A stretch of 64,000 nucleotides of DNA. Source: Candidatus Woesearchaeota archaeon (lineage in GTDB: Archaea > Nanobdellota > Nanobdellia > SCGC-AAA011-G17 > PNOQ01). Where the stretch lies: assembly GCA_964344655.1 (NCBI GenBank), contig CAYFOF010000003.1, positions 428 through 64,427 on the forward strand, in the 5' to 3' direction. The translations under genes were made by a program, and so were the position numbers. The notes beneath the pieces were generated by a model that was given only the letters and a program-made list of their open reading frames with translations, searched no databases and was not told the DNA's origin. Position 1 is the first letter of the stretch. Each line of letters begins with the position of its first letter. Shown piece by piece: positions 1 to 64,000 of the stretch.

Positions 1-42
1 TTTTTTTTGGGGTAAAATTTAATAAAAAAATAATTATTGAGA

Positions 43-150
43 TTAACTCTTCAATCTCTTTCTCTTTCTCTTCTCTTTCTTCATTCTCTTACGTTGCCAC
101 TTCCAACGCATTTGTCCTTTCTTTTTCCAACGTCTTGAACTTCTTTTCAT
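43..150 (-). CDS. Very small, highly basic protein (35 aa, MKRSSRRWKKKGQMRWKWQRKRMKKEKRKRKRLKS); possible L41e-like ribosomal micro-protein
   Basis: Hand-translated ORF absent from the ORF track (<60 aa). It is extremely K/R/W-rich, like eukaryotic/archaeal L41e. A TATA-like TTTATAAA lies about 30 nt upstream (178-192, palindromic so it reads on either strand). Confidence 0.3.
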   Translation of the reverse strand: MKRSSRRWKKKGQMRWKWQRKRMKKEKRKRKRLKS

Positions 151-177
151 CTTGAGTGTTTTTCAAAGTTAAACTGT

Positions 178-192
178 GTTTTATAAATGTTT
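178..192 (-). promoter_or_regulatory. Putative archaeal TATA box (gttttataaatgttt) upstream of the 43..150 micro-ORF
   Basis: TTTATAAA core about 28-35 nt upstream of the ATG at 150. Similar TTTATAAAT elements recur upstream of other genes in this window. Confidence 0.3.
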
Positions 193-206
193 CTAAAATT
201 AATTCA

Positions 207-1232
207 TTAGATTGACCTAAATAAATTTGCTCCCCATGTGAATCCTGCACCGAATGCTACATAAGCAACTAGATCTCCTCTCTTTATTATTTCCTTTTCA
301 TATGCTTCATTTGCTGCGATTGGAATTGAAGCTGTTGATGTATTTCCATATTTTTGTAAGTTTGTATAAATGACCCCATCAAATTCATCTCTTCTTAATC
401 TTTTTTCTGGACGATCAATTATTCTCATATTTGCTCCATGAGGTATTATTCCATTTAAATCTTCTAATATATATTGTGTTCCTTCTAAAACTTTTCTTAC
501 TGCATGTTCCATTATTGGGGCTGCATATTCAAATACTGACCTTCCATCCATAACTAAATAGTTTTGTTCTGCTTCAATAGTTTTTAGACCTCCTTGTCCA
601 TCGGAAACTAATTTTTTCCCCAGTTTTTTTTCTAAAGATAATTTTCCAAATGGGAAATCCTCACTTCCCTCGTCGGGTTTTCCACCAACTACATTATTTA
701 TTATTCCTTCTTGACCTTCTAATCTTTCTAATAAATATGCTCCAGCACCATCTCCAAATAAAACACATGTATTTCTGTCTGAGTAGTCTGTCATGTCTGT
801 TAATCTTTCTCCACCAATAACTAAAATTTTTTTTAAACTTGGATCAGCTACTAAATTATTGTGGGCTTGTCGTATAGCATAAACTAATCCAGAACAACCA
901 GCACCCACATCAGAAAGTGCTGCGTTTTCTATTTCTAATTCTTTTGCAACATGGCCAGCATGACAAGGAAATTCTTTACTCCCATCATGTAAATTTGTAG
1001 CAAAGATAATTTCATCAATTTCACGATCAAAAATTAGTTCTTTATCCAATAATTTTTTTGCTGAAATTGCTCCCATTTCACTAATTCCGAGATCTAATGA
1101 AATTCTTCTTTCTCCCATTCCTGTTCTTTCTCTTATCCATTCATCTGAAGTATCTACTATTGTTTCTAGAAATTCGTTTGTGATTATTGTTTCTGGAATG
1201 TGAACTGCCGGTCTTGATAATATAATTCCCAT
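207..1232 (-). CDS. fabH: 3-oxoacyl-[ACP] synthase III-like (KAS III / FabH family) condensing enzyme
   Basis: FabH-like motifs IRERTGxxxR, active-site Cys in DVGAGCSGLVYAI, and His/Asn in HGANMRIID...AFGAGFTWG; 341 aa is the right length for KAS III. Confidence 0.8.
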   Translation of the reverse strand: MGIILSRPAVHIPETIITNEFLETIVDTSDEWIRERTGMGERRISLDLGISEMGAISAKKLLDKELIFDREIDEIIFATNLHDGSKEFPCHAGHVAKELEIENAALSDVGAGCSGLVYAIRQAHNNLVADPSLKKILVIGGERLTDMTDYSDRNTCVLFGDGAGAYLLERLEGQEGIINNVVGGKPDEGSEDFPFGKLSLEKKLGKKLVSDGQGGLKTIEAEQNYLVMDGRSVFEYAAPIMEHAVRKVLEGTQYILEDLNGIIPHGANMRIIDRPEKRLRRDEFDGVIYTNLQKYGNTSTASIPIAANEAYEKEIIKRGDLVAYVAFGAGFTWGANLFRSI

Positions 1233-1279
1233 TGAAATGCTAATGTGTTTGTATTAATATAACTTATGATAATAAAGAA

Positions 1280-1354
1280 TGCTCCTGCCGGGATTTGAAC
1301 CCGGGTCTTCGGCGCGAAAGGCCGAAATGCTGGACCGGACTACACTACAGAAGC
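1280..1354 (-). tRNA. tRNA-Glu (anticodon UUC)
   Basis: On the reverse complement: 7-bp acceptor GCTTCTG/CAGGAGC with one GU, anticodon stem TCGGC/GCCGA with loop CTTTCGC (anticodon TTC), and T-arm CCGGG-TTCAAAT-CCCGG. Length 75 nt. Confidence 0.8.
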
Positions 1355-1402
1355 ATATTCATTTTGGGTAAATCTTTCCTTTTTAAATGTTTTGAAAAAG
1401 AG

Positions 1403-1516
1403 TGGGCCTGACCGGATTTGAACCGGCGACCTCTGGTGTTCCTAGCATGCTATTGGATTATATCCAATAACCGTCATATAAGACCAGTGCTATAAACCAG
1501 ACTAAGCTACAGGCCC
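1403..1516 (-). tRNA. Intron-containing tRNA (about 114 nt); anticodon tentatively UAU (Ile) with a roughly 38-nt intron after position 37
   Basis: On the reverse complement: acceptor GGGCCTG/CAGGCCC plus discriminator A, and T-arm GCCGG-TTCAAAT-CCGGT. Anticodon stem CTGGT ... ACCAG is split by an insert that contains an internal TTGGAT/ATCCAA hairpin. The exon loop reads CTTATA|intron|C. Confidence 0.6.
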
Positions 1517-1791
1517 GCTAGCAATATTTGTTTACTAGAAATTGTTTTTAAAACTTTCGAGTTTAAAGAAATTCTTCTTCTAATTGATTTTTTGGCATTA
1601 ACACTTCTGGGATTTCCGCAGGCATATCTAATGTTTCAGAACCTTCATAATGCGTTCCAATAGAAGAAGGTAAATATAATGAAATTAATATTGGTAAAGT
1701 ATAATTAATAACTGCCTTTCTTAGTCCTCTCATGTCGTCCATAAATTTACTTTTTGCGTGATATTCCATTTTTTTGTGAATTGTTTTTATT

Positions 1792-2253
1792 TTATAAATT
1801 TATTTTTCCTTTGGCATATAAATAAACAAACCAAAGAAATCCTAAACCCATATCTATTATTGCTAAAGGGATGTGTTTTATCCCGTTCAATAGTGAAACC
1901 GTTTGTGTAGTTTGATAAATTGAGATCCATGGATAAAATGGCCATAATAATTGAACTCCTGGACCTGTGAATAAATCTAGGAAAATATGGATTAATATTC
2001 CTATTGGAAATAGGAGTGCGTATTTGTTTTTTCTTACTAATAGTATAGAGAAAAATGCAAAAAATAATGAGTGAGTTATTGTTCTGTGTATTGGTTCTTG
2101 GAGTAATATTTGAAAAATGAAATCTATATCTGGGAAAATTCCTCCCAGAAATAAAAGTATCCAAGCTTGTTTTGGTAATTTTTTATTTGAAACTTTTTGT
2201 ATAATTAATCCTACTATCCAAGCTCCAATTAAATGACCGAAAGCAAATGCCAT
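1792..2253 (-). CDS. Polytopic membrane protein, likely a membrane-bound metal-dependent hydrolase (YdjM/DUF457-like)
   Basis: Four to five hydrophobic helices, conserved His/Asp (PDIDF, HRTITHS, HIFLD), 153 aa. The overlapping ORF 1787..2164 in another frame is judged spurious. Confidence 0.45.
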   Translation of the reverse strand: MAFAFGHLIGAWIVGLIIQKVSNKKLPKQAWILLFLGGIFPDIDFIFQILLQEPIHRTITHSLFFAFFSILLVRKNKYALLFPIGILIHIFLDLFTGPGVQLLWPFYPWISIYQTTQTVSLLNGIKHIPLAIIDMGLGFLWFVYLYAKGKINL

Positions 2254-2370
2254 AATTTTTTGAATAGTGATTATTTTAAAAGAGTTTTGAAAGATAATTA
2301 TTGTTTACTTTATAGTAGTTACAATAGAAAGGTTTATATAGTGTGGATTTTCTTTGTGGTTTACTTAAAA

Positions 2371-3159
2371 ATGAAAAATAAATTTGTAAATGGGGCGTTA
2401 GCTTTTTTTGCGGGGGGTATTTTTGCTATTGGAGCTGGCCTATTTGGGGCAGAGGTTGTATCAAAAATTGAAGATAGATTTAGAGATATACCTCAAGAAA
2501 ATAGATTAGAAGAAGTAATAAAGAAACCAATTTATTTTAACTTTAATTCTGGAGATGAAAAAAGACAAAATTTAGTAAGAGAATTTGGACTAGTATACAA
2601 CTTGGCAAGAAAAAATTGGGATAATTTCGATGAACAATGGGATTTAGTAAAAAATGTTCGTTTAAATGTTGATTCTGAAAGTCCAAAAAGAACGGGGAGA
2701 ACCGATAGATTTGATAGATTACATTTGACTTTATATGGAGATCAAAGAGAGGCTATAATCCTCATCCATGAACTAGCACATATTTGGGAAAGAAATAAAA
2801 CAGACCAAAGATTTTCACAAAAATGGCAGGCGCTATCTAAAGGAGAATATACTCCCGATTGGAAAAATGCATCTTTTTCAGATGTTATAAAAAATGGCTC
2901 TGTTTCTTATTATTCTATGAAAAGTATTCATGAAGATATAGCAACAATTTGTGAATTTGTTTTTGCTTTGAATAGCCCTCATATTTTTGTGGGTGGCTAT
3001 CCAAATACGCTAGTTGGTAAAGATTTTTATTATAGAGATTTTATTACTTCGAGTATTTCACACCCTAAAATTAGAGAAAAGTTGAAACTATTAAGAAATT
3101 ATGATTTTTTTTCGGAGAGAGAATATAGAATTACTCTTGATGAGATGGCGGAAGATTAA
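2371..3159 (+). CDS. Membrane-anchored HExxH zinc metallopeptidase-like protein
   Basis: HELAHIWE matches HExxH. N-terminal hydrophobic anchor MKNKFVNGALAFFAGGIFAIGAGLF. Start moved to the internal Met at 2371 because the track's 2233 start overlaps the convergent membrane-protein gene. Confidence 0.55.
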   Translation: MKNKFVNGALAFFAGGIFAIGAGLFGAEVVSKIEDRFRDIPQENRLEEVIKKPIYFNFNSGDEKRQNLVREFGLVYNLARKNWDNFDEQWDLVKNVRLNVDSESPKRTGRTDRFDRLHLTLYGDQREAIILIHELAHIWERNKTDQRFSQKWQALSKGEYTPDWKNASFSDVIKNGSVSYYSMKSIHEDIATICEFVFALNSPHIFVGGYPNTLVGKDFYYRDFITSSISHPKIREKLKLLRNYDFFSEREYRITLDEMAED

Positions 3160-3204
3160 TGGATGGAAATTATTCGGATCATATGCAAGGAATGATTGAG
3201 TACG

Positions 3205-6200
3205 CTAGATAGATTCAGAAAATAAATAATCTACAATTCTTTGCCATATTGATTTTTCTGAAGATAGTTTTGGAACTTTTTTTGTTACTGGTTCTTCAGT
3301 TTTTGTTATTGACTCTCCGGTTTTTGTTGAAGGTGTTGTCTCTTCATCTCTTATTGGTATAGTTGGATTTTCAATTCCTTCTGGGTCTTCTAATGTTTCG
3401 GGAAAATCCCTTATCTCTGGCAGGGTTTCTTCGTCTTTACAAGCTATTGTTTGAACTTGTGTGCAACCATCATTAATTGTTGCTCTATTTGCAGATCCAA
3501 ATGTTGATTCTGGAACACTACACTTCATGTCCATTTCGTTTAAACATATCTTATTATTTGAAAAAGTATTGCCCGTTGCTAGATGACTAATATCTACTCC
3601 TCTTTGATTATTTGAAATTTCATTAAAGTTAAATTCATTATTATTTGCGTTGTAAATACTTAACCCTACAAGAGGGTTGTCCTTTCCAACAATTTTATTG
3701 TTATCAAATATATTATCATGAGAATGTTTTGTTCCTATTCCGATTAATTCATTTATTATTGTATTATCTTTGATTATATTATCATTTGATAAATACATGT
3801 TTATTCCTACTATGTATTCTTTAATTGTACATCCATATATCGTTACTCCAGATCTTTGAGTTAGATCTATCCCTGCACCATTTTGGATTCCGTTTATTTC
3901 TGCATCGTGGCAATTGAATTTAATATTATCTGCCAATATTTTTACTCCATTATCTAAGTAATATTTTTTGGGACAAACCCATGTGTCTGTAGTTATTTCT
4001 TCTATTTCTGAATTGTATTCTGAACAATAGGTTTGATCAAAATCTGTGTGAGATATGTGTTCTGTGAAAACGTTTGGAAAATCATTGGCAACCGTTTCAT
4101 AAGAATATGCGCCATCGGTTCTTTTTAACTCTATACTTACTAATTCATATTGTCCGGTGCCAAGAGAATTATATATTTCTTTTCCACGGAAAGTTTCTTT
4201 TAGAGTGTGTGTTCCTGGTTTTAGGGTTTGTTTGCCATCATTAAAAAAACTATAAATTATGTCTCCTCCAGGAGTACGCAAATGACCACTTAACGAATAT
4301 TCTCCTTCTTCATATATTTCTACTTCTGCATTCCATTTTAATAGTTCATATTTTCCATCATCATTTAAGTCTTCAATTAAATAATCATAATCTCCTGTAA
4401 ATTCTGCCACTATGTTTTCGTGTTGAAAATCAGAATATTTGTATGAGCTTGTTACAAACGGAAAATTTCCACAATGTATTCTTGATGTTTCTTCTCTTGC
4501 ACACATAGATACCAATTCATAAGGCCCATCAAGTCCTGCACGATATATATTTGATCCAGGATGTAAAGAAGTTAATGTGTGTGTTCCAGGAATTAAATAA
4601 ATTCCAGAAGAGGGCTCAGAGTGGGAGGAATGTGTAATTTCATCTCTTTCTCCTAAATAAATCTGAGAGGTTAAATGATAATAACCTGGTTCAGTTACTT
4701 GTACATCTGAGTCTATAGCGAGGTAATCATACAGCCCATCTCCATCAGTATCGATAGGATAGTCTTCATAATTTCCTGTTATTAAAATTCCTGGTTCATC
4801 GAAATTTAAAGTGATTGTGTTAGATTCAAACCCGGCGGGGTAAGCACTTTCGGGTATGCCTTCGTATACAACTTTTAATTCGTGATCTCCTGAAGTGAAA
4901 AAATCTTTATCTATTTCTTGATGTGTGAAGCGTATTGGGATGATTTTTGCTCCATCTACATAAAAATAAAATGGTAACTTTCCACAATTTGCTCCAAGAT
5001 TGTCTGTGCATGTACCAGATAAATCCAATACACATTTTGTTGATATTGGAGAAACGGGATCTATTATACAATCTTCAGAAGAAATAGCAAAATCTAAATC
5101 TGATATTTCTCTTTGTTTTATTGCAATTGGCTCTATCGTATAGTATATAGAACTCTCTCCCAAAGATATGTCAACTCTAAAACTTATACTTTCACTAGAT
5201 ATTTGCCCTAGGTTAACTTCAACTTCAGGATAATTTATGGTTGGTTGAATTTCAATCCAACTACCGTCTGTTTTATAATAGGTATTTAATGATAATTGAG
5301 CTTGGCTTCCAAGATTATTTTCTATTATTCTGAACTTTAATATTTTGTCTTGATTAGAATTATAGTAAGACTCAGATTCAATAAATTCTATATGGGGGAA
5401 TTCATAGTCTTTAGAAGAGGATATTGTTGTTTCGCCTTCTATTGTATAGTTTCGTACATCATCGTAAGAAGGCATATGTAAATTAAATGAGTATGTGTCT
5501 CCAGAAGTTAATGTAAATAATTCTCCAATTTCTTCTCCGGGATTACGATATTTTTCGTGGTGATATTCATCAAATTCGTCTGTTGACACTTGAACACCAT
5601 TTATGTATTCTTTTAATACAGGATACATTGATCTGTCTTTTAGATCTTGTATAATGACATAATTTACTTCAGTAGGATACAGCACGCTTTTTAGTGTTAA
5701 AGCATATTCTCCACCCAAAGTATTATTTAAATATGGTTCTGTAAAATATAATATTTGGCTAAAGAAATTTGCGTTATATGTTTGTCCTAGATCTAGAGGT
5801 CCTTCGAAATATTGCTCTTTGTAAATATTATCGAAATTATCATCTTCGTCATATCCCCATATTCTTGATTCTACATCTAAAAATGTGAAGTCGTCATTGA
5901 ATGGTCTAAAATATTCTATTGTACCATCTGGGTTGTATGTTTTAGAAAATAAATGAGATGTTCTATCATAGGGTAAAACCCCCATACTTCCAACTGCAGT
6001 GATAGATCCAGTAAAAGGATCTATAAGATGTAGAAAAGTGTATATGCTGTCTTCTGAAACGGCGCCAAGTAAATTTGTTTTTGCATTAAAATGTGTTAGT
6101 TCTCCTTGTGAAAAATCTAAATTTGTGGAAGTTGAATCACTTACATCTTTTAATATATAATATTCTATATATTCTTCTTCTGCCATATTATAATATGGAG

Positions 6201-6279
6201 AAACATAACAACCAGATATGAATAATAGTGAGGATAACAGAAATATTACTGCCGATATTTGAAACTTATGTTGGATCAC
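3205..6279 (-). CDS. Large (1024 aa) secreted/lipobox surface protein with a C-terminal right-handed parallel beta-helix (PbH1/NosD-like) repeat region and a T/P/K-rich stalk
   Basis: N-terminal signal with lipobox-like LFISGC. Repeated N/D/G-x-I/V turns (DNTIINE, FDNNKIVG, NFNEISNN, TFSNNKI) typical of beta-helix repeats. C-terminal low-complexity TPSTKTGESITKTEEPVTKKVP. Overlaps the upstream subtilisin gene by 14 nt, so likely an operon. Confidence 0.7.
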   Translation of the reverse strand: MIQHKFQISAVIFLLSSLLFISGCYVSPYYNMAEEEYIEYYILKDVSDSTSTNLDFSQGELTHFNAKTNLLGAVSEDSIYTFLHLIDPFTGSITAVGSMGVLPYDRTSHLFSKTYNPDGTIEYFRPFNDDFTFLDVESRIWGYDEDDNFDNIYKEQYFEGPLDLGQTYNANFFSQILYFTEPYLNNTLGGEYALTLKSVLYPTEVNYVIIQDLKDRSMYPVLKEYINGVQVSTDEFDEYHHEKYRNPGEEIGELFTLTSGDTYSFNLHMPSYDDVRNYTIEGETTISSSKDYEFPHIEFIESESYYNSNQDKILKFRIIENNLGSQAQLSLNTYYKTDGSWIEIQPTINYPEVEVNLGQISSESISFRVDISLGESSIYYTIEPIAIKQREISDLDFAISSEDCIIDPVSPISTKCVLDLSGTCTDNLGANCGKLPFYFYVDGAKIIPIRFTHQEIDKDFFTSGDHELKVVYEGIPESAYPAGFESNTITLNFDEPGILITGNYEDYPIDTDGDGLYDYLAIDSDVQVTEPGYYHLTSQIYLGERDEITHSSHSEPSSGIYLIPGTHTLTSLHPGSNIYRAGLDGPYELVSMCAREETSRIHCGNFPFVTSSYKYSDFQHENIVAEFTGDYDYLIEDLNDDGKYELLKWNAEVEIYEEGEYSLSGHLRTPGGDIIYSFFNDGKQTLKPGTHTLKETFRGKEIYNSLGTGQYELVSIELKRTDGAYSYETVANDFPNVFTEHISHTDFDQTYCSEYNSEIEEITTDTWVCPKKYYLDNGVKILADNIKFNCHDAEINGIQNGAGIDLTQRSGVTIYGCTIKEYIVGINMYLSNDNIIKDNTIINELIGIGTKHSHDNIFDNNKIVGKDNPLVGLSIYNANNNEFNFNEISNNQRGVDISHLATGNTFSNNKICLNEMDMKCSVPESTFGSANRATINDGCTQVQTIACKDEETLPEIRDFPETLEDPEGIENPTIPIRDEETTPSTKTGESITKTEEPVTKKVPKLSSEKSIWQRIVDYLFSESI

Positions 6280-8677
6280 TTTCTACCCCCTTTCTTTGGA
6301 AAAATACACCCATCTCATCATTAAAATCGGTGGGTTTTTTTGACACATATATTTTGTAACTTCCAGTTTTGGGATAACTAGAAGTAAATCTAGACCTAAC
6401 AAGATCTATTCCGTTTGAAAAATAATATCCTGATTCTTGATTCGAACTGAGATCTTTTCCATTTATTGATTTTCCTTCAACTATGAATTCTTTTGCATCT
6501 GCTATTCTTAAATTAAGTGTTTTGTCTTGATTTTCTTGGAGGTACACAGAATCATACAAAAAATATTCTGAATCTTGAGTTCCAAACATTGTTGCAGTAA
6601 TAAGATATTGTTGTTCTCCCTTGAAGGCACCCACCATTGATTCGTCCCTTCCAAGATAAGCATATTTTCTAGAAGATGCAAAATCAGAGTTATATACAAT
6701 AAAGGAAAAAATGGGATTAACTATATAGTCTTGTCTATCTTCTATATTTATTGTAACTTTGCTTAATTTTGTAATTGTGTAGGGTATTACATGGGGCTTT
6801 CCATTTTGTATAAGCTTTATTTTTCCAAAAAATATTCCAGACTTTCCAGTCGCATCTATGTTAAAATTTAATGTTTTTTCATTTTCTCCCCTTACGTATA
6901 ATGTTGAAACTTCTGGAGTCATTATATTGTGTTGTGTAGTAATCCCCTCTTTTATATCAAAAAATTCATTTGCTGGCTCTACTATAACATCCAGTACAAG
7001 AGTTTCTAATCCAAGATTGGAAATAACTATATTATCATTTCCCGTTGGGTTTCCGGCTTCTACATTCACAGATAATGAAGATTTGTCAGTAGAAAATTTT
7101 AAATCGTTTGTTCCTGATAAATTTAATTGACCAGATCCTTGGTAGAGTGTGTTTGGAGATCCTGTAGCGCCCGGAGCGCCAAAATCTAATTCTGTTGCAG
7201 AAAGAGTTATTGCAGTTTTGATTTGTTGAGGAGTCCAATCTGGATTAGCTTGTTTTATTAGAGCTGCTGCTCCTGCAACATGAGGAGTTGCCATACTAGT
7301 ACCAGAAATTGCTATATGATCCCCATCTTTACATGAATTAGAAGATTGATAGGTTCCATGTTGAGATGCACAAATTTCCACCCCTGGTGCAACTATGTCT
7401 GGTTTTGATATTGATTCTCCGATTACTATTGCTGGACCCTTTGAACTAAAAGCTGCAATTGGAAATTCTTCTCTACAATAAGGCAAATACTCTCCGGTCC
7501 AAGAGATTGATCCTCCTTGGTTATACGCTTTACATGAGGCACCCACCGTAATTGCAGTTCTTGCAATTCCAGGAGTTTTTATTTTTCCGTAATCCCATGA
7601 ATTTCCTGCAGCAATTGCTGCAGTCACGCCTATTTCTGTTGCTGCGTCTATTGCTTCAGCCATTGAATCATAATATCTTGTGCTTCCTCCCAAACTTAAA
7701 CTTATTACGTCTAAATGATCTGAAAAATCATCATCCCCATTTGGATCCATTGAGGCTTCAATTCCTGCGATAATGCTTGCTGCCGATCCGCCACCAGAAG
7801 AACTTAAAACTTTGTAAGCATAAATTGTTGCATCTGGAGCAACTCCCTTCAATCCTAATCCATAAGCATCTATTCCTGCAGCAGTGGCAGCGCAATGAGT
7901 TCCGTGTCCATGATCATCAATTGGATCAGGATCTTCATTAATGAAATCGTACCCTCCTTCAACCTTGCAACCACTTCCAAAACACCCTCCCAAATCTGAA
8001 TGAGTGTAATCTACTCCAGTGTCTAATATTCCAATTGTGGTTCCTTGGCCAGTATAACCTTGATTCCAAAATGCATCTGAAGAAATAATTCCTGTTGATT
8101 GATCCAATGATGCAGTTACTCCAGTATTTGGCATTATCCTTTTAATATTTGGATTTTTTTCTAATTCATTTAATTCTTCGTTTGTAAGTTTCTTTTCTAT
8201 TACAATACCATTAATTGCTTTATAAAATTCTTTTTTAACGACGATATTTTCATTGATTTTTTTTAAATCATCTTTTAGTTTTTTTTGTTCTTCTTTTATT
8301 GTTATTTTTTGTGCTTCTTTTGTTGCTTTGTTGTGGAATTTATACAATGGTTCAGACTTTAGTTCTATTATATGCCCTATAGAATATTCTATATCTATTG
8401 GTAATGAATTTATATCTGTGTTTTTGAATATTATGTCTCCCTTGTCCCCCATTGAGATTGTTATTAAATCTTCAATTCCCTCTAAACGGAAAGTGTAATC
8501 TCCGTAGTTGAAATCATATGATGCTAAAGTTAATTCTCCTGTTTCTCTATTTAATATTTCAAAATCGACAATTTTTGCATTGTCTTGAGTGATTGCTTTG
8601 GAAAATTGTGGTTCAAATTGTGTACAACCACTCAAAAACAGAACTGAAATTAGTATTAATATTACACCCCTTTTCAT
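6266..8677 (-). CDS. Subtilisin-like serine protease (peptidase S8), lipoprotein-type signal peptide, with a C-terminal extension
   Basis: Catalytic triad in canonical order: Asp in GILDTGVDYTH, His in HGHGTHCAATAAG, oxyanion Asn in AIAAGNS, Ser in GTSMATPHVAGAAALI. N-terminal MKRGVILILISVLFLSGC is a lipobox. Confidence 0.9.
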   Translation of the reverse strand: MKRGVILILISVLFLSGCTQFEPQFSKAITQDNAKIVDFEILNRETGELTLASYDFNYGDYTFRLEGIEDLITISMGDKGDIIFKNTDINSLPIDIEYSIGHIIELKSEPLYKFHNKATKEAQKITIKEEQKKLKDDLKKINENIVVKKEFYKAINGIVIEKKLTNEELNELEKNPNIKRIMPNTGVTASLDQSTGIISSDAFWNQGYTGQGTTIGILDTGVDYTHSDLGGCFGSGCKVEGGYDFINEDPDPIDDHGHGTHCAATAAGIDAYGLGLKGVAPDATIYAYKVLSSSGGGSAASIIAGIEASMDPNGDDDFSDHLDVISLSLGGSTRYYDSMAEAIDAATEIGVTAAIAAGNSWDYGKIKTPGIARTAITVGASCKAYNQGGSISWTGEYLPYCREEFPIAAFSSKGPAIVIGESISKPDIVAPGVEICASQHGTYQSSNSCKDGDHIAISGTSMATPHVAGAAALIKQANPDWTPQQIKTAITLSATELDFGAPGATGSPNTLYQGSGQLNLSGTNDLKFSTDKSSLSVNVEAGNPTGNDNIVISNLGLETLVLDVIVEPANEFFDIKEGITTQHNIMTPEVSTLYVRGENEKTLNFNIDATGKSGIFFGKIKLIQNGKPHVIPYTITKLSKVTINIEDRQDYIVNPIFSFIVYNSDFASSRKYAYLGRDESMVGAFKGEQQYLITATMFGTQDSEYFLYDSVYLQENQDKTLNLRIADAKEFIVEGKSINGKDLSSNQESGYYFSNGIDLVRSRFTSSYPKTGSYKIYVSKKPTDFNDEMGVFFQRKGVESDPT

Positions 8678-8696
8678 GGTTTTATTGTGTTGTTTT

Positions 8697-8710
8697 GGTT
8701 TATAAATATT
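8697..8710 (+). promoter_or_regulatory. Putative archaeal BRE/TATA promoter element (ggtttataaatatt) for the GTPase gene
   Basis: TTTATAAAT about 55 nt upstream of the ATG at 8763. An identical 14-mer recurs at 46091-46104. Confidence 0.35.
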
Positions 8711-8762
8711 TCTGTAAATTTTGAAAGATAAATCTTTTAAACTTTAATTTTTAACTTTTTTT

Positions 8763-9935
8763 ATGTTAATTGGAATAGTGGGAAAACCAAATGTAGGAAA
8801 GTCAACTTTTTTTAAGAGTATGACTTTGGCTGAAGTAGAAATTGCTAATTATCCTTTTGCAACTATTAATCCAAATACTGGTGCGGGGCATGTGAAAATA
8901 AGAGATGTTGCTCGTGAATTTGATAAAGTTGCTAATCCTAGGGAGGGTTTTGTTTTAGATAAATATAGGTTTGTTCCGGTTGAATTGTTAGATGTTGCTG
9001 GTTTGGTTCCTGGAGCTTATGAAGGAAAGGGTTTGGGAAATAAATTTTTAGATGATTTAAATCAAGCTAATGCTTTAATTCATGTTATTGATATTAGTGG
9101 AAGTACAAATGAAAAAGGAGAACCAGTTGAACCATTGTCTTACGATCCTATTGAAGATATTAAATTTTTAGAGTATGAATTAGATATGTGGTTTTTAGGT
9201 ATTTTGAAAAAAGGTTGGGAAAAACTTTCTAGAACCATAAAATATGAAGGAAAAGAAGTTGCAATTCCTTTGGCTAAACAATTATCTGGATTGAGAGTTA
9301 CTGAGGATATGGTTAAAGATTGTATTAGAGATTTAGATAAAGATCCAACAACTTGGGGTGAAGACGTTTTAATGAAATTAGCTAGTTCTTTGAGAAAGAT
9401 GGCTAAACCAATGGTTATTGCTGCGAATAAACTTGATGTTGATGGAGGAAAAGAAAATTTAGAAAGAGTAAAAAAAGAATTTCCAGAATATAAAATAATT
9501 TCATGTAGTGCTGAATCTGAATTAGCATTGAAAGAAGCTGCAAAACATGATTTGATTTCTTACATTCCTGGGGAAAATGATTTTAATGTTAATGGAGACT
9601 TAAATGAAAAACAAAAAAAAGCTTTAGAATTTATTAAAAAAAATAGTTTACCAACCGGAGTTCAAGAAATATTGGATTATGTTGTGTTTGAAATATTAAA
9701 TAGGATTGCTGTACATCCTGGCGGAGCAAATAAATTAGAGGATTCTGAAGGTAATGTTTTGCCAGATTGTTTTTTAATGAAAGAGGGTTCAACAGCTTTA
9801 GATTTTGCATTTAGGTTACACACAGATTTTGGAAAGAATTTTGTTCGTGCTATTGATGTTAAAACTAAGAAAGTTATTGGTAAAGATTATTTGTTGAAAC
9901 ATTTAGATATTATTGAATTAATCCTTGGCAAATAG
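8763..9935 (+). CDS. Obg-like GTPase of the YchF/OLA1-Ygr210 type (P-loop GTPase with C-terminal TGS-like domain)
   Basis: G1 motif GIVGKPNVGKSTFF; NYPFATINPNTG; G3 DVAGLV; NKLD; 390 aa. Confidence 0.8.
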   Translation: MLIGIVGKPNVGKSTFFKSMTLAEVEIANYPFATINPNTGAGHVKIRDVAREFDKVANPREGFVLDKYRFVPVELLDVAGLVPGAYEGKGLGNKFLDDLNQANALIHVIDISGSTNEKGEPVEPLSYDPIEDIKFLEYELDMWFLGILKKGWEKLSRTIKYEGKEVAIPLAKQLSGLRVTEDMVKDCIRDLDKDPTTWGEDVLMKLASSLRKMAKPMVIAANKLDVDGGKENLERVKKEFPEYKIISCSAESELALKEAAKHDLISYIPGENDFNVNGDLNEKQKKALEFIKKNSLPTGVQEILDYVVFEILNRIAVHPGGANKLEDSEGNVLPDCFLMKEGSTALDFAFRLHTDFGKNFVRAIDVKTKKVIGKDYLLKHLDIIELILGK

Positions 9936-9965
9936 TTTTATAAAAGAAATAGTTTATTTTATGAT

Positions 9966-11174
9966 ATGTATAAAAAAGAGGAATTAAAACACCTTTGGAA
10001 ATTTTACGTTATTAATTTTACTGAGCATCTATTTGGTTTGGGAGTACTTATTTGGATAGTATATTTTGTAAGTAAAGGTTTTTCGTTTACAGAAGTGAGT
10101 TTAGCCTTAGCAATTTTTTCTGGGACATTATTTTTATTGGAAGTTCCCACTGGGGCGATTGCAGATATTTTTGGTAGGAAAAGAAGTGTATTTTTATCAT
10201 TCTTTTTAGTTGCATTATCCTCTTTACTAGTGCCATTTGTATCTGGATTTCTACAATTATGCGCTTTATGTTTTCTTTGGGGAGGAGCATTAACATTAGC
10301 ATCGGGAGCAGATGAGGCATTAGTAATAGATTATTTGCACAGAAAAAAAAGGAAGGACTTAATTGATGATTACTATGCAAAATCTGCTAGTATAAACCAG
10401 GTGGGTTTATTTTTTTCTGGTCTGTTATTAACGGGGCTTTTATTTATTTTAAATGATTCAATTAATTTTTCGGCCTATGATAAGATTTGGTTCATACAGG
10501 CAGGAGGTATGTTTCTTGTTGGATTAATAGCATTAACTATTGATGAAAAAATAAAAAAACCCAAGAAGCAAAATATTACATTTTTAAATACTTTGCATTT
10601 TTCAAAATCTGGATTTTCTTATGTAAAAAATCACAAAAAACTTTTGAAGATATTTATAGGATTCTCCTTTTTTAGTTTTGCTGGGTCTCTTTGGTATTTT
10701 GCATATCAACCATTTTTATTGAATTCTGGATTTGAAATGAAAGATTTTGGATGGATAGAAAGTTTAACAAGTATTTTTGGGGTATTTCTTCCTCTCTTTG
10801 CTATTAAGTTAGGAAAAAAATTCAAAGATAAGTATAAATTAATCTACTTTATATCCTTATTTAAGTTTATATTTATGTTTACAGTTTTATTATTTTTTGG
10901 CCCATTATTTGCACTAACATTTTATCTTATAATGGGAGGATTTGGTTTTTTTATATTTCCTATCTTAAATCCTATCATTCAAAAAAATATTCCATCTGAA
11001 AAGAGGGCTACAATTGGATCTATAAGGAATATGTTTTTTTCAATTGGAGAAATAGTGCCCCTATTATTTGCGGGGTTATTAGTAGATTTAATAGGTACAA
11101 AATTCACAATAATTGTTTCTGCATTGTTTATTATTCCTTTGATCTGGATATTTTATAGTTTAAGAAAAAGTTAA
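9966..11174 (+). CDS. Major facilitator superfamily transporter
   Basis: About 12 predicted TM helices, MFS-like loop motif GAIADIFGRKR between TM2 and TM3, 402 aa. Confidence 0.7.
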   Translation: MYKKEELKHLWKFYVINFTEHLFGLGVLIWIVYFVSKGFSFTEVSLALAIFSGTLFLLEVPTGAIADIFGRKRSVFLSFFLVALSSLLVPFVSGFLQLCALCFLWGGALTLASGADEALVIDYLHRKKRKDLIDDYYAKSASINQVGLFFSGLLLTGLLFILNDSINFSAYDKIWFIQAGGMFLVGLIALTIDEKIKKPKKQNITFLNTLHFSKSGFSYVKNHKKLLKIFIGFSFFSFAGSLWYFAYQPFLLNSGFEMKDFGWIESLTSIFGVFLPLFAIKLGKKFKDKYKLIYFISLFKFIFMFTVLLFFGPLFALTFYLIMGGFGFFIFPILNPIIQKNIPSEKRATIGSIRNMFFSIGEIVPLLFAGLLVDLIGTKFTIIVSALFIIPLIWIFYSLRKS

Positions 11175-12028
11175 TCCTTGGCAAATAGTTCTAGTGATTT
11201 TTTAACTGCGTTTAGCCTTGCTTGGAATATGTTATCACTATCTTTATAATTATGATCTAAAATGTGGTAAACAAAGGCTTCTGCAAATTGTTCATCGGCT
11301 TTTGCTATAGCATATTCTGCATCTATATCAAATCCTGGAGGGATTGAACTATAGAGGGATAAGTATGATGGATGGCCGGGAATTTTTTCTCCGTTATATG
11401 CTGCTGCATTATCTAGAAATTGAAATTGTAGCGTTAAATCTATTTGATTTTCTAACCCAATCATATCAAAATAAACATGTCCCATATTGTGGAGTACTTG
11501 TGCAACCATTGGTTTATCATATGGGACTGAAAATCTTTCATCTATTGGTTTAGGTAATGCACCAAAAAGAACAGGGATTGAGTTATTAAATGGGAAGTCC
11601 TTTTGATGTTCTTCAAAATTTTTCATAACAATTAGATAATGACCATAAGGATTCCAGTAGGGAACATTTACTTCAAAGAGATTTTCTGTGTTTGATCTTG
11701 GAACTCCGGGCATAGATTCACAAAATAGACTATCTGCTTCTGCAGATAGTTTGTCTATGTGTTTTTTTTCTATGAAAAATATGTCAGGTAAAAAATATTT
11801 TTCTTGAACGTTTATTTGGGCTACTGCTATAGCAGAAACTCCAAAAACAGAGAAACCATCTGTTGATAAATTTAGTTTTTGAGCTAGTGATTGTCCTTCT
11901 CTTAAATCTTCTTGTGTAATGTCTACTGTTTTTCTTGGTAAGTCTTGTTCTAACCTTCTTTCTAAACATCCGGACGAAGTTAAACTAATTGAAATTGCTG
12001 CTATTGCGGGAAGAATCAAATTTCTCAT
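11171..12028 (-). CDS. Hypothetical secreted lipoprotein (about 285 aa)
   Basis: Start trimmed to the internal Met giving MRNLILPAIAAISISLTSSGC (signal plus lipobox). The longer track ORF would overlap the LAGLIDADG gene. No recognizable catalytic motif. Confidence 0.5.
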   Translation of the reverse strand: MRNLILPAIAAISISLTSSGCLERRLEQDLPRKTVDITQEDLREGQSLAQKLNLSTDGFSVFGVSAIAVAQINVQEKYFLPDIFFIEKKHIDKLSAEADSLFCESMPGVPRSNTENLFEVNVPYWNPYGHYLIVMKNFEEHQKDFPFNNSIPVLFGALPKPIDERFSVPYDKPMVAQVLHNMGHVYFDMIGLENQIDLTLQFQFLDNAAAYNGEKIPGHPSYLSLYSSIPPGFDIDAEYAIAKADEQFAEAFVYHILDHNYKDSDNIFQARLNAVKKSLELFAKD

Positions 12029-12129
12029 AAAAAAGGAAGTTGAAGTTATGTTATAAAATGTTTGATTGTGGTTGTCAGCTTGCCAAACGTGCAGAGATTG
12101 TTTATATATTAAGTAAATAATAAAATCAT

Positions 12130-12840
12130 ATGGATAAAATAAGTGAAGAATTGGCGGAACTGATCGGGATACATATTGGTGATGGATGTTTGAGTAATAA
12201 TGGAAGATATAAGGAGGTCGCATTGGCGGGAGACCTTTTAGAAGAAAAGTCATATTATGATGATTACGTAGTTCCTCTTTTTAATAAAATAATCGCAAAA
12301 AATATTTTAAATAAAGAAGTAAAGGCCAAGGCATACCCATCAACAGGAGTTTATGGATTTTTTATTTTTAATGGAGCTCTTTTTGATCATTATGAATCAT
12401 TGGGGATCACAGTGGGATCGAAAATACGAACTAAAATCCCAGAAATCTTTTTGTCAAAAAAATTAATTAAGCATGTCATAAGAGGAATTTTTGATACAGA
12501 CGGAAATTTGTATTTTGACAAAAATAGAACTGCTAAAAATCCTATTAATAAAGTTCCAATAATTAAGTTATCTAGTACATCTAATATTCTTATAGAACAA
12601 GTTTTTAATGAATTAGTTAAATTAGGATATCACCCAAGAAAGAAAAAACCGTATAAGGGAAAAAGAGATAAAAATCAAAACCATATACTTCTCATTTATA
12701 GAAAAAAAGATGTAAAAAGATATATAGAAGAAGACATAGGATTCAATAATTTAAAACATCAAGTAAAGTGGGACTTTTTCAAAAAATATGGATACTATGT
12801 CCCTCGCATGACTACAAAAGACAGACAAAAACTTTTATAA
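12130..12840 (+). CDS. Free-standing double-motif LAGLIDADG homing-endonuclease-like protein
   Basis: Two LAGLIDADG-type motifs, LIGIHIGDGCL (N-terminal) and IRGIFDTDGNLYF (mid-protein). 236 aa and a basic C-terminus are typical of single-chain monomeric LAGLIDADG enzymes. Confidence 0.75.
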   Translation: MDKISEELAELIGIHIGDGCLSNNGRYKEVALAGDLLEEKSYYDDYVVPLFNKIIAKNILNKEVKAKAYPSTGVYGFFIFNGALFDHYESLGITVGSKIRTKIPEIFLSKKLIKHVIRGIFDTDGNLYFDKNRTAKNPINKVPIIKLSSTSNILIEQVFNELVKLGYHPRKKKPYKGKRDKNQNHILLIYRKKDVKRYIEEDIGFNNLKHQVKWDFFKKYGYYVPRMTTKDRQKLL

Positions 12841-12866
12841 ACACTCGCAGTTCCATTTTTGTATAC

Positions 12867-12952
12867 GCGGGTGTGCCAGAGTTCGGTCAAATGGGGTGGA
12901 CTTAAGATCCATCGGCTTAGTGCCTGCGCAGGTTCAAATCCTGTCACCCGCA
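12867..12952 (+). tRNA. tRNA-Leu (anticodon UAA), class II with long variable arm
   Basis: Acceptor GCGGGTG/CACCCGC plus discriminator A, anticodon stem GTGGA/TCCAT with loop CTTAAGA (anticodon TAA), long variable arm, and T-arm GCAGG-TTCAAAT-CCTGT. Length 86 nt. Confidence 0.85.
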
Positions 12953-13537
12953 TTCATTTTTACTTTTTTTAGCTACGATAAATACTAATATTGTTAGAAT
13001 AATCATGCCCCATATAATATAGTCGTTTAACCAAATAAAACTTATTCCTAAAAAGTATCCTAGAAATTGCCATAAAATTGACCAAATGATTATCCCAATA
13101 GTTGAATAAAAAAAGAAAATCCAAAATGGCATTTTAATCATTCCTGCGGGAATTGAAACAATCGATCTAACAATCGGTATGCATCTAAAAATTCCCACCC
13201 AATGTGCACCATCGATTCTAAATTTTTTTGCCATATCATCTAATGATTTTTTATCTATAAATCTCCTGGCTAAATTTATCCTCAGTATCCAATCATAACC
13301 AAATAATCTTCCTAAGATATATAAAATAATTGCACCAAATAAATTTCCAAATGTTGCTGAAGCAATTGTGTGAATTAGATTGTAATCCGAAGCGTAAGCA
13401 TAAATCCCAGCCATAAAAAGAATTGCTTCGCTTGGTATGATTCCAATTGAGCCATTAATTGCCATCAATATAAATAATACAAAAATTCCCATGTTATTGA
13501 TTAATTGATCGAACATGTTTACGACAATGTCATTCAA
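12944..13537 (-). CDS. DedA/SNARE-associated (TVP38/TMEM64) family membrane protein
   Basis: DedA-like hydrophobic topology and conserved G/R-rich re-entrant loop region (LGRLFGYDWI ... GIFRCIPIVRSIVSIPAG). 197 aa. Confidence 0.7.
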   Translation of the reverse strand: MNDIVVNMFDQLINNMGIFVLFILMAINGSIGIIPSEAILFMAGIYAYASDYNLIHTIASATFGNLFGAIILYILGRLFGYDWILRINLARRFIDKKSLDDMAKKFRIDGAHWVGIFRCIPIVRSIVSIPAGMIKMPFWIFFFYSTIGIIIWSILWQFLGYFLGISFIWLNDYIIWGMIILTILVFIVAKKSKNECG

Positions 13538-13577
13538 TTTATAAAATTAGTTAATTTTAAAAATAATTATTTAATAT

Positions 13578-13651
13578 TTGATTTAATGCCCATGTAGCAT
13601 AGTTGGTTAATGCACTGCATTGGTAATGCAGAGATCCGGAGTTCAAGTCTC
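13578..13651 (+). tRNA. tRNA-Thr (anticodon GGU)
   Basis: Acceptor GCCCATG/CGTGGGC (one GU), anticodon stem CTGCA/TGCAG with loop TTGGTAA (anticodon GGT), and T-arm CGGAG-TTCAAGT-CTCCG. Length 74 nt. Confidence 0.85.
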
Positions 13652-13725
13652 CGCGTGGGCTTCCAATTATATATTTAAATTTGTAAATTAGATAGTTTTT
13701 TATATATTTTTGGTAAACCTTTATT

Positions 13726-14838
13726 ATGAAATCTGCAATTGCATTGGTTTTATTCCTTTTAATTATTCCTTCCGTATCTGCAGATAAATGTCAAGACTAT
13801 GTTGGAGATATACATTTAGAAGTCGAATCTTTTGAGGGATGGACATCAACAAATTCTTATTCTTTAAATTTTAAAGAATTTACAACATTAAGAATAACTG
13901 AGATTTCTATAATAAATGTAGGAGATTGTGATATACCTCCCTCTAGATTAATATTAAAAATAACTAATCCTTGGGGTGAAAATAATTTTGCCTTTACAAG
14001 ATATGAAGGAATAGATACTCCTCAAATCCTAAAAGGAGAAACAATAAAAAGCTCGCTATTGGGTTCCTACTATAACTATAATGGATTTCTTAAAAATAAA
14101 TCTATAATAGGAAAATCTTTAGACTATGAAGGGATTTGGAATATGGAATATAATTGGCAAACAAAAAATGGAGAATTTATTAGCAATTCTCTCACTTTAA
14201 ATAACTATTTTTTTAATGGGAGATCTCGTAATTTTAAAGTTGTTTCTGCATTAGATTTTATTTCCTTGGAAAATAGTGAAAAAATTGGCAAAATATCCAT
14301 TATTGCTTTATTCCTTGTTACTTTTCTCTCGATAATAATTTCAACGCTTGCGCTCCGATTTTTTACAAATAAACAAATCAAAAAAATGGATGAACATTAT
14401 AAAAAAACAATAGAAAAAGAAGAGCAAAGAGAAGAAGAAAAACAATTTGATTTATTAAATATTATACTTCTTGAGTTGAAATTTTTAGAAGATAATTTAA
14501 AATCATATAAGAATAGTTTTTCTAAAAAAAATCATTATCCTATGTGGGATTTATGGAATATTGATGTTGCAACATATATTAAAACACTAAGTCATAAAAT
14601 AAGTAAAAAAGATACCATCAAGTTAAAAGAAAAACTTATGAAAATTAAAGATAAAATTTCGATTATAAATAATATGGAAGTACAATCCAAAAAAGATACA
14701 GAAGAAAGAGGAAATGAAGAGTTAATTCGAATTAGGATAGAAGCGATGAGAAATAAAATAGTAATAACAATTGATGAGTTACTTTCCATTTTGAAAATAT
14801 CAAAGCAAATTATTAAAAAAAATTGGAGTATTGAGTAA
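13726..14838 (+). CDS. Hypothetical type-I membrane protein: signal peptide, extracytoplasmic domain, single TM, K/E-rich coiled-coil cytoplasmic tail
   Basis: N-terminal MKSAIALVLFLLIIPSVSA; TM IIALFLVTFLSIIISTLAL near residue 190; charged heptad-like C-terminus. Confidence 0.5.
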   Translation: MKSAIALVLFLLIIPSVSADKCQDYVGDIHLEVESFEGWTSTNSYSLNFKEFTTLRITEISIINVGDCDIPPSRLILKITNPWGENNFAFTRYEGIDTPQILKGETIKSSLLGSYYNYNGFLKNKSIIGKSLDYEGIWNMEYNWQTKNGEFISNSLTLNNYFFNGRSRNFKVVSALDFISLENSEKIGKISIIALFLVTFLSIIISTLALRFFTNKQIKKMDEHYKKTIEKEEQREEEKQFDLLNIILLELKFLEDNLKSYKNSFSKKNHYPMWDLWNIDVATYIKTLSHKISKKDTIKLKEKLMKIKDKISIINNMEVQSKKDTEERGNEELIRIRIEAMRNKIVITIDELLSILKISKQIIKKNWSIE

Positions 14839-14931
14839 AGTAGTATGTTTAATAATTTGTTGCTACAATAAAATATTATCTTCCTAAAACTTTTCGTAAG
14901 ATTTTTATATTGTTTTATTCATGCTAATTCG

Positions 14932-15387
14932 ATGTCTTCAAGAGTTATTGTTCCGTGGGCAAGAGCAGATTTGGTGAAAAAACCAGAGCTTGTATCCGCG
15001 TTTGTAAAAGGAGGTATTTCTATAGATTATATTAGTGATGCAAGAGACGCTGTTGAAACTTTAACTAAAGAAGAATATCCAATAATTATGGTTGATATGG
15101 TTCAGACTAGTTTACATGATATTGGGATGGAAGAAGATCTTCCTAGGTTATTTTGTGGAGCACATAATGAATCTTGGAAAGTTGGTTGTTATGTTTTAGA
15201 AAAAATTTTATCAAAAAAATCTAAAAATAAGGATAGTTTAGTTATAGTTACGGGCAAACACGATTTAGATTCTGAAGTTAATTTATTGGGAGTTAGAAAA
15301 TATATTGAAGAAGTGGGAGCACATAGTTATTACCATATGCAAGAAGGGGTTTCTGGTTTAGTTGAATTAGTGAAAAGATTGGTTTAA
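14932..15387 (+). CDS. Hypothetical protein (151 aa), possibly a divergent receiver-like fold
   Basis: ORF with good codon usage. PIIMVDM resembles the hydrophobic strand before the phospho-acceptor in receiver domains, but the canonical Asp pair is absent. Confidence 0.35.
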   Translation: MSSRVIVPWARADLVKKPELVSAFVKGGISIDYISDARDAVETLTKEEYPIIMVDMVQTSLHDIGMEEDLPRLFCGAHNESWKVGCYVLEKILSKKSKNKDSLVIVTGKHDLDSEVNLLGVRKYIEEVGAHSYYHMQEGVSGLVELVKRLV

Positions 15388-15487
15388 ATTTTCCATAATA
15401 TCCTTTATTTCCTTACTATTTTCAAGTAATAACAAAACAAAAGATTTATAAACCATATCATTGTTCCAAAGATAGGATAGTTATAAA

Positions 15488-16282
15488 ATGACAGAAAAAT
15501 ATCGTTTATTGAGAGCAGAAAAAAGATTGCCAGAAATAAATTTACTTGTGGCCCCACAGGGTGGGAAAACCAAGATTTTTGGCATTTTTGGAAAAAAACC
15601 ATTTCAATTTAATCTTGAAGATATGGGTTATGATTGTTATGATCCAACACATTATGGGGGTGTTGCTTATTTTAATTCAGCCGAGTTTCCAAATTTGTTA
15701 TTTAGGGAACCGCAAACCCAAGAATCGATATCTGTTATGTCTAATTGTGTTGAAAACATAGAAGAGTTTCAATTTGTTGGAGATATGGTCCCATTACAGT
15801 TGGGTAGGATGGTGATAACATCGGATGGTGTTTTTACAAATACTTATGAAACAAATGAACAAAAACTTATTGAACTTTTAAAAAACGCGGAAAAAGTTAA
15901 TGGAATTTATTTAATTAATGGTGGAATGGCCTTTGCGCCTTATGAAAGTTTTAAAATGGGTGTCCAATCTGGAGAAGATTTTGTGCAAGGAGGACTTGCA
16001 AGAGCATTAGAGCACACCCTAGAAAAATCTGCAGACAGATTGGAGACTATTGCATCAGAAGAATTTTTTCCAGAAGGAGTGAATGTTTCAGGATTTAATG
16101 ATCGAAGAAGAAATGACTCTCAAAGAATTGTTTCATTTTATCCTCAGGATTTACGTGGAATCGAATATCATAATTGTTTTTTTGAAGATCCTAAACTTAG
16201 ACTGATTGTTAGCTGTCAACACCCAAATGATTCTGGTTATGGGTATCTATTTGGAGTTTCAACAAACGAAAAAGTAGAATAA
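15488..16282 (+). CDS. Hypothetical protein (264 aa)
   Basis: Long ORF with typical composition; no motif recognized. Confidence 0.45.
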   Translation: MTEKYRLLRAEKRLPEINLLVAPQGGKTKIFGIFGKKPFQFNLEDMGYDCYDPTHYGGVAYFNSAEFPNLLFREPQTQESISVMSNCVENIEEFQFVGDMVPLQLGRMVITSDGVFTNTYETNEQKLIELLKNAEKVNGIYLINGGMAFAPYESFKMGVQSGEDFVQGGLARALEHTLEKSADRLETIASEEFFPEGVNVSGFNDRRRNDSQRIVSFYPQDLRGIEYHNCFFEDPKLRLIVSCQHPNDSGYGYLFGVSTNEKVE

Positions 16283-16406
16283 ATTTTAAATATTCATTTT
16301 CGAAAGTACTAATTGAACATACCCAGATAGTTATATATGAAACAAATAGGAGATATTTTATTGAAACGATACCTTTAAAAAATAAAAATAAGTTAAAAAA
16401 GATAAT

Positions 16407-16530
16407 GCAGGCGTGCCGGAGTGGTCAAACGGGCTAGAGATTTATCGTCGGCTAAGCTTAGGCTACTCTTTAAGAGTATGAGAAACCTAGTGACTTAGTG
16501 TCTACGCAGGTTCGAGTCCTGTCGCCTGCA
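16407..16530 (+). tRNA. Interrupted (intron-containing, possibly multiply) tRNA of about 124 nt; isotype unresolved (D-arm resembles class II Leu/Ser tRNAs)
   Basis: Clean acceptor GCAGGCG/CGCCTGC plus discriminator A, T-arm GCAGG-TTCGAGT-CCTGT, and D-arm-like GCCGGAGTGGTCAAACGGGC. The interior contains palindromes CTAAG/CTTAG and ACTCT/AGAGT and roughly 35-40 extra nt; I could not place the anticodon by eye. Confidence 0.55.
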
Positions 16531-16538
16531 TTTTATTT

Positions 16539-19500
16539 TTATCTAAAAACTTCCATAAAAGTAGTTCCGCCAATTACAGCATGTGCTTGACTATTTGGAT
16601 GTAATCCGTCTCCATCGTATTCTGATTTTAAGTAACCATTTCCATCATCTAGTGGAGTGAATACATCTACTGCAAAATCAACATTATTATTTGTTAATAT
16701 CCAATTATTTATATCTTTAATTATTTTAACTGAATCACTTACGTCTTCACAGTTTTTACGCTCTTCGTACCATCTTCCTGCAGGAGTTAAGGTTAGAGCA
16801 ATTACTGTTTTTCCTTGAGCTTTTAGGTAAGAATATATTGTTTCTAATTTGTTTGCGTATGTTTCGTAATTTCCTTCACAAGGTATGTCATTTATTCCAG
16901 CAAATACTAAAACAGTGTCATAATTATTTAGGTTAAAGCTATCTACGGTTCCTCCCGCGCAATCTCTTGTTTGTTCTGATCCAAGAAGTCTTAATCTTAT
17001 ATTATCTATGCCACAACTAGAATATCCTCTATAATCTAAATTTATATTGTAGCTTTCTAAATTTGCTTTTAGGTGATTTGCATAACCTCCGTTGGCAGTT
17101 ATAGAATCTCCTATGGCCAAAACGTTTGTTATTTGTTTTGTGTTTTTGAAATTAGTAGTTGAAGTTCCGCAGGAAATAAATCCATAATATCTATCATTTA
17201 GTTTGTCTATGTTGTCGGTTGTTTTTGCAACAGTACATCCATAATTTGTATTTGTCGGATGGCAATTTGTATTCCAGCGATTTCCTCCTATTCTTTCAAT
17301 TTCTTCTACATTATTATTTGCATCTACAGAAACTCCTGTTACGACATCACAATGTCCTGATCTATCTGGGGTTAGTGTGTTATATGTGGTTGATCCAGAT
17401 TCAACTCTGCACAAAATGTCTCCAGGTTTTATATTGTTTATATTTGATATGTCATTTGTTTTACAACTATATTCATTTGGATTGTCTCTTAATTCTGTGA
17501 AATACACTGAATGTTTTCCACTTACTGGGAAATCTGAAACTCCGGCATTTTTCATAACGTAAGAAATAAATGCTCCAGACCATGGAGTATCTTCGCAATC
17601 CCAATTTGTTGTTGATGTTGTACTGAAATAAGATTGTAATTTATTTTGCATGTCGCATTCTTTTCTAGCTCCCTCTCCCCATGCAGAATATTCTGCTTTG
17701 GCAACGTCGACAATATCATTTTTACTTTCTAATTGTGTTGTGATAATATTTCTTGATGCAAAGCCGAATTTAGATTTTAAAACATTATATTTTTCCATTA
17801 CTCCTTCAACGTAATTTGGATGGTGCCCGCAAGTATATCCAGCGTATCCTCTTACTGCGGCCTCCCAACCATTGTAGGTTGTTGTGGGACCATCACATGT
17901 TTTTTGGAAACTCATTCCATTCTCTCTTTCACCCCAATAACGATAAGCATTACTTAAAACATAGACTCCACATTGAACATTTGCTTTGGTATTTGTTTTT
18001 AATCCGTCAACAGAGCTAGCCCCAGATACTCTTCCATCGGAACAAGCATCGTCAAATCCTGTTCCTGTAATTTGCATTAAACCTCTGGCTCCAGTGTTGG
18101 ATGTTGCACTTTGATCACACCCACTTTCGTGCATCATAATTGCTAAAACTAATAGAGGATCAATATCTTTTTCTTCTGAGTATTGATCTATGTATTGAGC
18201 GTATAACTGGCAATTGTTTCCACAATCGCATCTTCTGTCACCAATTACATTTTCTTTCGCATATTGTATTGCTCCGTAAACATCTCCTGTTCCAGTGACT
18301 GTTGTGGTTCCTCTAGAATCACATTTTGTGGCTTGAGTTTGTATCCATGAGATTATTTTATTGAAATCATTTAGTTCTGTTGTTTTTTCAAATTTTATTC
18401 CGTTTTCACATTTCATTTCAAGTTCATTTATGTTTGTATTGCTATCTACGTATGCCCTTAGAACAGTTTCAAATCCTTCCCACCAATAATATTTTTTACT
18501 TATTCCACCTTTTTTTTCTACGTAAAACCCATTCCAGTGAATTGTTTTATCGTTATCAAATATTAATAAATCGTTTCCTGCTCGTTTTATATCTAGTTCA
18601 AATGGTTGCATCCCGTTTTCTACTCTTTCATAAATTGCATAATATAACCATTCAGCTAATCTGGAAGGAGAAATACCATTTACTACGTTTTGACCATTAA
18701 ATGTATCATATTTATTTTTATCTCCTGTTTTATGTTCAATTATTACTTTATTCCAGTTGTTCATATTTTCCCTAATTACTTGGGCTATCCCATAGGATGC
18801 AGGGGAAAGAGAAATTTCTTCAAAATCTGGGGAGAATACTACTTCTTCATAATCTTCCCATTCTTGATTTGGTCTTTTTAGAGATAATTCTCCGTCATTT
18901 ACCCTAAATTGTGTGTTTGATGAAGTTGGTTCAACTTTTATTTCAATTTCTTTATCTGTTAATTCCGAATATGCTAATTGATCTCTTATTTCTGAAGTTG
19001 CTCTACTATCTTCTTGTCCGCAAAACTCTAATATGTCTAGTATATTTGCCCCACCAGATTCAAATTTGGATTTTCTATTATCTCCTTTGTGTACGGTAAT
19101 ATGATCATCATCCTTTCCTGGAGGGTTGTTTACAGTTTCTACTATTTCTTTTACTCCGCCAGAAAAATCTTTTCCAACTAAACCTTCACAAACGTCAGAA
19201 AGAATTGTTGCGTATTTTGAATTTTTTATTAAATTACAATCTTCATTTTGATATATTTTTATCCATTCTTCATTGTTTGTTGGACCTTCTAATTTGTATT
19301 CCCACGTTCCAAATAAATATCTGAATGAGGCTCTATCGCTATTACTATTTGAATCATCAGCGTCGTAAAATATAGAACATTGAGCAGATTGTTCATCAAG
19401 TTTTCTTTGGGCTTCTTGTTGGGTTTCTTCTATTTTTTTGTATCCTGCCAGGGTTATTAGATGTTCTGCTGCTAATGAATGTGATTTTTCTATCACTTCA

Positions 19501-22500
19501 AAATCTCTTGCTCTGTCAATTAAATCATATAATTTTCCTATAAATTCTATTTTTGTTTGACGATCTCTTGGATCTATTCCTAGTGATTCGAATGCAAGGG
19601 ATTGGTATTCTTCTTCTGAATTATCATCTAATGTTTGTTGTATTTCGTTTCTTCTTTCTTGTTCTTGTGCTGGAGTATATTCATTATTTCTTTGAGCTTC
19701 TGCGATTACTTCTGATAAATTATATGAAGTATCATGTAATGATTGTTTTATTCCAGCAGAATAAAGATAGCAATTTCCTAGCTCTCTTCCTAAATCATCT
19801 TGTCCACAAGTTCCTACAAATTCCCATTCATCTCCCACACCATCGGGGTCGTATGCTGCACAAACTCTTTTTACTCCAGAAGTAAATAATCCAGGAACAT
19901 AACTTCTTTCTCTTGGAACACATTGTTCTGCAGTTTGGATATTATCGTTTAATGTTGATTTTATTAATTCATCTTTTAGATATTGAGTTGAGAATCCACT
20001 TGATGTACTTCCGAATCCACATTCTTGAATACCATCTATGATTATACACATTTCTACAAATCCTGGAGGTAAATTTGGAAGTGTGAAACTTTGATCTACA
20101 CTTTCTCCTCTTCTTAGGATTCTATCTCCTTGGAATAATCCAGGATCGTTAACTGTGATTGTTTGTCCGTTTATGTCTTTCAAAACTACTTTATACCTTA
20201 TGTCTTTATTTCTTCCAGCGTATATGTGATAGTAAATTCTGTATGTTGATTGCCCGGTTCCTATTGTAGCTTGAGTGTTTATGAAACCAGATTGTAAATT
20301 TACTTCTGAAGATCTATCTTCTTCAAACCATCCTGTGAATTGCGGTGGACTCTCTGGTGATGTTAATTGACCCAGTAGATCTCCTCCTGCGGGGGTTCTT
20401 CCGAATATTGCTTGTTTACAAAGTGTGCTTCCTACTTCGCTGGAGGTTCTTCCTCTGAATGCTGAGAATGCTGAAGATGCATAACTCTTTGTGAAAAAGT
20501 TTACAGAATCTCCAAGTCTACTCCAACTAGATTCCCATAATTTATATTCTCCTCCGCCGGATGAACCAAATACTGCTGTTGAGATGAAACTTTGTATCTT
20601 TCCAAAGACATTTACTAATGCTAAAGCTTCTTCCCATAAAATATTACACATGTATAAACTTCTTATTTCATTACAGATTCCTACAGATTCCCCACTTGTT
20701 TTGGCTACTTCTAGACAATCTCTGAAACTACCAAACATAGAATAGATGTTTTCTAATCCTGCATGTATTCCAGTTAAACAAATTGGAAGAATATCTCCAT
20801 TGCCCCATCCTAGTGTGATTGAACCAATGATTCCTTTTTGTACTACAGATCCTGCATCTCCCCCAAGATCCCATCTCCCTCCAAGATTAAATCTTGATGG
20901 CGGACACATTACAGGATCACAAACATTGTATAAAATTTTACAATCTGTAGAAGACATTGAATCTTCACATTGTCCATTTGGATCTAATCTTGATCCTATA
21001 TTTCCTTCGTATTGTTCAATTAATATGTCTTGACCGTTGAATTTTACTATTGATCCCTTGTCTTTTGTAGCTAGTGGAACTGCTTGTTGATATGTTCTTT
21101 CTATTTCATAAGCTAACCTATCATTTTCTTTTAATCTTGTATCTGGATGTAATTGTGTTGAGGACATTACTAGTTTATCATCTTCTGTGTCTGGAATTCC
21201 GTCTGAGCCAATATTCCATACTGAAAATCTATATCCTCCTCTTCTTTCTGCATTTTCATCTACTTGTATGTAGTTTGCAAAACTTAGTGATTCTTCTCCA
21301 CCATTATATTGGAATGGGATTAATGTTGGAGTGTTAGTTTCATCGTCGAAGTAAATTCTTGGAACTGTTGTATATTGAGTTAAGAAAGATCCTTCTGAAA
21401 GTCCGGCAAGGTAAATGTTTCCGTTTGCTTCATAAAAGTCTCCTCTGGTACTTGAAAGGATTTCACTTCCATCCATTATTGGGGTTACAGTTATTTTATT
21501 TCCTTCCGTATCTATTATGTATTTGTTATCTCCATCTGTGTAAAGCGGGAATGGGTTATTGTTTGGTCTGGAGATTATATCTCTTCCTTGAAGTGTTTGT
21601 TGTGCACGAGTGTCTTGATCTGTGAAGAATGCATTTGAAGGAGTTGTTAAAGAACCAGTTCCAACACTTAATCTGTATCTTAATTCAATTTCTTTTATTT
21701 CTTTATCAGAAAGTTCTTGATCTCCTATTTCTTCTCTTATTGATCGATCAATTTTATTTACTTTTTGTAGTTGTTCGTCAAAGTCTAAACTGCCGTCTTG
21801 CCAAACTTCTTCATCATACATTGATTCGTATAATTCTTGACCTGAAAGATCTCCGTATTTGTGTAATAATGTTAAGTTTGTTACATCCATGTTTAATCTT
21901 GTAGCTATTCCTTGTAAAGATTCTTCATCTTCAAAATCTACATCTTTGAATAATTCATCTAATTCGTTTTTTGTTCTTTGAGAAATTTCTACTCTTTCTT
22001 CTATTTCATTTTTAGCATCGTTGAAACAATTTATTGAGGCTTGAGTGTTAGTCCCGTGTACACTTTCACAGTCTTCTCTTACTCTATTTTCAATTAATCT
22101 TTTTGCAGGATTTGAAAAGAAAGCATTTTTTATTGTTAGTGCAGCAAATGTTGCATAACAAACTCCTTTCCAGGTTGAAATTATACTTCCTAGTCTATTT
22201 ATTATTCCGTCTAGTCTAGAAAGTGTTCTATCTGTTGAGGCAATCATCTTATCAATTTCTTCAGGAGTCCATTGCCATAATCTTTTTTCTATTGGCAAGT
22301 GAATTGTAAATTGAGAAGTTCCATAATTATCTCTTGTTCCTGGAGTTACAGTTATTATTGCACTTTCAACTACATCTATTTTATCTATGTAAATGAATCT
22401 AGATTGAGTACCGAAAGGAACTTGAGTTTTTTTGCCTATTTCTAATGTTCTTGTATTTGCTTCTGGTCTGTTTCTTGAATTTAATTCTGTGAATTCTTGT

Positions 22501-24017
22501 TGGATCACAACTTCATTTGAGCTTATTGAAGTTATTGCCCATCTATATTTATTTCCTGACTCGTCAATTATCTCTGGAGAAATGTATTCTCCGATTGTTC
22601 CTTCATCAAAATCGAAATTTATTATGCTATCATCAAAACTGTTTAATACAGCATAATTTACTTTACTTTGTTCTGCATCATCATCAATTGATATTAAAGT
22701 TATTAACATATCATCTGCTTTGACATAATTGTATTTGTTTTGTAATCTTAATTGAGAATTATCTAATCTTTCTTGATATTTTTCTTGCAATGAAGGATCT
22801 GCTTGTATTGCATTTAGTAAGAAAAGATTTGCTTTTTCTATTGAATTAAGACCTTCGTAAGCCTCAGAAATTTTTACATAGTATTCTGCTTCTTCTGTTG
22901 AAGTTTCTGCTAGTTGTAATGCAGATCTGTAATCTTCAATTGCTTGACAGTATAACTGAGTTGAAGAAGCAGCGCTTAATTGTTCACTTGGTAGATATCT
23001 GAAATTTGCACACGGATCTGAAATTTCACTTCCCTCTTCATATGCTATGAATAATTCATTTCCATCTGTGTCAACTATTATTAATCCGTCAGAAAATATT
23101 TCTTTTACAACCCATTCACTGTTTAATTTCATTCCAGCAACATAATCTTTTGTTGATGAAACAATTTCTTCTCCTAAATCTTCTTCAATTAGTAACCTTG
23201 CTTTGTTTTCGTTTTTACTTACTCTTTCTAGTTTTAGATTAATTCTACTTTCCAGTAAACTTGGAGCCCCTGGGAGTGTAACTTCTTTTGGTTCTCCTCC
23301 AGCTGTTAATTTAACTTGATTAGCAAATCCTATTTTTCTTTTATTTCCGTCGTATAATTGTACTCTTGCGGTGTTTCCATTTATTTCTATAACTCTTATG
23401 TACCCTCTTCCGCCCCATAAAGCACTATCTTTTAGTTCTTTGTTTAGCCATGCTTCTTCATCCTTTTGAGGAGCGAGATTGAAACTTTGTGTACTTAAAA
23501 CTCCAAATCCAGATTCAACATCAAAATAAATTCTTGCATCAACTTCAATTGTTATTTCTTCAGGAACTTTTTCTTCTAGTGGTTGACGTTTTAGTCTTAC
23601 AGTTGTGTATCCTAGATCTATGTTTCCATTTGCATCAACTACTAATTCTTCTCCTTTTGGTCTTACTAGAGAAGTTAATCCTCCTTGAATGTATTTACTT
23701 GATTCTCGGTTTGGGATTAAATCTATATGTTTAATTTTCATATCTCCGTAAAATGGAGCCCCCGCAGGAGATTGAGAATCACCGAATAATGCAGTGCCTA
23801 AAGTTTTACCAGAAAGAAATACGTGAACATTTGCTGCTCTGTGTTGGAATAAATCAGAAGTTATTGGAGTTGGGCTTACGTGATCTACGTTTATTGTAAG
23901 TGCTTCTCCTAAGTCTCTTGTGTCTCCTTCTATTGGATCGTTGTAATATCCAAAGGAAGTTACTGGAGTACTAACTATTAAAATTATACAAATTATTGCG
24001 TATATTGCTTTATTCAT
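16539..24017 (-). CDS. Giant secreted protein (2492 aa): about 1900 aa N-terminal region of unknown function followed by lytic transglycosylase (SLT), CHAP-like Cys/His peptidase and SGNH/GDSL hydrolase domains
   Basis: Signal peptide MNKAIYAIICIILIVSTPVTSFG. SLT motif AIMMHESGCDQ...GARGLMQIT (coding around 17.9-18.25 kb). CHAP-like Cys region WSGAFISYVMKNAGV and His region SGHCDVVTGV (around 17.3-17.6 kb). SGNH block I AIGDSITANGG and block V DGLHPN (16.54-17.14 kb). The start codon overlaps the stop of the upstream gene (ATGA). Confidence 0.85.
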   Translation of the reverse strand: MNKAIYAIICIILIVSTPVTSFGYYNDPIEGDTRDLGEALTINVDHVSPTPITSDLFQHRAANVHVFLSGKTLGTALFGDSQSPAGAPFYGDMKIKHIDLIPNRESSKYIQGGLTSLVRPKGEELVVDANGNIDLGYTTVRLKRQPLEEKVPEEITIEVDARIYFDVESGFGVLSTQSFNLAPQKDEEAWLNKELKDSALWGGRGYIRVIEINGNTARVQLYDGNKRKIGFANQVKLTAGGEPKEVTLPGAPSLLESRINLKLERVSKNENKARLLIEEDLGEEIVSSTKDYVAGMKLNSEWVVKEIFSDGLIIVDTDGNELFIAYEEGSEISDPCANFRYLPSEQLSAASSTQLYCQAIEDYRSALQLAETSTEEAEYYVKISEAYEGLNSIEKANLFLLNAIQADPSLQEKYQERLDNSQLRLQNKYNYVKADDMLITLISIDDDAEQSKVNYAVLNSFDDSIINFDFDEGTIGEYISPEIIDESGNKYRWAITSISSNEVVIQQEFTELNSRNRPEANTRTLEIGKKTQVPFGTQSRFIYIDKIDVVESAIITVTPGTRDNYGTSQFTIHLPIEKRLWQWTPEEIDKMIASTDRTLSRLDGIINRLGSIISTWKGVCYATFAALTIKNAFFSNPAKRLIENRVREDCESVHGTNTQASINCFNDAKNEIEERVEISQRTKNELDELFKDVDFEDEESLQGIATRLNMDVTNLTLLHKYGDLSGQELYESMYDEEVWQDGSLDFDEQLQKVNKIDRSIREEIGDQELSDKEIKEIELRYRLSVGTGSLTTPSNAFFTDQDTRAQQTLQGRDIISRPNNNPFPLYTDGDNKYIIDTEGNKITVTPIMDGSEILSSTRGDFYEANGNIYLAGLSEGSFLTQYTTVPRIYFDDETNTPTLIPFQYNGGEESLSFANYIQVDENAERRGGYRFSVWNIGSDGIPDTEDDKLVMSSTQLHPDTRLKENDRLAYEIERTYQQAVPLATKDKGSIVKFNGQDILIEQYEGNIGSRLDPNGQCEDSMSSTDCKILYNVCDPVMCPPSRFNLGGRWDLGGDAGSVVQKGIIGSITLGWGNGDILPICLTGIHAGLENIYSMFGSFRDCLEVAKTSGESVGICNEIRSLYMCNILWEEALALVNVFGKIQSFISTAVFGSSGGGEYKLWESSWSRLGDSVNFFTKSYASSAFSAFRGRTSSEVGSTLCKQAIFGRTPAGGDLLGQLTSPESPPQFTGWFEEDRSSEVNLQSGFINTQATIGTGQSTYRIYYHIYAGRNKDIRYKVVLKDINGQTITVNDPGLFQGDRILRRGESVDQSFTLPNLPPGFVEMCIIIDGIQECGFGSTSSGFSTQYLKDELIKSTLNDNIQTAEQCVPRERSYVPGLFTSGVKRVCAAYDPDGVGDEWEFVGTCGQDDLGRELGNCYLYSAGIKQSLHDTSYNLSEVIAEAQRNNEYTPAQEQERRNEIQQTLDDNSEEEYQSLAFESLGIDPRDRQTKIEFIGKLYDLIDRARDFEVIEKSHSLAAEHLITLAGYKKIEETQQEAQRKLDEQSAQCSIFYDADDSNSNSDRASFRYLFGTWEYKLEGPTNNEEWIKIYQNEDCNLIKNSKYATILSDVCEGLVGKDFSGGVKEIVETVNNPPGKDDDHITVHKGDNRKSKFESGGANILDILEFCGQEDSRATSEIRDQLAYSELTDKEIEIKVEPTSSNTQFRVNDGELSLKRPNQEWEDYEEVVFSPDFEEISLSPASYGIAQVIRENMNNWNKVIIEHKTGDKNKYDTFNGQNVVNGISPSRLAEWLYYAIYERVENGMQPFELDIKRAGNDLLIFDNDKTIHWNGFYVEKKGGISKKYYWWEGFETVLRAYVDSNTNINELEMKCENGIKFEKTTELNDFNKIISWIQTQATKCDSRGTTTVTGTGDVYGAIQYAKENVIGDRRCDCGNNCQLYAQYIDQYSEEKDIDPLLVLAIMMHESGCDQSATSNTGARGLMQITGTGFDDACSDGRVSGASSVDGLKTNTKANVQCGVYVLSNAYRYWGERENGMSFQKTCDGPTTTYNGWEAAVRGYAGYTCGHHPNYVEGVMEKYNVLKSKFGFASRNIITTQLESKNDIVDVAKAEYSAWGEGARKECDMQNKLQSYFSTTSTTNWDCEDTPWSGAFISYVMKNAGVSDFPVSGKHSVYFTELRDNPNEYSCKTNDISNINNIKPGDILCRVESGSTTYNTLTPDRSGHCDVVTGVSVDANNNVEEIERIGGNRWNTNCHPTNTNYGCTVAKTTDNIDKLNDRYYGFISCGTSTTNFKNTKQITNVLAIGDSITANGGYANHLKANLESYNINLDYRGYSSCGIDNIRLRLLGSEQTRDCAGGTVDSFNLNNYDTVLVFAGINDIPCEGNYETYANKLETIYSYLKAQGKTVIALTLTPAGRWYEERKNCEDVSDSVKIIKDINNWILTNNNVDFAVDVFTPLDDGNGYLKSEYDGDGLHPNSQAHAVIGGTTFMEVFR

Positions 24018-25987
24018 TGTACTTCTGGGTATATGAAATTTTGATTATTTGCATTTGCATTCATGTTATTGAAAACATCTAACATTTCTGATTGTGTTCT
24101 TGGAGTTTTATCATATGGGACGTAAACTGTTAGTTTATTTCTATTGAAAACATCAGCATACCATTCGTATGCAGCTCCGCCGACAATAACATCCGTTAGT
24201 GTTCCTCCATCAAATTCGGATTCAAAACATTTTTCTTCACTTGAGAATAATCCAAGTATTCCTGGACGTGGAACTTTTACACAACTTATTTCTGAATCGG
24301 ATTTAAGTTCTATGTTTGTATTTTCTTCAGTTAGTAAGTATGAAGTTACTTGGTAGTTTCCGTCGGTTAATTTTATTTCAGTGTCTTCATTTGTTACCAT
24401 AGTTATGTATCCATTATCTAGGTTTTCAAATTGTACTACCGCTTGTTTGTCATTTACGGAACTAGTGAATCCATCTCCAAGTTGAACTTCTTTTATTTCT
24501 AATTCTAGAGTGTAGTGTTTGTCTAGTAGAACTGTAGTTTCTTGATCTATGTTTGTTGAAATAAATTCTCCGCCAAGCTCATAGCCATCTTTTTGTGCAA
24601 TTATTGCACCGTTTAAACATGGAGGGAAGTTTGCATTTATTTTTCCTTGTTCATTTGTTTCTCCAATATAACAAGTAGATGTGAAACATTTGTATAGTAT
24701 ACTTGTATCTTCAATATCTCTGAATGTTTTGCTGTCATAAACTGTTACTTCCATTGGTTTTACTTTGTTTTCACAGAAATTATCTGTAAATTCATTTGAA
24801 TATTCTGTGTTGAATACTTCTCCCTCATATGCTCTTGGATTGTTGTTATCTATGATTACTGTTGTTGCGTATTGGAAAGTTAATCCAGTATTGTCGTCGG
24901 TTAATCCAATTAATACTGGGTATTTTACGTCGTAAACAAAATGGTAATTGTTTAAACAGAAAAATAAGTTTAGGAATTTACTTATCTCTGGAGTTTGTTG
25001 TGTTAGAGCATCTCCTACTAAAATTTCTCCTTTTGTTGGTGAGACATCCATAAACATTGGGAAGTCGGTTGAATAGGTGAATGATTCAGTTATATATTCG
25101 GGTTTTGTTATGTCTATTTCAAAATAATCTCTATTTGTTGGAAGATATGCAGATGAAGTTGGGTCTTTTAAGGTTAGGGCAGCTATGTTTGTGTTTGTTA
25201 TTGATTTAAGATCTTCTAGAACTCTTGATTTTTGCCAAACTTTTCTTTCACATGAAAACTCTGTTGTTGAATATGGAATTTCTTCGTATGTTGCCATTAG
25301 ATCAATTGTTTTTTCTTCTAGGAATAATTCTTCATTTTCTTTTTCCATAACTTCTTTTGCAAGATTGTATAGTTCTCCTAATTTTGAATCTGCTATTACC
25401 ATTAGTTTATCTATATCAGTATAAACTTCTTTTAGTGAAATTTGTAAATCAGAATTTAATTTTACTTGAACATTGTTTTGGTTTATTTTTACTTCTGAAG
25501 ATAATATTTCTGGATAGTTTATTGTGAATCCATCTTCTTCAAAACTTTGAGCAAAATATTCGCAGTTGTTGAAATTATTGTTTATGTATTCTTCAAGTTC
25601 TCTTTCCATTTCTTCTATAGTTGGAATTTGTTGTTGTTGGATTCCATTTGAGGTTTCATAAAACCAATATGCAACTTCATGGATTGAGTAAAGATTTAAT
25701 GTATTTGAGAATTCATCATTTATTGTTCTTTTGTAAGGTTCTTCTGGAAGGTTTATGTATCCTCCTTGAGAAGCTAAAATGTTTATTCCATCTTGAGTTA
25801 TTCCTTCTAAACATACATCAAAATAGTCTTTTGCGGGTCTTATTTGTTCTGGAATTATTATAGAATTCATCTCTGATTCAAAATCTTGTTCTAATATTTG
25901 AGATCTGAAGGAAAATAGTATTGTAAATACTGCTAAAATGACAATTCCTAGAATTATAAATACAGTAACTTGACCCCTCTTTTTCAT
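24014..25987 (-). CDS. Hypothetical 657-aa protein with an archaeal class III (type IV prepilin-like) signal peptide
   Basis: N-terminal MKKRGQVTVFIILGIVILAVFTILF: basic residues, Gly, then a 20-residue hydrophobic helix is typical of archaeal prepilin/archaellin signal peptides processed after the KRG. The rest is rich in T/N/E/Y with no motif recognized. The stop overlaps the start of the giant gene. Confidence 0.65.
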   Translation of the reverse strand: MKKRGQVTVFIILGIVILAVFTILFSFRSQILEQDFESEMNSIIIPEQIRPAKDYFDVCLEGITQDGINILASQGGYINLPEEPYKRTINDEFSNTLNLYSIHEVAYWFYETSNGIQQQQIPTIEEMERELEEYINNNFNNCEYFAQSFEEDGFTINYPEILSSEVKINQNNVQVKLNSDLQISLKEVYTDIDKLMVIADSKLGELYNLAKEVMEKENEELFLEEKTIDLMATYEEIPYSTTEFSCERKVWQKSRVLEDLKSITNTNIAALTLKDPTSSAYLPTNRDYFEIDITKPEYITESFTYSTDFPMFMDVSPTKGEILVGDALTQQTPEISKFLNLFFCLNNYHFVYDVKYPVLIGLTDDNTGLTFQYATTVIIDNNNPRAYEGEVFNTEYSNEFTDNFCENKVKPMEVTVYDSKTFRDIEDTSILYKCFTSTCYIGETNEQGKINANFPPCLNGAIIAQKDGYELGGEFISTNIDQETTVLLDKHYTLELEIKEVQLGDGFTSSVNDKQAVVQFENLDNGYITMVTNEDTEIKLTDGNYQVTSYLLTEENTNIELKSDSEISCVKVPRPGILGLFSSEEKCFESEFDGGTLTDVIVGGAAYEWYADVFNRNKLTVYVPYDKTPRTQSEMLDVFNNMNANANNQNFIYPEVQ

Positions 25988-26049
25988 GTTAAGAAATTAC
26001 GCATTTAGCTTTATAAAGTTTGTGATGAAAAATAGACGATAAAATTAGA

Positions 26050-27603
26050 TTATTTTCTCCATCTTCCTTTAATGATTGGAAGTGCTTGAACTAATCCTCC
26101 TTCATATAGTACCCCATTGCCCGCCATTGAAGTTGAAGGTTGTCCTAATTGATAATCTAAAGGTATTAATGAACTTGTTCCAACAGACATTGATCCTTTG
26201 CTTACTTCTAGTTGATGAACGTGCCCCATAATGACTTTTCCATAGGCTTCTATTAAACTTTTTAGTGAGCCTCTTCCGCCATTTTTTCCTTTGTGACCAT
26301 GGGCACCACATTGATATCCCCAATACATTGCGTCTTCACCAAGTCTTAGGAATCTTAGATTATTTGGGATTTTATTTTCAAAAAGTTTTCTTATTGCTAC
26401 TTCAAGTGCATTATCTTTAACAGAATTAAAAGATTCAGCCCCCAATATTCTGTGTGCCATTTTTCTATTTTGTGGATCACTTCTATAAGCTCCTTTTGCT
26501 AACCAACGATATAACATATCGTCATGATTGGAGTAGTTAACGATTACTTCACCTTTTCCTGCTCTTTTTGCTTTCTCTATTAGATATTCTCCAGTTTCAT
26601 AAAGCTCTTCTTCAAGACTTCTAACTCTTCTTTCATGTTTGTCTGTTTGTGCAACTTCGTCATCTAGTTCATGAAGATTTATTGATTGAGCACTGAATGC
26701 GTCGTGAATGTGTATGTGTTCTGGAGCAAAATAATCTATCATTTCGTTGTTTGCTTCATCTGTTTCTGGATCTAATTCAGAAACGTGGGAATCTCCAAGA
26801 ACTAAAGCAACTGTTTTTGCTTTGTGGGGTTTTACTCCTTTTGCGTACTTTATTCCTAAATCTATAAATGTTCCATTTGCTTGAGCAGGAACTATTCTTG
26901 GAAGGTATAATTTTTCATCTAAAACATCAACAACTACAAATCCAAATTCATGCTCTTCATCAGCATCATATCCCCTTCTATTTGTAGTGTTATAACTTGG
27001 ATGAGTGCAACATCCTGTCGTTAACATTAATTTTGGGTATTCTCCAGATTGTCCTTTTGCTACAGGAGTTAATACTTGTTTTGGGCTTGGCATAACAATT
27101 GAACTTCCGCCGTGTTTTTTTGTATATTTTCCTTTCCCAGTTAAAGGATTTTGATTTTGAGAGGGTTCTGGAACCGCTATTAGTCGTACATTTGTATTTA
27201 ATCTTTCTCCCGTTGTTTCATAATTAGTATTTGGCATTTCATTCCAAAAAAAATGCATTGGCATTTTTGGAGATCTTCCTTTTTCTCTCCAATTATCTCT
27301 CTTTTCTTGTTCTCTTTCTTTTTGCATTTCTAATCTGCCTTTTGCATTACTTTCCATATATACATCATCTCTTTTGTGGAAAAATGGATGTAATTCAATT
27401 TCATTAACGTAAGATCCGGGAATTGCACAAATTCTTAATTCCCCTTCGTTATCTCGAACATATCTTTCTAAATTTTTTATAAGTGGTAAATTTGGAGCAC
27501 CTTTAGAAGAATCTCTTCCATAGTGTTCAGCAGAATGAGGATTTTGAATGCCTTGCGCAGCAGTTATAGCAATAGTTTTAGTTTTAGAATTATCACCCTC
27601 CAT
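26050..27603 (-). CDS. Two-domain protein: N-terminal region of unknown function plus C-terminal calcineurin-like metallophosphoesterase domain
   Basis: Phosphoesterase motifs LGDSHV (GDxH), HIHDAF, YSNHDD (GNHD/E-like) and GHVHQ (GHxH) in residues about 260-470. 517 aa. Confidence 0.7.
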   Translation of the reverse strand: MEGDNSKTKTIAITAAQGIQNPHSAEHYGRDSSKGAPNLPLIKNLERYVRDNEGELRICAIPGSYVNEIELHPFFHKRDDVYMESNAKGRLEMQKEREQEKRDNWREKGRSPKMPMHFFWNEMPNTNYETTGERLNTNVRLIAVPEPSQNQNPLTGKGKYTKKHGGSSIVMPSPKQVLTPVAKGQSGEYPKLMLTTGCCTHPSYNTTNRRGYDADEEHEFGFVVVDVLDEKLYLPRIVPAQANGTFIDLGIKYAKGVKPHKAKTVALVLGDSHVSELDPETDEANNEMIDYFAPEHIHIHDAFSAQSINLHELDDEVAQTDKHERRVRSLEEELYETGEYLIEKAKRAGKGEVIVNYSNHDDMLYRWLAKGAYRSDPQNRKMAHRILGAESFNSVKDNALEVAIRKLFENKIPNNLRFLRLGEDAMYWGYQCGAHGHKGKNGGRGSLKSLIEAYGKVIMGHVHQLEVSKGSMSVGTSSLIPLDYQLGQPSTSMAGNGVLYEGGLVQALPIIKGRWRK

Positions 27604-27703
27604 GTTTATGTTTAGTTAGGTTTTATATTTAAAGAATTATATACTTGAAAATGTAGAATGTTGTTATTTGTAAACTTTTAAAGTATTTATTGTTTCTTTT
27701 TTT

Positions 27704-27946
27704 ATGAAATTGACAAGAATTTTAAGTCATACTGTAGAGACATATAATTCTGAAAATGAATCTACTAGAACTCATACATATAGAATTGATGGTGAAGAAG
27801 TTGATTTAGAAACTTTTTCTAGAGCAGAAAATCAAAGATGTTTATATAGTTCTGAAAAACATTGGTATGAGCCTATGGCGCATGTAATGCCAGAAGGCCG
27901 TGTAGGTGCAAGTGGAGAAATTATAAAACAATATTTTCCTTTTTAA
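27704..27946 (+). CDS. Small hypothetical protein (80 aa)
   Basis: ORF between the phosphoesterase gene and tRNA-Val; no motif; could be non-coding. Confidence 0.3.
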   Translation: MKLTRILSHTVETYNSENESTRTHTYRIDGEEVDLETFSRAENQRCLYSSEKHWYEPMAHVMPEGRVGASGEIIKQYFPF

Positions 27947-27950
27947 AATA

Positions 27951-28022
27951 TGGTCCCAAGGAGAATCGAACTCCTGTCTCTGCCAAGTCAGGGCAGCGTC
28001 TTAACCACTGGACTATGGGGCC
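27951..28022 (-). tRNA. tRNA-Val (anticodon GAC)
   Basis: On the reverse complement: GGCCCCA ... TGGGACC plus A (one C-A mismatch in the acceptor), anticodon stem CTGCC/GGCAG with loop CTGACTT (anticodon GAC), and T-arm AGGAG-TTCGATT-CTCCT. Length 72 nt. Confidence 0.7.
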
Positions 28023-28127
28023 TTTAACCTAAATTAGAAACCCACATGAATAATAACACAAATAAAATTATGATAAATAGTATGCTGGACATCCAACCTA
28101 AAGTTTTTGGGTTTACAAACATGATTA

Positions 28128-28295
28128 TTATTTCTTCTTCAACCAAGAAAACATTCTTAGTTTAGAAGTTTTTCCATATCCGCAGCTAGAACACTTTTTC
28201 TTCCTTATATGGTATGATGCTTTTCCACATCTTCTACATCTGATAAAGTTCTTTTTACCAGATTTCTTCCCCATGGATGGTGTTCCTTTAGTCAT
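28128..28295 (-). CDS. rpl37e: Ribosomal protein L37e (55 aa, C4 zinc ribbon)
   Basis: Hand translation MTKGTPSMGKKSGKKNFIRCRRCGKASYHIRKKKCSSCGYGKTSKLRMFSWLKKK matches the L37e pattern (MTKGTxSxGKR...CRRCG...KKxCxxCGY). Not in the ORF track (<60 aa). Sits immediately downstream of the LSm gene, the conserved archaeal arrangement. Confidence 0.85.
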   Translation of the reverse strand: MTKGTPSMGKKSGKKNFIRCRRCGKASYHIRKKKCSSCGYGKTSKLRMFSWLKKK

Positions 28296-28299
28296 TTTC

Positions 28300-28524
28300 T
28301 TATGCTGGTGATATTAGAATTATTGTGTCGCCTCTAACGAATACGGTTCCAAGTTTTCTTTTTGTTTCTCCGTTTTCTCTTTCTTCAGCGTCATCTAATA
28401 CAGTATTTATGTGAATATCAAATGCTTTTAATGTACCTAGAAATTGCTTTCCGTTTTTTAACTCAAGCATTACTCTGCTTCCACGTGCTTTGTTTAATGC
28501 GTCTAATGGTCTACTTTCTTCCAT
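28300..28524 (-). CDS. Sm-like archaeal protein (LSm/SmAP)
   Basis: Sm1/Sm2 motifs (VMLELKNGKQFLGTLKAFDIHINTVL ... GTVFVRGDTIILI). 74 aa. Confidence 0.85.
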   Translation of the reverse strand: MEESRPLDALNKARGSRVMLELKNGKQFLGTLKAFDIHINTVLDDAEERENGETKRKLGTVFVRGDTIILISPA

Positions 28525-28599
28525 TTTTATTTAATCCCCCTAAAATATAGAATTTAGCTTAAACTTCTTGTTTATAAGATTATCGGTAATTGTGTAAAA

Positions 28600-28875
28600 T
28601 TAGTTTTTTAATTTTTCATAAGCATCATTAACTTTGACTGCTAATCCGTTATAAAAATCTGTAAATTCCGGATTTGTATCTGGATGAATATCTCTCATTA
28701 TTGCATTTCTTGCTTGTTTAATTTGTTCAAGAGTTGCGTCTTCAGATATTCCAAGTACTTCATAAGGATTTGAAGAACAAACTATTCTGGTTTCTAAAGA
28801 ACCGATTATATCTAGTATGCTTTTTTTAGATGTAGGAATAATTGTTGAATATTTCCTTGGAGTTACTTGCATCAT
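28600..28875 (-). CDS. J-domain (DnaJ-like) protein
   Basis: YEVLGISEDATLEQIKQARNAIMRDIHPD contains the HPD tripeptide of J-domains. Start trimmed to an internal Met to avoid overlap with the upstream ORF. Confidence 0.6.
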   Translation of the reverse strand: MMQVTPRKYSTIIPTSKKSILDIIGSLETRIVCSSNPYEVLGISEDATLEQIKQARNAIMRDIHPDTNPEFTDFYNGLAVKVNDAYEKLKN

Positions 28876-28879
28876 TTTT

Positions 28880-29308
28880 TTATTTTTGATGATTTGCAGC
28901 ATACCATAAACTTTCTAGTAAAATTTCTGCATCTGTTTCTAATAATGCATATAATCTTGGGTCAGTAATTCCTTGATCAACAAAATAATCTCTCAAATTT
29001 GGAAAGCTAGGATTTGGTAAATGTGGAACAAATCTAGAACGGTTACACGATAATGCTAAATCTGCATATTCTTCTTCCCATGCTTCTTTGTAACCTTCAA
29101 TTGCCCTAGTAACTTTTTCTCTTAAATCTGGGTTGCCATTTAAGTAAGCTAAAACAACTGGACTTAAATCTTCAATTCTTCTCGGTGTTAAAATTCCTTC
29201 CGCTGAAAATGTTTCAAGCATAGATGCTTTGAAAGAACTAAGACCTTCGTCTGCTCTATCTTCAATTCTCTTATTAGGTTCAATAAATGTTTTTGATTTT
29301 GTATCCAT
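28880..29308 (-). CDS. Hypothetical protein (142 aa)
   Basis: ORF with normal composition immediately upstream of the J-domain gene; no motif. Confidence 0.4.
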   Translation of the reverse strand: MDTKSKTFIEPNKRIEDRADEGLSSFKASMLETFSAEGILTPRRIEDLSPVVLAYLNGNPDLREKVTRAIEGYKEAWEEEYADLALSCNRSRFVPHLPNPSFPNLRDYFVDQGITDPRLYALLETDAEILLESLWYAANHQK

Positions 29309-29431
29309 TTTAATATTGCCTCTACTGTCTAGTGGTATAATTATTTATAAAGGTTTCTGTTTTTTATTTATTGATAAATCGGGGAGAAATAAAAAGTTTT
29401 ATAAAGAGAATGAGTTCCAAAAAAGTTACAA

Positions 29432-29809
29432 ATGGCAATAAGTCAAGAAAGATCAAGAAGGAAAGTAAGTGGATCAAGATATGTAGCTTTGAGAAAAAAG
29501 AAAAGCTATGAATTGGGAAGAGATCCTACGTACACTAAGCTAGGTACTGAAAAGAAAAAAACTATTCGGAAAATGGCTGGTGGAAGAAAAGAAGTTTTAC
29601 TTACTGCAGAAACTATTAATTTACTTGATCCTAAAACAAAAAAGAGTTCTAAGATAAAAATTGATAAAGTTTTGGAGAATCCAGCTAATAGACACTTTGT
29701 TAGAAGAAATATTTTAACTAAGGGCACTGTTATTGAGACTTCAAAAGGAAAAGCTAAAATTACTTCACGTCCTGGACAAGAAGGAAGTATTAACGCTGTT
29801 TTGATTTAA
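29432..29809 (+). CDS. rps8e: Ribosomal protein S8e
   Basis: N-terminal RRK-rich region and C-terminal ...KITSRPGQEGSINAVLI are characteristic of S8e. 125 aa. Confidence 0.85.
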   Translation: MAISQERSRRKVSGSRYVALRKKKSYELGRDPTYTKLGTEKKKTIRKMAGGRKEVLLTAETINLLDPKTKKSSKIKIDKVLENPANRHFVRRNILTKGTVIETSKGKAKITSRPGQEGSINAVLI

Positions 29810-29835
29810 GTTAATTTTATATATAATGAGTATTT

Positions 29836-30246
29836 TTGCGATTTATGAAAAATGAACGCAAAGGATTAATTTATTTGTTATCTGCCGTCGCAGTAAGCAT
29901 TCCCGGGATTGTTTATATGGAAAGAAATGATCTAAAGATAAGAGAAACTTCTCCTCCCCCAATAGTACAGGAATATAATGAATTAGAAGAAAATATTAAT
30001 CAAATTTCTGAAGCAATAAGATGGGCCCCGGGAGTAGAAAGTTTATTGGCTGACGAAAGAATTCAATATGTTGCAAAAAAGGATAGTTTAGAAAATACCC
30101 AACCATATAGAGTTGCATCTCAAGATTATGATAATTCCTTGAAAGATATACGTAATAAAAATAAAAAAGTAGCCATCCCCATGCTTTTGGTAGTGGGGGG
30201 TCTTGCAGTTAAAGGATTACGTATTTCGAAAAAAAGAGATTCTTAA
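29836..30246 (+). CDS. Hypothetical membrane protein with N- and C-terminal TM segments
   Basis: LIYLLSAVAVSIPGIVYM and IPMLLVVGGLAVKGL hydrophobic segments. 136 aa. Confidence 0.4.
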   Translation: MRFMKNERKGLIYLLSAVAVSIPGIVYMERNDLKIRETSPPPIVQEYNELEENINQISEAIRWAPGVESLLADERIQYVAKKDSLENTQPYRVASQDYDNSLKDIRNKNKKVAIPMLLVVGGLAVKGLRISKKRDS

Positions 30247-30308
30247 AATAGAAAGTTTTATAAATAGATAATCGACTTGCTATATAAACCTTACTGGACT
30301 TTCAGTAG

Positions 30309-31268
30309 GTGGTGAAATACAATATGTCTGCTAATTATATAAAAAAATGTCCCGAATGTGGGAGTATTAACCTAATGTCTCGAGATGAGAGAGGAGAAAT
30401 CATCTGCAAAGATTGTGGTTTAGTTATTGAAGAACGTATGATTGACTTTGGTCAAGAATGGAGAGAGTTTGATTCTGAATCTGCTGATAAGAGAAGAAGA
30501 ACTGGTGCACCAATAACTGCTACTAAATTTGATGGTGGATTAGGTACAAGCATTGGTACTGATGCTGATATTTTGAAATTAAATACTAAATCTAAAAATA
30601 AATATATGAGATTACAAAAATGGCAACATAGAATTTCTACTGCTATTGAAAGAAATTTAAAATTAGCTTTAGCTGAATTGAAAAGAGTAAGTTCATTCTT
30701 GAAATTACCAAATCCGGTTTTAGAAGATGCTTCTGAAATTTACAGACAAGCTGTTCAACGTGGATTAGTTAGAGGAAGATCTATGGAGAGTGTTGTTTCT
30801 GGTGCATTATACGCTGCATGTAGAAGACATGAAATTCCTAGAACTTTAGATGAATTAGCTGAGGCTTCTGGAATTGATAAGAAAGAAATTGGAAGAACTT
30901 ATAGATTTATTACTAGAGAATTGGGAGTTAGAATTTTACCATCTAATCCTGTAGATTATATTCCAAGGTTTTCATCTGAATTAAAATTAAACGCTGAAAC
31001 TCAGAGTAAAGCTGTTGAAATTTTAGAGATGGCTCAAAAAGCTGAATTAACTTCTGGTCGTGGACCAACAGGAATTGCGGCCGCTTCATTGTATGTTGCT
31101 GCTGTGATGAATAATGAAAAAAGAACTCAAAGAGAGGTGGCTGATGTTGCCGGTGTAACTGAAGTTACAATCAGGAATAGATACAAAGAGTTGCTTAAGA
31201 AGTTAGATTTAGAAGATGAGTTGAAGAAGAAACAAAAAGAGAATAAAGAAGAAAACGAAGAAGAGTAG
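30309..31268 (+). CDS. tfb: Transcription initiation factor IIB (TFB)
   Basis: N-terminal zinc ribbon CPECGS...CKDCG, B-finger/linker, two cyclin-like repeats, and an acidic K/E tail. Confidence 0.9.
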   Translation: MVKYNMSANYIKKCPECGSINLMSRDERGEIICKDCGLVIEERMIDFGQEWREFDSESADKRRRTGAPITATKFDGGLGTSIGTDADILKLNTKSKNKYMRLQKWQHRISTAIERNLKLALAELKRVSSFLKLPNPVLEDASEIYRQAVQRGLVRGRSMESVVSGALYAACRRHEIPRTLDELAEASGIDKKEIGRTYRFITRELGVRILPSNPVDYIPRFSSELKLNAETQSKAVEILEMAQKAELTSGRGPTGIAAASLYVAAVMNNEKRTQREVADVAGVTEVTIRNRYKELLKKLDLEDELKKKQKENKEENEEE

Positions 31269-31288
31269 AAAGGTTTTTATATTCTAAT

Positions 31289-31678
31289 TTGAATTTATAT
31301 TATATGGCTTTGAAATGTGCTAGATGCGGAAAGGCATTGACAGGAAGACAAAAGAAGTGGTGTTCTGTTTCTTGCAGAAATGAAGGCAGTCAAAAAGCTG
31401 GAAGTTCTGAATTAAAAAGATTAGTTGAAGTTAGTGTTTTATCACAAAAAACTAATTTAGCATTGGCTAAATCTGTAAATGATTTAAGTTCTAGAATTGA
31501 TAGAATGATTTCTATGTTTGAAAAAGCTGCCGAGGGTGTTGGAGATGTTAGGGAAGTTACAAAAGATGAGGTAAATCAGGTAGCTAAACAATTGAAAGAG
31601 GTTGTCCAACAAAATAAAGATTTAGCAGAAGGCTTGCTTGCATTAGATAATTATGTGAGAAGGCATAAAAATGGATGA
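31289..31678 (+). CDS. Hypothetical zinc-finger plus coiled-coil protein
   Basis: CARCG...CSVSC four-Cys cluster at the N-terminus followed by a heptad-rich C-terminus. 129 aa. Confidence 0.45.
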   Translation: MNLYYMALKCARCGKALTGRQKKWCSVSCRNEGSQKAGSSELKRLVEVSVLSQKTNLALAKSVNDLSSRIDRMISMFEKAAEGVGDVREVTKDEVNQVAKQLKEVVQQNKDLAEGLLALDNYVRRHKNG

Positions 31679-31819
31679 AATATTTTTTGTTAATGATAAA
31701 TATACTTTAGACAAAGATAGTTTGTTTAGAAAATTAAGTATTATGTTGGATGCAGAGGAAAGAGAGAAAGCAAAGTTCATGAAGGACTATGTTTTCAAAT
31801 TGATTAGAGCAAGTAAAAA

Positions 31820-32212
31820 ATGAAATCGTTTTTGATATTATTGATGTTATTAGTAATACCTTTTTCTAGTGCTTACTCTGTTGGAGATTTTATTGATGAT
31901 GGAAAAGATTTTTTTGAAGATTATTTTGCTTTAACTGGTTCTGTTATTGTTAAGTTAACTGAGAGAATAACTGATTTGGGTGGGGGAAGTTTTGAAAGTA
32001 TTCACCCTTCTCAAGAATATGTTTTTGAAGGATGTATTGATAATGATAGGGGAAATTATAAATTTAAAGGAACTTGTGAGTTTGAAGGTGAAAAATTTGT
32101 AGATTATTGTAGTGAAGATTCAGTTATGGTTTATGAACATTCTTGTAATAATGGTTGTGTTGGTTCTTGGTATTTGTGTGAGAATAAGTGTGAAGATGGA
32201 GCTTGCATATAG
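31820..32212 (+). CDS. Small secreted cysteine-rich protein
   Basis: Signal peptide MKSFLILLMLLVIPFSSAYS. Ten Cys in the C-terminal 70 residues, consistent with disulfide-stabilized extracellular protein. Confidence 0.45.
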   Translation: MKSFLILLMLLVIPFSSAYSVGDFIDDGKDFFEDYFALTGSVIVKLTERITDLGGGSFESIHPSQEYVFEGCIDNDRGNYKFKGTCEFEGEKFVDYCSEDSVMVYEHSCNNGCVGSWYLCENKCEDGACI

Positions 32213-32246
32213 AAAAGTATTTATATTCTTATTGTAATTTTTTATT

Positions 32247-32756
32247 ATGAATAATATCTCAAGAGCATTAGGAGGGCTAATTATTTTAGTATTGTTATTT
32301 TTGGGTTTAGCTGGAGTTAATTATACTGGAAATGTTGTTGGTTCTTTTGAGAAACATCCATTAGTTGCTGTTGAATTTAATTATGAAGATGATAGTTTTT
32401 CTAAAGATGTTCATAGAGAATTAGTTTCAGGAGATTATTCTTTGAATACAGTTGATGAAGGAAAGTATTTGGTTTTGAGATGGAATAAAGAAATCATAGA
32501 ATTAAATTTAATTGTTAATGGAAATTCAAAATTTGAAATATGGTCTGAAGATGATATTTTGGTTGCTTCTGGAGAAATAGATCATAAAAATTTTAGAGAG
32601 TATACTTTTGAATTAAGTGGAGACTTATCTCACGGAGATTATGCTTTATTTAATTATGGACCTGAAAAAATTGTAATTGATAGTATTTCGGGAGTTGAAG
32701 TTTCTGAATCTAAATTAAATAAATTTTTAGAATTAATTGCAGAAGGGTTTATTTAA
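32247..32756 (+). CDS. Hypothetical secreted or N-terminally anchored protein
   Basis: N-terminal TM/signal GGLIILVLLFLGLAGV. 169 aa. Confidence 0.45.
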   Translation: MNNISRALGGLIILVLLFLGLAGVNYTGNVVGSFEKHPLVAVEFNYEDDSFSKDVHRELVSGDYSLNTVDEGKYLVLRWNKEIIELNLIVNGNSKFEIWSEDDILVASGEIDHKNFREYTFELSGDLSHGDYALFNYGPEKIVIDSISGVEVSESKLNKFLELIAEGFI

Positions 32757-33732
32757 CCCAATCTACTAAAACTTGATCGGTTCTTTGGTATGGGTAAATT
32801 TTTGGATCTTTATTTTTTGTTTTGTGTCCACCTTTGTGCATTAAATATGCCGTTAAACCAATCATTGCGGCGTTGTCAACTAAAAATTGATTTTCTGGAA
32901 TAAAACATTTTGCATCTCTTTCTTTACACATTATTTGTGACATTTCTTTTAATCTTGTGTTGCAAGCAACTCCACCACCCAGGGCAAGTTCTTTTTTGTC
33001 ACAGTGAGCCATTGCTCTTTCTGAAACTTCTAATAACATTGCAAAAGATGTTTCTTGTAGGGAGTACGCAAGATCTTCAACTTTGTATTTTTTTGAATCG
33101 TATAATTGTTTTAGTTTTGTTAACATCCCAGTTAGAGAAATATCCATGCCTTTTACAGAATAAGGAAGTTCTATGTAGTTTTTTGATTTGTCTGCCAAGT
33201 TAGAAAGTTTTGGTCCACCAGGAAATCCTAGTCCTAAATATCTTGCGAAAGAATCTAGAAAATTACCAATACCTTGATCTAAAGTTTCTCCGAAAATTCT
33301 GTATTTTCCACCCTCAAAAGCAATCACTTGCGTGTTAGCTCCTGAAGCGTATAATAAAACTGGGTCTTTTGCTCCAGTTAGAACTTTTGTGACTTCTAAA
33401 TGTGCCACGCAATGATTTACTTCTATGAAAGGGATTTTATATTTTTCATTTAATTTTTTTATGAAATCTTTTCCTACATGTAAGCAAGGTGCTATTCCTG
33501 GACCGGCAGAATATGCAAGTAAGTCAATCTCTTCTATTTTTGTATTTGATTCATTTAATGCTTGTTCTAATAATTCATCTTTGTGTTTTTTGTGATGGTT
33601 TGCGGCATTTGTTGGAATTATTCCGCCAGATTCTGTTGTATAAGATTTTTTTAAATTAATTAGAACTTTTTCATCTTCTATTATTGCTATTCCAAAAGTA
33701 TGTGCAGTGGATTCTACTGATAAAATCTTCAT
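32749..33732 (-). CDS. kae1: tRNA N6-adenosine threonylcarbamoyltransferase Kae1 (Kae1/TsaD family), not fused to Bud32
   Basis: MKILSVESTAHTFGIAI N-terminus; metal-binding HCVAHLE (HxxxH); ASKH-fold motifs GGGVACN. Start set at MKIL, whose ATG overlaps the stop of the upstream micro-ORF. Confidence 0.85.
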   Translation of the reverse strand: MKILSVESTAHTFGIAIIEDEKVLINLKKSYTTESGGIIPTNAANHHKKHKDELLEQALNESNTKIEEIDLLAYSAGPGIAPCLHVGKDFIKKLNEKYKIPFIEVNHCVAHLEVTKVLTGAKDPVLLYASGANTQVIAFEGGKYRIFGETLDQGIGNFLDSFARYLGLGFPGGPKLSNLADKSKNYIELPYSVKGMDISLTGMLTKLKQLYDSKKYKVEDLAYSLQETSFAMLLEVSERAMAHCDKKELALGGGVACNTRLKEMSQIMCKERDAKCFIPENQFLVDNAAMIGLTAYLMHKGGHKTKNKDPKIYPYQRTDQVLVDWVK

Positions 33733-33833
33733 TTTTGACATTCTGAACAAACTGGTTTTTTCTTTTCGTATGTTCCTTTTATTTTTCCTAAAAAAGTTTG
33801 TTCTATTTCCTTATTACATTTTGAACATTTCAT
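33729..33833 (-). CDS. 34-aa zinc-ribbon micro-protein (MKCSKCNKEIEQTFLGKIKGTYEKKKPVCSECQK), translationally coupled to kae1
   Basis: CxxC...CxxC spacing. Its TGA overlaps the kae1 ATG (ATGA). Not in the ORF track. Confidence 0.35.
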   Translation of the reverse strand: MKCSKCNKEIEQTFLGKIKGTYEKKKPVCSECQK

Positions 33834-33867
33834 TTTAGAAATAAAGAAAATAATTGATTAATATAGT

Positions 33868-34521
33868 TTATTGTTTTTCTGCAAAATGTTTTTCAATATA
33901 AAATCTTAGTAATTGCTCTGCTTCTGGGATACAGTTTTTATCTTGCACTCCAATTTTTGTTCTTTTTTGAAGCTCTTCAAATGTTCTTACTCCCTCTAAA
34001 ACAGCTTCTTCAATGTCATGGTCAGTAATTCTTAAAGTTTTATCAATTACTTTAACTCCAGATCTTCGTATTCTATCATATTGTTCAGTTCTTTCATAGT
34101 AATCATTAACTGCTGCTCTTAATGCTTTGTCTGCCAATACAGAACAGTGATATTTATTTGTTGGAAGTCCATCTAGTCTTGATACTATGTCTTGCGGTTT
34201 AACTTCTAACGCTTGTTCTAGTGTCATTCCGCCATTTTCTGTAATCATTTCTGAAAATATTGAAGTTGATGCAATTGCAGATGCGCATCCAAATGTTTGC
34301 CATTTACATTCTGTTATTCGTTCTTGATCATTAACTTTAATCCACATCTTCATCATATCTCCGCATGCAGCAGAACCTTCTATTCCAACACCGTTTGCTT
34401 CCGAAGCATATTTTGTGGCTTCATCTTGGCTTGTAATTAAATTTCTTGGGTTGAAGAAATGATCTTTAACTTTTTCAGAGTAGATCCATTCTTGACCGTC
34501 CCTTGTAAATCCATCACTCAT
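33868..34521 (-). CDS. iscU: Fe-S cluster assembly scaffold, IscU/NifU N-terminal-domain protein with C-terminal extension
   Basis: Three conserved scaffold Cys: GSAACGD, FGCASAI, plus a downstream Cys/His region. 217 aa. Overlaps iscS by 4 nt. Confidence 0.75.
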   Translation of the reverse strand: MSDGFTRDGQEWIYSEKVKDHFFNPRNLITSQDEATKYASEANGVGIEGSAACGDMMKMWIKVNDQERITECKWQTFGCASAIASTSIFSEMITENGGMTLEQALEVKPQDIVSRLDGLPTNKYHCSVLADKALRAAVNDYYERTEQYDRIRRSGVKVIDKTLRITDHDIEEAVLEGVRTFEELQKRTKIGVQDKNCIPEAEQLLRFYIEKHFAEKQ

Positions 34522-35690
34522 TTTTCTAAATCCTCCTTTGTTAATGTTACTGGAGACATTCCTCTTAATCTTTCGATTATTGGAGGAATTTCTTTTAGTA
34601 CATAATCTAAATCTTTTTTTGTTGTGTATTTGCTTAGAGAAAATCTTATACTTCCATGTGCCATTTCATATGGTTGACCCATTGCTAAAATTACATGACT
34701 TGGATCTAAAGATTTAGAAGTGCATGCACTTCCAGAAGATGCGTAAATTCCTTTTTCATTTAACATTAATAATATTGCTTCTCCTTCAATGTTTAGGAAG
34801 GTTATGTTTGCATTATTTGGAAGTCTTTGTCTTGGATCTCCATTTAGGAAAGTGTTTTCTAATTTTAATAATTCTTGAATAAAGTAATCTCTTAGTGGCG
34901 TTAATTCTTTTGTGTATCTTTCTCTGTTTCTTTGTGCTAGATCTAGTGCTTCAGCAAATCCAACAATTGCTGGAACGTTTTCAGTTCCGCTTCTTAGTTT
35001 GTGTTCTTGTCCACCGCCGTGAATTAAAGTTTCTAATCTTATTTTTTTATTTCTGTATAGAACTCCAACTCCCTTTGGACCGTATAGTTTGCTGGAATTT
35101 AAACTCATCATATCTACTCCAAGATCTTGGACGTCTAATGATTCAGAGTTTCCAGCTTGACATGCATCTGTGTGGAACGTTATGCCGTTTTCTCTAGCTA
35201 TTTGAGAAATTTCTCTTATTGGTTGTATTGTCCCGACTTCATTATTAGCATACATTATTGAAATTAATGAAGTATTTTCAGTTATTGCTTCTTTTACTTT
35301 AATTGGATCAACTATTCCTTCTTTTCCGACTGGGATGTAGGTTACTTCAAACCCTTGAGACTCTAAATAATCTAATGTTTCTAGTACTGCATGATGTTCG
35401 ATTGAGCTTGTGATTATGTGACTTCCTTTTTTCTTATTTTTATTTACAAATCCTTTTATTGCTAAGTTTATACTTTCTGTTCCGGAACTTGTGAAAATAA
35501 TTTCTTCTAATTTACAGTTTAATGTTGTTGCAACTTTTTTTCTTGCTTCATCTAGAGCTTGATTTGCTTGGAATCCTAAATTATGCATGCTTCCAGGATT
35601 TCCATATTGATCTTCTAAATAAGGTTGCATAGCTTTCAATACTTCTGGATCAATTTGTGTTGTTGAGGAAGTGTCTAGATAGATATTCAT
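34518..35690 (-). CDS. iscS: Cysteine desulfurase (IscS/NifS class V aminotransferase)
   Basis: PLP-lysine region SLNSSKLYGPKGVGVLY; active-site loop SSGSACTS; start trimmed to MNIYLDTSSTTQ. The track's 5' extension encodes an implausible R/K-rich leader and would engulf the upstream gene. Confidence 0.85.
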   Translation of the reverse strand: MNIYLDTSSTTQIDPEVLKAMQPYLEDQYGNPGSMHNLGFQANQALDEARKKVATTLNCKLEEIIFTSSGTESINLAIKGFVNKNKKKGSHIITSSIEHHAVLETLDYLESQGFEVTYIPVGKEGIVDPIKVKEAITENTSLISIMYANNEVGTIQPIREISQIARENGITFHTDACQAGNSESLDVQDLGVDMMSLNSSKLYGPKGVGVLYRNKKIRLETLIHGGGQEHKLRSGTENVPAIVGFAEALDLAQRNRERYTKELTPLRDYFIQELLKLENTFLNGDPRQRLPNNANITFLNIEGEAILLMLNEKGIYASSGSACTSKSLDPSHVILAMGQPYEMAHGSIRFSLSKYTTKKDLDYVLKEIPPIIERLRGMSPVTLTKEDLEK

Positions 35691-35887
35691 TTTATTATTT
35701 GGTTTAGTTTTTTTATTGTTGATTCTATTTCTTTGTTGTTTTTTCCGTGGGATTTTAGTCCTTGTTCTATTGTTTCGAAACCTGCTGCGAAACATCCGAT
35801 GCAATGAAATCCAATACTCAATAAATAGTCTGCTGTTTCTGGATATTTTGAAATGCACTCTCCAATTATCATATCTTTAGTTATCAT
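35687..35887 (-). CDS. Small CxxC redox-disulfide protein (DUF1858-like, hybrid-cluster-protein-associated redox disulfide family)
   Basis: 66 aa with GFHCIGC motif; 4-nt ATGA overlaps on both sides within the isc operon. Confidence 0.55.
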   Translation of the reverse strand: MITKDMIIGECISKYPETADYLLSIGFHCIGCFAAGFETIEQGLKSHGKNNKEIESTIKKLNQIIK

Positions 35888-36231
35888 TTTTCAAAACAAA
35901 GATTGCAATTTTCTGGAATGCAATCATATTCTCGATGAATATCACAAATTGTATGAGTTTCTTTGATTATTTTTGTTAGTCTTAGTAATTCTGGTTGTGC
36001 CGTAAACCTATTTTTTATTATTCTATTTTTTGAAATTTCAATTTCTTTTTTTAGATTTAATTTTGTTTGTCCTCGTTTTTCTTTTAGATATTGAGAAACG
36101 GCGGCAGGAGTTATGTTTAATATTGAGGCTATTTCTTTTTGTTTTAGATCTTTAGATAAAGCTAAAGCTAATTCTCTTCTTAGTGCAGGAAGTATATATC
36201 TTACTTCAATTTCTTGGGGCATAAGTTTCAT
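35884..36231 (-). CDS. HTH transcriptional regulator with C-terminal four-Cys cluster (candidate Fe-S/redox-sensing regulator of the isc operon)
   Basis: Helix-turn-helix KQKEIASILNITPAAVSQYL; C-terminal CDIHREYDCIPENCNLC. First gene of the four-gene overlapping operon. Confidence 0.55.
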   Translation of the reverse strand: MKLMPQEIEVRYILPALRRELALALSKDLKQKEIASILNITPAAVSQYLKEKRGQTKLNLKKEIEISKNRIIKNRFTAQPELLRLTKIIKETHTICDIHREYDCIPENCNLCFEK

Positions 36232-36271
36232 AAGAAAAAGTTAACAATAGTTTATTTATAAAGTTTATGGA

Positions 36272-36508
36272 TTATATTATTTGTTTATTATTCTTTAAAT
36301 CAACTATATTGATTGCATTGGTTGGACAGGTTTTTGCTGCCTTTAGGGCTTTTTCTAATTCATCTTTAGAAATTTCTAAGATATTTTCTTTACTTCCTTT
36401 TAGAATTGGTTTTTCAGAATTTCCTTTTATGAATTTTTTATATATCTCTGTACAAAGCAATGTACCCATACAGGTTTCTTCATCGAATATTATTTTGTAG
36501 TCTTTCAT
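36272..36508 (-). CDS. Single-cluster [4Fe-4S] ferredoxin-like protein (Fer4_13/DUF1271 type)
   Basis: CMGTLLC...CP spacing (CxGxxxC plus distal CP). 78 aa. The plus-strand ORF 36267..36500 is rejected. Confidence 0.5.
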   Translation of the reverse strand: MKDYKIIFDEETCMGTLLCTEIYKKFIKGNSEKPILKGSKENILEISKDELEKALKAAKTCPTNAINIVDLKNNKQII

Positions 36509-37884
36509 TTTTTATGCATATGTTGGGCAGTAATATTTATTCCCTTTCCTGGTAGGGAAGATATTGCTTGTACAAATAATTTTTTGGAATCTACTTCTTC
36601 ATGTTCTTCTATATCTTTTAATCTTGGAAGGAAAAATAGTGAAATTGCTAGTCTTAATATTCCTCCAATTAAGAATATTGGCATGTATTGAGAGAAGAAT
36701 ACGTTTGATAAGATAGTATTTGATGTGAAATCTACATTTTGGAATAATTTAATTAGTCCTGCACCAGCTATACTTCCTAAGAATGTGAAGGTTCCAACCA
36801 TTAGATTGAAATATGATTTTGAAGTTACCCTTTTATCTGGATGAGTAACTTCAAGCATGAAATTGAATGAAGATAACATAAATCCAGACATTGTGAAACC
36901 AGCATAAATTTGTATTAATACTGCACCAATTAAATCTCTAGGTATCATCCATAGTATTGGGTTTATGGTCATCATTATACCAGTTAGTTTTAGTATTGGT
37001 AAAGCACCGTATCTATCAGATAGTTTTCCCCAGATGATAAAAAATATCATTTGCACTATTAAGAATGCGGCAGTAGAAATTGTATATTGGAAATATGTGA
37101 AATTTAAAGATTTTAATAAATTAGCAACAATATATGGGGCTGAAAGATATAATGCAAAACTCATAAATGCTAAGTAAAGTACTAACGTATTGAAATGACC
37201 TTTTTTGAATCTTTTTTTAAAATGATATAAGAAATCTTTAATTCTAAATTCATTTTCGGAATCTACTTTTAATGGGGGTTCGTATTGTTTGGTTAAAAAT
37301 GCTGCAGAGAAAAATCTAGCAACTAATGCTAACCCAAATATAATTGCAAATCCTAAAAATTCATTTCCTAAAGTTCCCTTTGCGTATGTTAAAATTAAAC
37401 CACCAATAACAAATGAAGCAAATAAAGCAAATGCAGTAACTAAACTTCTTCTTCCGAAAAACCTTCCTCTAACTTCTTTTGGTACTAAATCGGCAACCCA
37501 GCTAGTCCATATTGCATTTGTCATCAATCCAAATACCCAATAGAGAGTTACGAAAAATATTAAACTTGAAACATTCCCTTTGGTTAAAAAGTAAGTTAAT
37601 ATTATTGGTATCCAGATTAATCCCTGGATTGCGGCGAAAGTTACTGTCGCATGTCTTCTTGTCCGCATTTTATGCATTAATTTTACAGAATATAATTGAG
37701 CAATTGAAGCAATTAAAATTGGGAATGTTGCAACTAAAGCTAGTTGTAAATCAGATGCTGCTAAGAAAATTGCGTATGCTAAAAGGTAGTGTTCTCCTAT
37801 CCCAAGCATTGCAGAATGTGCTGCTCCATCTAGAATAGAATATTTCAAACCAGATCTTACTTTTTTGGTTAATCTCTCTTGCAT
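36505..37884 (-). CDS. Major facilitator superfamily transporter
   Basis: Twelve hydrophobic helices; 459 aa; 4-nt overlap with the ferredoxin gene. Confidence 0.75.
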   Translation of the reverse strand: MQERLTKKVRSGLKYSILDGAAHSAMLGIGEHYLLAYAIFLAASDLQLALVATFPILIASIAQLYSVKLMHKMRTRRHATVTFAAIQGLIWIPIILTYFLTKGNVSSLIFFVTLYWVFGLMTNAIWTSWVADLVPKEVRGRFFGRRSLVTAFALFASFVIGGLILTYAKGTLGNEFLGFAIIFGLALVARFFSAAFLTKQYEPPLKVDSENEFRIKDFLYHFKKRFKKGHFNTLVLYLAFMSFALYLSAPYIVANLLKSLNFTYFQYTISTAAFLIVQMIFFIIWGKLSDRYGALPILKLTGIMMTINPILWMIPRDLIGAVLIQIYAGFTMSGFMLSSFNFMLEVTHPDKRVTSKSYFNLMVGTFTFLGSIAGAGLIKLFQNVDFTSNTILSNVFFSQYMPIFLIGGILRLAISLFFLPRLKDIEEHEEVDSKKLFVQAISSLPGKGINITAQHMHKK

Positions 37885-37940
37885 AAGTAGAAAATTGGAT
37901 TATATTTTTATAAATTTAACTGAAAAAAAGAAAAAAAGAT

Positions 37941-38234
37941 TTAGAAGTCGTCTTCTTCTTCATCTAAGTCTTGAGGTTCTTCAGAAGGTTCTTCTTCTTT
38001 TGGTTCTTCCTCTTCTGCTGGTTCCTCTTCTTTTTCTTCTGATTCTTCTTCGGAAGGTTCTTCCTCTTCTGCTGGTTCTTCAGATTCTTCTTCAGAACTT
38101 TCTTCTTCTCCAGATTCTTCTTCAGTTGACTCTTCAGATTCTTCTTCAGAATCTTCGGATTCTTCAGTAGTAGGTTCTTCAGTAGTTTCTTCTTCTTTAG
38201 TTTCTTCTAAATTTTCGTTCATGTTTTCTTCCAT
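37941..38234 (-). CDS. Extremely acidic Glu/Ser/Pro-rich low-complexity protein (97 aa)
   Basis: About 60% Glu plus Asp with repeated EEESEE/EPAEEEEP units. Has an ATG and stop; the underlying DNA is GAAGAA-type simple sequence. Confidence 0.45.
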   Translation of the reverse strand: MEENMNENLEETKEEETTEEPTTEESEDSEEESEESTEEESGEEESSEEESEEPAEEEEPSEEESEEKEEEPAEEEEPKEEEPSEEPQDLDEEEDDF

Positions 38235-38326
38235 TTTATAATCTACCTCCGTTGATAATGATTAGACATTGTTTTGTTTTATAAAGATTTTGTAAATAAA
38301 AAAGATATATAGAAAAAAAGAAAAAT

Positions 38327-39121
38327 TTAGGATTTATCCCAAACTAATCCAAATAAGTTATCTAATGCTCCTGCAAAGTATGGTGCATCTACCCAAATTC
38401 CTAAATCATACGTTGGGTGTACATCTTTATCATCCATTACCATGAACATTACTTCTTTTCCGTCAACTATACAAAATCTTGCATCTAGGTTATTTATTCC
38501 TTTTAATTTTGCAAATTTTTTGACATCTTTTACTTGTTCGTGGTCTGCTCCTTCGGTTGGAGCGGCAATTCTAACTTTTACACCTTTTCTGCTTAGCTTA
38601 GAAAGAGTTGGTTGAAGTGCTTCAACTTTTCTTAGAACACCTTTTGAAGTAGTCATTATTGTTACAGAATCATTTGCTCTTTTGATCATTGTTTCTAAGT
38701 GATCGTAGATATTATGTCTTCCTTTTATTGCACCAGAAAGATCTGCTGGTTCAACGTATTCAACACCTTGGCTGAATAAAGTATTTAATTCTGTTAGAAC
38801 ATCATTATTGTTTAAGTCTTTTAGTTTTTGTAAGTTTTTGTCTGCATCTAATTTTACAGATTTTTTTAATCTTTCAACAACTTCTTTTGGTTCAACTGCT
38901 AAATATTGTATTGGTTTTCCAACTTTCAATGTAACGAAACCTTTCTTTTCTAAAGATTCTAGAACATCGTAAGCTCTTGATCTTGGAACTTCACCAATTT
39001 CAGAAAGTTCTCCAGCTGTTGATTTTCCCCTCGATAACAAGGCTGTCCAGATTCTAACCTCATATAAATTAAGTCCAAAAAATTGTCTCAGTTTTGTAAG
39101 AAACTCATCTTTAACTATCAT
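38327..39121 (-). CDS. TrmB-family transcriptional regulator
   Basis: N-terminal winged helix LYEVRIWTALLSRGKSTAGELSEIGEVPRSRAYDVLESLEKKGFV plus a C-terminal TrmB-type domain. 264 aa. Confidence 0.75.
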   Translation of the reverse strand: MIVKDEFLTKLRQFFGLNLYEVRIWTALLSRGKSTAGELSEIGEVPRSRAYDVLESLEKKGFVTLKVGKPIQYLAVEPKEVVERLKKSVKLDADKNLQKLKDLNNNDVLTELNTLFSQGVEYVEPADLSGAIKGRHNIYDHLETMIKRANDSVTIMTTSKGVLRKVEALQPTLSKLSRKGVKVRIAAPTEGADHEQVKDVKKFAKLKGINNLDARFCIVDGKEVMFMVMDDKDVHPTYDLGIWVDAPYFAGALDNLFGLVWDKS

Positions 39122-39238
39122 ATATATACCCCTCCGTTTAAGGAAACCCCCTTTTTTAGTTTATTACTAATGAATAACATAAACTATTATCAAATGGTGA
39201 TTGAACAGTATATAAATATTATTGTAATGAAGTAGTAG

Positions 39239-40996
39239 TTATTTTACTTTGTGTTGAGAAATAAATATTTTTTTTACTTTTGTTATATCGTCGATATCTG
39301 TGAATCCTAAATCTTTTCTTATGTTTACTACTTTTGGAAATCTTAAAGCATAACCTGATTTGTAAGTTGGAGATTTTTGTATTTCTTCATATCCTATCTC
39401 TAAAATTATTTTTGGTTTTAATATAACGTGTTTTCCTTTTTCTTCTTTTATCAAAGGTTTAAGTTCTTTTGTTAATGATTCAAAGGTTATGTCTGCATCT
39501 TTTTCAGAAATTCCAGTTCCAACCTTTCCAATTGTGAAGAGTTCATTTTTATCTCTGCATGATAGAGTAAAAGAAGCTAACCATTTTGAACGTTTTCCCT
39601 CTCCCCAATCAGCTTCGGTGATTACTAAGTCTAGAGTTTCTTTTATTGGTTTTAGTTTTACCCATCCTCCAACTCTTCTTCCGGGGATATATTTTGCTTC
39701 TAAGTTTTTTATCATGATTCCTTCATTTCCTTCTTTTAGGGATTTTTTGTAGAACTCTTCCATTTCTTTTTTTGATTTTGTTATTAGTTTTTTTGTAATT
39801 ACGATTTTTGTTTTTTCTTGCTTTACTGATTTTTCTAAAATTTCTCTTCTTTCTTTTTGTGCTAAATGTAGTAAAGCTTCTCCTTCTTTATTTAAGATGT
39901 CAAAAATTTGTATTTCTACAGGGAGTTTTTCTGCAGTTCTTTCTATGTTATATTTTCTTTTTATTCTTTGAGAAATATGTTGGAAAGGCAAGTGTTTTTT
40001 TGTTTCTGGGTCGTACCCAACTAGTTCGGCGTCTAAAATTGTATTTTTTAATTTTATATTTGATTTTATTATTGGAAGAATTTCTTTGAATTGATTTGTT
40101 ATGTTTTCTAATCTACGTGTGAATAGTGTTATTTTATCTTCTTCTTTGTGAATTTGTAATCGGAACCCATCTAGTTTATCTTCTACTAATGCTGGAACTC
40201 CAACTGCTTCAAATGCTTCTTCTGGTGATTCTATTCTTACTGCAAGCATTGGATTTATTGGTTTTCCAATTTGCATTTTTAGAGATTTTAGATTATTCTT
40301 TTTTGCTGCTTTAGCTACTTCTGCAAAATCATTTGTTAAGTTATATGCTTCTTCTATTTGTTTTACTTGTTTATTGTATTCTTCTCTGGCTTCTTTTTCT
40401 GAGGATTTTTCTATGGTTTTGAATCCTTCTTCGTCGTTGATTCCTTTTATTCTAGGGAAATATGTGTAAACTATGGCATCTCTGATTACTCCATCTTTAA
40501 CTCCGATTCTTAAATCTTCAATTACAGTTCTTGCAATGAATTTTGCTTCATTAGTTTCTGCAGAAGTTAATAATTCTGTTATGTATTGAATTTTTTTAGT
40601 TACAGTTCCTTGTCCTTCAAGTTCAGAAAGTTTTTGTATATTTTCGAATACTTTTTCTACTGTTAATTTTGTTTTGAATAATGAAGTTTGTTTTGATTTT
40701 TTTATTAACTTTTCAACTACTATGCCTAAATCTCCTTCTCTTGCCCATTCTCTTTCTATTTTAGAGATTGTTTCCCCGGTTGAAGAATTAATTGCTTTTA
40801 GAACTAATCTTGATGACATTCCGGTTTTTCTTTCATCCCATTTTGGAAAAACTTTTCCTTGAAGTAAATATATTATTTTATCTAGTAAATTTTCTGGAGT
40901 TTCTTTTAGTAATCTAGAAATTATTTTTGTTTTTTCTAACCTTTTCGTTGTTTTTTCTAGTTTCTCATAGGTTTCAACTAATTTAGAATAATCCAT
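39239..40996 (-). CDS. lig: ATP-dependent DNA ligase
   Basis: Motif I EDKLDGFR (KxDGxR), motif III/IV EGIMIKN, motif V WVKLK. 585 aa with N-terminal DNA-binding, adenylation and OB domains. Confidence 0.9.
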   Translation of the reverse strand: MDYSKLVETYEKLEKTTKRLEKTKIISRLLKETPENLLDKIIYLLQGKVFPKWDERKTGMSSRLVLKAINSSTGETISKIEREWAREGDLGIVVEKLIKKSKQTSLFKTKLTVEKVFENIQKLSELEGQGTVTKKIQYITELLTSAETNEAKFIARTVIEDLRIGVKDGVIRDAIVYTYFPRIKGINDEEGFKTIEKSSEKEAREEYNKQVKQIEEAYNLTNDFAEVAKAAKKNNLKSLKMQIGKPINPMLAVRIESPEEAFEAVGVPALVEDKLDGFRLQIHKEEDKITLFTRRLENITNQFKEILPIIKSNIKLKNTILDAELVGYDPETKKHLPFQHISQRIKRKYNIERTAEKLPVEIQIFDILNKEGEALLHLAQKERREILEKSVKQEKTKIVITKKLITKSKKEMEEFYKKSLKEGNEGIMIKNLEAKYIPGRRVGGWVKLKPIKETLDLVITEADWGEGKRSKWLASFTLSCRDKNELFTIGKVGTGISEKDADITFESLTKELKPLIKEEKGKHVILKPKIILEIGYEEIQKSPTYKSGYALRFPKVVNIRKDLGFTDIDDITKVKKIFISQHKVK

Positions 40997-41073
40997 GGTT
41001 TTTGATTATTTATTTTAGATATAAAAGTTTTGGTTAGGAAATGTTTATATAGTATTTTTGTATTGTTTTTATT

Positions 41074-41475
41074 ATGGATTGTATTTTTTGTAAGATTGTG
41101 AAGGGAGAAGTTCCTTGTAATAAAGTTTATGAGGATGATGAAGTTTTTGCTTTTTTAGATATTAATCCTGTTTCTGCTGGACATACTTTAGTTATTCCTA
41201 AAGAACATTATGAAAATATTTACGATATTCCTGAAGAAGTATTAGGGAAAATTGCAATTGTTGCCAAAAGATTGGCTTTAGTTTATCGAGATAAATTGGG
41301 GATTGAAAATGTTAATATTTTAAATTCTAATGGATCTGCTGCACAGCAAGATGTGTTTCATTATCATATGCATATTATTCCAAGAAGAAAAGGAGATGGG
41401 ACATTATTTAAATGGAATAAGGAAGAAGTTGATTTTGATGCTTTTTTGAAAAAGTTGGGAGAAGTAAAAATATGA
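41074..41475 (+). CDS. HIT-family nucleotide hydrolase
   Basis: Histidine triad FHYHMHIIP; 133 aa. Confidence 0.85.
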   Translation: MDCIFCKIVKGEVPCNKVYEDDEVFAFLDINPVSAGHTLVIPKEHYENIYDIPEEVLGKIAIVAKRLALVYRDKLGIENVNILNSNGSAAQQDVFHYHMHIIPRRKGDGTLFKWNKEEVDFDAFLKKLGEVKI

Positions 41476-41999
41476 AAAAAATTATCCAAGGATTAAGTGT
41501 TACTAAGAATTATTTAGATAAAAAAATTAAATGGGATAAATTAACTGAAATTTTAGATGCTATAAGATATGCTCCAAGTTCTGGAGATTTACAAAATTGG
41601 AAAGTTGTTGTTGTGGATGATTTAGAAACTAAAAAAGAATTAGCTAAGTTTTCTTATGATCAAACATGGATTGCAAAATCTTCTGTTGTTTTGGTTATTT
41701 GTAATGATCAGTCTGAAGTTAAAAGGATGTTTAAGAATAAAGCGGATTTTTATTCTACACAAAATTGTGCAGCGGGAATTCAAAATATGTTACTGAGAGC
41801 TACATCTTTAGGAATTGATAGTGCGTGGATTAGAACATATAACGCCGATAGAATTAAAGGATTGTTAAAAATTCCTGAAGATATAAAGATTGACGCTTTG
41901 ATTACTTTGGGTTATGCAAAAAAAAGAGAAAGTAAAGCAAGAGTCAATGAATTAAAAAATATTGTTTATTTTAGAGAGTGGGGAAAGAGTGAGTTATAA
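41472..41999 (+). CDS. Nitroreductase-family protein
   Basis: AIRYAPSSGDLQNWKVVVV and a flavin-binding-like C-terminal half; 175 aa; 4-nt overlap with the HIT gene. Confidence 0.75.
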   Translation: MKKIIQGLSVTKNYLDKKIKWDKLTEILDAIRYAPSSGDLQNWKVVVVDDLETKKELAKFSYDQTWIAKSSVVLVICNDQSEVKRMFKNKADFYSTQNCAAGIQNMLLRATSLGIDSAWIRTYNADRIKGLLKIPEDIKIDALITLGYAKKRESKARVNELKNIVYFREWGKSEL

Positions 42000-42428
42000 T
42001 CCGGTAGAACCGAAATTGTTTTCTCCTCTTTCTGTTTCATCTAATTCTTGAACTTCTTCAATTGGAAAATGATTTGCAACTGGTTGTATTAGTATTTGAG
42101 CAATTCTCATTCCTTTTTCTACTTTAAATATTTCACTTCCTAAATTCTTTACTACAATTCCAACTTCTCCTCGATAATGAGAATCTATTACTCCTGCCAT
42201 AATATGTATTGCATTTTTGTAAGCTAAACCACTTCTGTCCCAAATTAAGCCAACATGATTATTTGGAATGTCCATCTTTAATCCAGTTTTTACTAATCTA
42301 TGTTCTCCGGGATGAATTTCATAATCTTCTACTGAAGATAAATCTAAACCCGCATCTCCTTGTTTTGCAAATTTTGGTATTATTGCGTCATCATGTATTT
42401 TTTTGAATTTTATTTTCATCCTCCGCAC
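41994..42428 (-). CDS. dut: dUTP diphosphatase (dCTP deaminase/dUTPase superfamily)
   Basis: GDAGLDL motif plus beta-rich trimeric dUTPase-like sequence; 144 aa; overlaps the 3' end of the RNR gene. Confidence 0.8.
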   Translation of the reverse strand: MRRMKIKFKKIHDDAIIPKFAKQGDAGLDLSSVEDYEIHPGEHRLVKTGLKMDIPNNHVGLIWDRSGLAYKNAIHIMAGVIDSHYRGEVGIVVKNLGSEIFKVEKGMRIAQILIQPVANHFPIEEVQELDETERGENNFGSTGL

Positions 42429-45400
42429 CCCCCTACTTTATCTCCGCAAGTACATTCATAACATCCGGGACCGGTTTGTTTCATTGTTCTGCCGCATCTG
42501 CATGTAACTCCTGTTGAAGCTGTTTTTTTCTTAGATTTAGTTTTGCCGTTTTTTCCTTTTGTAAAACCGCCGGTTTCAGAATCTTCTAAAACATCATCTA
42601 TTTCCCATTCATTAATGTCTTTTCTTTCTAAATATCTAAATGAGCCACTACCTTCGCCTCTTAATTTTGAAACATCAACTTTCTCCGGTTCTTGTGCAAC
42701 GGATGTGTCCCCTAAATACTCTATTCTTAGTATTTTTTGTGCTGCATCAAATATAGAACTTGCTTGTTTTACGTGTTCATTATCAAAGACCAACCCTCTT
42801 GGTTCCATTGTATGGCCTTTCCAAGAATCTAATATTACTTCTAATGGTGTTCCAGTTTTTAGAGATTTTGATGCTTGAATCCCGGCAACTTTTAATACAC
42901 TATTTAGTGTGGTTCCACCATCATAAGCTAAAAGAGCTATTTGTCCAGGCAATCCTGTTTCAGGATATTCACTTGTAATTAGGTGTACGGGGGTTTCTCC
43001 AATTTTAAATTCCCATTCATACGCTTGTCTACTTGTTGGGAGATCTACTTTTTCGCCCCAAGAAGGCTGGTTTAAACTTCTATCCTCCCCAAACGATAAA
43101 GCATATGATAATTTGCTATTAGACCTAAATGCTGCTACCGCCTTTAAACCATGTTCGTGAGATTGAATTAGGCCATCATAAATTTCTTTTACTGTAGTAT
43201 GTTCTGGGAAATTATTTGTTTTTGAAATAGCCCCAGATATGAATGGTTGCATTGCACCTAGCATTTTTACATGTCCCAGGAAAGGAATACTTCCTTCTCC
43301 ACTTATGTTTCCTAATGCTGTTTCGAAAACTTTGTGATGTTCTGGTTTTAAATCTAAAGATCCTAGTGTTGTTCCATGTTCAGCAATGTGAGAAGATATT
43401 TTTGTTATGTCTTCTTCATTATATCCAAGATTTCTTAATCCATTTGGAATTTCTTTATTTGATTCTAGGTTTAAACTTCCCCCGCCTGCGAGATCTTTTT
43501 TTATTGAAAAAGCTATGTAGGGTTCTGGCCCAGTAGTTTCACAACCAAGTAAATAAGAAATTGTTCCCGTTGGTGCAAGAACAGAAACTTGAGAATTTCT
43601 AAATCCAGTTTTATTCCCTTTTGTTTCTGCTACATCCCAAGAAGAATATGCTGCCTCTTTAATATTTTCTGGAATAGAATCCCAAACTATATCATCTAGA
43701 CTTTTTTTATGTTTTTTAATAACATCCATCATTGGATTTTTATTAAACTCAAAATGTTCAAATGTACCTATACTTTCTGCCAAATTTGCAGAAGTTTGGT
43801 ATGCTGTACCAGTCAATAATGCAGTTATTGAAGCAGCAAATTGCCTTCCTTCATCTGAATCATATGGCAATCCTTTTCTCATCAAAACAGCACCTATGTT
43901 TGCATAACCTAGTCCAATATTATTTAATTCTGGACTTATTTGGGCAACACTTCTTATAGGATACCCAGAAGATTGATTTAATATGTTTTGCCCAGTTGCC
44001 ATAATGTTTACAGCATATTGAAATCCTTCAACATCAAAATTTCCTTCTAAGTCTGTAAATTCTAATAAATTTAGTGATGCTAAGTTACATGCTGTGTCAT
44101 TTATTGACATATATTCTGAACAAGGATTACTAGAATTTATTCTTCCAGAGTTTTTTACAGTGTGCATTCTTTGAATTGTATCTTCAAATTGTGCTCCTGG
44201 GTCTCCCGTTCTCCAAATACCAAAAGAAATCTCTTTAAGCATTCTGTCTGCGGAAATTTCATCAACTATTTCTCCATTTTTTATATTTCTTAATTCAATA
44301 TTTCCTCCATTTCTTACTTGTTCAAAGAAATGATCATCTAACCTGACAGAAATATTTGTATTTTGATAATCTACAGATGTTACTGCTGGTCCATCCATCC
44401 CTCCCTCATAGCCTGCACGCATTAAAGCTAGAGTTTTTTTCTCTTCTCCAACTTTGGATCTTATGAATTTCATAACATCTGGATGGCCTTGCCGCATTGT
44501 TGTCATTCTTGCTGCACGTCTGCTCTTTCCACCAGATTTTATTGTTCCTGCCCAAACATCATATCCTTTCCAAAAACTTAATGGTCCAGAAGATTCTCCA
44601 CCACAAGATAAAGATTCTCCTTCTGCTCTTAATACTCCAATATCTTGACCAATCCCAGATCCAGATTCAAAAATATCAATTTCATGAACAGCGTGTTGTG
44701 CTATGCTTGTTAAATCATCTTGAGGTCCAGCAATAAAACATGCATGATTTTGGGGTCTAATGTTTCCCCCTTCTTCTATTTCTTCTACATCTCCTGTTTC
44801 TGGATTTCTCCAATGTTTTGTAGTTCCATTTCCTTCAATTCCATATTCTGAATATAATCCTGCATTAAATTGTACTGGAGAATTAAATGCTGCTTTCCTA
44901 TTAGCCATCAACCATAATAATTCATCTCTAAATATTTCTTTGTCTTCAGTAGAAGAAAAATATCCAAACTCTTCACCTGAATCGGCTATGTAATTTGCAA
45001 CCCTTGTCCATATATGTTTTACTGAGTTTTCGTGATTGTTTCCTATTATTGCTTCTAATTTTCTTGTTTCTTCTTCTCCTTTTGGAACATAAGCATATTT
45101 GCTCATTACAACTGTTGCATCATTATCTGACCAAGAAGAAGGCACTTCTGCGTCTTCCATATCAAATATAATCTCTCCCTCTTTGTCTTTATTAGTTAAA
45201 TGTCTTATTTCGTATGGCCCAATTGTATCAAGAGGGTTTGTTGTACCATCAGTATTATATCTTTGAAAGCTGATTCCTTGGGGATTTTCATTTGTTTGAT
45301 GGAATAGTCTTCCTAAAGCTAACCTGTCTACGTAAAGGTCATTTCCTTTTTCCAAAGTAATTACGTCTCCCGAACTAACCGCATCTTCTAATCTTGAAAC

Positions 45401-45556
45401 GCCATTAGCTAAATAAGGATTTGTTGTACTTTCTGAAGAAATTAAAGATCTTGCATCATCCAAACTTATGTGTCTTTCTGGGTCATATATGTTTAATCTT
45501 GATCCTGAAGGATCGTACATAGGACTATCATTAGAATTTATTTTTACTTTACTCAT
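42416..45556 (-). CDS. nrdJ: Ribonucleotide reductase, class II (adenosylcobalamin-dependent, NrdJ-like) with C-terminal Cys-rich zinc ribbon
   Basis: Active-site NPCSEY...CNLASLNL, ten-stranded-barrel RNR-like length (1046 aa), C-terminal CRCGRTMKQTGPGCYECTCGDKVGGCGG tail. No glycyl-radical motif. Confidence 0.8.
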   Translation of the reverse strand: MSKVKINSNDSPMYDPSGSRLNIYDPERHISLDDARSLISSESTTNPYLANGVSRLEDAVSSGDVITLEKGNDLYVDRLALGRLFHQTNENPQGISFQRYNTDGTTNPLDTIGPYEIRHLTNKDKEGEIIFDMEDAEVPSSWSDNDATVVMSKYAYVPKGEEETRKLEAIIGNNHENSVKHIWTRVANYIADSGEEFGYFSSTEDKEIFRDELLWLMANRKAAFNSPVQFNAGLYSEYGIEGNGTTKHWRNPETGDVEEIEEGGNIRPQNHACFIAGPQDDLTSIAQHAVHEIDIFESGSGIGQDIGVLRAEGESLSCGGESSGPLSFWKGYDVWAGTIKSGGKSRRAARMTTMRQGHPDVMKFIRSKVGEEKKTLALMRAGYEGGMDGPAVTSVDYQNTNISVRLDDHFFEQVRNGGNIELRNIKNGEIVDEISADRMLKEISFGIWRTGDPGAQFEDTIQRMHTVKNSGRINSSNPCSEYMSINDTACNLASLNLLEFTDLEGNFDVEGFQYAVNIMATGQNILNQSSGYPIRSVAQISPELNNIGLGYANIGAVLMRKGLPYDSDEGRQFAASITALLTGTAYQTSANLAESIGTFEHFEFNKNPMMDVIKKHKKSLDDIVWDSIPENIKEAAYSSWDVAETKGNKTGFRNSQVSVLAPTGTISYLLGCETTGPEPYIAFSIKKDLAGGGSLNLESNKEIPNGLRNLGYNEEDITKISSHIAEHGTTLGSLDLKPEHHKVFETALGNISGEGSIPFLGHVKMLGAMQPFISGAISKTNNFPEHTTVKEIYDGLIQSHEHGLKAVAAFRSNSKLSYALSFGEDRSLNQPSWGEKVDLPTSRQAYEWEFKIGETPVHLITSEYPETGLPGQIALLAYDGGTTLNSVLKVAGIQASKSLKTGTPLEVILDSWKGHTMEPRGLVFDNEHVKQASSIFDAAQKILRIEYLGDTSVAQEPEKVDVSKLRGEGSGSFRYLERKDINEWEIDDVLEDSETGGFTKGKNGKTKSKKKTASTGVTCRCGRTMKQTGPGCYECTCGDKVGGCGG

Positions 45557-45557
45557 T

Positions 45558-46010
45558 TTATTCCCCCTTTCTTAAATTATTAACCATATCTTCAAACGAA
45601 TCTATGTCTGTGAAATCTTTGTACACAGATGCAAATCTTACGTAAGCAACTTTATCCAGTTTTTTTAGTTTTCTCATGACTAATTCTCCAATTATTTTTG
45701 AATGAACTTCTGGAGTATCATTGCTTCTTAGTTCGTTTTCTATTTCTGTGAATGTTTTTTGAAGTTGTTCTGTTGAAACTGGTCTTTTTTCACATGCCCT
45801 TATTATTCCTTTTTTTAGTTTGTCTCGGTCAAAAATTACTCTTTCGCCAGATTTTTTGACAACTCTTAAATCTAAGGTTTCTATTCTTTCGTGTGTTGTA
45901 AACCTTTTTTCGCAATCATTACATTCTCGTCTTCTTCTTACTGCTTCTTCAGAATGATCCCTCTTATCAACTACTTTCATAGATTGGCTATTACAGAACG
46001 GACACCTCAT
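45558..46010 (-). CDS. nrdR: NrdR transcriptional repressor (zinc ribbon plus ATP-cone)
   Basis: MRCPFCNSQSMKVVDKR...CNDCEKRFTTHE zinc ribbon followed by an ATP-cone. 150 aa. One nucleotide separates it from nrdJ. Confidence 0.85.
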   Translation of the reverse strand: MRCPFCNSQSMKVVDKRDHSEEAVRRRRECNDCEKRFTTHERIETLDLRVVKKSGERVIFDRDKLKKGIIRACEKRPVSTEQLQKTFTEIENELRSNDTPEVHSKIIGELVMRKLKKLDKVAYVRFASVYKDFTDIDSFEDMVNNLRKGE

Positions 46011-46011
46011 T

Positions 46012-46060
46012 TTTCAATATGTTGTGGTAGTTACATGTTTTTTGACACAATATATTGTGT
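46012..46060. promoter_or_regulatory. NrdR operator: perfect 16-bp NrdR box ACACAATATATTGTGT (46045-46060) plus a degenerate second box (46012-46027)
   Basis: Box 1 is a perfect palindrome matching the published NrdR-box consensus acaCwAtATaTwGtgt. It lies 35-50 nt upstream of the nrdR start on the minus strand, where an archaeal TATA box/TSS would sit. Box 2 matches 11 of 16 positions, centred about 33 bp away. Confidence 0.6.
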
Positions 46061-46166
46061 TTTACTCACAACAACCTATTTTTTAGGATTTAGGTTTATA
46101 AATATTTAGTAAGTTTGGTGTATAGATTATCAAAACTTTTATATTTGGTTTAGTGTTTGTGAAATT

Positions 46167-46391
46167 ATGGTAGATAGTTATAAAGAAACTCAAAATATGG
46201 ATAGATATACTATGATTTTAGGATATTACATGGAAAATCCAGGAAGAATAGAGAATAATTCTGAACTTTTAGATCAGGCAATTGATGAAATCGATAAAGA
46301 AATGGATAGTTTGGGATTTCCAGAAGATGTAAAGTTAGATTTTTATGAAGAATTTGATCCTGTTATTAATTGGAGAAAATACGTTAATTAA
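46167..46391 (+). CDS. Small hypothetical protein (74 aa)
   Basis: ORF preceded by the ggtttataaatatt promoter-like element at 46091-46104; no motif. Confidence 0.3.
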   Translation: MVDSYKETQNMDRYTMILGYYMENPGRIENNSELLDQAIDEIDKEMDSLGFPEDVKLDFYEEFDPVINWRKYVN

Positions 46392-46481
46392 AAAAACAAG
46401 GGAAGGAGTTAGACTCCTCCCAAAAAAATTCTAAAGTAGTGAGTCAACTTATGGGGGTTAAAATGAATGGAGTTAATCCCA

Positions 46482-47561
46482 CTACTTGAGCATGTCAATT
46501 CCCAGCATATCTTTCATTTGGGTAGCTTCTTCAGCTTTCGCTTGTGCCCTATCGATTTTGCCAAGGATATATGGTGATTTTACACCAGTAATTATGGTCA
46601 TGACTCTTAGTTTTCCATCCATGGATGGATCTACGCTTGCTCCCCAGATTACTAAAGCATCTTCATCTAGAGAACCAGTAACCATATTACCAATTTTCTC
46701 AATATCATCTAATAGTAAGTCTGAACCACCAGATATATTGATTAATGCACCAGTTGCACCTTCGTAACTTACATCCAGTAAAGGATTTGAAAGTGCTTTC
46801 TTTACAGCTTCTTCAACTCTGTTTTCTGTAGTTGATTCGCCTATTCCAACAACTGAAACTCCTCCTCCAGTCATTATTGTTTTAACATCTGCATAATCTA
46901 AGTTTACTAAACTTGGAACTGCAATTGTTTCTACTATTCCTTTAATCATTGTGGAAAGTAGTTCATTTGCAACTGCGAATGCTTGTTGTAAAGGTAATTG
47001 TCCAGCAATCATAGATAATCTATTGTTGTCCATAACAATTACAGTATCACAAACATCTCTTAGTTCTTGTAAACCGAATTCTGCTTTGTCACATCTTGCT
47101 TTTTCAATATTGAAAGGCATTGTAACATTTGCAATGACTATTGCTCCAGCTTCTTTTGCCATTTGAGCAATTATTGGTGCTGCACCCGTTCCGGTTCCAC
47201 CACCCATTCCAGCAGTAATAAATACCATATCAGTATCTCTTAAGATTTCTCTTAATTCATGATTATTTTCTTGTGCTGCTTCTCTACCTTTGTTTGGCAT
47301 TCCACCTGCACCAAGTCCTCGTGTTAATTCTCTTCCAAGAAGTATTTTTCTATCACCATGGCACATATCTAAGTGTGCTTTATCAGTGTTAGCAATTATA
47401 ACTTCTGCTCCATTTACACCTTTTTTGTATAGCCAAGAAGCAATATTTCCACCAGCTCCGCCGGTTCCAATTACCTTCATGTTGGCTTTACCAACTTGTA
47501 AATCATCGTCGTTATTATTTGTGTCTACGTTTTTCAATGCGTCTTGTATAATAAATTCCAT
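46482..47561 (-). CDS. ftsZ: Cell division GTPase FtsZ
   Basis: GGAGGN and tubulin signature GGGTGTGAAP. 359 aa. Confidence 0.9.
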   Translation of the reverse strand: MEFIIQDALKNVDTNNNDDDLQVGKANMKVIGTGGAGGNIASWLYKKGVNGAEVIIANTDKAHLDMCHGDRKILLGRELTRGLGAGGMPNKGREAAQENNHELREILRDTDMVFITAGMGGGTGTGAAPIIAQMAKEAGAIVIANVTMPFNIEKARCDKAEFGLQELRDVCDTVIVMDNNRLSMIAGQLPLQQAFAVANELLSTMIKGIVETIAVPSLVNLDYADVKTIMTGGGVSVVGIGESTTENRVEEAVKKALSNPLLDVSYEGATGALINISGGSDLLLDDIEKIGNMVTGSLDEDALVIWGASVDPSMDGKLRVMTIITGVKSPYILGKIDRAQAKAEEATQMKDMLGIDMLK

Positions 47562-47878
47562 TTTGTCTTATTTTTTCCCCCTTTTTTATATGTTGTATCA
47601 CAACAAATTTTATATATGTGTGAATGTAATTTTCTTCTAAGAAAAAGTTGTTTAATCGCCAAATTAAAACGCTTTTTTGAGATAGTAAAAACTAAGACTT
47701 GATACAAATCGTGTGTATTTTCATTCGGAATCGCCAAAAACCGTTGAAAATGTTAAGACCTAAGAGTATTTTAATTCTGATTGTTTATAAATGTTTTTGG
47801 AGTTTAATTTATATTTTCGAGTAGATAGGTTGCTATTTTTTGGATAAGTTTTTATATTAGTAATTTAGTTTTCTTCTT

Positions 47879-49114
47879 ATGAAAAGTGGAGATTATGTTG
47901 AAATTAAAACTTCTGAAAAAATCTTTAAGGGAATTTTAATGCCAGATTCTGTTGCTGGAAAATTAGTTTTGAAATTAGATTCTGGGTATAATATGGGACT
48001 TGATAAAAAGAAAATTAAATCTAAGAAAATTCTGAAAAATGTTGCAAAAAAGTTTTCTAAAGTTGTAAAAGTAAAACAGAATTCTAAGCTTCCTAAAATC
48101 CTTATTTTACATACTGGAGGAACTATTGCTAGTAAAGTTTCATACAAAACTGGAGGAGTTATTGCTAAGTTTAAACCAGAAGAATTGTTGGAATTAATTC
48201 CAGAATTAGGAAAAATTGCAAATATTGAGACAAAATTAGTTTCAAATGTGTTTTCTGAGGATATGGGTTTCAAAGATTATAATAATTTGGCCAAGGAAAT
48301 AAAAAAAGCTAAAGGATATTCTGGTGTGATTATTACTCATGGAACAGACACCATGCATTATACTTCTGCTGCTTTGTCATTTATGTTGGAAGGATTGGGA
48401 TTCCCAGTTATTTTAGTTGGATCTCAGAGGAGTTCAGATAGAGGAAGTTCAGATGCAGGAATAAATATGATCTGTGCTGCAAATTTCATTGCAAATTCTG
48501 ATTTTGCTGGCGTTGGAATATGTATGCATTCTTCAATGGATGATGATAAGTGTTGGATTTTACCAGGATTGAAATCTAGAAAATTCCACAGTTCAAGAAG
48601 AGATGCTTTTCAAGCAGTAAATACAAAACCCCATGCTTTAGTTGGGGTTAATGGGAAAATTAAGATAATTGACAATAATTTTAGAAAAAGAGAGGATTTG
48701 AAGGTTAAGGTTGATTTATTTAATGAAAAATTGAAAATCGGAATTTTGAAAGTTCACCCAGGAATGAATGTTAGTGAAATTCCTTCTGGTCTTAATGGAT
48801 TGATTATTGAAGGAACTGGATTGGGACATATGCCCGTTAATTTAGATTCTAAGATATTTAACAAGTTGAAAAGTTTGAAAATCCCTATTGTTATGTGCAG
48901 TCAAACTGTTTTTGGTAGAGTGAATATGAATGTTTATTCAACTGGCCGTAAATTACAAGAATTTATTATTTCTGGCTCGGATATGACTTCTGAAACTGCT
49001 TTTATGAAATTAGCTTGGTTATTAAGCAGTAAAAAGGATATTAGTTTAATGACTTCTAATCTGAAAGGAGAAATTAATGAAAGAATTTCTGATGAATTTT
49101 TATCTTTGTATTAA
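47879..49114 (+). CDS. gatD: Glutamyl-tRNA(Gln) amidotransferase subunit D (GatD)
   Basis: Archaeal GatD layout: N-terminal domain plus L-asparaginase-like domain with HTGGTIASK and ITHGTDTM threonine motifs. 411 aa. Confidence 0.85.
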   Translation: MKSGDYVEIKTSEKIFKGILMPDSVAGKLVLKLDSGYNMGLDKKKIKSKKILKNVAKKFSKVVKVKQNSKLPKILILHTGGTIASKVSYKTGGVIAKFKPEELLELIPELGKIANIETKLVSNVFSEDMGFKDYNNLAKEIKKAKGYSGVIITHGTDTMHYTSAALSFMLEGLGFPVILVGSQRSSDRGSSDAGINMICAANFIANSDFAGVGICMHSSMDDDKCWILPGLKSRKFHSSRRDAFQAVNTKPHALVGVNGKIKIIDNNFRKREDLKVKVDLFNEKLKIGILKVHPGMNVSEIPSGLNGLIIEGTGLGHMPVNLDSKIFNKLKSLKIPIVMCSQTVFGRVNMNVYSTGRKLQEFIISGSDMTSETAFMKLAWLLSSKKDISLMTSNLKGEINERISDEFLSLY

Positions 49115-49116
49115 TT

Positions 49117-49521
49117 TTATTTAAGTCCGTGATCATGGAAGCATTTTATGTATTTTTGATCTGACCCTAAAACATGCCCAACAATCCATTTTAATACAAA
49201 TTCTAATAGTTCTTTTGTAACTTTTTCTTCGTCAATATTATTTTCTTCAAGGCTTTTTTGTATTTGTTTTTTGAATGATTCGTGTTCGGTTTTATGTTCT
49301 TCTTTGAATTCATAATCAAATTTTTCAAAGTATTTTTCTTCTGTTTCGAAATGGTATACAGAATAGTCTATTAATTCTTCAATTACTTTTGTTAAGAATT
49401 CATGTTCTCTTTTGTCTTTTATCGATGCGTCTAATTTTTTAAGAATTTCAAATATTTTTTTGTGTTGATCATCGATTTCTTTTACTTCAACACTGTACTC
49501 TGGTTTCCAGTTTAAATCCAT
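49117..49521 (-). CDS. Hemerythrin-like (HHE cation-binding) protein
   Basis: H/E spacing IDDQH ... HFETEE ... HKTEHE ... HV typical of bacteriohemerythrin-type four-helix bundles. 134 aa. Confidence 0.65.
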   Translation of the reverse strand: MDLNWKPEYSVEVKEIDDQHKKIFEILKKLDASIKDKREHEFLTKVIEELIDYSVYHFETEEKYFEKFDYEFKEEHKTEHESFKKQIQKSLEENNIDEEKVTKELLEFVLKWIVGHVLGSDQKYIKCFHDHGLK

Positions 49522-49537
49522 GAGCTTAATTTTGGGT

Positions 49538-50326
49538 TTACTTATTTATAAATTTATTGAATCCGATTAGTTTGTAAACTAATTTTGCTGCTGTGTATGA
49601 GGAAAGCTCTTCTTTGGGGCATAATTCAACGATATCTGCACCGAGAACGTTTCTATGTTTGAAAACTTCTTTTAATAAATCTGTAACTTGTTTGAATTGT
49701 AATCCTACTGGTTCTGGTGTTCCAACATCGGGGATTACTGTTGGATCGAAAGAATCTAGATCTATTGTTATGTATACATTTTTCTTTAATGTTTTTAGAA
49801 TCTTTTTAATATTAAATTTGTTATGTGCATAAAAAGTATTTATTTTGTGTTTTTTTATGTAATTATATTCATCTTTGTCCAAAGCTCTTACTCCAACTTG
49901 AGTTATGTTTTTGTTGAATTCTGAAATTCTTCTTGCTACACAAGCATGACTTAATTTTTTTCCGTCAAATTCATCTTTTAGATCTGCATGAGCATCAATT
50001 TGTAATATAGAAAGATCTTTTTGCGGCAATCTTTTGATTAGGGGGTAAGAAATTGTGTGTTCTCCTCCAAGTGCAATTATAAATTTATTTGATTTTAAGT
50101 TTTCAAGTTGTTTTAGTGTTTTTATTTCTTTTAATGTTGTTATTCCAATTTTGTATGGTTCTATGTTTAGTTCTGGATCATATAAGTATAATTCATTTGA
50201 AGCTTTAATTATTTCTTTTGGGCCATTTTTTGTTCCTTTTTTATAAGATGTTGTAGATTCAAATGGAACTGGCAAAATAGCTACTTTTGCTTCTTCAAAT
50301 TCTGGCAAATTCATGAATGTTTTCAT
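49538..50326 (-). CDS. Agmatinase/arginase (ureohydrolase) family protein
   Basis: Mn-binding motifs GGEHTISYP, DAHADL, DLDSFDP. 262 aa (short for the family). Confidence 0.8.
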   Translation of the reverse strand: MKTFMNLPEFEEAKVAILPVPFESTTSYKKGTKNGPKEIIKASNELYLYDPELNIEPYKIGITTLKEIKTLKQLENLKSNKFIIALGGEHTISYPLIKRLPQKDLSILQIDAHADLKDEFDGKKLSHACVARRISEFNKNITQVGVRALDKDEYNYIKKHKINTFYAHNKFNIKKILKTLKKNVYITIDLDSFDPTVIPDVGTPEPVGLQFKQVTDLLKEVFKHRNVLGADIVELCPKEELSSYTAAKLVYKLIGFNKFINK

Positions 50327-50361
50327 GAAAATTCGGAGAAAATAACGTGTTATAAAGGTTT

Positions 50362-51108
50362 TTATTTGATTATTGGTCCTTTATTTTGTGCCCAATCTAG
50401 TAAATCTCGAGTAGTATACCATCCAAAATCATGATTTTTTTGGTCCATTGGGTTTAACCACCATATGGGATTTCCATCATCATCAAATCTTTTTACACTT
50501 AATGCTATATATTTTTGTCCTGATTCTTTTAAAGCCTCTAGAACTCCGCTTTCTTCCTCTGCTTTTTTGCATCTAATTGTGTGATCTCTAGCTTTTTTAT
50601 CTTCAAATCTTGCTTCTTCTAGCATATCTTCAGGAATTTGCCTGTAATCTAGTAATATCAATCCAGAATTGCCAAAGGGATCTTCTCTTCCACCCAGAGT
50701 GATTACTCCATTGTTTGTTCTAAATGCATCATCTAAATTTTCTAAGACATAACTATTTTTTTCTAAAACTGCAATTCCGAAATCGTTATTACTCCATGCA
50801 GCACCAATTTCTGTATCGCCATAAGGAATTAGGGATCTACTTGAGGCAATACTATTTATTCTTGAATCATCTAAATATGAATTGTAAACAAGATACGATC
50901 TTCCTTCGCTATTATGGAATATTAATCCTTCTGGAACAATAGTATTTTTTCTTCCTTCAAATCCAAGAAGTTCTGTATTTAATCCAAAAGCATTTGTTAG
51001 GTCAGAAATCCCCCATTCATGTTCTGCGGTAAAATCCCATCCTAAATTAACTCCAATAATTTTTTCGTCTAAAGTTATAAAATCAGTATCATGTGTACCC
51101 CTTCTCAT
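50362..51108 (-). CDS. Hypothetical protein (248 aa)
   Basis: Long ORF; no motif recognized. Confidence 0.45.
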   Translation of the reverse strand: MRRGTHDTDFITLDEKIIGVNLGWDFTAEHEWGISDLTNAFGLNTELLGFEGRKNTIVPEGLIFHNSEGRSYLVYNSYLDDSRINSIASSRSLIPYGDTEIGAAWSNNDFGIAVLEKNSYVLENLDDAFRTNNGVITLGGREDPFGNSGLILLDYRQIPEDMLEEARFEDKKARDHTIRCKKAEEESGVLEALKESGQKYIALSVKRFDDDGNPIWWLNPMDQKNHDFGWYTTRDLLDWAQNKGPIIK

Positions 51109-51175
51109 TGTAATATAGGGGATGTAAAACTATTTATAAATTTATTTGAAAAAAAAGAAAAAAATTAATTGGTTT

Positions 51176-51370
51176 TTACTCTTTTTTATGCATGAAAATC
51201 ATGTATAAAGCAGATAGACCAACTAGAATATAGATTAAGCTCAATAACCAAGTTACAGAACCAAAGATTGCGCTAACTAAATTCCAATTAAAAGCTCCAA
51301 CTAAACCCCAGTTCAAGCCTCCAACAATAAGAAGCACATAAGCAATCCAATCAAGAGTACCCATCTTCAT
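51176..51370 (-). CDS. Small two-TM membrane protein (DUF378-like)
   Basis: LDWIAYVLLIVGGLNWGLVG ... WLLSLIYILVGLSALY. 64 aa. Confidence 0.5.
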   Translation of the reverse strand: MKMGTLDWIAYVLLIVGGLNWGLVGAFNWNLVSAIFGSVTWLLSLIYILVGLSALYMIFMHKKE

Positions 51371-51480
51371 CTGGTTACACCTCCTTTTTTAATAGTTGAA
51401 ATTGGAATTTTCATTATTTAAAGGTTTCTTATATGTTTTAGAAGTTAAAATCTTATAAATTCTTTATAATTTTCCTTTTT

Positions 51481-52077
51481 ATGCTAATTGGCCATGATGT
51501 TGACGAAATGTTATTACAATTTTTACCTAGTTTTTTGAGATGGCACAACTTAGAATACGGATCTTGTTTAGAAATGGAGGATATGGATGATTTTGATATG
51601 AGCAATAGATTAGATTGTAATAGAGAAGAATGTGCCAGAAGAATATTTGAATTTTATGACCATCCTATGATGGAAAATCTTATTCCTGTGCCTGGGGCAG
51701 TTGATGCTTTGTCTTACCTTGGCTTAAAACATGAAAATATTGCAATAACATCTAGAACTAAATCCTTGAGAGAAATAACTCAAAGATCTATAGACAAATA
51801 TTTTTATGATTCTATAAAAGGACTTTATTTAACTGGAGAATGGATAGGCAATGGTGGAAAAACAAAAGGCGAAGTTTGTTTAGATTTGGGTGTTGACGTT
51901 TTAGTTGATGATCGCCCAAAGTACTGTCATGAAGCAGTTGATGTTGGTATTGATGCAATTTTGTTTAATTACAAAGGAAAATATGGATATGGCGAGCCAT
52001 ATGCTGTTAGAGAGGGGTTATATCACGCTCAAGATTTTGACGAAGTTATTGGAATAATTGAAGATTTAGATTCGTAA
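51481..52077 (+). CDS. HAD-superfamily 5'(3')-deoxyribonucleotidase-like hydrolase
   Basis: Length and overall pattern of NT5C-type HAD enzymes (PVPGAVDAL ... VLVDDRPKY C-terminal Asp motif). The DxD nucleophile is not clearly resolved at the N-terminus. Confidence 0.45.
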   Translation: MLIGHDVDEMLLQFLPSFLRWHNLEYGSCLEMEDMDDFDMSNRLDCNREECARRIFEFYDHPMMENLIPVPGAVDALSYLGLKHENIAITSRTKSLREITQRSIDKYFYDSIKGLYLTGEWIGNGGKTKGEVCLDLGVDVLVDDRPKYCHEAVDVGIDAILFNYKGKYGYGEPYAVREGLYHAQDFDEVIGIIEDLDS

Positions 52078-52108
52078 GTTTTATATTTTTGTTTGATTAT
52101 TTTTTATT

Positions 52109-52600
52109 ATGAAAGAGATTGAGGTAAAAATTTTAGAGATTGATGTTGACTCTGTTATTGAAAAATTAAAATCTCTTGGGGCAGAAAAAGAAAAAGAAGT
52201 TGATATTTTAGCTTTTCATTATGATGTTGATGGTGTTTCTTTGAGGCTTAGAAAGGTTGGAGATAAAGTAGAATTTACTTCTAAGAAAGATATAGAATCT
52301 GAAAATGCAAAAATTCGTGAGGAATTAGAAGTTGAAGTTGATGATTTTGAAAAAATGTCTGAAATTTTAGAGAGTATTGGATTTATCGAAAAAATTGAAT
52401 TGCGTAAAAAAAGAATTTCTTATGTTTTGGAAGATGTTCGTTTTGAAATAGATACTTATGAAGGAATTCCTACTTTTTTAGAAATTGAAGTACCAAATGA
52501 GGAGAAATTGTTTGAAATGGTTTCTAAGTTAGGATTCTCTGTTTCTGATACTAAACCTTGGAGTTGGAAGAAGGTTTTGAAGCATTACGGAAAGCTTTAA
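52109..52600 (+). CDS. CYTH-domain protein (class IV adenylyl cyclase / triphosphate tunnel metalloenzyme family)
   Basis: N-terminal EIEVKILEID (ExExK) and later acidic strands EVEVDD, EIEV. 163 aa. Confidence 0.65.
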   Translation: MKEIEVKILEIDVDSVIEKLKSLGAEKEKEVDILAFHYDVDGVSLRLRKVGDKVEFTSKKDIESENAKIREELEVEVDDFEKMSEILESIGFIEKIELRKKRISYVLEDVRFEIDTYEGIPTFLEIEVPNEEKLFEMVSKLGFSVSDTKPWSWKKVLKHYGKL

Positions 52601-52625
52601 AAGCCTTATTTTTAGCTCAATTTTA

Positions 52626-53561
52626 ATGGAATTTGTTAAAGATTTTAGATGGAAAGAAGGAATGGATGTGAATGATTTAGTTAGTTCTCTAGGTAAAGTT
52701 GGATTCCAGAGTGTTGAATTGAAAAAAGCACAAGAAAATATAATCAAGATGAAAAAAGATGGCGCTAAAATTTATTTAACTTTTACTTCAAATATGGTTA
52801 CCTCTGGTTTGAGAGGATTTTTTGCTCAATTAATTAAGTTAGGAATCCCAGATGTTATTGTTACAACAGTTGGTGGAATTGAAGAAGATATTATGAAAGC
52901 ACATGGAGAAGAATTTGTTATTGGAGATTTTCAAGCGGATGATGTTGAATTGTATGAGAAAGGAGTGAATAGAGTTGGAAATTTATTTATTAGAAACGAG
53001 AGTTATTCTAAATTTGAAGATTTGGTTAGCCCAATGATAAAAAGAATTTATGCTAAGAAAAAAAGAGTCACTCCTTCTGAAATTTTTAAGGAAATTGGGT
53101 TGGGATTAGAAGATGAAGATTCTATTTTGTATCAAGCGGCGAAGAAGGGAATTCCTGTTTTTTGTCCAGCAATAACGGATGGGGCTTTTGGATTTCATTT
53201 GTTTATGTTTCAACAAAACAATAAAGATTTCATTGTAGATGTTGTTGAAGATTTTCAAAATATATTATTTAGTACTTCACAAGATGAAAAGAAAGGTTTG
53301 ATTAGTTTGGGCGGGAGCATTTCTAAACATCATGCAATCTTAGCTTGTTTGCTAAATGGCGGGTTAGACTATGCTGTGTATATGACAACTGCGAGACATA
53401 CTTCGGGATCAATGTCTGGTGCTACAACAAATGAGGCAAAATCTTGGGGAAAAGTAAAAGATGATAGTGATGCTGTTACAGTTATTGGAGATGTTTCAAT
53501 TAATTTTCCATTAGTTATGATTTCTGTATTGGAAGAATTAAAGAAAGATGAACTTATCTGA
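52626..53561 (+). CDS. dys: Deoxyhypusine synthase
   Basis: Length (311 aa) and Rossmann-like NAD pocket of archaeal DHS with GGSISKHH at the catalytic Lys region. Confidence 0.75.
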   Translation: MEFVKDFRWKEGMDVNDLVSSLGKVGFQSVELKKAQENIIKMKKDGAKIYLTFTSNMVTSGLRGFFAQLIKLGIPDVIVTTVGGIEEDIMKAHGEEFVIGDFQADDVELYEKGVNRVGNLFIRNESYSKFEDLVSPMIKRIYAKKKRVTPSEIFKEIGLGLEDEDSILYQAAKKGIPVFCPAITDGAFGFHLFMFQQNNKDFIVDVVEDFQNILFSTSQDEKKGLISLGGSISKHHAILACLLNGGLDYAVYMTTARHTSGSMSGATTNEAKSWGKVKDDSDAVTVIGDVSINFPLVMISVLEELKKDELI

Positions 53562-53775
53562 AGCGATTGTTAATAAAGAATATATTATTTCTAATCTTGA
53601 AATGGATGGAGAGAGTAAATCTAAATTTTATGAAAGAGGAATTATTCCGGGTTTAGAAATAGTTCCTTATAGATATTTTCAAGGATCTTGTATGATAAGA
53701 TCTATTCGGGGTAGATTTGCAATTAGTAAAGATTACTTAGAAATGATAATTGTAGAAGAATTACATTCCCAATAA
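53548..53775 (+). CDS. FeoA-domain (SH3-like) small protein
   Basis: FeoA-like pattern ...NLEMDGESKSKFYERGIIPGLEIVPYR...IRGRFAISKDYLEMIIV. 75 aa. Overlaps the 3' end of the DHS gene. Confidence 0.45.
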   Translation: MNLSEAIVNKEYIISNLEMDGESKSKFYERGIIPGLEIVPYRYFQGSCMIRSIRGRFAISKDYLEMIIVEELHSQ

Positions 53776-53958
53776 TTTATAGACTAACATTGCAGGCCAT
53801 ACTAAAGCTTTTAGAACTCCTAAAACGCCGTTCCAGAATCCTGTTGCGGTTGAAATGTAATAAACAACTGCACCGACAAATCCTAGACCATATATGCAAG
53901 ATGGGGCATTCCCCATTTTTGGTCCACAATCGCATGATTTTTTCTTTGATTTTTTCAT
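53761..53958 (-). CDS. Small membrane protein with N-terminal CxC...C motif
   Basis: 65 aa; KKSCDCGPKMGNAPSC followed by two hydrophobic helices. Confidence 0.35.
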   Translation of the reverse strand: MKKSKKKSCDCGPKMGNAPSCIYGLGFVGAVVYYISTATGFWNGVLGVLKALVWPAMLVYKLLGM

Positions 53959-54015
53959 GGTTTAAATTTATCTTATTTGTTTATATATGTTTCTAAGAAG
54001 ATTTATATATTTTAG

Positions 54016-54294
54016 TTGCTTTTTCTTTTTATGGAGAAGTTAAATCTTGAAGGAAAGATTGATTTGGGAACTGCTATGATTCTTTGGAGGGCAGTTAATG
54101 TTCCTCAAAATATTTTTGATTTAATTGAAAAGCATTATACTATGAAAAGTGTTTCTTATGTTGCTTATATTCCTGATCATATTTGTCAAGTTGATGGATT
54201 GCCCAGATTTATGATGAGTGGAACCCCTTTTGCATTGAATTATACAGAACAATTGCCTTGTAAAGAAGGCACTTTGGTTATAGGATATCATTAA
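54016..54294 (+). CDS. Hypothetical protein (92 aa)
   Basis: ORF only. Confidence 0.3.
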   Translation: MLFLFMEKLNLEGKIDLGTAMILWRAVNVPQNIFDLIEKHYTMKSVSYVAYIPDHICQVDGLPRFMMSGTPFALNYTEQLPCKEGTLVIGYH

Positions 54295-54364
54295 AAGCAA
54301 GGCTTTATAAAGTGTAAATTTTTCATTATTGTAGATGATCTTAGAATCATCAGGAGAAAAATAA

Positions 54365-54625
54365 ATGAAAGGAACAGTAAAGTTTTTTAACGATGACAAA
54401 GGTTTTGGATTTATTTCCGGAGAAGATGGAAATGAATACTTTGTTCATGTTTCTGGTCTTGCAGAAGGTGTAAGATTACAAGAAAATGATCCTGTTACAT
54501 TTGATGTAGAGGAAGGCGACAGAGGACCAAAAGCAGTTAATGTTAAAACGGGTGGTTCTGAAGAAGCTAGTACAGAAGAAGAAGCTAGTTCTGAAGAAGT
54601 TGCTGAAGATTCAGAAGAATTCTAA
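54365..54625 (+). CDS. csp: Cold-shock-domain protein (CspA family) with acidic C-terminal tail
   Basis: MKGTVKFFNDDKGFGFISGEDGNEYFVHVSGL contains RNP1 (KGFGFI) and RNP2 (VFVHF-like). 86 aa. GGAG-like RBS upstream. Confidence 0.85.
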   Translation: MKGTVKFFNDDKGFGFISGEDGNEYFVHVSGLAEGVRLQENDPVTFDVEEGDRGPKAVNVKTGGSEEASTEEEASSEEVAEDSEEF

Positions 54626-54670
54626 TTATTTTGAATTTTTGAGTTTGAGTAAATTAAATTTTTTCTTTTT

Positions 54671-55384
54671 TTATTTTATAAATTTTGGATATTTCCATGC
54701 ATACCATTTTTTTACTTTGAATTTATCTCTAAATTTGGGGCTTACTATTGCGATGAAAATTGCTATTGACAATAAACACCAAATTGCAGGAATTTCATTT
54801 GGACTATCTGCGATTAATCTTACTAAGACTGGGCCGACCATTATATGGTATAGGTTTAATTTCCATGATCCGTAGATTAGAGGTAATACAAATAATCCGA
54901 AAGCATAGGCATAAGTGAAAACAAAACCAACATTTTTTAGAGGGATTTGCCAAGCAAGATGCCAGTTGCCTGCGGTAGAGCAAAGGTTTGTTCCGCACAA
55001 CCAATCTGTGCCTACCTTGCAAGCTTCTGCCCATAAAAATGGATAAACTCTAATTAAAATTAAAATTGCCACAGCGAAAGATATTGCGTAAACAAAACCA
55101 GATATTTTGTCTTTAACTTTCTTAGGGATAAAATATAACAAAAGCATATTCATAAAAAATGGTTGGAATGCAATGTGTAAATATCCAAGATAAGTTAATA
55201 TTTGATTTGCTGGCTTATCGCACTGGTTTAAATATAGATATGTGAAAACTTGTAAAAGTTCCATTAAAGTAAAATATAGTAAAGGAACCCATAGGAGAGA
55301 ACTGTTTCTTTTTTTAATTAGATAGCCTGTTGCAATTAATCCTGCTACTGTGAATATTATTGACGCTGTAAAACTCCAACACAT
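54671..55384 (-). CDS. Polytopic membrane protein, hypothetical
   Basis: Six to seven TM helices; 237 aa. Confidence 0.5.
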   Translation of the reverse strand: MCWSFTASIIFTVAGLIATGYLIKKRNSSLLWVPLLYFTLMELLQVFTYLYLNQCDKPANQILTYLGYLHIAFQPFFMNMLLLYFIPKKVKDKISGFVYAISFAVAILILIRVYPFLWAEACKVGTDWLCGTNLCSTAGNWHLAWQIPLKNVGFVFTYAYAFGLFVLPLIYGSWKLNLYHIMVGPVLVRLIADSPNEIPAIWCLLSIAIFIAIVSPKFRDKFKVKKWYAWKYPKFIK

Positions 55385-55472
55385 AAATAGAAATATTTGT
55401 TATGAGTATTAAAAGGTTGTTGTTTTTTTACTAATAAAAAGCTTTAAAAGGTATATTTCTCGCTCAATTTTA

Positions 55473-56480
55473 ATGAAAGCTAAATTTATTTTAAGCAGAG
55501 AAAAAGTATTTGAACAGTTGGAAATAGTTCAAAATATTTCTGATGAAGTTTCTTATAGTGTTAAAACTAATATTGAAGTTGCCAAGGTTTTAGAAGGGAA
55601 TTGTTGGTTTAGCGTTCACTCTTTACAAAATTTAATGTTATTAGAAGACAAATCAAAAGTTTGGTTTTTTGGGCAGGGTTGGAATAATGAATTAGTAAAA
55701 AAATTATTAGATTTGGGCGTTTCTAGTTTTGTTGTTGATAATGAAAATGATTTGAAAGTTTTAATGGATAATGCCAATAAGAAAATTAATTTATTACTTC
55801 GTATGAGATTAAAAGAACATACAATACACACAGGAAAACATTTTGTCTTTGGTTTTAGTTCTGAGAGGATCAATCAACTTATTCCTGAATTAAAAGATAA
55901 AGTGAATAAGTTAGGAATACATTTTCATAGAAAAACTCAAAATGTTTCTGAATGGTCATTAAAAGAAGAGTTATTGGATAGTATTTCTTCTGAGAATCTT
56001 TCTAAATTAGATTATGTTAATATTGGAGGAGGAATTCCTGCACAGTACAAAAACTTTAGAAAAGAAGTAATTGATTATATTTTTAAGAAAATTAAAGAGT
56101 TGAAAGAATTTTTGAATTCTCAAAATATAAAGATGATTATTGAGCCAGGAAGATTTATTGCGGCTCCTTCTGTTAATTTAGAGTGTTCTGTTGTTAATGT
56201 TTATGGAAATAATGTTATTGTAAATGCTTCAGTGTATAATTCTGCTATGGATACTTTTGTTGCAAATATTAGATTGTTAGTTGAAGATGAAGTTGAGAAT
56301 TCTGAATATTGTTATGTTATTAAGGGATTTACTCCAGATTCTTTAGATATTTTTAGATATAAAGTTTGTTTTGATAAAGAATTAAAAGTTGGAGATAAAA
56401 TTGTTTTTTTGAATGCTGGAGCTTATAATTATTCTAGCAATTATTTCAATTTAGAAAAAGTTGAAACTGAAGTTTTATAA
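55473..56480 (+). CDS. PLP-dependent decarboxylase of the Orn/Lys/Arg/DAP (alanine-racemase fold) family
   Basis: PLP-Lys motif YSVKTN, Gly-rich NIGGGIP, and a C-terminal beta-domain. 335 aa (short). Confidence 0.7.
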   Translation: MKAKFILSREKVFEQLEIVQNISDEVSYSVKTNIEVAKVLEGNCWFSVHSLQNLMLLEDKSKVWFFGQGWNNELVKKLLDLGVSSFVVDNENDLKVLMDNANKKINLLLRMRLKEHTIHTGKHFVFGFSSERINQLIPELKDKVNKLGIHFHRKTQNVSEWSLKEELLDSISSENLSKLDYVNIGGGIPAQYKNFRKEVIDYIFKKIKELKEFLNSQNIKMIIEPGRFIAAPSVNLECSVVNVYGNNVIVNASVYNSAMDTFVANIRLLVEDEVENSEYCYVIKGFTPDSLDIFRYKVCFDKELKVGDKIVFLNAGAYNYSSNYFNLEKVETEVL

Positions 56481-56502
56481 ATAACTAGCATGAGGTAAAA
56501 AT

Positions 56503-56856
56503 ATGAAAAAATCTAAAATTTTGGGAATAAGTAAACAAGAGAATAGAGTTAGTGTTGTTTTAAAAAAAGAACAAAAATTTGTAAAACTATTTAGGGACTT
56601 TATGGGAGATTTGAAGTTTGATAGAATATATTCTTTAATGGATGAAACAGACTATCGAGAAGGTGGGAAATCTATAAAATACGATATTATGAATGAAAAA
56701 GATGTTCATCACTGGGAAAGAAATGAAGAATTTGATGTCGATTTAGTAATTGGAGATAAAAAAATATTTTTAACAGTATATTCTAGGAAAAAAGATTTGC
56801 AAAAAGGAATTTCAGAAAAAATATTTAAGTTCTGTGAATTTGAAGAAAGTTTATAA
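56503..56856 (+). CDS. Hypothetical protein (117 aa)
   Basis: ORF with an SD-like sequence upstream; no motif. Confidence 0.4.
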   Translation: MKKSKILGISKQENRVSVVLKKEQKFVKLFRDFMGDLKFDRIYSLMDETDYREGGKSIKYDIMNEKDVHHWERNEEFDVDLVIGDKKIFLTVYSRKKDLQKGISEKIFKFCEFEESL

Positions 56857-56879
56857 ATAACCAATATTATTTTATTTTA

Positions 56880-58289
56880 ATGGATTATAAGAAGTTAGGT
56901 TTTAAGTGTGGGATTGAAATTCATCAACAATTAGAGACCCATAAATTATTTTGTAATTGTCCTTCAGAGTTAAGGGATGATCCTCACAATATTTCTGTGA
57001 AAAGAAAATTAAGACCAGTTCCTGGAGAAGAAGGAGAAATAGATATTGCTGCAAAACATGAAACTGAAAAAGATTTGGAATTTACTTATGAAGGTTATTC
57101 TGATTCAATTTGTTCTGTGGAATTGGATGAAGAACCACCACACGATTTAAATCAAGATGCATTAAAAATTGTTTTAGAGATTTGTAAGTTGTTGAATTGT
57201 AAGGTTGTAGATGAAGTGCAAGTTATGAGAAAAACTGTTGTGGATGGTTCAAATACATCGGGGTTTCAAAGAACAATGTTGATTGGTTTTGATGGATATT
57301 TAGAAACATCTTACGGAAAAGTTGGAATTGATAGTGTTTGTTTAGAAGAAGATTCTGCAAGAAGAGTTGGAAGGGTTTTACAAGACAAAAAGGAGAAATC
57401 AAAAGTTTATAGATTAGATAGATTGGGAATTCCATTAGTTGAAATTGCGACTAATCCAGATATAAAAAATCCTGAACAGTGTAAAGAAACTGCAGAAAAG
57501 TTAGGAATGATTTTGAGAAGTACTGGAAAAGTAAAAAGGGGAATCGGGGTTATAAGGCAAGATGTTAATGTTTCTATAAAAAAAGGAGCAAGAGTTGAGA
57601 TAAAAGGTTTTCAGGATTTAAGAAATATTCCGAAAGTCGTTGATGGTGAAATAAAAAGACAACAAAAAGGTAAAGTAAAAGAAGAAGTCAGAAATGCAAA
57701 TGCGGATGGGAGTACAACTTTTATGAGGCCAATGCCTGGAGCAGCAAGAATGTATCCAGAAACGGATGTTAAGCCAGTTGTTATTAGTAAAAAATTATTA
57801 AACAGTGTAAAGGTTTCAGAATTGATTGATGATAAAGTTTTGAAATATGAAAAGATGGGTTTAAATTCTGAATTATCTAAAAACTTAGTTAGTTCTGGAA
57901 TAAATTTAGAAGATTATCAATATGATTTGGATTTAAAATTAATTGCTAATGTTTTAGTGGAAATTCCTAAAGATGTAAAATCTAGGTATAATTTAGATTA
58001 TGAATTTAAAGAAGAAGATTTTAGGTTTGTTTTGGAAGCAATTGAATTGAATAAGATTTCTAAAGATTCTGTTACTGAAATTCTTATCGATATTGCAAAA
58101 GGTAAAAAAGTTAACTTGAAAAAATACTCTCCAATGGATTCTTTGAAGTTAGAAGAAGAAATTAAAAAAATAGTTACTAAAAATAAAGATTTAACTATTG
58201 GTGCTTTGATGGGAGAGGTTATGAAAAAATTCTCTGGGAAAGTTGATGGAAAGCTGGCTGCTAAGTTAGTTGCTAAATATAAAAAATAA
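56880..58289 (+). CDS. gatE: Glu-tRNA(Gln) amidotransferase subunit of the GatB/GatE family; the N-terminus is GatE-like but the length is GatB-like
   Basis: GFKCGIEIHQQLETHKLFCNC is the GatE-type N-terminal signature. C-terminal GatB/YqeY-like domain (ALMGEVMKKFSGKVDG). Only 469 aa versus the roughly 620 aa usual for GatE. Confidence 0.75.
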   Translation: MDYKKLGFKCGIEIHQQLETHKLFCNCPSELRDDPHNISVKRKLRPVPGEEGEIDIAAKHETEKDLEFTYEGYSDSICSVELDEEPPHDLNQDALKIVLEICKLLNCKVVDEVQVMRKTVVDGSNTSGFQRTMLIGFDGYLETSYGKVGIDSVCLEEDSARRVGRVLQDKKEKSKVYRLDRLGIPLVEIATNPDIKNPEQCKETAEKLGMILRSTGKVKRGIGVIRQDVNVSIKKGARVEIKGFQDLRNIPKVVDGEIKRQQKGKVKEEVRNANADGSTTFMRPMPGAARMYPETDVKPVVISKKLLNSVKVSELIDDKVLKYEKMGLNSELSKNLVSSGINLEDYQYDLDLKLIANVLVEIPKDVKSRYNLDYEFKEEDFRFVLEAIELNKISKDSVTEILIDIAKGKKVNLKKYSPMDSLKLEEEIKKIVTKNKDLTIGALMGEVMKKFSGKVDGKLAAKLVAKYKK

Positions 58290-58553
58290 TTATTTTATTT
58301 TGTAGTCTTCTCCTTTTTTTGCTAATATTTCCCATATGTCTTCTATTAATTCTATTCCTTTTTTGTGCATATAAACACATGTTTTTAATTCTTCAATTTC
58401 CATGGCCATACAATTATCTCTTATTTCTGTCCAATATTGACTTAAAACAAAATTAGCTAGACTTAAATTATGACTTTTTATTGCATGAATCATAGTATGA
58501 GAATAGTTTTCTAAAAATTTATCTACTAGACTCATTTTCTCCCATGAATTCAT
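58290..58553 (-). CDS. Hypothetical small protein (start uncertain)
   Basis: The track ORF 58290..58691 overlaps the 3' end of the nuclease gene in another frame. Trimmed to an internal Met. Low confidence. Confidence 0.3.
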   Translation of the reverse strand: MNSWEKMSLVDKFLENYSHTMIHAIKSHNLSLANFVLSQYWTEIRDNCMAMEIEELKTCVYMHKKGIELIEDIWEILAKKGEDYKIK

Positions 58554-59355
58554 CCATTGTTTTTTGTCCAAAACAAATGTCATAAAAATCACAGTAATTG
58601 CATAGTGGCCCGGTTTTTTTTGAGTAGTCTGAAATGTCTTCTGAAATCGTTTGTTCTTGAATAAACTTACATTCAAGTTTTGCAAAATCAACTAGTTCTT
58701 GATCTACATCTAAATGATGGTGTTTGTGTCTTAGAAAATCTATTCCTACTTTGTGTGGTTTTTTTCCGTATTTTTCTTCATATAATAATGCGTAGATTGC
58801 TAATTGTAATTTATACTCTGGGGTCATTTTTTCTCTTTTGGATGTTTTGTAATCCATTAGAGAGATTTCTCCATCGATTTTATGTATTGCATCTATGAAT
58901 CCACGCACTTGATGCTCTTCAGATAGAAAATAAATTTCTGTTTGAGGTTTTACATGGTTGAATCCTTGTACTAAACCTTCTTTCTCTACTTTTGGTTTTA
59001 AGATTTGCATAAAATTATCAAACCAATTATTTATCATAGAAAGTGATTCTCTGAAATAAAATTCTAATTGTTCTGGAGTTAACTCTATTTTTTCTAATTC
59101 TTTCTTTTCTTCAGTCCATTTTTGTTTGAATAAACTTTGAAGTAATGTTTTTAATTCAAATTCATAATGGTCTTCTGTTAGGTTATTTACATCTATTTTG
59201 AATAAATCTTCTAGGGCTGCGTGAACTATTTTTCCACGTTGTAAATGAATAGAAGGGACTTTTTGAGCTATCTTTAATATGTATTGATAGTAATACTTTC
59301 TAGGACATTGTTTGAATGTATTTATTGAGCTTGGACTTTGAATTCTGGGAGCCAT
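58519..59355 (-). CDS. Cas4-like / RecB-family PD-(D/E)xK nuclease with Fe-S cysteine signature (DUF83-type), stand-alone
   Basis: N-terminal FKQCPRKYYYQYI (Cys 1), catalytic core IDAIHKIDGEISLMDYKTSK (D...D/ExK), and C-terminal CNYCDFYDIC (Cys 2-4). 278 aa. Confidence 0.7.
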   Translation of the reverse strand: MAPRIQSPSSINTFKQCPRKYYYQYILKIAQKVPSIHLQRGKIVHAALEDLFKIDVNNLTEDHYEFELKTLLQSLFKQKWTEEKKELEKIELTPEQLEFYFRESLSMINNWFDNFMQILKPKVEKEGLVQGFNHVKPQTEIYFLSEEHQVRGFIDAIHKIDGEISLMDYKTSKREKMTPEYKLQLAIYALLYEEKYGKKPHKVGIDFLRHKHHHLDVDQELVDFAKLECKFIQEQTISEDISDYSKKTGPLCNYCDFYDICFGQKTMDEFMGENESSR

Positions 59356-59466
59356 GTATACTTGAAATTGGCTCTTGTTTTAAAGATTATCTATATTTAT
59401 TATATATTTTCAAGGAAAAAGTTTTTAAATAGGAAAAACAAAATTTATGATGGAGGTTGATATTTA

Positions 59467-59646
59467 ATGGCTAAGAAAAAAAAGTTAGGTTCTAAGACGA
59501 GGTCAGGTTTGATTTTTGCGGGTATTGTTTCTTTGATACTTGGTTGGGCTTTGTGGAATCATTTGTTGAATTTAGAACAACTTGTTGCTTTGTTATTATT
59601 CATCGCAGGATTTTCAAAAATATTCTGGGGAATTTTTTCAAAATAA
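59467..59646 (+). CDS. Small (59 aa) two-TM membrane protein, paralog 1
   Basis: MAKKKKLGSKTRSGLIFAGIVSLILGWALW...; hand-translated. Confidence 0.4.
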   Translation: MAKKKKLGSKTRSGLIFAGIVSLILGWALWNHLLNLEQLVALLLFIAGFSKIFWGIFSK

Positions 59647-59660
59647 AAAGGAGGTAAAAA

Positions 59661-59876
59661 ATGGCTGCTAAAAAGAAGAAAGTTATGAAAAAGGAAGAGA
59701 AATCAGTGCATCATTGTGGTCCAAGTAAAAATGCTTTAGTGTTTAAAGGAATAATTTCTATATTGTTAGGTTTAATACTATGGTTTGGATATTTGAGTTT
59801 TGCACAAGTGTTTGCGATAGTATTGATTTTAGTTGGTATAAAGAAATTATATTATAGTTCACACGCTTGTTGTTAA
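59661..59876 (+). CDS. Small (71 aa) two-TM membrane protein, paralog 2 of the preceding gene
   Basis: MAAKKKKVMKKEEKSVHHCGPSKNALVFKGIISILLGLILWFGY... shares the MA-KKKK...G-I-S-LLG-LW architecture. Perfect GGAGGT SD 7 nt upstream. Confidence 0.45.
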   Translation: MAAKKKKVMKKEEKSVHHCGPSKNALVFKGIISILLGLILWFGYLSFAQVFAIVLILVGIKKLYYSSHACC

Positions 59877-59896
59877 TTCTTTTTTATTTTTTTATT

Positions 59897-61129
59897 TTAT
59901 TCATATCTTAGTGCATCTACAGGTTTTAGTTTTGAAGCTTGTCTAGCTGGAAGTACTCCGGATGCTGCTCCAACTAAAAATGAAAATAATAATGCACCGA
60001 TAATTAATGGGATTGTTACGCTTGCTCCAAGCATGTTTGAACCTAAAGCTTGTTGAGCAATGAATTCTACTAGTTTTGCAATTCCAACTCCAAGTATTAC
60101 TCCAATTGCCCCACCAACCAATCCTAGTGAGCCAGATTCTATTAAGAATATTAATAACACATCAGAATTTTTAGCACCAATAGCTTTCATAGTTCCGATG
60201 TCTTTAGTTCTTTCTAGTACGGAAGTGTACATTGTGTTCATAATTCCAACTCCACCAACTAATAATGAAATTGCTGCAATACCAACAAGAACTGCTGAAA
60301 TTACTGAGAATATTGAACTAAATGAATCTAATAGTTGTTCGGAAGTTTGTACGTTAAATGTTTCTTGATCTTCTTTTTCGTTTCTTGAATCTCTAAGTTC
60401 GTCTTTTATTCTTTCTGCTACGTTTTCAGGATCGAAACCTTCTTCAGTTTTTACTAAAATTTGTGATTCTTCATCTCCAACGTTTAAAATTTCTCTTAGA
60501 GTTTCTTTTGGAACATAAATTGAACCATCATCGTAAGGATTTCCAGATTTTTCAAATACACCAATAATTTTGAATTCATGCCCTTCAATTATTATTGTAT
60601 CTCTTATTCTTAATCCATCATCCCAGATTGCGCTTTCTTCACCGTCTTTGTCGTAAATATGACTGTATCCAACTACGGCTTTGAATTTATCTCCTTTTTT
60701 TAGTGATCTTCCTTCTAAGACATCAAAAGGTTGGGTTTCCAACATTGTGTCTAGTTCATTTGGGTTAACACCGATGGCAAAGCCTATTTCAGATTGATCT
60801 CCCACGGTTGCCTGGCCGGTTTTGACAAGATAACCCATTGCCCACTTTACACCCTTGGTATCTTCTATTACTTGTAAATCTTTACTTGTTAATAAGAGAG
60901 ATTTTGTGGTTACAGATCCGGGAGGACCCATGGTTTTGGGTTCAATGATTATTTTGTCGCTTCCAAGCATTTCAAATTGATCTGAAATAAAGTCTTGAAG
61001 ACCTTGACCAATAGAGATTAAACTAACTACGGCAGCTATTCCAATGAATATCCCTAGCATTGTAAGCCAGGATCTCATTTTTCTCTGCCTTATTCCATTT
61101 ATTGCAAATGTGAAATAGTCAGCAATCAT
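59897..61129 (-). CDS. ABC transporter permease, MacB/FtsX-like (N-terminal TM, large extracytoplasmic domain, C-terminal three-TM FtsX domain)
   Basis: 410 aa; MacB periplasmic-core-like middle region; FtsX-type C-terminal helices. Confidence 0.8.
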   Translation of the reverse strand: MIADYFTFAINGIRQRKMRSWLTMLGIFIGIAAVVSLISIGQGLQDFISDQFEMLGSDKIIIEPKTMGPPGSVTTKSLLLTSKDLQVIEDTKGVKWAMGYLVKTGQATVGDQSEIGFAIGVNPNELDTMLETQPFDVLEGRSLKKGDKFKAVVGYSHIYDKDGEESAIWDDGLRIRDTIIIEGHEFKIIGVFEKSGNPYDDGSIYVPKETLREILNVGDEESQILVKTEEGFDPENVAERIKDELRDSRNEKEDQETFNVQTSEQLLDSFSSIFSVISAVLVGIAAISLLVGGVGIMNTMYTSVLERTKDIGTMKAIGAKNSDVLLIFLIESGSLGLVGGAIGVILGVGIAKLVEFIAQQALGSNMLGASVTIPLIIGALLFSFLVGAASGVLPARQASKLKPVDALRYE

Positions 61130-61965
61130 TGTTTTCGTCTTTTCTTAATTTTCCTGTATATTACGAAAGCAATTATCAACACAACAATTCCAGTAATTAC
61201 AAAAGGAGTATTACTTGTTTGTATTAATCCAAGATCTTTTGCTTCTTTTTGTGTGTATATGTCTATTTCAACACTTTGTACATCTGAATGGATGTTATTT
61301 AGTGCATCTGCGTATTCTATGTAAACTTTAATTGGTAGATTTCTTCCAGCCAAAGGATAGTTTATTTTTAGATCAAATTCTGCAGTATCGTAATCATCAG
61401 AATCTAAATCCCCAATGTAAACATCATTTGTTGAAATTATATCATAGAATGCACTATGTCCTAACTTTACATTTAAGAATTGTATGTCAGCTAGACCCTT
61501 ATTTACTATTTTTACATCTATTGTAGATCTATCTCCAACAATAAAATCAGGATTATCTATTGAAATTGATAATTTAGCATTTGTGTCAACTATGAAGCTA
61601 ATTACATCTTCTTTAGTTTCATCATCGTATTCTATCAAAACAGGGATTTTATATATTCCTGGTTTTGCATTTGGCAATACGATAACATCAAATTCTATAT
61701 TTTCTTTATCATCATATCTTATTTCATCTATAGTTTGTGTACTTGAACCTGCTGGTGAGATTGGCATGTCACTTGAGGATAAATCAAGTTTTACTATTAC
61801 GTCTTGTATTGTATTTTCTAAGTTATTTTCTATTTTTAATTCGATTGTTGCTCTGTTTCCAGGTTCTACTGTTGATGGAGATGTTTCTACTTGATCTATG
61901 TTTATAGCAGATACATTTGCCATTAGTAAAACTGAAAATATTGCAACTAACATTATTTTGTTCAT
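61126..61965 (-). CDS. Secreted protein with C-terminal TM anchor, partner of the MacB-like ABC transporter
   Basis: Signal peptide MNKIMLVAIFSVLLMANVSA, a beta-rich body, and C-terminal VITGIVVLIIAFVIY-RKIKKRRKQ (TM plus basic tail). 4-nt overlaps with both ABC genes. Confidence 0.5.
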   Translation of the reverse strand: MNKIMLVAIFSVLLMANVSAINIDQVETSPSTVEPGNRATIELKIENNLENTIQDVIVKLDLSSSDMPISPAGSSTQTIDEIRYDDKENIEFDVIVLPNAKPGIYKIPVLIEYDDETKEDVISFIVDTNAKLSISIDNPDFIVGDRSTIDVKIVNKGLADIQFLNVKLGHSAFYDIISTNDVYIGDLDSDDYDTAEFDLKINYPLAGRNLPIKVYIEYADALNNIHSDVQSVEIDIYTQKEAKDLGLIQTSNTPFVITGIVVLIIAFVIYRKIKKRRKQ

Positions 61966-62654
61966 TTTACAATCCTCCCGTCTTGTATCTTGATCACCCT
62001 TTTTGCTCTACGCGCAATGTTAGAATCATGAGTTATAATAACAACAGTTTTGTTGTGTTGTTCGTTTAGTGTTTTTAGTAATTCCATAATTTCTTCTCCG
62101 GTTTTAGAATCTAAATTTCCAGTTGGTTCGTCTGCAAGAATAACTTCAGAATTTGTTACTAAAGCTCTAGCAATTGCAACTCTTTGTCTTTCTCCACCAG
62201 ATAATTCAGTTGGTTTGTGAGTTAATCTATGATCTAGTTTAACTTTTTCAAGTTCTTGTTTTGCTCTCTTTGTTGCTTCACTTTTTGGAATTCCTTGAAA
62301 TGTTAAAGGAAGTGTTACATTTTGTAAAGCAGTTAGAGAAGGTATTAAGTTAAAATTTTGAAATATGAATCCTATCTTTTTTCCTCTTAGTTGTGCTAAT
62401 TCTGATTCGTCTAGTTTTGAAATATCTTTATTATCTAAGTAAATTATTCCTCTTGTTGGAGTATCTAGAGAACCAATCATGTTCATTGTTGTTGATTTTC
62501 CAGAACCCGAAGGACCAATAATTGCTAGAAATTCTCCTTTTTTTATATCTAGATCTATTCCTTTTAATATTGGAACTTCATTTTTTGCCAGAATGTAACT
62601 TTTTTCTACATTTTCCAGCTTAATTACGGTATTTTCCATGTTCAGTACCACCAA
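61962..62654 (-). CDS. ABC transporter ATP-binding protein (MacB/LolD-type)
   Basis: Walker A GPSGSGKST, Q-loop, ABC signature LSGGERQR, Walker B ILADEPTGNLD, H-loop ITHD. Confidence 0.9.
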   Translation of the reverse strand: MVVLNMENTVIKLENVEKSYILAKNEVPILKGIDLDIKKGEFLAIIGPSGSGKSTTMNMIGSLDTPTRGIIYLDNKDISKLDESELAQLRGKKIGFIFQNFNLIPSLTALQNVTLPLTFQGIPKSEATKRAKQELEKVKLDHRLTHKPTELSGGERQRVAIARALVTNSEVILADEPTGNLDSKTGEEIMELLKTLNEQHNKTVVIITHDSNIARRAKRVIKIQDGRIVK

Positions 62655-62711
62655 TAAGTGGTTTATAAATGTTGTGTATCATAGAAAGATTTATATATTA
62701 GTAACTATTCC

Positions 62712-62727
62712 TTATTAATAATTATTC
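62712..62727. promoter_or_regulatory. Candidate Fur-family operator: AT-rich palindrome TTATTAATAATTATTC centred on AATAATTATT, 13 nt upstream of the fur start
   Basis: Perfect 10-bp palindrome AATAATTATT (62717-62726) within an inverted-repeat context resembling Fur/PerR boxes (TTATAAT-N-ATTATAA-like). Confidence 0.3.
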
Positions 62728-62739
62728 TTAATAGTAAAA

Positions 62740-63108
62740 ATGGAAACTCGTATGACAAACCAAAAATTGAAAATTATGCAGCATTTAGAGAGTGTTAGAA
62801 CTCACCCAACTGCTGAAATGATATTCAAAGAAGTTTCCAAAGAATTGCCAGCAATTTCATTAGCTACAGTTTATAGAAATTTAAACTTGTTGGCTTCTGA
62901 AGGAAGGATATTGAAATTAGAAATAAATGGAGAAGCACATTTTGATGGATTTTGTAGTGGACATCCACATTTTGTATGTAGTAATTGTGGAAAAATTTAT
63001 GATATTGATCAAGAAGAAATTTCTAAATATGCTTTAAAGAAATTGAAAAGTTTTGAAGCTAGTTCTGTTAAAGTTATTTTTAATGGAATTTGTAAAAGTT
63101 GTAAGTAA
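62740..63108 (+). CDS. fur: Fur-family metalloregulator (Fur/PerR-like)
   Basis: DNA-binding helix SLATVYRNLNLLASEGRI, His cluster HFDGFCSGHPHF, and C-terminal CxxC...CKSC. 122 aa. Confidence 0.85.
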   Translation: METRMTNQKLKIMQHLESVRTHPTAEMIFKEVSKELPAISLATVYRNLNLLASEGRILKLEINGEAHFDGFCSGHPHFVCSNCGKIYDIDQEEISKYALKKLKSFEASSVKVIFNGICKSCK

Positions 63109-63120
63109 GGAGGAATAAAA

Positions 63121-63696
63121 ATGAAATTAGAATATGATTATGGAGCATTAGAGCCATATATAGATGAAGAAACAATGAAAATACATCATGATAAACACTA
63201 TCATGCTTATTATGATAATTTTATGAAAGCAATCACAGGAACTGAATTAGAAGAAAAAGATGTAAAAGAAATATTATCAGATTTAGATTCGATTCCAGAA
63301 GAAATTAAAACTGCTGTTGTAAATAATGGTGGAGGATATTTTAATCACAGATTTTTCTGGACAATATTAAAGAAAGATGTTCCCTTTGAAGGAGAGATTG
63401 CCGAAGCAATAAAAGAGAAATTTGATAATTTTGAAGAGGAATTTAGTAATGCGGCTACAACTCAATTTGGAAGTGGATGGGCTTGGTTAGTTTTAGATGA
63501 TGGAGAATTAAAAATTATAAAAACTTCAAATCAAGAATCTCCAATTAGTAAAGGAATGATTCCTTTATTGACTATTGATGTTTGGGAGCATGCGTATTAT
63601 TTGAAATATCAAAATAAAAGACCAGATTATGTTAAGAATTTTCTTAATGTGATAAACTGGAAAAAAGTAAATGAATATTATATGGAGGCAAAATAA
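63121..63696 (+). CDS. sod: Fe/Mn superoxide dismutase
   Basis: KHHDKHYHAYYDNF and DVWEHAYYL metal-ligand motifs. 191 aa. GGAGG SD upstream. Confidence 0.9.
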   Translation: MKLEYDYGALEPYIDEETMKIHHDKHYHAYYDNFMKAITGTELEEKDVKEILSDLDSIPEEIKTAVVNNGGGYFNHRFFWTILKKDVPFEGEIAEAIKEKFDNFEEEFSNAATTQFGSGWAWLVLDDGELKIIKTSNQESPISKGMIPLLTIDVWEHAYYLKYQNKRPDYVKNFLNVINWKKVNEYYMEAK

Positions 63697-63697
63697 A

Positions 63698-64000
63698 ATG
63701 GAAGAACAAAAATTAGAAATAGGAAAACCAGCTCCAGATTTTGAATTGGAAGCTTTTCAAGATGGTGATGTTAAAAAAGTAAAATTATCTTCTTTGCGAG
63801 GAAAGTGGGTGGCATTAGTATTTTATCCAGCCGACTTTACGTTTATTTGTCCAACTGAATTGGGCGAATTAGCAGATAAATATCCAGAATTTAAAGAAAA
63901 TAATATTGAGATATTAAGTGCGAGTACGGATACTGTTTTTGTGCATAAAGCATGGTTTGATAACTCTGAAACTATTAAAAAAATAAAATATCCAATGTTA
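63698..64000 (+). CDS. Peroxiredoxin (2-Cys Prx/AhpC type), 3'-truncated by the window end
   Basis: PAPDFELEAF ... FYPADFTFICPTE peroxidatic-Cys motif. ATG at 63698 with AGGAGG-like RBS. Runs off the window. Confidence 0.85.
   Translation, partial: MEEQKLEIGKPAPDFELEAFQDGDVKKVKLSSLRGKWVALVFYPADFTFICPTELGELADKYPEFKENNIEILSASTDTVFVHKAWFDNSETIKKIKYPML

Follow-up and report, generated by a model that had tools for sequence, protein, structure and literature searches.

The gene described here raises the question of whether an archaeal tRNA whose anticodon loop is interrupted by an intron carries an encoded UAU anticodon for the isoleucine codon AUA. It occupies positions 1403..1516 on the reverse strand of a 64,000-nt stretch of DNA (hereafter the window). 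The initial annotation had folded the sequence by hand and read it as an intron-containing tRNA-Ile(UAU). It presented this as a rare trait, a marker of TiaS-independent AUA decoding and a fit to a DPANN origin, and proposed to check the intron boundaries by modelling of a bulge-helix-bulge (BHB) and by running ARAGORN with intron detection. From the evidence presented below, we consider it highly probable that the gene is a functional AUA-reading tRNA-Ile(UAU) of a DPANN archaeon of the Woesearchaeota/Nanoarchaeia type, with an intron at the canonical position 37/38.

Structure of the tRNA gene

The Rfam covariance model for tRNA (RF00005) matched the locus over its full length (model positions 1-71), with 59.2 bits (E=2.9e-10) against a gathering score of 29 bits. 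The match delimits a 114-nt pre-tRNA-Ile(UAU) gene without encoded CCA, the orthologues of which in two relatives (L121 and L122, see below) are 91-93% identical. The precursor reads GGGCCUGUAGCUUAGUCUGGUUUAUAGCA-CUGGU-CUUAUA-[UGACGGUUAUUGGAUAUAAUCCAAUAGCAUGCUAGGAA]-C-ACCAG-AGGUC-GCCGGUUCAAAUCCGGU-CAGGCCC-A, with the intron in square brackets. In the Rfam alignment, the anticodon stem is formed by CUGGU and ACCAG, and the loop CUUAUA is followed by a 39-nt insertion, that is, a 38-nt intron and C38. The hand fold (stem CTGGT/ACCAG, loop CTTATA, intron, C) was thereby reproduced exactly. The 5' exon (tRNA positions 1-37; 1477..1516, reverse strand, as are all parts of the gene) ends in the loop nucleotides C32 U33 U34 A35 U36 A37, of which U34 A35 U36 (1478..1480) is the anticodon. 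The intron (1439..1476, UGACGG...GCUAGGAA), delimited by BHB modelling at the canonical 37/38 position, contains an internal 10-bp hairpin. The 3' exon (1403..1438) comprises C38, the ACCAG strand of the anticodon stem, the variable loop AGGUC, the T arm, the 3' strand of the acceptor stem and the discriminator A73.

Excision at 37/38 gives the predicted exon junction ...CUGGUCUUAUA|CACCAG... and a 7-nt anticodon loop, C-U-UAU-A-C, in which U33 is present and position 37 is a purine. ARAGORN called this spliced product Ile(tat), in agreement with the anticodon originally proposed. As for the flanks, a TATA-like box (TTTTAAAAA, 1545..1553, reverse strand) that precedes the 5' end of the tRNA by 29-37 nt is a putative archaeal promoter, and an oligo-T run (CTCTTTTTC, 1394..1402, reverse strand) that directly follows the discriminator base is a putative terminator. 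The box is kept in both relatives (AAAGTTTTAAAAA in L121 and AAACTTTTAAATA in L122), and so is the oligo-T run. We also considered whether the intron might contain a box C/D guide, as in archaeal tRNA-Trp, which would require a C box (RUGAUGA) and a D box (CUGA) inside the intron. This was rejected, because neither UGAUGA nor CUGA is present in it.

Placement of the intron

Enumeration of all 38-nt excisions revealed how the anticodon depends on the cut. Removal after loop nucleotide 5, 6 or 7 leaves UAU, and removal after nucleotide 4, 3 or 2 leaves UAA, UGA or GGA, respectively. The archaeal splicing endonuclease recognises the BHB motif, which in its hBHBh' form has a 4-bp helix flanked by a 3-nt bulge on either side, one in each strand, and an inner helix h' with a minimum of 2 bp beside the 5' bulge. 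Modelling gave a canonical BHB at 37/38. Its central helix is formed by C32 U33 U34 A35 (1479..1482) and the complementary UAGG at intron positions -6..-3 (1441..1444), its bulges are U36 A37|U and A A|C38, 3 nt each, and the 5-bp anticodon stem CUGGU/ACCAG serves as the outer helix h. This fold lies 0.8 kcal/mol above the minimum free energy (MFE) of the anticodon arm; the MFE fold of the whole precursor differs from a cloverleaf and was given no weight either way. In the inner helix h' only G2-C(-7) is contiguous and A3xG(-8) is mismatched, with 3 bp formed if A3 is bulged. Due to this weak h', the modelled motif of the window is slightly relaxed.

When all cut-site pairs were scanned free of assumptions, 37/38 was among the top two and was the sole candidate leaving an intact cloverleaf. 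The other top-two candidate (cuts 39/89) was rejected since it would remove the 3' half of the anticodon stem, and a candidate with cuts 27/69 because part of the cloverleaf would be deleted. However, a 4-bp central helix (H) also appeared in 14 of 300 shuffled introns, so that one sequence by itself provides modest evidence for the motif. The placement is settled by comparative evidence.

Homologues and covariation of the splice motif

One genome per GTDB species was scanned with a pattern consisting of an Ile-like 5' half ending in CTTATA. At least 120 loci were found, at least 58 of them archaeal and at least 62 bacterial according to record titles. The archaeal matches listed originate from Woesearchaeota, Nanoarchaeia/Nanoarchaeota, Aenigmatarchaeota, Micrarchaeota, Iainarchaeum, Undinarchaeota and Nanopusillaceae, and a few of those listed carry the labels Thermoplasmata, Marsarchaeota, Methanosarcinales or unclassified archaeon; among the matches listed, almost all of the at least 58 archaeal loci are labelled DPANN or unclassified archaeon. 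The bacterial matches listed belong mostly to CPR/Patescibacteria, and all 47 that were parsed of the 62 are intronless.

Among the matches listed, 44 of 58 archaeal genes have an insertion directly after CTTATA. In the 43 insertion-bearing sequences parsed among these matches, a full 4-bp central helix is formed in the canonical register in 72% (mean 3.58 bp) and in 0% when the register is shifted by 1-3 nt. Likewise, intron positions -6..-3 read UAAG, UAGG, UGAG or UGGG, all complementary to CUUA, in 72% of the sequences in register and in 0% of those shifted (among the matches listed). We then aligned the 44 archaeal BHB cores among the matches listed in a fixed register. In the canonical hBHBh' register, 94.6% of cells are paired, versus 26-49% with slid partners, and the covariation is 0.508 versus at most 0.13; none of 500 shuffles reached these values. 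By helix, the proportion of paired cells is 100% in the anticodon stem (with covariation), 92% in H and 86% in h', where the first pair covaries between G-C and A-U across the alignment. The h' of the family consists of 2 bp, paired in 42 and 34 of the 44 sequences, and is weaker in the window's own clade. The Rfam insertion, the BHB modelling and the register of 44 homologues thus agree on an intron of 38 nt at 37/38, and the boundaries estimated by hand, together with the UAU anticodon, hold.

Many DPANN tRNA-Ile(UAU) genes (L038, L039, L044, L045, L080, L098 and others) contain an apparent second intron inside the T-loop, for example TTCAAA|ACAATTTAGTGAAA|ATCCCC in L039, besides the 37/38 intron. 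Separately, DPANN-type intron-containing tRNA-Ile(UAU) genes, some of them paired with a tRNA-Glu gene, are present in TPA metagenome assemblies named 'uncultured Methanosarcinales archaeon' (L024, L038, L057, L080, L081 and L098), the labels of which look doubtful.

Codon usage and host lineage

ATA is a major codon of the window. Of 1587 Ile codons, 708 (44.6%) are ATA, which at 37.9 per 1000 is used twice as often as ATG. Its meaning was examined in a YchF/Obg-like GTPase (8763-9935), for which the database holds a 100%-identical entry, encoded on an NCBI contig of 90.7 kb, and relatives at 77-88% identity. At the six ATA codons of this gene, 119 homologues, translated with the same code, have isoleucine in 49%, valine in 28% and leucine in 15% of cases (92% altogether), and methionine in less than 1%. 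At its ATG codons, methionine reaches 57% among homologues. AUA behaves as an isoleucine codon in this small sample of six codons, since I, V and L fill these positions and M is nearly absent from them.

The gene content of the window (G+C 31%) is archaeal, with TFB, ribosomal protein S8e, Kae1, TrmB, GatD/GatE-like proteins, ATP-dependent DNA ligase and FtsZ. The named GTPase homologues come from Woesearchaeota, Nanoarchaeia and Nanoarchaeota, and the best matches among the loci fetched are Woesearchaeota (61% and 51-52% identity), which NCBI places in the kingdom Nanobdellati (the DPANN group). Neighbouring proteins thus place the window in Woesearchaeota/Nanoarchaeia, as the suggested DPANN origin predicted. 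Kae1, encoded at 32749-33750, is required for t6A37 on ANN-reading tRNAs. Six tRNA genes are present (Glu-UUC, Ile-UAU, Leu-UAA, Thr-GGU, Leu-UAG and Val-GAC), and a domain search of about 56 ORFs detected neither a splicing endonuclease nor an IleRS gene in the 64-kb window. An Rfam match to the Plastid-ycf2 5'UTR (27950-28022, forward strand; 37.1 bits versus a gathering score of 65.7) was dismissed as spurious, being antisense to tRNA-Val(GAC).

Two further protein genes have counterparts in L121. An ORF with a LAGLIDADG_3 domain (12130-12840, forward strand) lies directly upstream of tRNA-Leu(UAA), in the same place as in L121 (6041-6643), which suggests a gene resident at this site rather than a mobile homing endonuclease. 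A giant protein of 2492 aa (16539-24017, reverse strand) carries C-terminal SLT transglycosylase, DUF2272 and GDSL lipase domains; its L121 counterpart has 2089 aa (7539-13808). It might plausibly act at the cell surface of a DPANN archaeon or in contact with its host.

Conservation and alternative readings

The orthologous tRNA gene is located on the contigs of L121 and L122, the GTPases of which are 88% and 83% identical to that of the window, respectively. The gene is conserved under selection. Exons of the window are identical to those of L121 and L122 at 75 of 76 positions, the single change being in the D loop. The introns, 36 nt long in L121 and 37 nt in L122, match the 38 nt of the window at 31 and 29 positions, respectively. 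They show compensatory changes in the hairpin, and in L122 UAGG is replaced by UAAG opposite U33.

Two readings would deprive the gene of its role in AUA decoding, namely that the intron is cut elsewhere or that the gene is a decaying copy. As for the former, default ARAGORN missed the gene, and with introns enabled (ARAGORN -i) it excised 38 nt after U34, both here and in L121, turning the mature product into tRNA-Ser(UGA). The tool check advised in the initial annotation therefore did place the intron differently, but this placement proved artefactual and UAU stands. ARAGORN has no BHB model. In intron mode it assigns the nearly identical orthologue of L122 to Ile(tat), and among the archaeal loci listed it divides one gene family into Ile (32 times), Ser(tga) (six times), Ala, Thr and Leu, a scatter over several identities that is indicative of an artefact. 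No BHB exists at the 34/35 cut, the 4-bp H helix being confined to the 37/38 register. In addition, the Rfam alignment gives the tRNA a 5-nt variable loop (AGGUC) and hence a class I body. Ser and Leu tRNAs of archaea belong to class II, with a long variable arm in archaeal tRNA-Ser, so both identities are excluded independently of intron placement. We thus give the serine reading practically no credence. Decay of the gene, suggested by the weak h' helix and by the D stem, in which the Rfam alignment flags U13-U22 as mismatched, is hardly more credible, although marginally so. Nearly invariant exons accompany introns and flanks that have diverged, neither the BHB nor the promoter-like box nor the terminator has been lost, and AUA, as a major codon, needs a decoder, while no other one is encoded within the 64-kb window.

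A functional tRNA-Ile(UAU) might still coexist with the agmatidine pathway. If the genome also contained tiaS and tRNA-Ile2(CAU), AUA would have redundant decoders, and loss of TiaS could not be read from the gene. Among the approximately 56 ORFs of the 64-kb window, no TiaS domain (Pfam) was detected, and none of its six tRNAs has a CAU anticodon. This search covered 64 kb of the genome, and TiaS-independence is therefore argued from precedent. UAU genes are also found in MAGs labelled Thermoplasmata and Marsarchaeota, groups that, to our knowledge, are not known to be without TiaS. Moreover, agmatine is probably available to the host, as Orn/Arg decarboxylase-like and arginase/agmatinase-family enzymes are encoded in the window. 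The respective genes are clustered, with the arginase/agmatinase-family gene at 49538-50326 (reverse strand), a deoxyhypusine synthase gene at 52626-53561 (forward strand) and the Orn/Arg decarboxylase-like gene at 55473-56480 (forward strand). However, agmatine also serves polyamine and hypusine synthesis, for which it is probably made here, judging from these genes; its availability is therefore uninformative about TiaS. Published archaeal UAU cases all lack TiaS and tRNA-Ile(CAU) (PMC3239211, PMC3575796). We regard such coexistence as quite unlikely, and by analogy with ARMAN, Nanoarchaeum and Korarchaeum, for which this has been reported, the UAU tRNA would replace the system of tRNA-Ile2(CAU), agmatidine and TiaS.

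Proposed maturation of the tRNA

For tRNA-Ile(UAU), the following pathway can be proposed. The gene would be transcribed from its own TATA-like promoter, and the 38-nt intron would fold back on the anticodon loop to form the BHB. The archaeal splicing endonuclease would cut within both 3-nt bulges, between A37 and the intron and between the intron and C38. An RNA ligase would join the exons. Addition of CCA would yield a mature tRNA of 76 nt with the loop C-U-UAU-A-C, which would be charged with isoleucine and read AUA (45% of Ile codons in the window). Actual splicing, charging with isoleucine and the modification state of U34 are inferred in this scheme. The mechanism would be standard archaeal tRNA splicing yielding an AUA-specific tRNA-Ile.

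Intron retention and neighbouring tRNA genes

An intronless tRNA-Glu(UUC) gene (1280..1354, reverse strand; Rfam 63.5 bits) adjoins the tRNA-Ile(UAU) gene as its conserved partner. The pair (1280-1516, reverse strand) is also present in L122 and is conserved across Undinarchaeota, Woesearchaeota and Nanoarchaeia. In L122, a stretch of about 6 kb without called protein genes (3268-9442), which contains tRNA-Ala(UGC) at 7078-7148, is possibly an rRNA operon beside the Ile-Glu pair; the window lacks a corresponding stretch at this position.

The introns of the two partners differ in frequency. In 14 other archaeal loci with the pair among the matches listed, tRNA-Ile has an intron in 14 and tRNA-Glu in three, counts that are uncorrected for shared ancestry. 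More generally, introns are present in 44 of 58 archaeal UAU genes versus about 11 of 47 neighbouring tRNAs among the matches listed (Fisher p about 8e-8, uncorrected for phylogeny). Within the trio of the window, L121 and L122, all three genes for tRNA-Ile(UAU) contain the intron, but the number of introns in tRNA-Leu(UAG) is two, one and zero, respectively, which indicates that introns are gained or lost quickly. This sixth tRNA gene of the window (16407-16530, forward strand; orthologues at 7418-7529 in L121 and 12780-12865 in L122) contains two introns, one of 18 nt at 30/31, a non-canonical site, and one of 22 nt at 37/38. It was missed by default ARAGORN and by the Rfam fast filters, and ARAGORN -i mislabels it as Leu(taa). 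The 30/31 site implies a splicing endonuclease of broad specificity.

By analogy with eukaryotes, selection might maintain the 37/38 intron of archaeal tRNA-Ile(UAU) because a modification of the anticodon requires it, an idea that we consider unlikely but put forward as a speculation. A pseudouridine or 2'-O-methyl group at U34/U36, installed while the intron helix holds the anticodon, would be conceivable. If so, the modification would keep AUG from being misread by the UAU anticodon and would parallel, in archaea, the intron-dependent modification of eukaryotic tRNA-Ile(UAU) by Pus1. We know of no modification of archaeal tRNA-Ile(UAU) and of no link between it and a pseudouridine synthase. 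Intronless copies occur in Micrarchaeota and Iainarchaeum among the matches listed, so an intron-dependent modification would not be universal. The unusually consistent retention of the intron, with its possible tie to anticodon modification, is the only forward-looking point that the gene offers.

Comparison with known systems

A census of 2018 found tRNA-Ile(UAU) in two of 167 archaeal genomes, those of Korarchaeum, where the gene contains an intron, and Nanoarchaeum (PMC6000648). The description of the trait as rare in the initial annotation applies to cultivated archaea and complete genomes, but not to DPANN, where the ARMAN precedent and at least 58 archaeal loci from our scan speak against it; tRNA-Ile(UAU) is widespread in DPANN. 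Judging from the matches listed, DPANN and CPR, the two ultra-small radiations, both appear to make common use of the UAU route to AUA decoding. Beyond the ARMAN paper (PMC3239211), we found no literature linking TiaS or tRNA-Ile(UAU) to DPANN or CPR at large. The gene is therefore correctly annotated but ordinary, as it is typical of tiny DPANN archaea, and since the trait is documented in ARMAN, Nanoarchaeum and Korarchaeum and widespread in DPANN, the gene itself opens no new question. Its chief use here is for annotation and as a lineage marker. The organism would read its very frequent AUA codons via an encoded UAU anticodon, as other DPANN do, and an essential decoder would rely on tRNA splicing. 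The gene also calls for caution in annotation pipelines, because ARAGORN misses or mislabels it.

The closest parallel is ARMAN-2, a member of Micrarchaeota and thus of DPANN, with which the window shares the encoded UAU anticodon, the 37/38 intron and the BHB motif (PMC3239211). ARMAN-2, -4 and -5 were reported in 2011 by Fujishima et al. to possess tRNA-Ile(UAU) and to lack both tRNA-Ile(CAU) and TiaS (PMC3239211). The ARMAN-2 precursor, with an intron of 25 nt at 37/38 in a strict hBHBh' motif, was cleaved in vitro by the epsilon2 endonuclease (PMC3239211) and was later reused as a substrate (PMC12397907), whereas the gene studied here has a longer intron of 38 nt and a weaker h', is known from its sequence and belongs to a Woesearchaeota/Nanoarchaeia-like lineage. 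Korarchaeum cryptofilum and Nanoarchaeum equitans also use a UAU isoacceptor, theirs in place of CAU and TiaS, and the Korarchaeum gene likewise contains an intron (PMC6000648, PMC3575796). They represent other lineages, and the absence of TiaS was established for them on complete genomes, versus 64 kb for the window. The canonical archaeal tRNA-Ile2(CAU) does the same job, the specific reading of AUA as isoleucine, but its gene encodes CAU and it needs TiaS and agmatine to acquire agmatidine, while the gene described here encodes UAU and the 64-kb window contains no TiaS.

Outside archaea, two further systems can be compared. Archaea and bacteria without tiaS or tilS carry an Ile gene with the anticodon TAT (PMC3575796). 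Mycoplasma mobile tRNA-Ile2(UAU) (PMC3575796) and the UAU genes of CPR resemble the window gene in reading AUA without a modified cytidine in small AT-rich genomes; unlike it, they are bacterial and intronless, and in M. mobile U34 is unmodified and decoding relies on adaptations of IleRS and the ribosome (PMC3575796). In eukaryotic tRNA-Ile(UAU), the 37/38 intron also pairs with the anticodon and is very consistently retained (PMC11408192). There, however, the splicing machinery recognises its substrate differently, and pseudouridylation of U34 and U36 by Pus1 depends on the intron, which in yeast is required for this modification at positions 34 and 36 (PMC11408192).

What the first reader, a model, noticed from the sequence alone, without database searches (positions are those of the whole stretch)
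2371..8677. Secreted proteolysis/adhesion module: HExxH peptidase, 1024-aa beta-helix lipoprotein, subtilisin lipoprotein
Two overlapping minus-strand genes (subtilisin S8 with complete D-H-S triad, and a 1024-aa protein with pectate-lyase-like parallel beta-helix repeats and a T/P/K stalk) both begin with lipobox-type signal peptides (LFLSGC, LFISGC). A divergently oriented HExxH metallopeptidase sits next door. Beta-helix proteins are common carbohydrate-binding or degrading and adhesin scaffolds. Pairing one with a dedicated subtilisin suggests a surface complex for attachment to, or digestion of, a partner cell envelope, or a maturation protease for the surface protein.
Basis: partly seen in the sequence, partly recalled or inferred. 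Interest (0 to 1): 0.55.

Follow-up and report, generated by a model that had tools for sequence, protein, structure and literature searches.

The report
Conserved archaeal surface protease–lipoprotein gene pair
Two overlapping genes of a small symbiotic-type (DPANN) archaeon, a membrane-tethered subtilisin protease and a lipid-anchored surface protein that starts with a previously undescribed 470-residue domain, are a strictly conserved pair in related archaea, whereas the beta-helix and the neighbouring metallopeptidase that drew attention are not part of the conserved unit.

Summary
The three ORFs, both lipoboxes, the Asp-His-Ser triad, the HExxH motif and a NosD-type beta-helix are real. 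The window is archaeal and DPANN-like (31% GC).

The S8/1024-aa pair is conserved, but not through the beta-helix. The constant element of the 1024-aa protein is residues 25-500 ('N-dom'), which has no Pfam or PDB sequence match.

In 15 loci with different flanking genes, an N-dom protein lies directly downstream of an S8 subtilase on the same strand. The genes usually overlap. The S8 always carries a particular C-terminal pair of beta-sandwich domains ('C-dom'). A 16th locus has a large downstream ORF that I could not read.

- 14 of 15 N-dom proteins have a lipobox.
- One partner consists of N-dom alone.
- Everything after N-dom varies: Ig-like repeats, CARDB, beta-helix, C-terminal membrane anchor.
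- One S8 without C-dom has no such neighbour.
- N-dom distances track C-dom distances, not catalytic-domain distances.

The Mx1 HExxH peptidase is convergent, not divergent, and is absent from the 10 other loci for which gene-family calls were returned.

Best model (inferred, not shown): propeptide cleavage frees the protease from its own anchor, and the lipid-anchored N-dom partner holds it at the cell surface, as tetrabrachion holds the STABLE protease. This would be a new variant of a known kind. Interest is moderate.

The parts
8699..8706 (-). TATA-like box TTTATAAA, centred about 26 nt upstream of the S8 ATG (possible archaeal promoter, leaderless or short-leader mRNA)
   Evidence: Read directly from the sequence. 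Function is inferred only. The sigma-70 scan is not informative for archaea.
6266..8677 (-). Gene 1: pre-pro-subtilase (S8), 803 aa
   Evidence: ORF. Pfam Peptidase_S8, 178.8 bits. Best PDB sequence matches are 9ues, Tk-SP 3afg and Vpr 8jmw. Closest relatives are 42-45% identical, from DPANN-type contigs.
8624..8677 (-). S8 signal peptide with lipobox L-S-G-C (Cys18)
   Evidence: Translation and lipobox screen. Orthologues carry FVSSC, FISSC or FGTSC, or an N-terminal TM anchor instead.
8114..8374 (-). I9-like propeptide (residues 102-188), placed between the anchor and the catalytic domain
   Evidence: Pfam Inhibitor_I9 19.1 bits, below the 21.2 cut-off. The region is 39-45% identical to that of P0154 and L002s, where I9 is called.
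7187..8050 (-). S8 catalytic domain (residues 210-497); D219 (8021-8023), H258 (7904-7906), N359 (7601-7603), S461 (7295-7297)
   Evidence: All four residues are invariant in 9 orthologues, and the domain is 57-66% identical among them.
6269..7105 (-). S8 C-terminal 'C-dom': two beta-sandwich domains (residues 525-803)
   Evidence: AF2 with 27 sequences: pLDDT 82.4, pTM 0.75, all-beta. Foldseek finds the post-catalytic domains of Vpr 8jmw and SpyCEP 5xxz/6vjb, and PapD/ASH-like folds. C-dom sits at the C-terminus of 37 of about 119 closest S8 clusters.
6286..6293 (-). Shine-Dalgarno-like AAGGGGGT, 6 nt before the GTG start of gene 2, inside the end of gene 1 (translational coupling)
   Evidence: Sequence. 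Function is inferred.
3205..6279 (-). Gene 2: 1024-aa acidic (pI 4.4) modular surface lipoprotein
   Evidence: ORF. Identical gene call in ENA/NCBI. pI.
6208..6279 (-). Signal peptide with lipobox I-S-G-C (Cys24)
   Evidence: A lipobox is present in 14 of 15 orthologous partners.
4780..6207 (-). 'N-dom' (residues 25-500): new conserved domain, the constant part of the partner family
   Evidence: No Pfam or NCBIfam hit and no PDB sequence hit with a profile. Homologous in P0008 and P0108 and in 12 further loci by HMM; held-out L010g and L011g score 344 and 388 bits. AF2: residues 220-490 form three beta-sandwiches (pLDDT 60-88); residues 25-210 are not modelled. Conserved residues are Y, T, P, G, L, W and a Cys pair (C424, C432), none of catalytic type.
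4045..4779 (-). Two tandem Ig-like repeats (residues ~501-622 and 623-745), each starting with a DxDGDG-type putative Ca-binding motif; DUF4785_3rd-like
   Evidence: Seen directly in the sequence. More than 1500 proteins match at E<=0.001, and these relatives hit PF20943. AF2 pLDDT about 90. Foldseek finds DUF4785 4kh9, RbmA and MG/Ig chains.
3505..3972 (-). Short NosD-type right-handed beta-helix (about 6 coils, residues ~770-925) with Cys-rich flanks
   Evidence: Pfam NosD 47.7 bits and Beta_helix 43.1 bits. TIGR04247 NosD family scores only 32 against a cut-off of 300. Shared only with P0008. The AF2 model is unreliable here.
3256..3438 (-). C-terminal E/T/P/K-rich disordered tail (residues 948-1008)
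   Evidence: Sequence. pLDDT below 50. A similar tail occurs in P0008.
3208..3255 (-). C-terminal short helix motif SIWQRIVDYLF (SFWSRLLEILS in P0008)
   Evidence: Alignment. Predicted helix 1011-1019. Function unknown.
2371..3159 (+). Neighbouring Peptidase_Mx1-type HExxH protein with an N-terminal TM/signal segment. It lies inside the finding's coordinates but is NOT part of the conserved module
   Evidence: Pfam PF15890 31.1 bits against 25.6. TIGR04549 39 bits against 75. Convergent with gene 2. No Mx1 gene in the 10 other loci with gene-family calls.

Best explanation
The region holds a two-gene surface module that is conserved in Woesearchaeota/Nanoarchaeota-type DPANN archaea.

- Gene 1 is a membrane-tethered pre-pro-subtilase. 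In order it has a lipobox or TM anchor, an N-terminal extension, an I9 propeptide, an active S8 domain and two C-terminal beta-sandwich domains (C-dom).
- Gene 2 is co-transcribed and translationally coupled. It encodes an acidic lipoprotein whose first ~470 residues (N-dom) sit next to the lipid-anchored cysteine.
- The rest of gene 2 is a lineage-variable extension. Here it is two Ca-motif Ig-like repeats, a short NosD-like beta-helix, a disordered tail and a short helix.

Proposed mechanism:
1. Both precursors are exported and, by inference, lipidated on the lipobox Cys.
2. The subtilase cleaves off its I9 propeptide, as subtilases generally do. That separates the mature enzyme (catalytic domain plus C-dom) from its own anchor.
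3. The mature enzyme is then held at the cell surface by C-dom binding to the N-dom of the partner.
4. The result is a cell-bound protease on a surface protein whose variable distal domains bind ligands.

Shown here: the gene pair, its architecture, its conservation, intact catalytic residues and lipobox conservation.
Inferred: lipidation, propeptide cleavage, physical docking and biological role (peptide scavenging and/or action on a partner's surface).

The Mx1 peptidase is an unrelated neighbour.
For: **Linkage from the S8 side**
- S8 proteins with C-dom were looked up in 9 places. Eight have an HMM-verified N-dom protein immediately downstream on the same strand; in the ninth (P0155) a 1459+ aa ORF follows but no DNA was returned.
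- The genes overlap by 4-62 nt or are separated by at most 58 nt.

**Linkage from the N-dom side**
- N-dom proteins found independently all have such an S8 directly upstream. These are P0008 and P0108 from an exhaustive HMMER search, and L014-L018 from a pattern scan of GTDB genomes.
- Flanking genes differ between loci.

**Controls**
- An S8 lacking C-dom (P0193) has no N-dom neighbour.
- Other large secreted proteins in these loci score below 3 bits against the N-dom HMM.

**What is core**
- In L015 the partner is N-dom alone: 476 aa, lipobox, 4-nt overlap with the S8 gene. N-dom is therefore the core and the rest is accessory.
- 14 of 15 partners have a lipobox 5-12 residues before N-dom.

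**Properties of the S8**
- The catalytic tetrad is invariant in 9 of 9.
- The only hydrophobic segment in the S8 proteins is N-terminal, before the propeptide.

**Co-variation**
- Over 14 pairs, N-dom distances correlate with C-dom distances (r=0.84). The partial r controlling for the catalytic domain is 0.76 (permutation p about 5e-4).
- Catalytic-domain against N-dom, controlling for C-dom, gives -0.11.

**Expression signals and precedent**
- An SD-like motif lies before the internal GTG, and a TATA-like box only before gene 1.
- The STABLE subtilase is bound to the tetrabrachion S-layer stalk (PMC5744192).
Against: - No direct evidence of a physical interaction. Complex prediction was not possible with these tools.
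- The mirror-tree signal can arise simply because two fast-evolving surface-exposed regions of one operon share lineage-specific rates, while the catalytic domain is near-saturated in conservation.
- There is only one negative control for S8 without C-dom.
- The first ~190 residues of N-dom could not be modelled (pLDDT below 50), so its fold and any binding surface are unknown.
- Many secreted subtilases are simply released after propeptide removal, so retention is an assumption.
- Five of the eight partners examined for hydrophobic segments also have a C-terminal TM and cytoplasmic tail. The docking model does not explain this.
- Lipidation in this lineage is untested, and AliA could not be searched for.
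Confidence: 0.45

Rival explanations
1. Dedicated maturation protease. The S8 does not stay bound. It cleaves its co-encoded partner at a specific site, for example separating N-dom from the distal part or shedding it from the lipid anchor or C-terminal TM. This is what is proposed for tetrabrachion precursor cleavage by STABLE. By my own recall, SphB1 acting on FhaB is a similar case.
For: The strict operon linkage and translational coupling are the same as for the main model. Five of eight partners are anchored at both ends, by a lipobox and a C-terminal TM, which would make sense if they are cut. [quoted passage not shown]
Against: The L015 partner is N-dom alone, with nothing obvious to release. 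No conserved linker or cleavage motif is evident after N-dom in the alignments. This model does not explain why the S8 C-dom, rather than the catalytic domain, co-varies with N-dom.
Confidence: 0.25
2. N-dom is a lipoprotein chaperone (maturase) or an inhibitor of the protease. It would fold or activate the S8, or keep it in check at the producer's own surface. By my own recall the lactococcal lipoprotein PrtM does the former for PrtP. The potempin lipoproteins encoded next to the KLIKK peptidases of Tannerella do the latter.
For: The partner can be N-dom only. It is lipid-anchored next to the membrane, where the pro-enzyme emerges. Lipoprotein inhibitors encoded adjacent to their peptidases are documented (PMC9890683 abstract).
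Against: In most loci N-dom is fused to 600-1500 residues of adhesin-like domains. That is unexpected for a chaperone or inhibitor. The S8 already carries its own I9 intramolecular chaperone/inhibitor. N-dom shows no similarity to PrsA/PrtM PPIases or to known inhibitors.
Confidence: 0.12
3. A three-gene secreted proteolysis/adhesion module, in which the beta-helix protein is a carbohydrate-active or carbohydrate-binding scaffold and the HExxH peptidase is a further component.
For: The beta-helix and HExxH domains are real. S8 domains are fused to NosD/Beta_helix domains in some other proteins, including one named Aenigmatarchaeota: P0203, P0250, P0260. This shows that the two domain types do work together on some surfaces.
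Against: The Mx1 gene is convergent and absent from the 10 other loci with gene-family calls. The beta-helix occurs in only 2 of 15 partners and is about 6 coils long. It scores 32 against 300 for NosD proper and E=0.1 to a lyase. There is no evidence of catalytic residues.
Confidence: 0.05
4. No functional coupling. A nutritional secreted protease and an unrelated surface protein merely happen to be neighbours.
For: Both domain classes are common in secreted proteomes.
Against: Adjacency in the same order and on the same strand in every locus examined, within otherwise unrelated gene contexts and found from both directions, with overlapping reading frames.
Confidence: 0.02

Closest known systems
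Tetrabrachion / STABLE protease of Staphylothermus marinus (archaeal S-layer protein carrying a bound subtilisin-family protease)
   Same: An archaeal cell-surface protein is functionally paired with a subtilase. The proposed roles are the same: protease held on the surface protein, precursor processing, peptide supply (PMC5744192).
   Different: There is no coiled-coil stalk; the AF2 secondary structure is almost all beta. The anchor is an N-terminal lipobox rather than the tetrabrachion architecture. N-dom is an unrelated new domain. Here the link is genetic (operon), and binding has not been shown. The lineage is DPANN, not Desulfurococcales.
Vpr / cell-envelope-proteinase type subtilases (Bacillus Vpr 8jmw, SpyCEP/ScpC 5xxz, 6vjb)
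   Same: An S8 catalytic domain is followed by Fn3/PapD-like beta-sandwich domains. These are the best sequence and fold matches.
   Different: No PA-domain insertion: the catalytic domain is a contiguous 288 aa. No C-terminal wall anchor. The tether is N-terminal, a lipobox or TM segment placed before the propeptide. A co-encoded N-dom partner is obligatory.
Archaeal lipobox lipoproteins (AliA/AliB pathway, Haloferax volcanii)
   Same: A canonical [L/V/I][A/S/T/V/I][G/A/S]C lipobox ends a Sec-type signal peptide. AliA (arCOG02177) is reported in DPANN (PMC12462473).
   Different: Lipidation has been shown only in haloarchaea. Neither AliA nor lipidation could be tested for this organism.
SPEARE proteins of Nanohaloarchaeota
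   Same: DPANN surface proteins that combine a serine-protease region with adhesion domains. Many have a C-terminal TM and a cytoplasmic tail (PMC6642349).
   Different: SPEARE is a single giant polypeptide with a cytoplasmic restriction-endonuclease-like region and laminin-G domains. Here there are two genes, no nuclease domain was found, and N-dom is new.
DUF4785 (Pfam PF20943, Legionella lpg0956, PDB 4kh9) and NosD/CASH beta-helix domains
   Same: The accessory domains of the 1024-aa protein belong to these domain classes.
   Different: They are accessory and are not conserved across the partner family. The protein is not NosD proper (TIGR04247 scores 32 against 300).

Membership tests
Subtilase, MEROPS/Pfam S8 (PF00082) | Asp-His-Ser triad in D-H-S order with an oxyanion Asn; profile score above the curated cut-off | tested here: met
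   178.8 bits against a cut-off of 21.8. D219, H258, N359 and S461 are invariant in 9 orthologues.
Subtilase with I9 propeptide (PF05922) | I9 domain N-terminal to the catalytic domain | tested here: inconclusive
   The window protein scores 19.1 bits against a cut-off of 21.2. The aligned region of orthologues is called I9 and is 39-45% identical.
Cell-envelope proteinase / Vpr type subtilase | Fn3-like beta-sandwich domains after the catalytic domain | tested here: met
   AF2 pLDDT 82. Foldseek hits to 8jmw, 5xxz and 6vjb.
Cell-envelope proteinase / Vpr type subtilase | PA-domain insertion and C-terminal wall or membrane anchor | tested here: not met
   The catalytic domain is contiguous (Pfam 210-497 onto profile 1-276). 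There is no C-terminal hydrophobic segment.
Dentilisin PrtP (NF033595) / mycosin (TIGR03921) | Equivalog model score above cut-off | tested here: not met
   46.7 against 300, and 105.3 against 278.75.
Lipobox lipoprotein (archaeal, AliA-dependent) | [LVI][ASTVI][GAS]C at the end of a signal-peptide h-region with a positive n-region | tested here: met
   LSGC (Cys18) and ISGC (Cys24). Conserved in 14 of 15 partner orthologues and in 4 of 9 S8 orthologues.
Lipobox lipoprotein (archaeal, AliA-dependent) | Thioether-linked archaeol on the Cys; AliA present in the genome | not testable with these tools
   No AliA sequence or model was available (no supplements held). Only 64 kb of the genome is in hand.
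NosD (TIGR04247) copper-maturation protein | Full-length family model above cut-off | tested here: not met
   32.4 bits against a cut-off of 300. Only the generic Pfam NosD/Beta_helix domain passes.
Polysaccharide lyase / glycoside hydrolase beta-helix enzymes | Conserved catalytic groove (Asp/Lys/Arg, Ca site) on a long beta-helix | tested here: inconclusive
   The AF2 model has pLDDT 26-48 at residues 790-1000. The best PDB sequence hit is the alginate lyase AlyF at E=0.1, over PbH1 repeats only. The helix has only about 6 coils, and one coil fewer in P0008.
DUF4785_3rd (PF20943) Ig-like repeat | Profile match | tested here: inconclusive
   The window protein has no direct hit at E<=0.01. 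Its repeats match P0005, P0013 and others at E down to 1e-157, and these hit PF20943 at up to 1.7e-89. There is a Foldseek hit to 4kh9.
Tetrabrachion-type S-layer protein | Long coiled-coil stalk with a C-terminal membrane anchor | tested here: not met
   The only predicted helices are the signal peptide and residues 1011-1019. There is no C-terminal TM.
Tetrabrachion-type S-layer protein | Physically bound subtilase | not testable with these tools
   Only genetic linkage and domain co-variation were obtained.
Peptidase_Mx1 (PF15890) | HExxH and profile score above cut-off | tested here: met
   IHELAH motif; 31.1 bits against 25.6. The weak PDB match is 4l7a, E=0.008.
   No Mx1 gene in the 10 other loci with gene-family calls. 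The orientation is convergent.
Bacterial alpha-2-macroglobulin-like lipoprotein (considered because of Foldseek hits to MG-domain chains) | Thioester CxEQ motif | tested here: not met
   None of the 15 Cys lies in a CxEQ context (sequence). The Foldseek hits are generic Ig/MG chains with TM below 0.2.

The most novel reading that the evidence does not exclude
The S8/N-dom pair is a DPANN-specific host-contact apparatus. The lipid-anchored partner presents rapidly diversifying distal binding domains (Ig, CARDB, beta-helix, MAM) that recognise the surface of a host cell. Through N-dom it positions a dedicated subtilase that opens the host's proteinaceous envelope. N-dom would then be a new protease-docking domain. 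The window also encodes a 2492-aa secreted protein with murein-degrading and lipase domains, which would fit an organism that attacks other cells.
Probability: 0.2. Interest if true: 0.8.

Novelty: new variant of a known kind. Interest (0 to 1): 0.5.

Why it matters
How DPANN archaea attach to other cells and feed is largely unknown. Almost all of their large surface proteins are unannotated.

- **A defined module.** This pair is recognisable by two profiles, N-dom and C-dom. It recurs across Woesearchaeota-type genomes with a constant base and a variable tip. That pattern is expected for a surface machine whose ligand changes from lineage to lineage.
- **A new domain family with a partner.** N-dom has no Pfam or PDB counterpart, but it now has a clear functional partner, which makes it directly testable by pull-down, complex prediction or protease assay.
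- **Evidence on archaeal lipoproteins.** The near-universal lipobox (14 of 15 partners) is comparative evidence that lipobox anchoring is under selection in DPANN. Lipidation has so far been demonstrated only in haloarchaea.
- **Practical value.** The pair is an annotation rule for hundreds of 'hypothetical' giant proteins.

Tried and rejected
1. **Word-indexed protein search.** The full 1024-aa protein found only itself. The 3-sequence N-dom alignment found nothing, not even the query. This is a limit of that tool. The exhaustive HMMER search was what revealed P0008 and P0108.
2. **Pattern scans with the 3-sequence alignment.** Scans of GTDB genomes and of metagenomes found nothing. A 7-sequence alignment was too divergent to build patterns. 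A 3-sequence alignment of the larger subgroup worked.
3. **Structure prediction.** The run with admissible rows left residues 25-210 and the beta-helix unmodelled.
4. **PDB sequence searches.** The N-dom profile gave no hit. The beta-helix gave E=0.1.
5. **Alpha-2-macroglobulin-like reading.** Suggested by Foldseek hits to MG-chain proteins. Rejected: no thioester motif and TM below 0.2.
6. **S8-N-dom fusion proteins (Rosetta stone).** None among 119 S8 hits and 147 repeat-protein representatives, and no second copy in the window.
7. **Relation between the Mx1 ORF and the other putative lipoprotein at 11171-12022.** None.
8. **Lipoprotein machinery (AliA).** No sequence was obtainable.
9. **Bacterial promoter/terminator scan.** Not informative: counts match the shuffles, and the organism is archaeal.
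10. **Literature.** Searches for a prior description of this pair in DPANN found none. This shows only that it is absent from the held library.

Full report
**1. What is at the coordinates**

The window is archaeal. It encodes TFB, ribosomal protein S8e, Kae1, GatD/GatE, deoxyhypusine synthase, an ATP-dependent DNA ligase and FtsZ. It also has an intron-containing tRNA that Rfam finds and ARAGORN misses. GC content is about 31%. The closest named relatives of the proteins studied here are 'Candidatus Woesearchaeota' and 'Nanoarchaeota' MAGs, so the organism is DPANN-like.

The three ORFs of the finding are real:
- A 262-aa HExxH protein at 2371-3159 (+). Pfam Peptidase_Mx1 scores 31.1 bits against a cut-off of 25.6.
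- A 1024-aa protein at 3205-6279 (-).
- An 803-aa S8 subtilase at 6266-8677 (-). Pfam scores 178.8 bits. The catalytic residues are D219, H258, N359 and S461.

The last two ORFs overlap by 14 nt. An SD-like AAGGGGGT lies 6 nt before the internal GTG, and a TATA-like box lies about 26 nt before the S8 ATG. Both proteins start with a signal peptide ending in a canonical lipobox. They are the only two such ORFs in 64 kb.

- The Mx1 gene is convergent with the 1024-aa gene, not divergent.
- The beta-helix (Pfam NosD and Beta_helix, residues 789-921) is a small part of the protein.
- The 'stalk' is a disordered C-terminal tail.
- The I9 match is marginal in the window protein.

**2. Anatomy of the 1024-aa protein**

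In order along the chain:
- Signal peptide and lipobox (residues 1-24).
- A 470-residue region, 'N-dom' (25-500), with no Pfam, NCBIfam or PDB sequence match.
- Two tandem ~120-residue repeats, each opening with a DxDGDG-type motif.
- A Cys-flanked beta-helix of about 6 coils.
- An E/T/P/K-rich tail.
- A short helix, SIWQRIVDYLF.

An exhaustive HMMER search with residues 25-770 showed that the repeats belong to a very large family: more than 1500 proteins at E<=0.001. Its members hit Pfam DUF4785_3rd. N-dom, in contrast, matched only two representatives in the top 150:
- P0008: 1327 aa, 38% identical. It has the same architecture, including the beta-helix and the C-terminal helix motif.
- P0108: 1241 aa, with no beta-helix and a C-terminal TM.

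AF2 (22 rows, mean pLDDT 59.6) models the repeats well, at about 90. It shows three beta-sandwiches at residues 220-490 (pLDDT 60-88). It fails on residues 25-210 and on the beta-helix. Foldseek returns only generic Ig/MG chains, RbmA and the DUF4785 structure 4kh9.

**3. The gene pair is conserved, and the conserved partner is N-dom**

Looking up P0008 and P0108 showed an S8 gene directly upstream of each, on the same strand, in unrelated gene contexts.

I then started from the S8. Its closest relatives share a ~300-residue C-terminal region, 'C-dom'; 37 of about 119 clusters have it. Every C-dom S8 looked up (P0155, P0160, P0163, P0174, P0179, P0168, P0186, P0173) is followed at once by a large ORF. 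These ORFs are 1299-2032 aa where complete; two run off the contig end.

An HMM of N-dom detects all those for which DNA was returned. That includes L010g and L011g, which were not used to build the model and score 344 and 388 bits over the whole profile. Other large secreted proteins in the same loci score below 3 bits.

A pattern scan of GTDB species genomes with N-dom found 7 loci, 5 of them new. All have a C-dom S8 immediately upstream.

In total, 15 loci have both halves verified. One further locus (P0155) has a large downstream ORF that I could not read. There are no exceptions.

- The single control, an S8 without C-dom (P0193, FG-GAP type), has no such neighbour.
- In L015 the partner is a 476-aa lipoprotein that is N-dom and nothing else, overlapping the S8 gene by 4 nt.
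- 14 of 15 partners carry a lipobox 5-12 residues before N-dom.
- The region after N-dom is variable: DUF4785-like Ig repeats, CARDB, MAM, beta-helix. Five of eight partners have a C-terminal TM with a cytoplasmic tail.
- No Mx1 peptidase occurs in the 10 other loci for which gene-family calls were returned.

**4. The subtilase**

The catalytic tetrad is invariant in 9 orthologues. The catalytic domain is 57-66% identical among them, and C-dom only 17-34%.

C-dom is two beta-sandwich domains (AF2 pLDDT 82.4). They resemble the post-catalytic Fn3/PapD-like domains of Vpr and SpyCEP. Sequence-wise the enzyme is nearest to Tk-SP (3afg), 9ues and Vpr. It fails the equivalog cut-offs for mycosin and dentilisin PrtP.

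The only hydrophobic segment in these S8 proteins is N-terminal, either a lipobox or a TM, and it precedes the I9 propeptide. Subtilase propeptides are removed autocatalytically; this is established knowledge of the family. The mature enzyme should therefore lose its own anchor. That step is an inference.

**5. Mechanism**

The data establish a two-gene, co-transcribed, probably translationally coupled surface module. Its constant parts are an active S8 with C-dom and a lipid-anchored N-dom. The most economical model is that C-dom docks the mature protease on N-dom at the base of a surface protein whose distal domains vary with the ligand.

Two observations point to C-dom/N-dom as the interacting pair:
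- C-dom and an N-dom neighbour occur together, and the one S8 without C-dom lacks the neighbour.
- A mirror-tree test over 14 pairs gives r(N-dom, C-dom)=0.84 against r(N-dom, catalytic)=0.58. The partial r for C-dom given the catalytic domain is 0.76 (permutation p about 5e-4). The partial r for the catalytic domain given C-dom is -0.11.

This test is suggestive only. Two fast-evolving exposed regions of one operon can co-vary without touching.

N-dom has no conserved catalytic-type residues. The invariant ones are Y, T, P, G, L, W and a Cys pair. This fits a binding or structural role.

The rivals are:
- The S8 is a dedicated maturase or sheddase of the partner.
- N-dom is a chaperone or inhibitor lipoprotein.

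The first two remain open. The third is contradicted for the Mx1 gene and unsupported for the beta-helix.

**6. Comparison with known systems**

The nearest functional precedent is the STABLE subtilase bound to the tetrabrachion S-layer stalk of Staphylothermus marinus. [quoted passage not shown] The present partner is not tetrabrachion-like: it has no coiled coil and a different anchoring.

SPEARE proteins of Nanohaloarchaeota combine protease and adhesion domains in one giant chain (PMC6642349). The present system is split into two genes and has no nuclease part.

Archaeal lipobox lipoproteins and their lipidation enzymes AliA/AliB are known from Haloferax, and AliA is reported in DPANN (PMC12462473). 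Lipidation could not be tested here.

I found no description of this gene pair or of N-dom in the held literature.

**7. Verdict**

It is partly wrong on the role of the beta-helix and on including the Mx1 peptidase.
- The real finding is a conserved DPANN surface module built around a new domain.
- I rate it a new variant of a known kind (a surface-protein-associated subtilase), of moderate interest.
- Clear experiments can decide between docking, maturation and chaperone/inhibitor roles.

Noticed in passing
window 16539-24017 (-), with 24014-25987 (-) and 26050-27603 (-): A 2492-aa secreted protein ends in an SLT lytic transglycosylase, DUF2272 and a GDSL lipase. Its start overlaps by 4 nt the end of the upstream 657-aa gene, which encodes a protein with an N-terminal hydrophobic segment. 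A 517-aa ORF lies further upstream. Neither of these two has a Pfam hit. Murein-degrading domains in an archaeon suggest action on bacterial cell walls.
   Followed up: partly
window 1403-1516 (-): A 114-nt tRNA match in Rfam (59.2 bits) that ARAGORN does not report. It is probably an intron-containing archaeal tRNA, next to tRNA-Glu at 1279-1355.
   Followed up: no
window 11171-12253 (-), probable start near 12022: A possible third lipoprotein (MRNLILPAIAAISISLTSSGC) with an HNMGH motif. It has no Pfam or NCBIfam hit and no similarity to the Mx1 protein.
   Followed up: partly
window 6266-8677 and 3205-6279; L003, L005, L007: N-glycosylation sequons are strongly depleted in the window pair (1 against 6.4 expected in the S8; 2 against 10.8 in the partner). 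They are 2.4-3.3-fold enriched in the partner proteins of L003, L005 and L007, and 1.8-3.1-fold in their S8 proteins. This may be a lineage difference in surface glycosylation.
   Followed up: no
L015 3586-5016 (+) after the S8 gene at 101-3589: A minimal version of the module. The partner is a 476-aa lipoprotein consisting of N-dom only, and it overlaps the S8 gene by 4 nt.
   Followed up: yes
L004 17422-17769, L006 17416-17757, L010 14818-15135; L004/L006 7119-7961 and 7089-7931: A small Heavy_Cys_CGP (PF27854) gene sits next to the partner gene in three loci. A SpoIIM gene lies directly upstream of the S8 in two related Woesearchaeota loci. SpoIIM is reported as a neighbour of aliA in other archaea (PMC12462473).
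   Followed up: no
L005 and L011 (both GCA_043823195.1): Two separate S8/N-dom modules lie on two contigs of one MAG, so the module can be multi-copy if the binning is right.
   Followed up: no
proteins P0203, P0250, P0260: S8 domains are fused to NosD/Beta_helix domains in single polypeptides. This is a domain-level link between subtilases and beta-helices on some surfaces.
   Followed up: no
window 12130-12840 (+): A free-standing LAGLIDADG_3 ORF (39.8 bits) lies immediately before tRNA-Leu (12867-12952). It overlaps the long 5' extension of the ORF at 11171-12253.
   Followed up: no
window 59897-62654 (-): A CARDB-containing secreted protein with a C-terminal TM (61126-61965) lies between an ABC ATPase-like gene (61962-62654) and an FtsX/MacB-like permease gene (59897-61129), with overlapping reading frames. 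Only the CARDB hit was tested. The ABC and permease identities are my reading of the translations.
   Followed up: no

Follow-up and report, generated by a model that had tools for sequence, protein, structure and literature searches.

The 64-kb stretch of DNA analysed here (the window) has a G+C content of 31% and carries a free-standing LAGLIDADG homing endonuclease gene that is directly followed, on the same strand, by a tRNA-Leu(UAA) gene (Table 1). The ORF starts with ATG and stops with TAA. Its 236-aa product contains two LAGLIDADG motifs, and the translation quoted in the original prediction matches it exactly. The distance of 26 nt between the stop codon and the tRNA gene, also given there, was confirmed by ARAGORN and Rfam. 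The ATG lies 21 nt past the end of a TATA-like box (~ 25 nt from box to ATG). Judged from the sequence, this archaeal geometry would imply a leaderless or near-leaderless mRNA, and the candidate box fits the proposal that the gene has its own upstream promoter. At the other end, the stop codon (12838-12840) falls inside the TATA-like box of the tRNA gene.

Table 1 Features of the endonuclease locus and of the second tRNA-Leu gene; positions refer to the window
Feature	Position	Strand	Basis and remarks
Tandem 8-nt element GTTGTCAG CTTGCCAA	12071..12086	+	Precedes the endonuclease TATA box by ~ 15 nt; conserved in L081, L001 and L083
TATA-like box TTTATATAT of the endonuclease gene	12101..12109	+	Same TATA-to-ATG layout in all four close relatives; candidate promoter
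LAGLIDADG homing endonuclease gene, free-standing, single-chain, 236 aa	12130..12840	+	Pfam, homologues, invariant residues, AlphaFold model, Foldseek, dN/dS, profile match
Motif 1, LIGIHIGDGCL (residues 12-22)	12163..12195	+	D18 codon at 12181-12183
Motif 2, IRGIFDTDGNLYF (residues 117-129)	12478..12516	+	D124 codon at 12499-12501
TATA-like box TTTATAAA of the tRNA-Leu gene	12834..12841	+	25 nt before tRNA +1; invariant in the window, L081, L001 and L083; putative function
tRNA-Leu(UAA), intron-less, partner gene of the endonuclease branch	12867..12952	+	ARAGORN; Rfam 55.4 bits
Second tRNA-Leu, read as Leu(UAG) with two introns; unoccupied site	16407..16530	+	Rfam 38.1 bits

A minus-strand ORF (11171-12253) overlaps the start of the endonuclease gene. 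Its true start is at ~ 12031, with the lipoprotein signal peptide MRNLILPAIAAISISLTSSGC. Since this start is conserved in the closest relative, the lipoprotein and endonuclease genes are divergent, non-overlapping neighbours. Intron-containing tRNA genes do occur in the neighbourhood, as had been noticed before: a tRNA-Ser(UGA) with a 38-nt intron (1402-1516) and the second tRNA-Leu. No integrase or transposase was found to accompany the endonuclease ORF, and a search for a second LAGLIDADG gene before the other tRNAs of the window found none.

The ORF represents more than a chance reading frame because it has a Pfam match, numerous homologues and a dN/dS of 0.09 (see below). Pfam places a LAGLIDADG_3 domain in the second half of the protein (E = 5.6e-10). 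Among the candidates of a word-index search, 171 proteins were homologous at E ≤ 1e-3, nearly all of them 235-245 aa long and stemming from Woesearchaeota, Pacearchaeota, Nanoarchaeota and other DPANN metagenome bins. An exhaustive search yielded 348 clusters (50% identity) at E ≤ 1e-10 and 1343 at E ≤ 1e-3. In species-representative genomes the family has at least 435 matches, spread widely across DPANN. Typically for an active enzyme of this kind, the residues G17-D18-G19 and D122-T123-D124-G125 are invariant in an alignment of 30 sequences (33-100% identity), and both catalytic aspartates, D18 and D124, are thus kept in all 30 homologues.

An AlphaFold2 model built from the 30-sequence alignment (pLDDT 95.8, pTM 0.92) adopts an α-β-β-α-β-β-α topology twice (H6-18 E E H E E H; H110-123 E E H E E H), followed by two C-terminal helices in the final 30 residues. 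A Foldseek search of the PDB returned I-Tsp061I, the Tli VMA intein endonuclease, the bI3 maturase, E-DreI, PI-SceI, I-AniI and I-DmoI at a probability of 1.00, headed by I-Tsp061I (2dch, E = 3e-9), the Tli VMA intein endonuclease and I-DmoI (TM-score up to 0.78, normalised to target length). Two motif helices, each with a β-sheet saddle, are recognised by the model, Foldseek and Pfam and place the protein in the two-domain single-chain LAGLIDADG superfamily. When the family profile was compared with solved proteins, only the Tli VMA intein (7qsu) and PI-PfuI (1dq3) were reached (E = 4e-7 to 4e-6). In this alignment both motifs are in register with PI-PfuI and the Tli intein endonuclease, and D18 and D124 match the acidic residues of the motifs. 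The monomeric double-LAGLIDADG enzyme that had been predicted is therefore supported by the fold match, the profile and the invariant aspartates: the protein is a single-chain LAGLIDADG enzyme under constraint, and its active site is intact. LAGLIDADG enzymes cut a site of 14-40 bp in a Mg2+-dependent manner and leave 4-nt 3′ overhangs. The basic, DNA-binding-like tail of the original prediction has to be relocated. A basic stretch, HPRKKKPYKGKRDKN (residues ~ 168-182), does exist, but it does not form the tail; in the model it is a loop and hairpin between the β-strands E170-175 and E184-189 of the second domain, within the second DNA-binding saddle.

By fold, the window protein is of the I-DmoI/I-Tsp061I type, and by sequence it is nearest to archaeal intein endonucleases. 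With I-DmoI and I-Tsp061I it shares the archaeal origin, the fold, the domain order and the catalytic acidic residue which ends each LAGLIDADG helix. However, these two enzymes are encoded inside rRNA introns and cut intron-less rDNA, whereas the window gene is free-standing beside a tRNA gene. The sequence identity is just 14-16%, and the window protein has an extra conserved C-terminal helical module with an NPKH-x-TKW motif. PI-PfuI and the Thermococcus litoralis VMA intein have the LAGLIDADG_3 domain in common with it, and both motifs can be aligned. In contrast to these inteins, the window protein lacks Hint/splicing domains and a host protein, and it has its own start codon and putative promoter.

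Such relatives raise the question of an ordinary intron- or intein-derived ORF, left over from an archaeal bulge-helix-bulge intron, a group I intron or an intein with an overlooked host gene. The nearest solved relatives in sequence are indeed intein endonucleases and the closest folds are those of archaeal intron enzymes, but the locus itself speaks against this origin. An Rfam scan of the whole window at the gathering threshold, and another of positions 11500-17000 at E ≤ 1, found tRNAs alone; no RNA family spans the ORF as would be seen for an I-DmoI-type gene within a bulge-helix-bulge intron of an RNA gene. Likewise, the 236-aa reading frame is not embedded in a host protein with Hint blocks: LAGLIDADG_3 is its only Pfam match, the ATG follows a TATA box, and neither extein nor intein splicing blocks are present. 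The NCBIfam match to an intein-containing DnaB helicase model covers the endonuclease part only, and its 17.8 bits fall far below the cut-off of 780. On one side the ORF is flanked by an unrelated lipoprotein gene in divergent orientation and on the other by a complete tRNA gene; the inverted repeats between the two flanks are AT-rich TATA-like matches only. Furthermore, the empty-site comparisons presented below indicate insertion in intergenic DNA. The earlier placement of the gene outside an intein, an rRNA intron or a group I intron thus holds, and we regard the remnant explanation as extremely improbable. A hidden intron or ribozyme at the locus was rejected on the Rfam result and the trivial nature of the inverted repeats.

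The tRNA gene, originally mentioned as a landmark, deserves a different status. Its adjacency is real, but adjacency to a tRNA characterises the family and not just this locus. We surveyed 80 related loci from species-representative archaeal genomes, plus the window, with ARAGORN in intron mode, with all remaining ORFs ≥ 150 aa of these loci as the comparison set (n = 579). In 37 of the 80 family ORFs, a same-strand tRNA begins within -20 to +80 nt of the stop codon, compared with 13 of the 579 others (Fisher p = 2e-27). After addition of a T-loop pattern, at least 48 of 79 family ORFs have an adjoining downstream tRNA, with observed starts from -16 to +80 nt. The true share is higher because multi-intron partner tRNAs escape both ARAGORN and Rfam. 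In L001, L007, L010, L012 and L083, inspection by eye and alignment revealed a tRNA-Leu(UAA) with two to four introns directly after the ORF. Partner tRNAs of this kind are often missed by standard finders, and the association is consequently invisible in routine annotation.

A neighbour-joining tree of 79 proteins groups the family by partner tRNA: Leu-UAA, Leu-CAA, Leu-GAG, Arg-UCG, Ile-GAU and His-GUG. The window gene belongs to the Leu-UAA branch. All 15 members of this branch with a readable 3′ flank (the window, L001-L004, L006-L008, L010-L012, L081, L083, L097 and L086) are followed by tRNA-Leu(UAA); L086 comprises only a contig-end fragment of the ORF. Near L009 and L005, the latter a copy with an internal stop, nothing beyond tRNA-like 3′ ends could be made out. 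The JABHZE01 genome contains a Leu-UAA-type and an Ile-GAU-type copy, each at the corresponding tRNA. In the Ile-GAU branch, several intron-containing partner tRNAs are misnamed by ARAGORN and have a common 5′ sequence. The proteins of the His-GUG branch are longer (343-349 aa). Other branches of the family have no downstream tRNA; a few of them have a tRNA 3′ end 70-180 nt upstream, and a search for conserved neighbours of the tRNA-less branches found none. Tight association with a tRNA gene is a defining feature of this endonuclease family.

In the tRNA-linked branches inspected, a TATA-like box is located at about -35 to -27 of tRNA +1 and overlaps or just follows the end of the ORF. The stop codon is part of this box in the window and Ile branches (cTTTTATAAa and cTTATAAat, respectively). 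In the Arg-UCG, Leu-CAA, Leu-GAG, His and Leu-UAG branches, the box is contained in the last codons, and the ORF enters the tRNA to stop at the U8-A9-G10 'TAG' or slightly beyond. Unrelated upstream genes also end at the tRNA TATA box in L123, L139 and L188. The overlap is therefore not special in itself, since tight gene packing is normal in these compact genomes. In contrast, the enrichment of tRNAs and the specificity of each branch for its tRNA are out of the ordinary. A full-text literature search, whose scope excluded most subscription journals, did not turn up any account of archaeal LAGLIDADG genes that adjoin tRNAs on the 5′ side, and we provisionally consider this habit to be new.

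The proximity of intron-containing tRNAs had suggested a link with RNA intron biology. In its most direct form, the protein would act in a maturase-like or otherwise RNA-directed manner and aid the processing or splicing of the adjacent pre-tRNA, as LAGLIDADG maturases do with group I introns. The adjacent tRNA-Leu(UAA) genes of relatives carry up to four introns, and the bI3 and I-AniI maturases, which were also matched in the fold search, have their fold in common with the window protein. However, these maturases are encoded in group I introns and act on intron RNA, whereas the window gene lies in no such intron and retains its catalytic residues; pure maturases usually lose the catalytic aspartates. 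Moreover, archaeal tRNA introns are removed by a protein splicing endonuclease and a maturase is not needed. The tRNA-Leu(UAA) beside the window gene has no intron, and intron-less tRNA-Leu(UAA) genes are as common with the endonuclease (4 of 11) as without it (7 of 21). The proposed link is thus unsupported and a maturase-like role appears very unlikely. A scheme of 'collaborative homing', with a tRNA intron splitting the target, was discarded on the same intron counts.

The tandem element upstream of the TATA box takes the consensus form CTTGYCAG CTTGCCAA and is conserved among relatives whose synonymous sites are saturated. Exact copies are restricted to the closest relatives, and a search of the 64-kb window for a regulon found no second convincing copy. 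Other branches have a related motif, CACTGG(A/T)CA, at a distance of mostly 51-53 nt and at most 82 nt upstream of the ATG. This motif occurs 20 times exactly in 851 kb, and 14 of these occurrences are at that position before family ORFs; elsewhere, one precedes another LAGLIDADG gene and one an XPD-like helicase gene. The ATTGTCAAGC motif is found within an inserted segment (L180, see below), which shows that the motif travels with the gene. On sequence grounds, the element at 12071-12086 is probably a regulatory site that accompanies the ORF and might be bound by a host regulator or serve autoregulation. We also considered mimicry of the tRNA D-loop (CTGGTCAA versus GGTCAAA) with autorepression in the style of I-TevI, and rejected it as speculation: the likeness amounts to 7-8 nt only and is missing in the Ile and Arg branches.

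Comparison of related genomes reveals occupied, empty and decayed sites. In order to sample tRNA loci without bias as to the endonuclease, metagenome contigs were scanned with the 3′ half of the tRNA-Leu type of the window. Among the 120 loci obtained, endonuclease-less alleles far outnumber endonuclease-linked ones. Over ~ 6 kb of flanking sequence, the occupied locus L097 and the empty locus L188 are 77-84% identical at the nucleotide level, and they do not differ in their tRNA-Leu(UAA). From the upstream gene to the tRNA there are 37 nt in L188 but 1511 nt in L097, where a cysE-like gene and the endonuclease gene fill the interval. L180 compared with L123 displays a clean insertion of ~ 600 nt between the ribosomal protein L37e gene and the tRNA-Leu(UAG) promoter. 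The insert comprises the promoter with its motif and a 206-aa LAGLIDADG ORF, and is flanked by 9-nt direct repeats. Further syntenic occupied/empty pairs exist. At the locus of the window itself, the gene is present next to the same tRNA in each of the closest relatives (L081, L001 and L083), with partly common neighbours. The left flank of the insertion differs between species.

The window also offers a counterpart to L180. Upstream of its second tRNA-Leu, alignment detects ~ 50 nt of sequence conserved with L180, and the similarity is gone further upstream; in L180, the insertion point of the LAGLIDADG ORF, which extends into the homologous tRNA, is ~ 55 nt upstream of that tRNA. The ORF upstream of the window tRNA (15488-16282) does not encode a LAGLIDADG protein. 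By this alignment, the putative tRNA-Leu(UAG) locus at 16407 is an empty site for a related endonuclease in the same genome. Lastly, decayed copies were identified: L044 has many stops, L005 a single internal stop, and L185 retains the last 91 aa only, in direct contact with tRNA-Leu(UAA). Two observations are thus characteristic of homing genes: a locus that is occupied in some relatives and empty in others, which the original prediction had suggested checking in related strains, and decayed copies, which a cycle of invasion, fixation and decay would produce.

Between the window and its closest relative (L081, 85% identity), the endonuclease gene has a dS of 0.87 and a dN/dS of 0.09; for the neighbouring lipoprotein gene, the values are 0.86 and 0.39. 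At deeper nodes the dN/dS of the endonuclease is 0.09-0.18. The G+C content and GC3 of the gene are host-like. Taken together, the dS equal to that of the neighbour and the host-like composition indicate that the window copy has long been inherited vertically under strong selection. In the window/L081 pair, to which this comparison is confined, the gene is no younger than its neighbour, and a recent horizontal transfer was rejected on the matching dS and the composition. A viral or plasmid origin was discarded as well, as IMG/VR contains only distant relatives (≤ 35% identity). Purifying selection is known for homing endonucleases that keep re-invading. Vertical descent under selection therefore fits an element which is still homing in polymorphic populations and, equally, a protein used by the host.

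We favor, with moderate confidence, the explanation that the gene is a selfish homing cassette with an active LAGLIDADG enzyme, located 5′ of tRNA-Leu(UAA) in a Woesearchaeota-like DPANN archaeon. The family to which it belongs extends across DPANN, and its branches would each be bound to a single tRNA gene. The fold, the invariant catalytic residues, the tRNA association, the branch specificity, the stages of a life cycle and the lack of a partner mobility gene count for this explanation. Vertical inheritance, a constraint stronger than that of the neighbouring gene and the host-like composition count against it: a purely selfish gene that is fixed should drift, unless populations stay polymorphic.

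It is this vertical inheritance under strong purifying selection that makes a host-retained derivative the main rival. According to this alternative, a former homing endonuclease has been kept by the host as a site-specific nuclease or DNA-binding factor, and the presence/absence pattern results from gene loss and lineage-specific gain. Such a protein could, for example, promote repair or gene conversion of tRNA loci where cells are polyploid, or regulate the locus, and would be under ordinary purifying selection. Beyond the dN/dS values and the composition, the DPANN-wide distribution, the intactness of most copies and the single occurrence of the conserved upstream motif at the promoter of the host XPD-like helicase agree with this alternative. 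However, the gene is dispensable, as related genomes with an identical tRNA do without it; most sampled tRNA-Leu(UAA) genes have no endonuclease, and decayed copies exist. The many paralogous branches, each with its own tRNA, resemble the target specialisation of mobile elements and not a single host function. In addition, the catalytic residues are fully kept as in active homing enzymes, and the purifying selection is not exclusive to host genes. We consider retention by the host rather unlikely.

Returning to the selfish cassette, we infer that it would home by DNA cleavage. The cassette would consist of the upstream regulatory motif, the TATA box and the leaderless ORF. The enzyme would cut a long site within or beside the cognate tRNA locus wherever a cell or genome copy lacks the cassette, and repair from the occupied copy would carry the neighbouring ORF along, as occurs with free-standing phage endonucleases. 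The tRNA gene would provide a target conserved across species. Its 5′ flank may be a harmless landing place, since the ORF ends in or just before the tRNA TATA box and would leave the tRNA promoter at the correct distance.

The alleles bring further points against the cassette. A target within the tRNA does not fully account for the data, nor does one that spans the junction, because the tRNA is identical in both alleles and the left flank is not conserved between species. A homing enzyme would cut the empty allele and spare its own, where the insertion splits the site, but a mechanism of self-immunity is not visible in the occupied and empty alleles (L097/L188). Immunity through a variant tRNA allele was rejected for this pair, and by eye the other alleles showed no consistent difference.

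A similar niche is occupied by SegB of bacteriophage T4, a free-standing endonuclease encoded in a tRNA gene cluster. Its site includes a conserved tRNA sequence, the T-ψ-C stem-loop, and cleavage leads to co-inheritance of the segB gene with flanking tRNA genes (PMC2330249). In both cases a free-standing endonuclease gene lies among tRNA genes, and the mechanism of SegB is the one which we propose, by analogy, for the archaeal cassette. However, SegB is a GIY-YIG enzyme of a bacteriophage, whereas the window enzyme is a LAGLIDADG protein of an archaeal chromosome and shows no GIY-YIG character. Furthermore, each archaeal branch is tied to one tRNA species, always on the 5′ side and on the same strand. 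The resemblance thus concerns the genomic niche and the proposed mechanism, not ancestry.

To our knowledge, free-standing archaeal LAGLIDADG genes have hardly been studied. The window gene represents a family of hundreds of sequence clusters with branches that are each tied to a specific tRNA 5′ flank. The series of empty, occupied and decayed alleles provides material on the persistence of homing endonucleases in small compact genomes. As a broader and more tentative possibility, the family may reflect a DPANN radiation of LAGLIDADG homing elements, whose lineages would each recognise a single tRNA gene and occupy its 5′ side, with an ORF end located in the promoter or even within the tRNA. 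If the enzymes do cut tRNA loci, they would constitute a new type of tRNA-targeting mobile element and a natural source of meganucleases with long, conserved and predictable targets. If the radiation is real, it would define a class of tRNA-targeting mobile elements that needs no integrase and would make tRNA genes an archaeal battleground. It would also supply a concrete agent for the old idea that the disruption of tRNA genes, by introns and gene splitting, evolved under pressure from elements that target tRNAs.

A short motif lies at a constant distance 5′ of the TATA box of the LAGLIDADG genes. In the window it takes the form of a tandem, CTTGYCAG CTTGCCAA, and its counterpart in other loci is CACTGG(A/T)CA. 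Besides the window, it was located in the upstream regions of the related loci L014-L018, L041, L042, L070, L072, L075, L076 and L079, and also at L072:11734. In one instance, the motif precedes an XPD-like helicase gene. CTGGTCAA, part of the T-variant of CACTGG(A/T)CA, also occurs in some tRNA-Leu D-loops.

Features in the window and in related archaeal loci (L-numbers)
Feature	Position	Strand	Remark
Tandem 8-nt motif, CTTGYCAG CTTGCCAA	window 12071-12086		upstream of endonuclease TATA box
360-aa listed ORF	window 11171-12253	-	overlaps endonuclease start
16-nt inverted repeat	window 12518-12533 and 12847-12862		15/16 complementary
tRNA-Leu, read as UAG with two introns	window 16407-16530	+	alignment with L123 and L180
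9-nt direct repeat AAGTAGATT	L180:1100-1135 and 1690-1715		both sides of inserted endonuclease segment
14-nt duplicate of tRNA-Leu(UAA) 5′ end, GCGGGTGTGCCAGA	L157:3520-3690		
Compared tRNA-Leu loci	L138:1560-1760; L139:4860-5000		
Multi-intron tRNA-Leu(UAA)	L083:5750-5960; L001:6732-6876; also L012, L010, L007		
Leu-UAA branch members adjoining rRNA operons	L005:1-945; L009:1-5046		

The direct repeat of L180, a single case, could reflect chance, microhomology or a target duplication. In L157, the duplicate lies 85 nt upstream of a complete tRNA-Leu(UAA), and a TATA box precedes the first copy; this arrangement represents either a long D-loop intron with an exon-repeating end or the scar of a past insertion. 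The arms of the inverted repeat in the window fall in the endonuclease coding region, directly after motif 2, and in the spacer that separates the tRNA from its TATA box. Since the repeat is not kept in L081, the closest relative of the window gene (11/16), its complementarity is probably due to chance.

The tRNA-Leu genes of L138 and L139 occupy one syntenic slot, after an RNA-polymerase-subunit-like gene, and their anticodons differ (anticodon loops CTTAAGG, Leu UAA, and CTAAGGC, respectively). This difference may hint that the tRNA was replaced along with the cassette. In L138, the promoter is separated from the endonuclease ORF by a 52-aa ORF. Separately, tRNA-Leu genes with the anticodon loop CTAAGGA, and thus the anticodon AAG, occur in the DPANN-like contigs L101, L168, L186, L192 and L139. 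A34 tRNAs are unusual among archaea. Close to both branch members that adjoin rRNA operons lies an unusual tRNA-like sequence ending in ...ACCCCCGCA.

The divergent ORF next to the endonuclease probably starts at a Met at ~12031, a start also kept in L081, and would encode a lipoprotein signal peptide with its Cys. The lipoprotein evolves fast (54% identity versus 85% for the endonuclease).

The second tRNA-Leu of the window has no Rfam match at default filters and reaches 38 bits under permissive filters. ARAGORN puts an intron at position 26 and names the gene Leu(taa), which is a mis-call. Aligned with L123 and L180, the gene reads instead as tRNA-Leu(UAG), and its two introns would measure ~18 nt (anticodon stem) and ~22 nt (position 37/38).

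The tRNA-Leu(UAA) genes of the multi-intron DPANN loci harbor two to four introns each, located in the D-loop, the D/anticodon junction, the anticodon loop and the T-arm. As neither ARAGORN nor Rfam at the gathering threshold detects these genes, the tRNA complements of such DPANN genomes are probably under-annotated.
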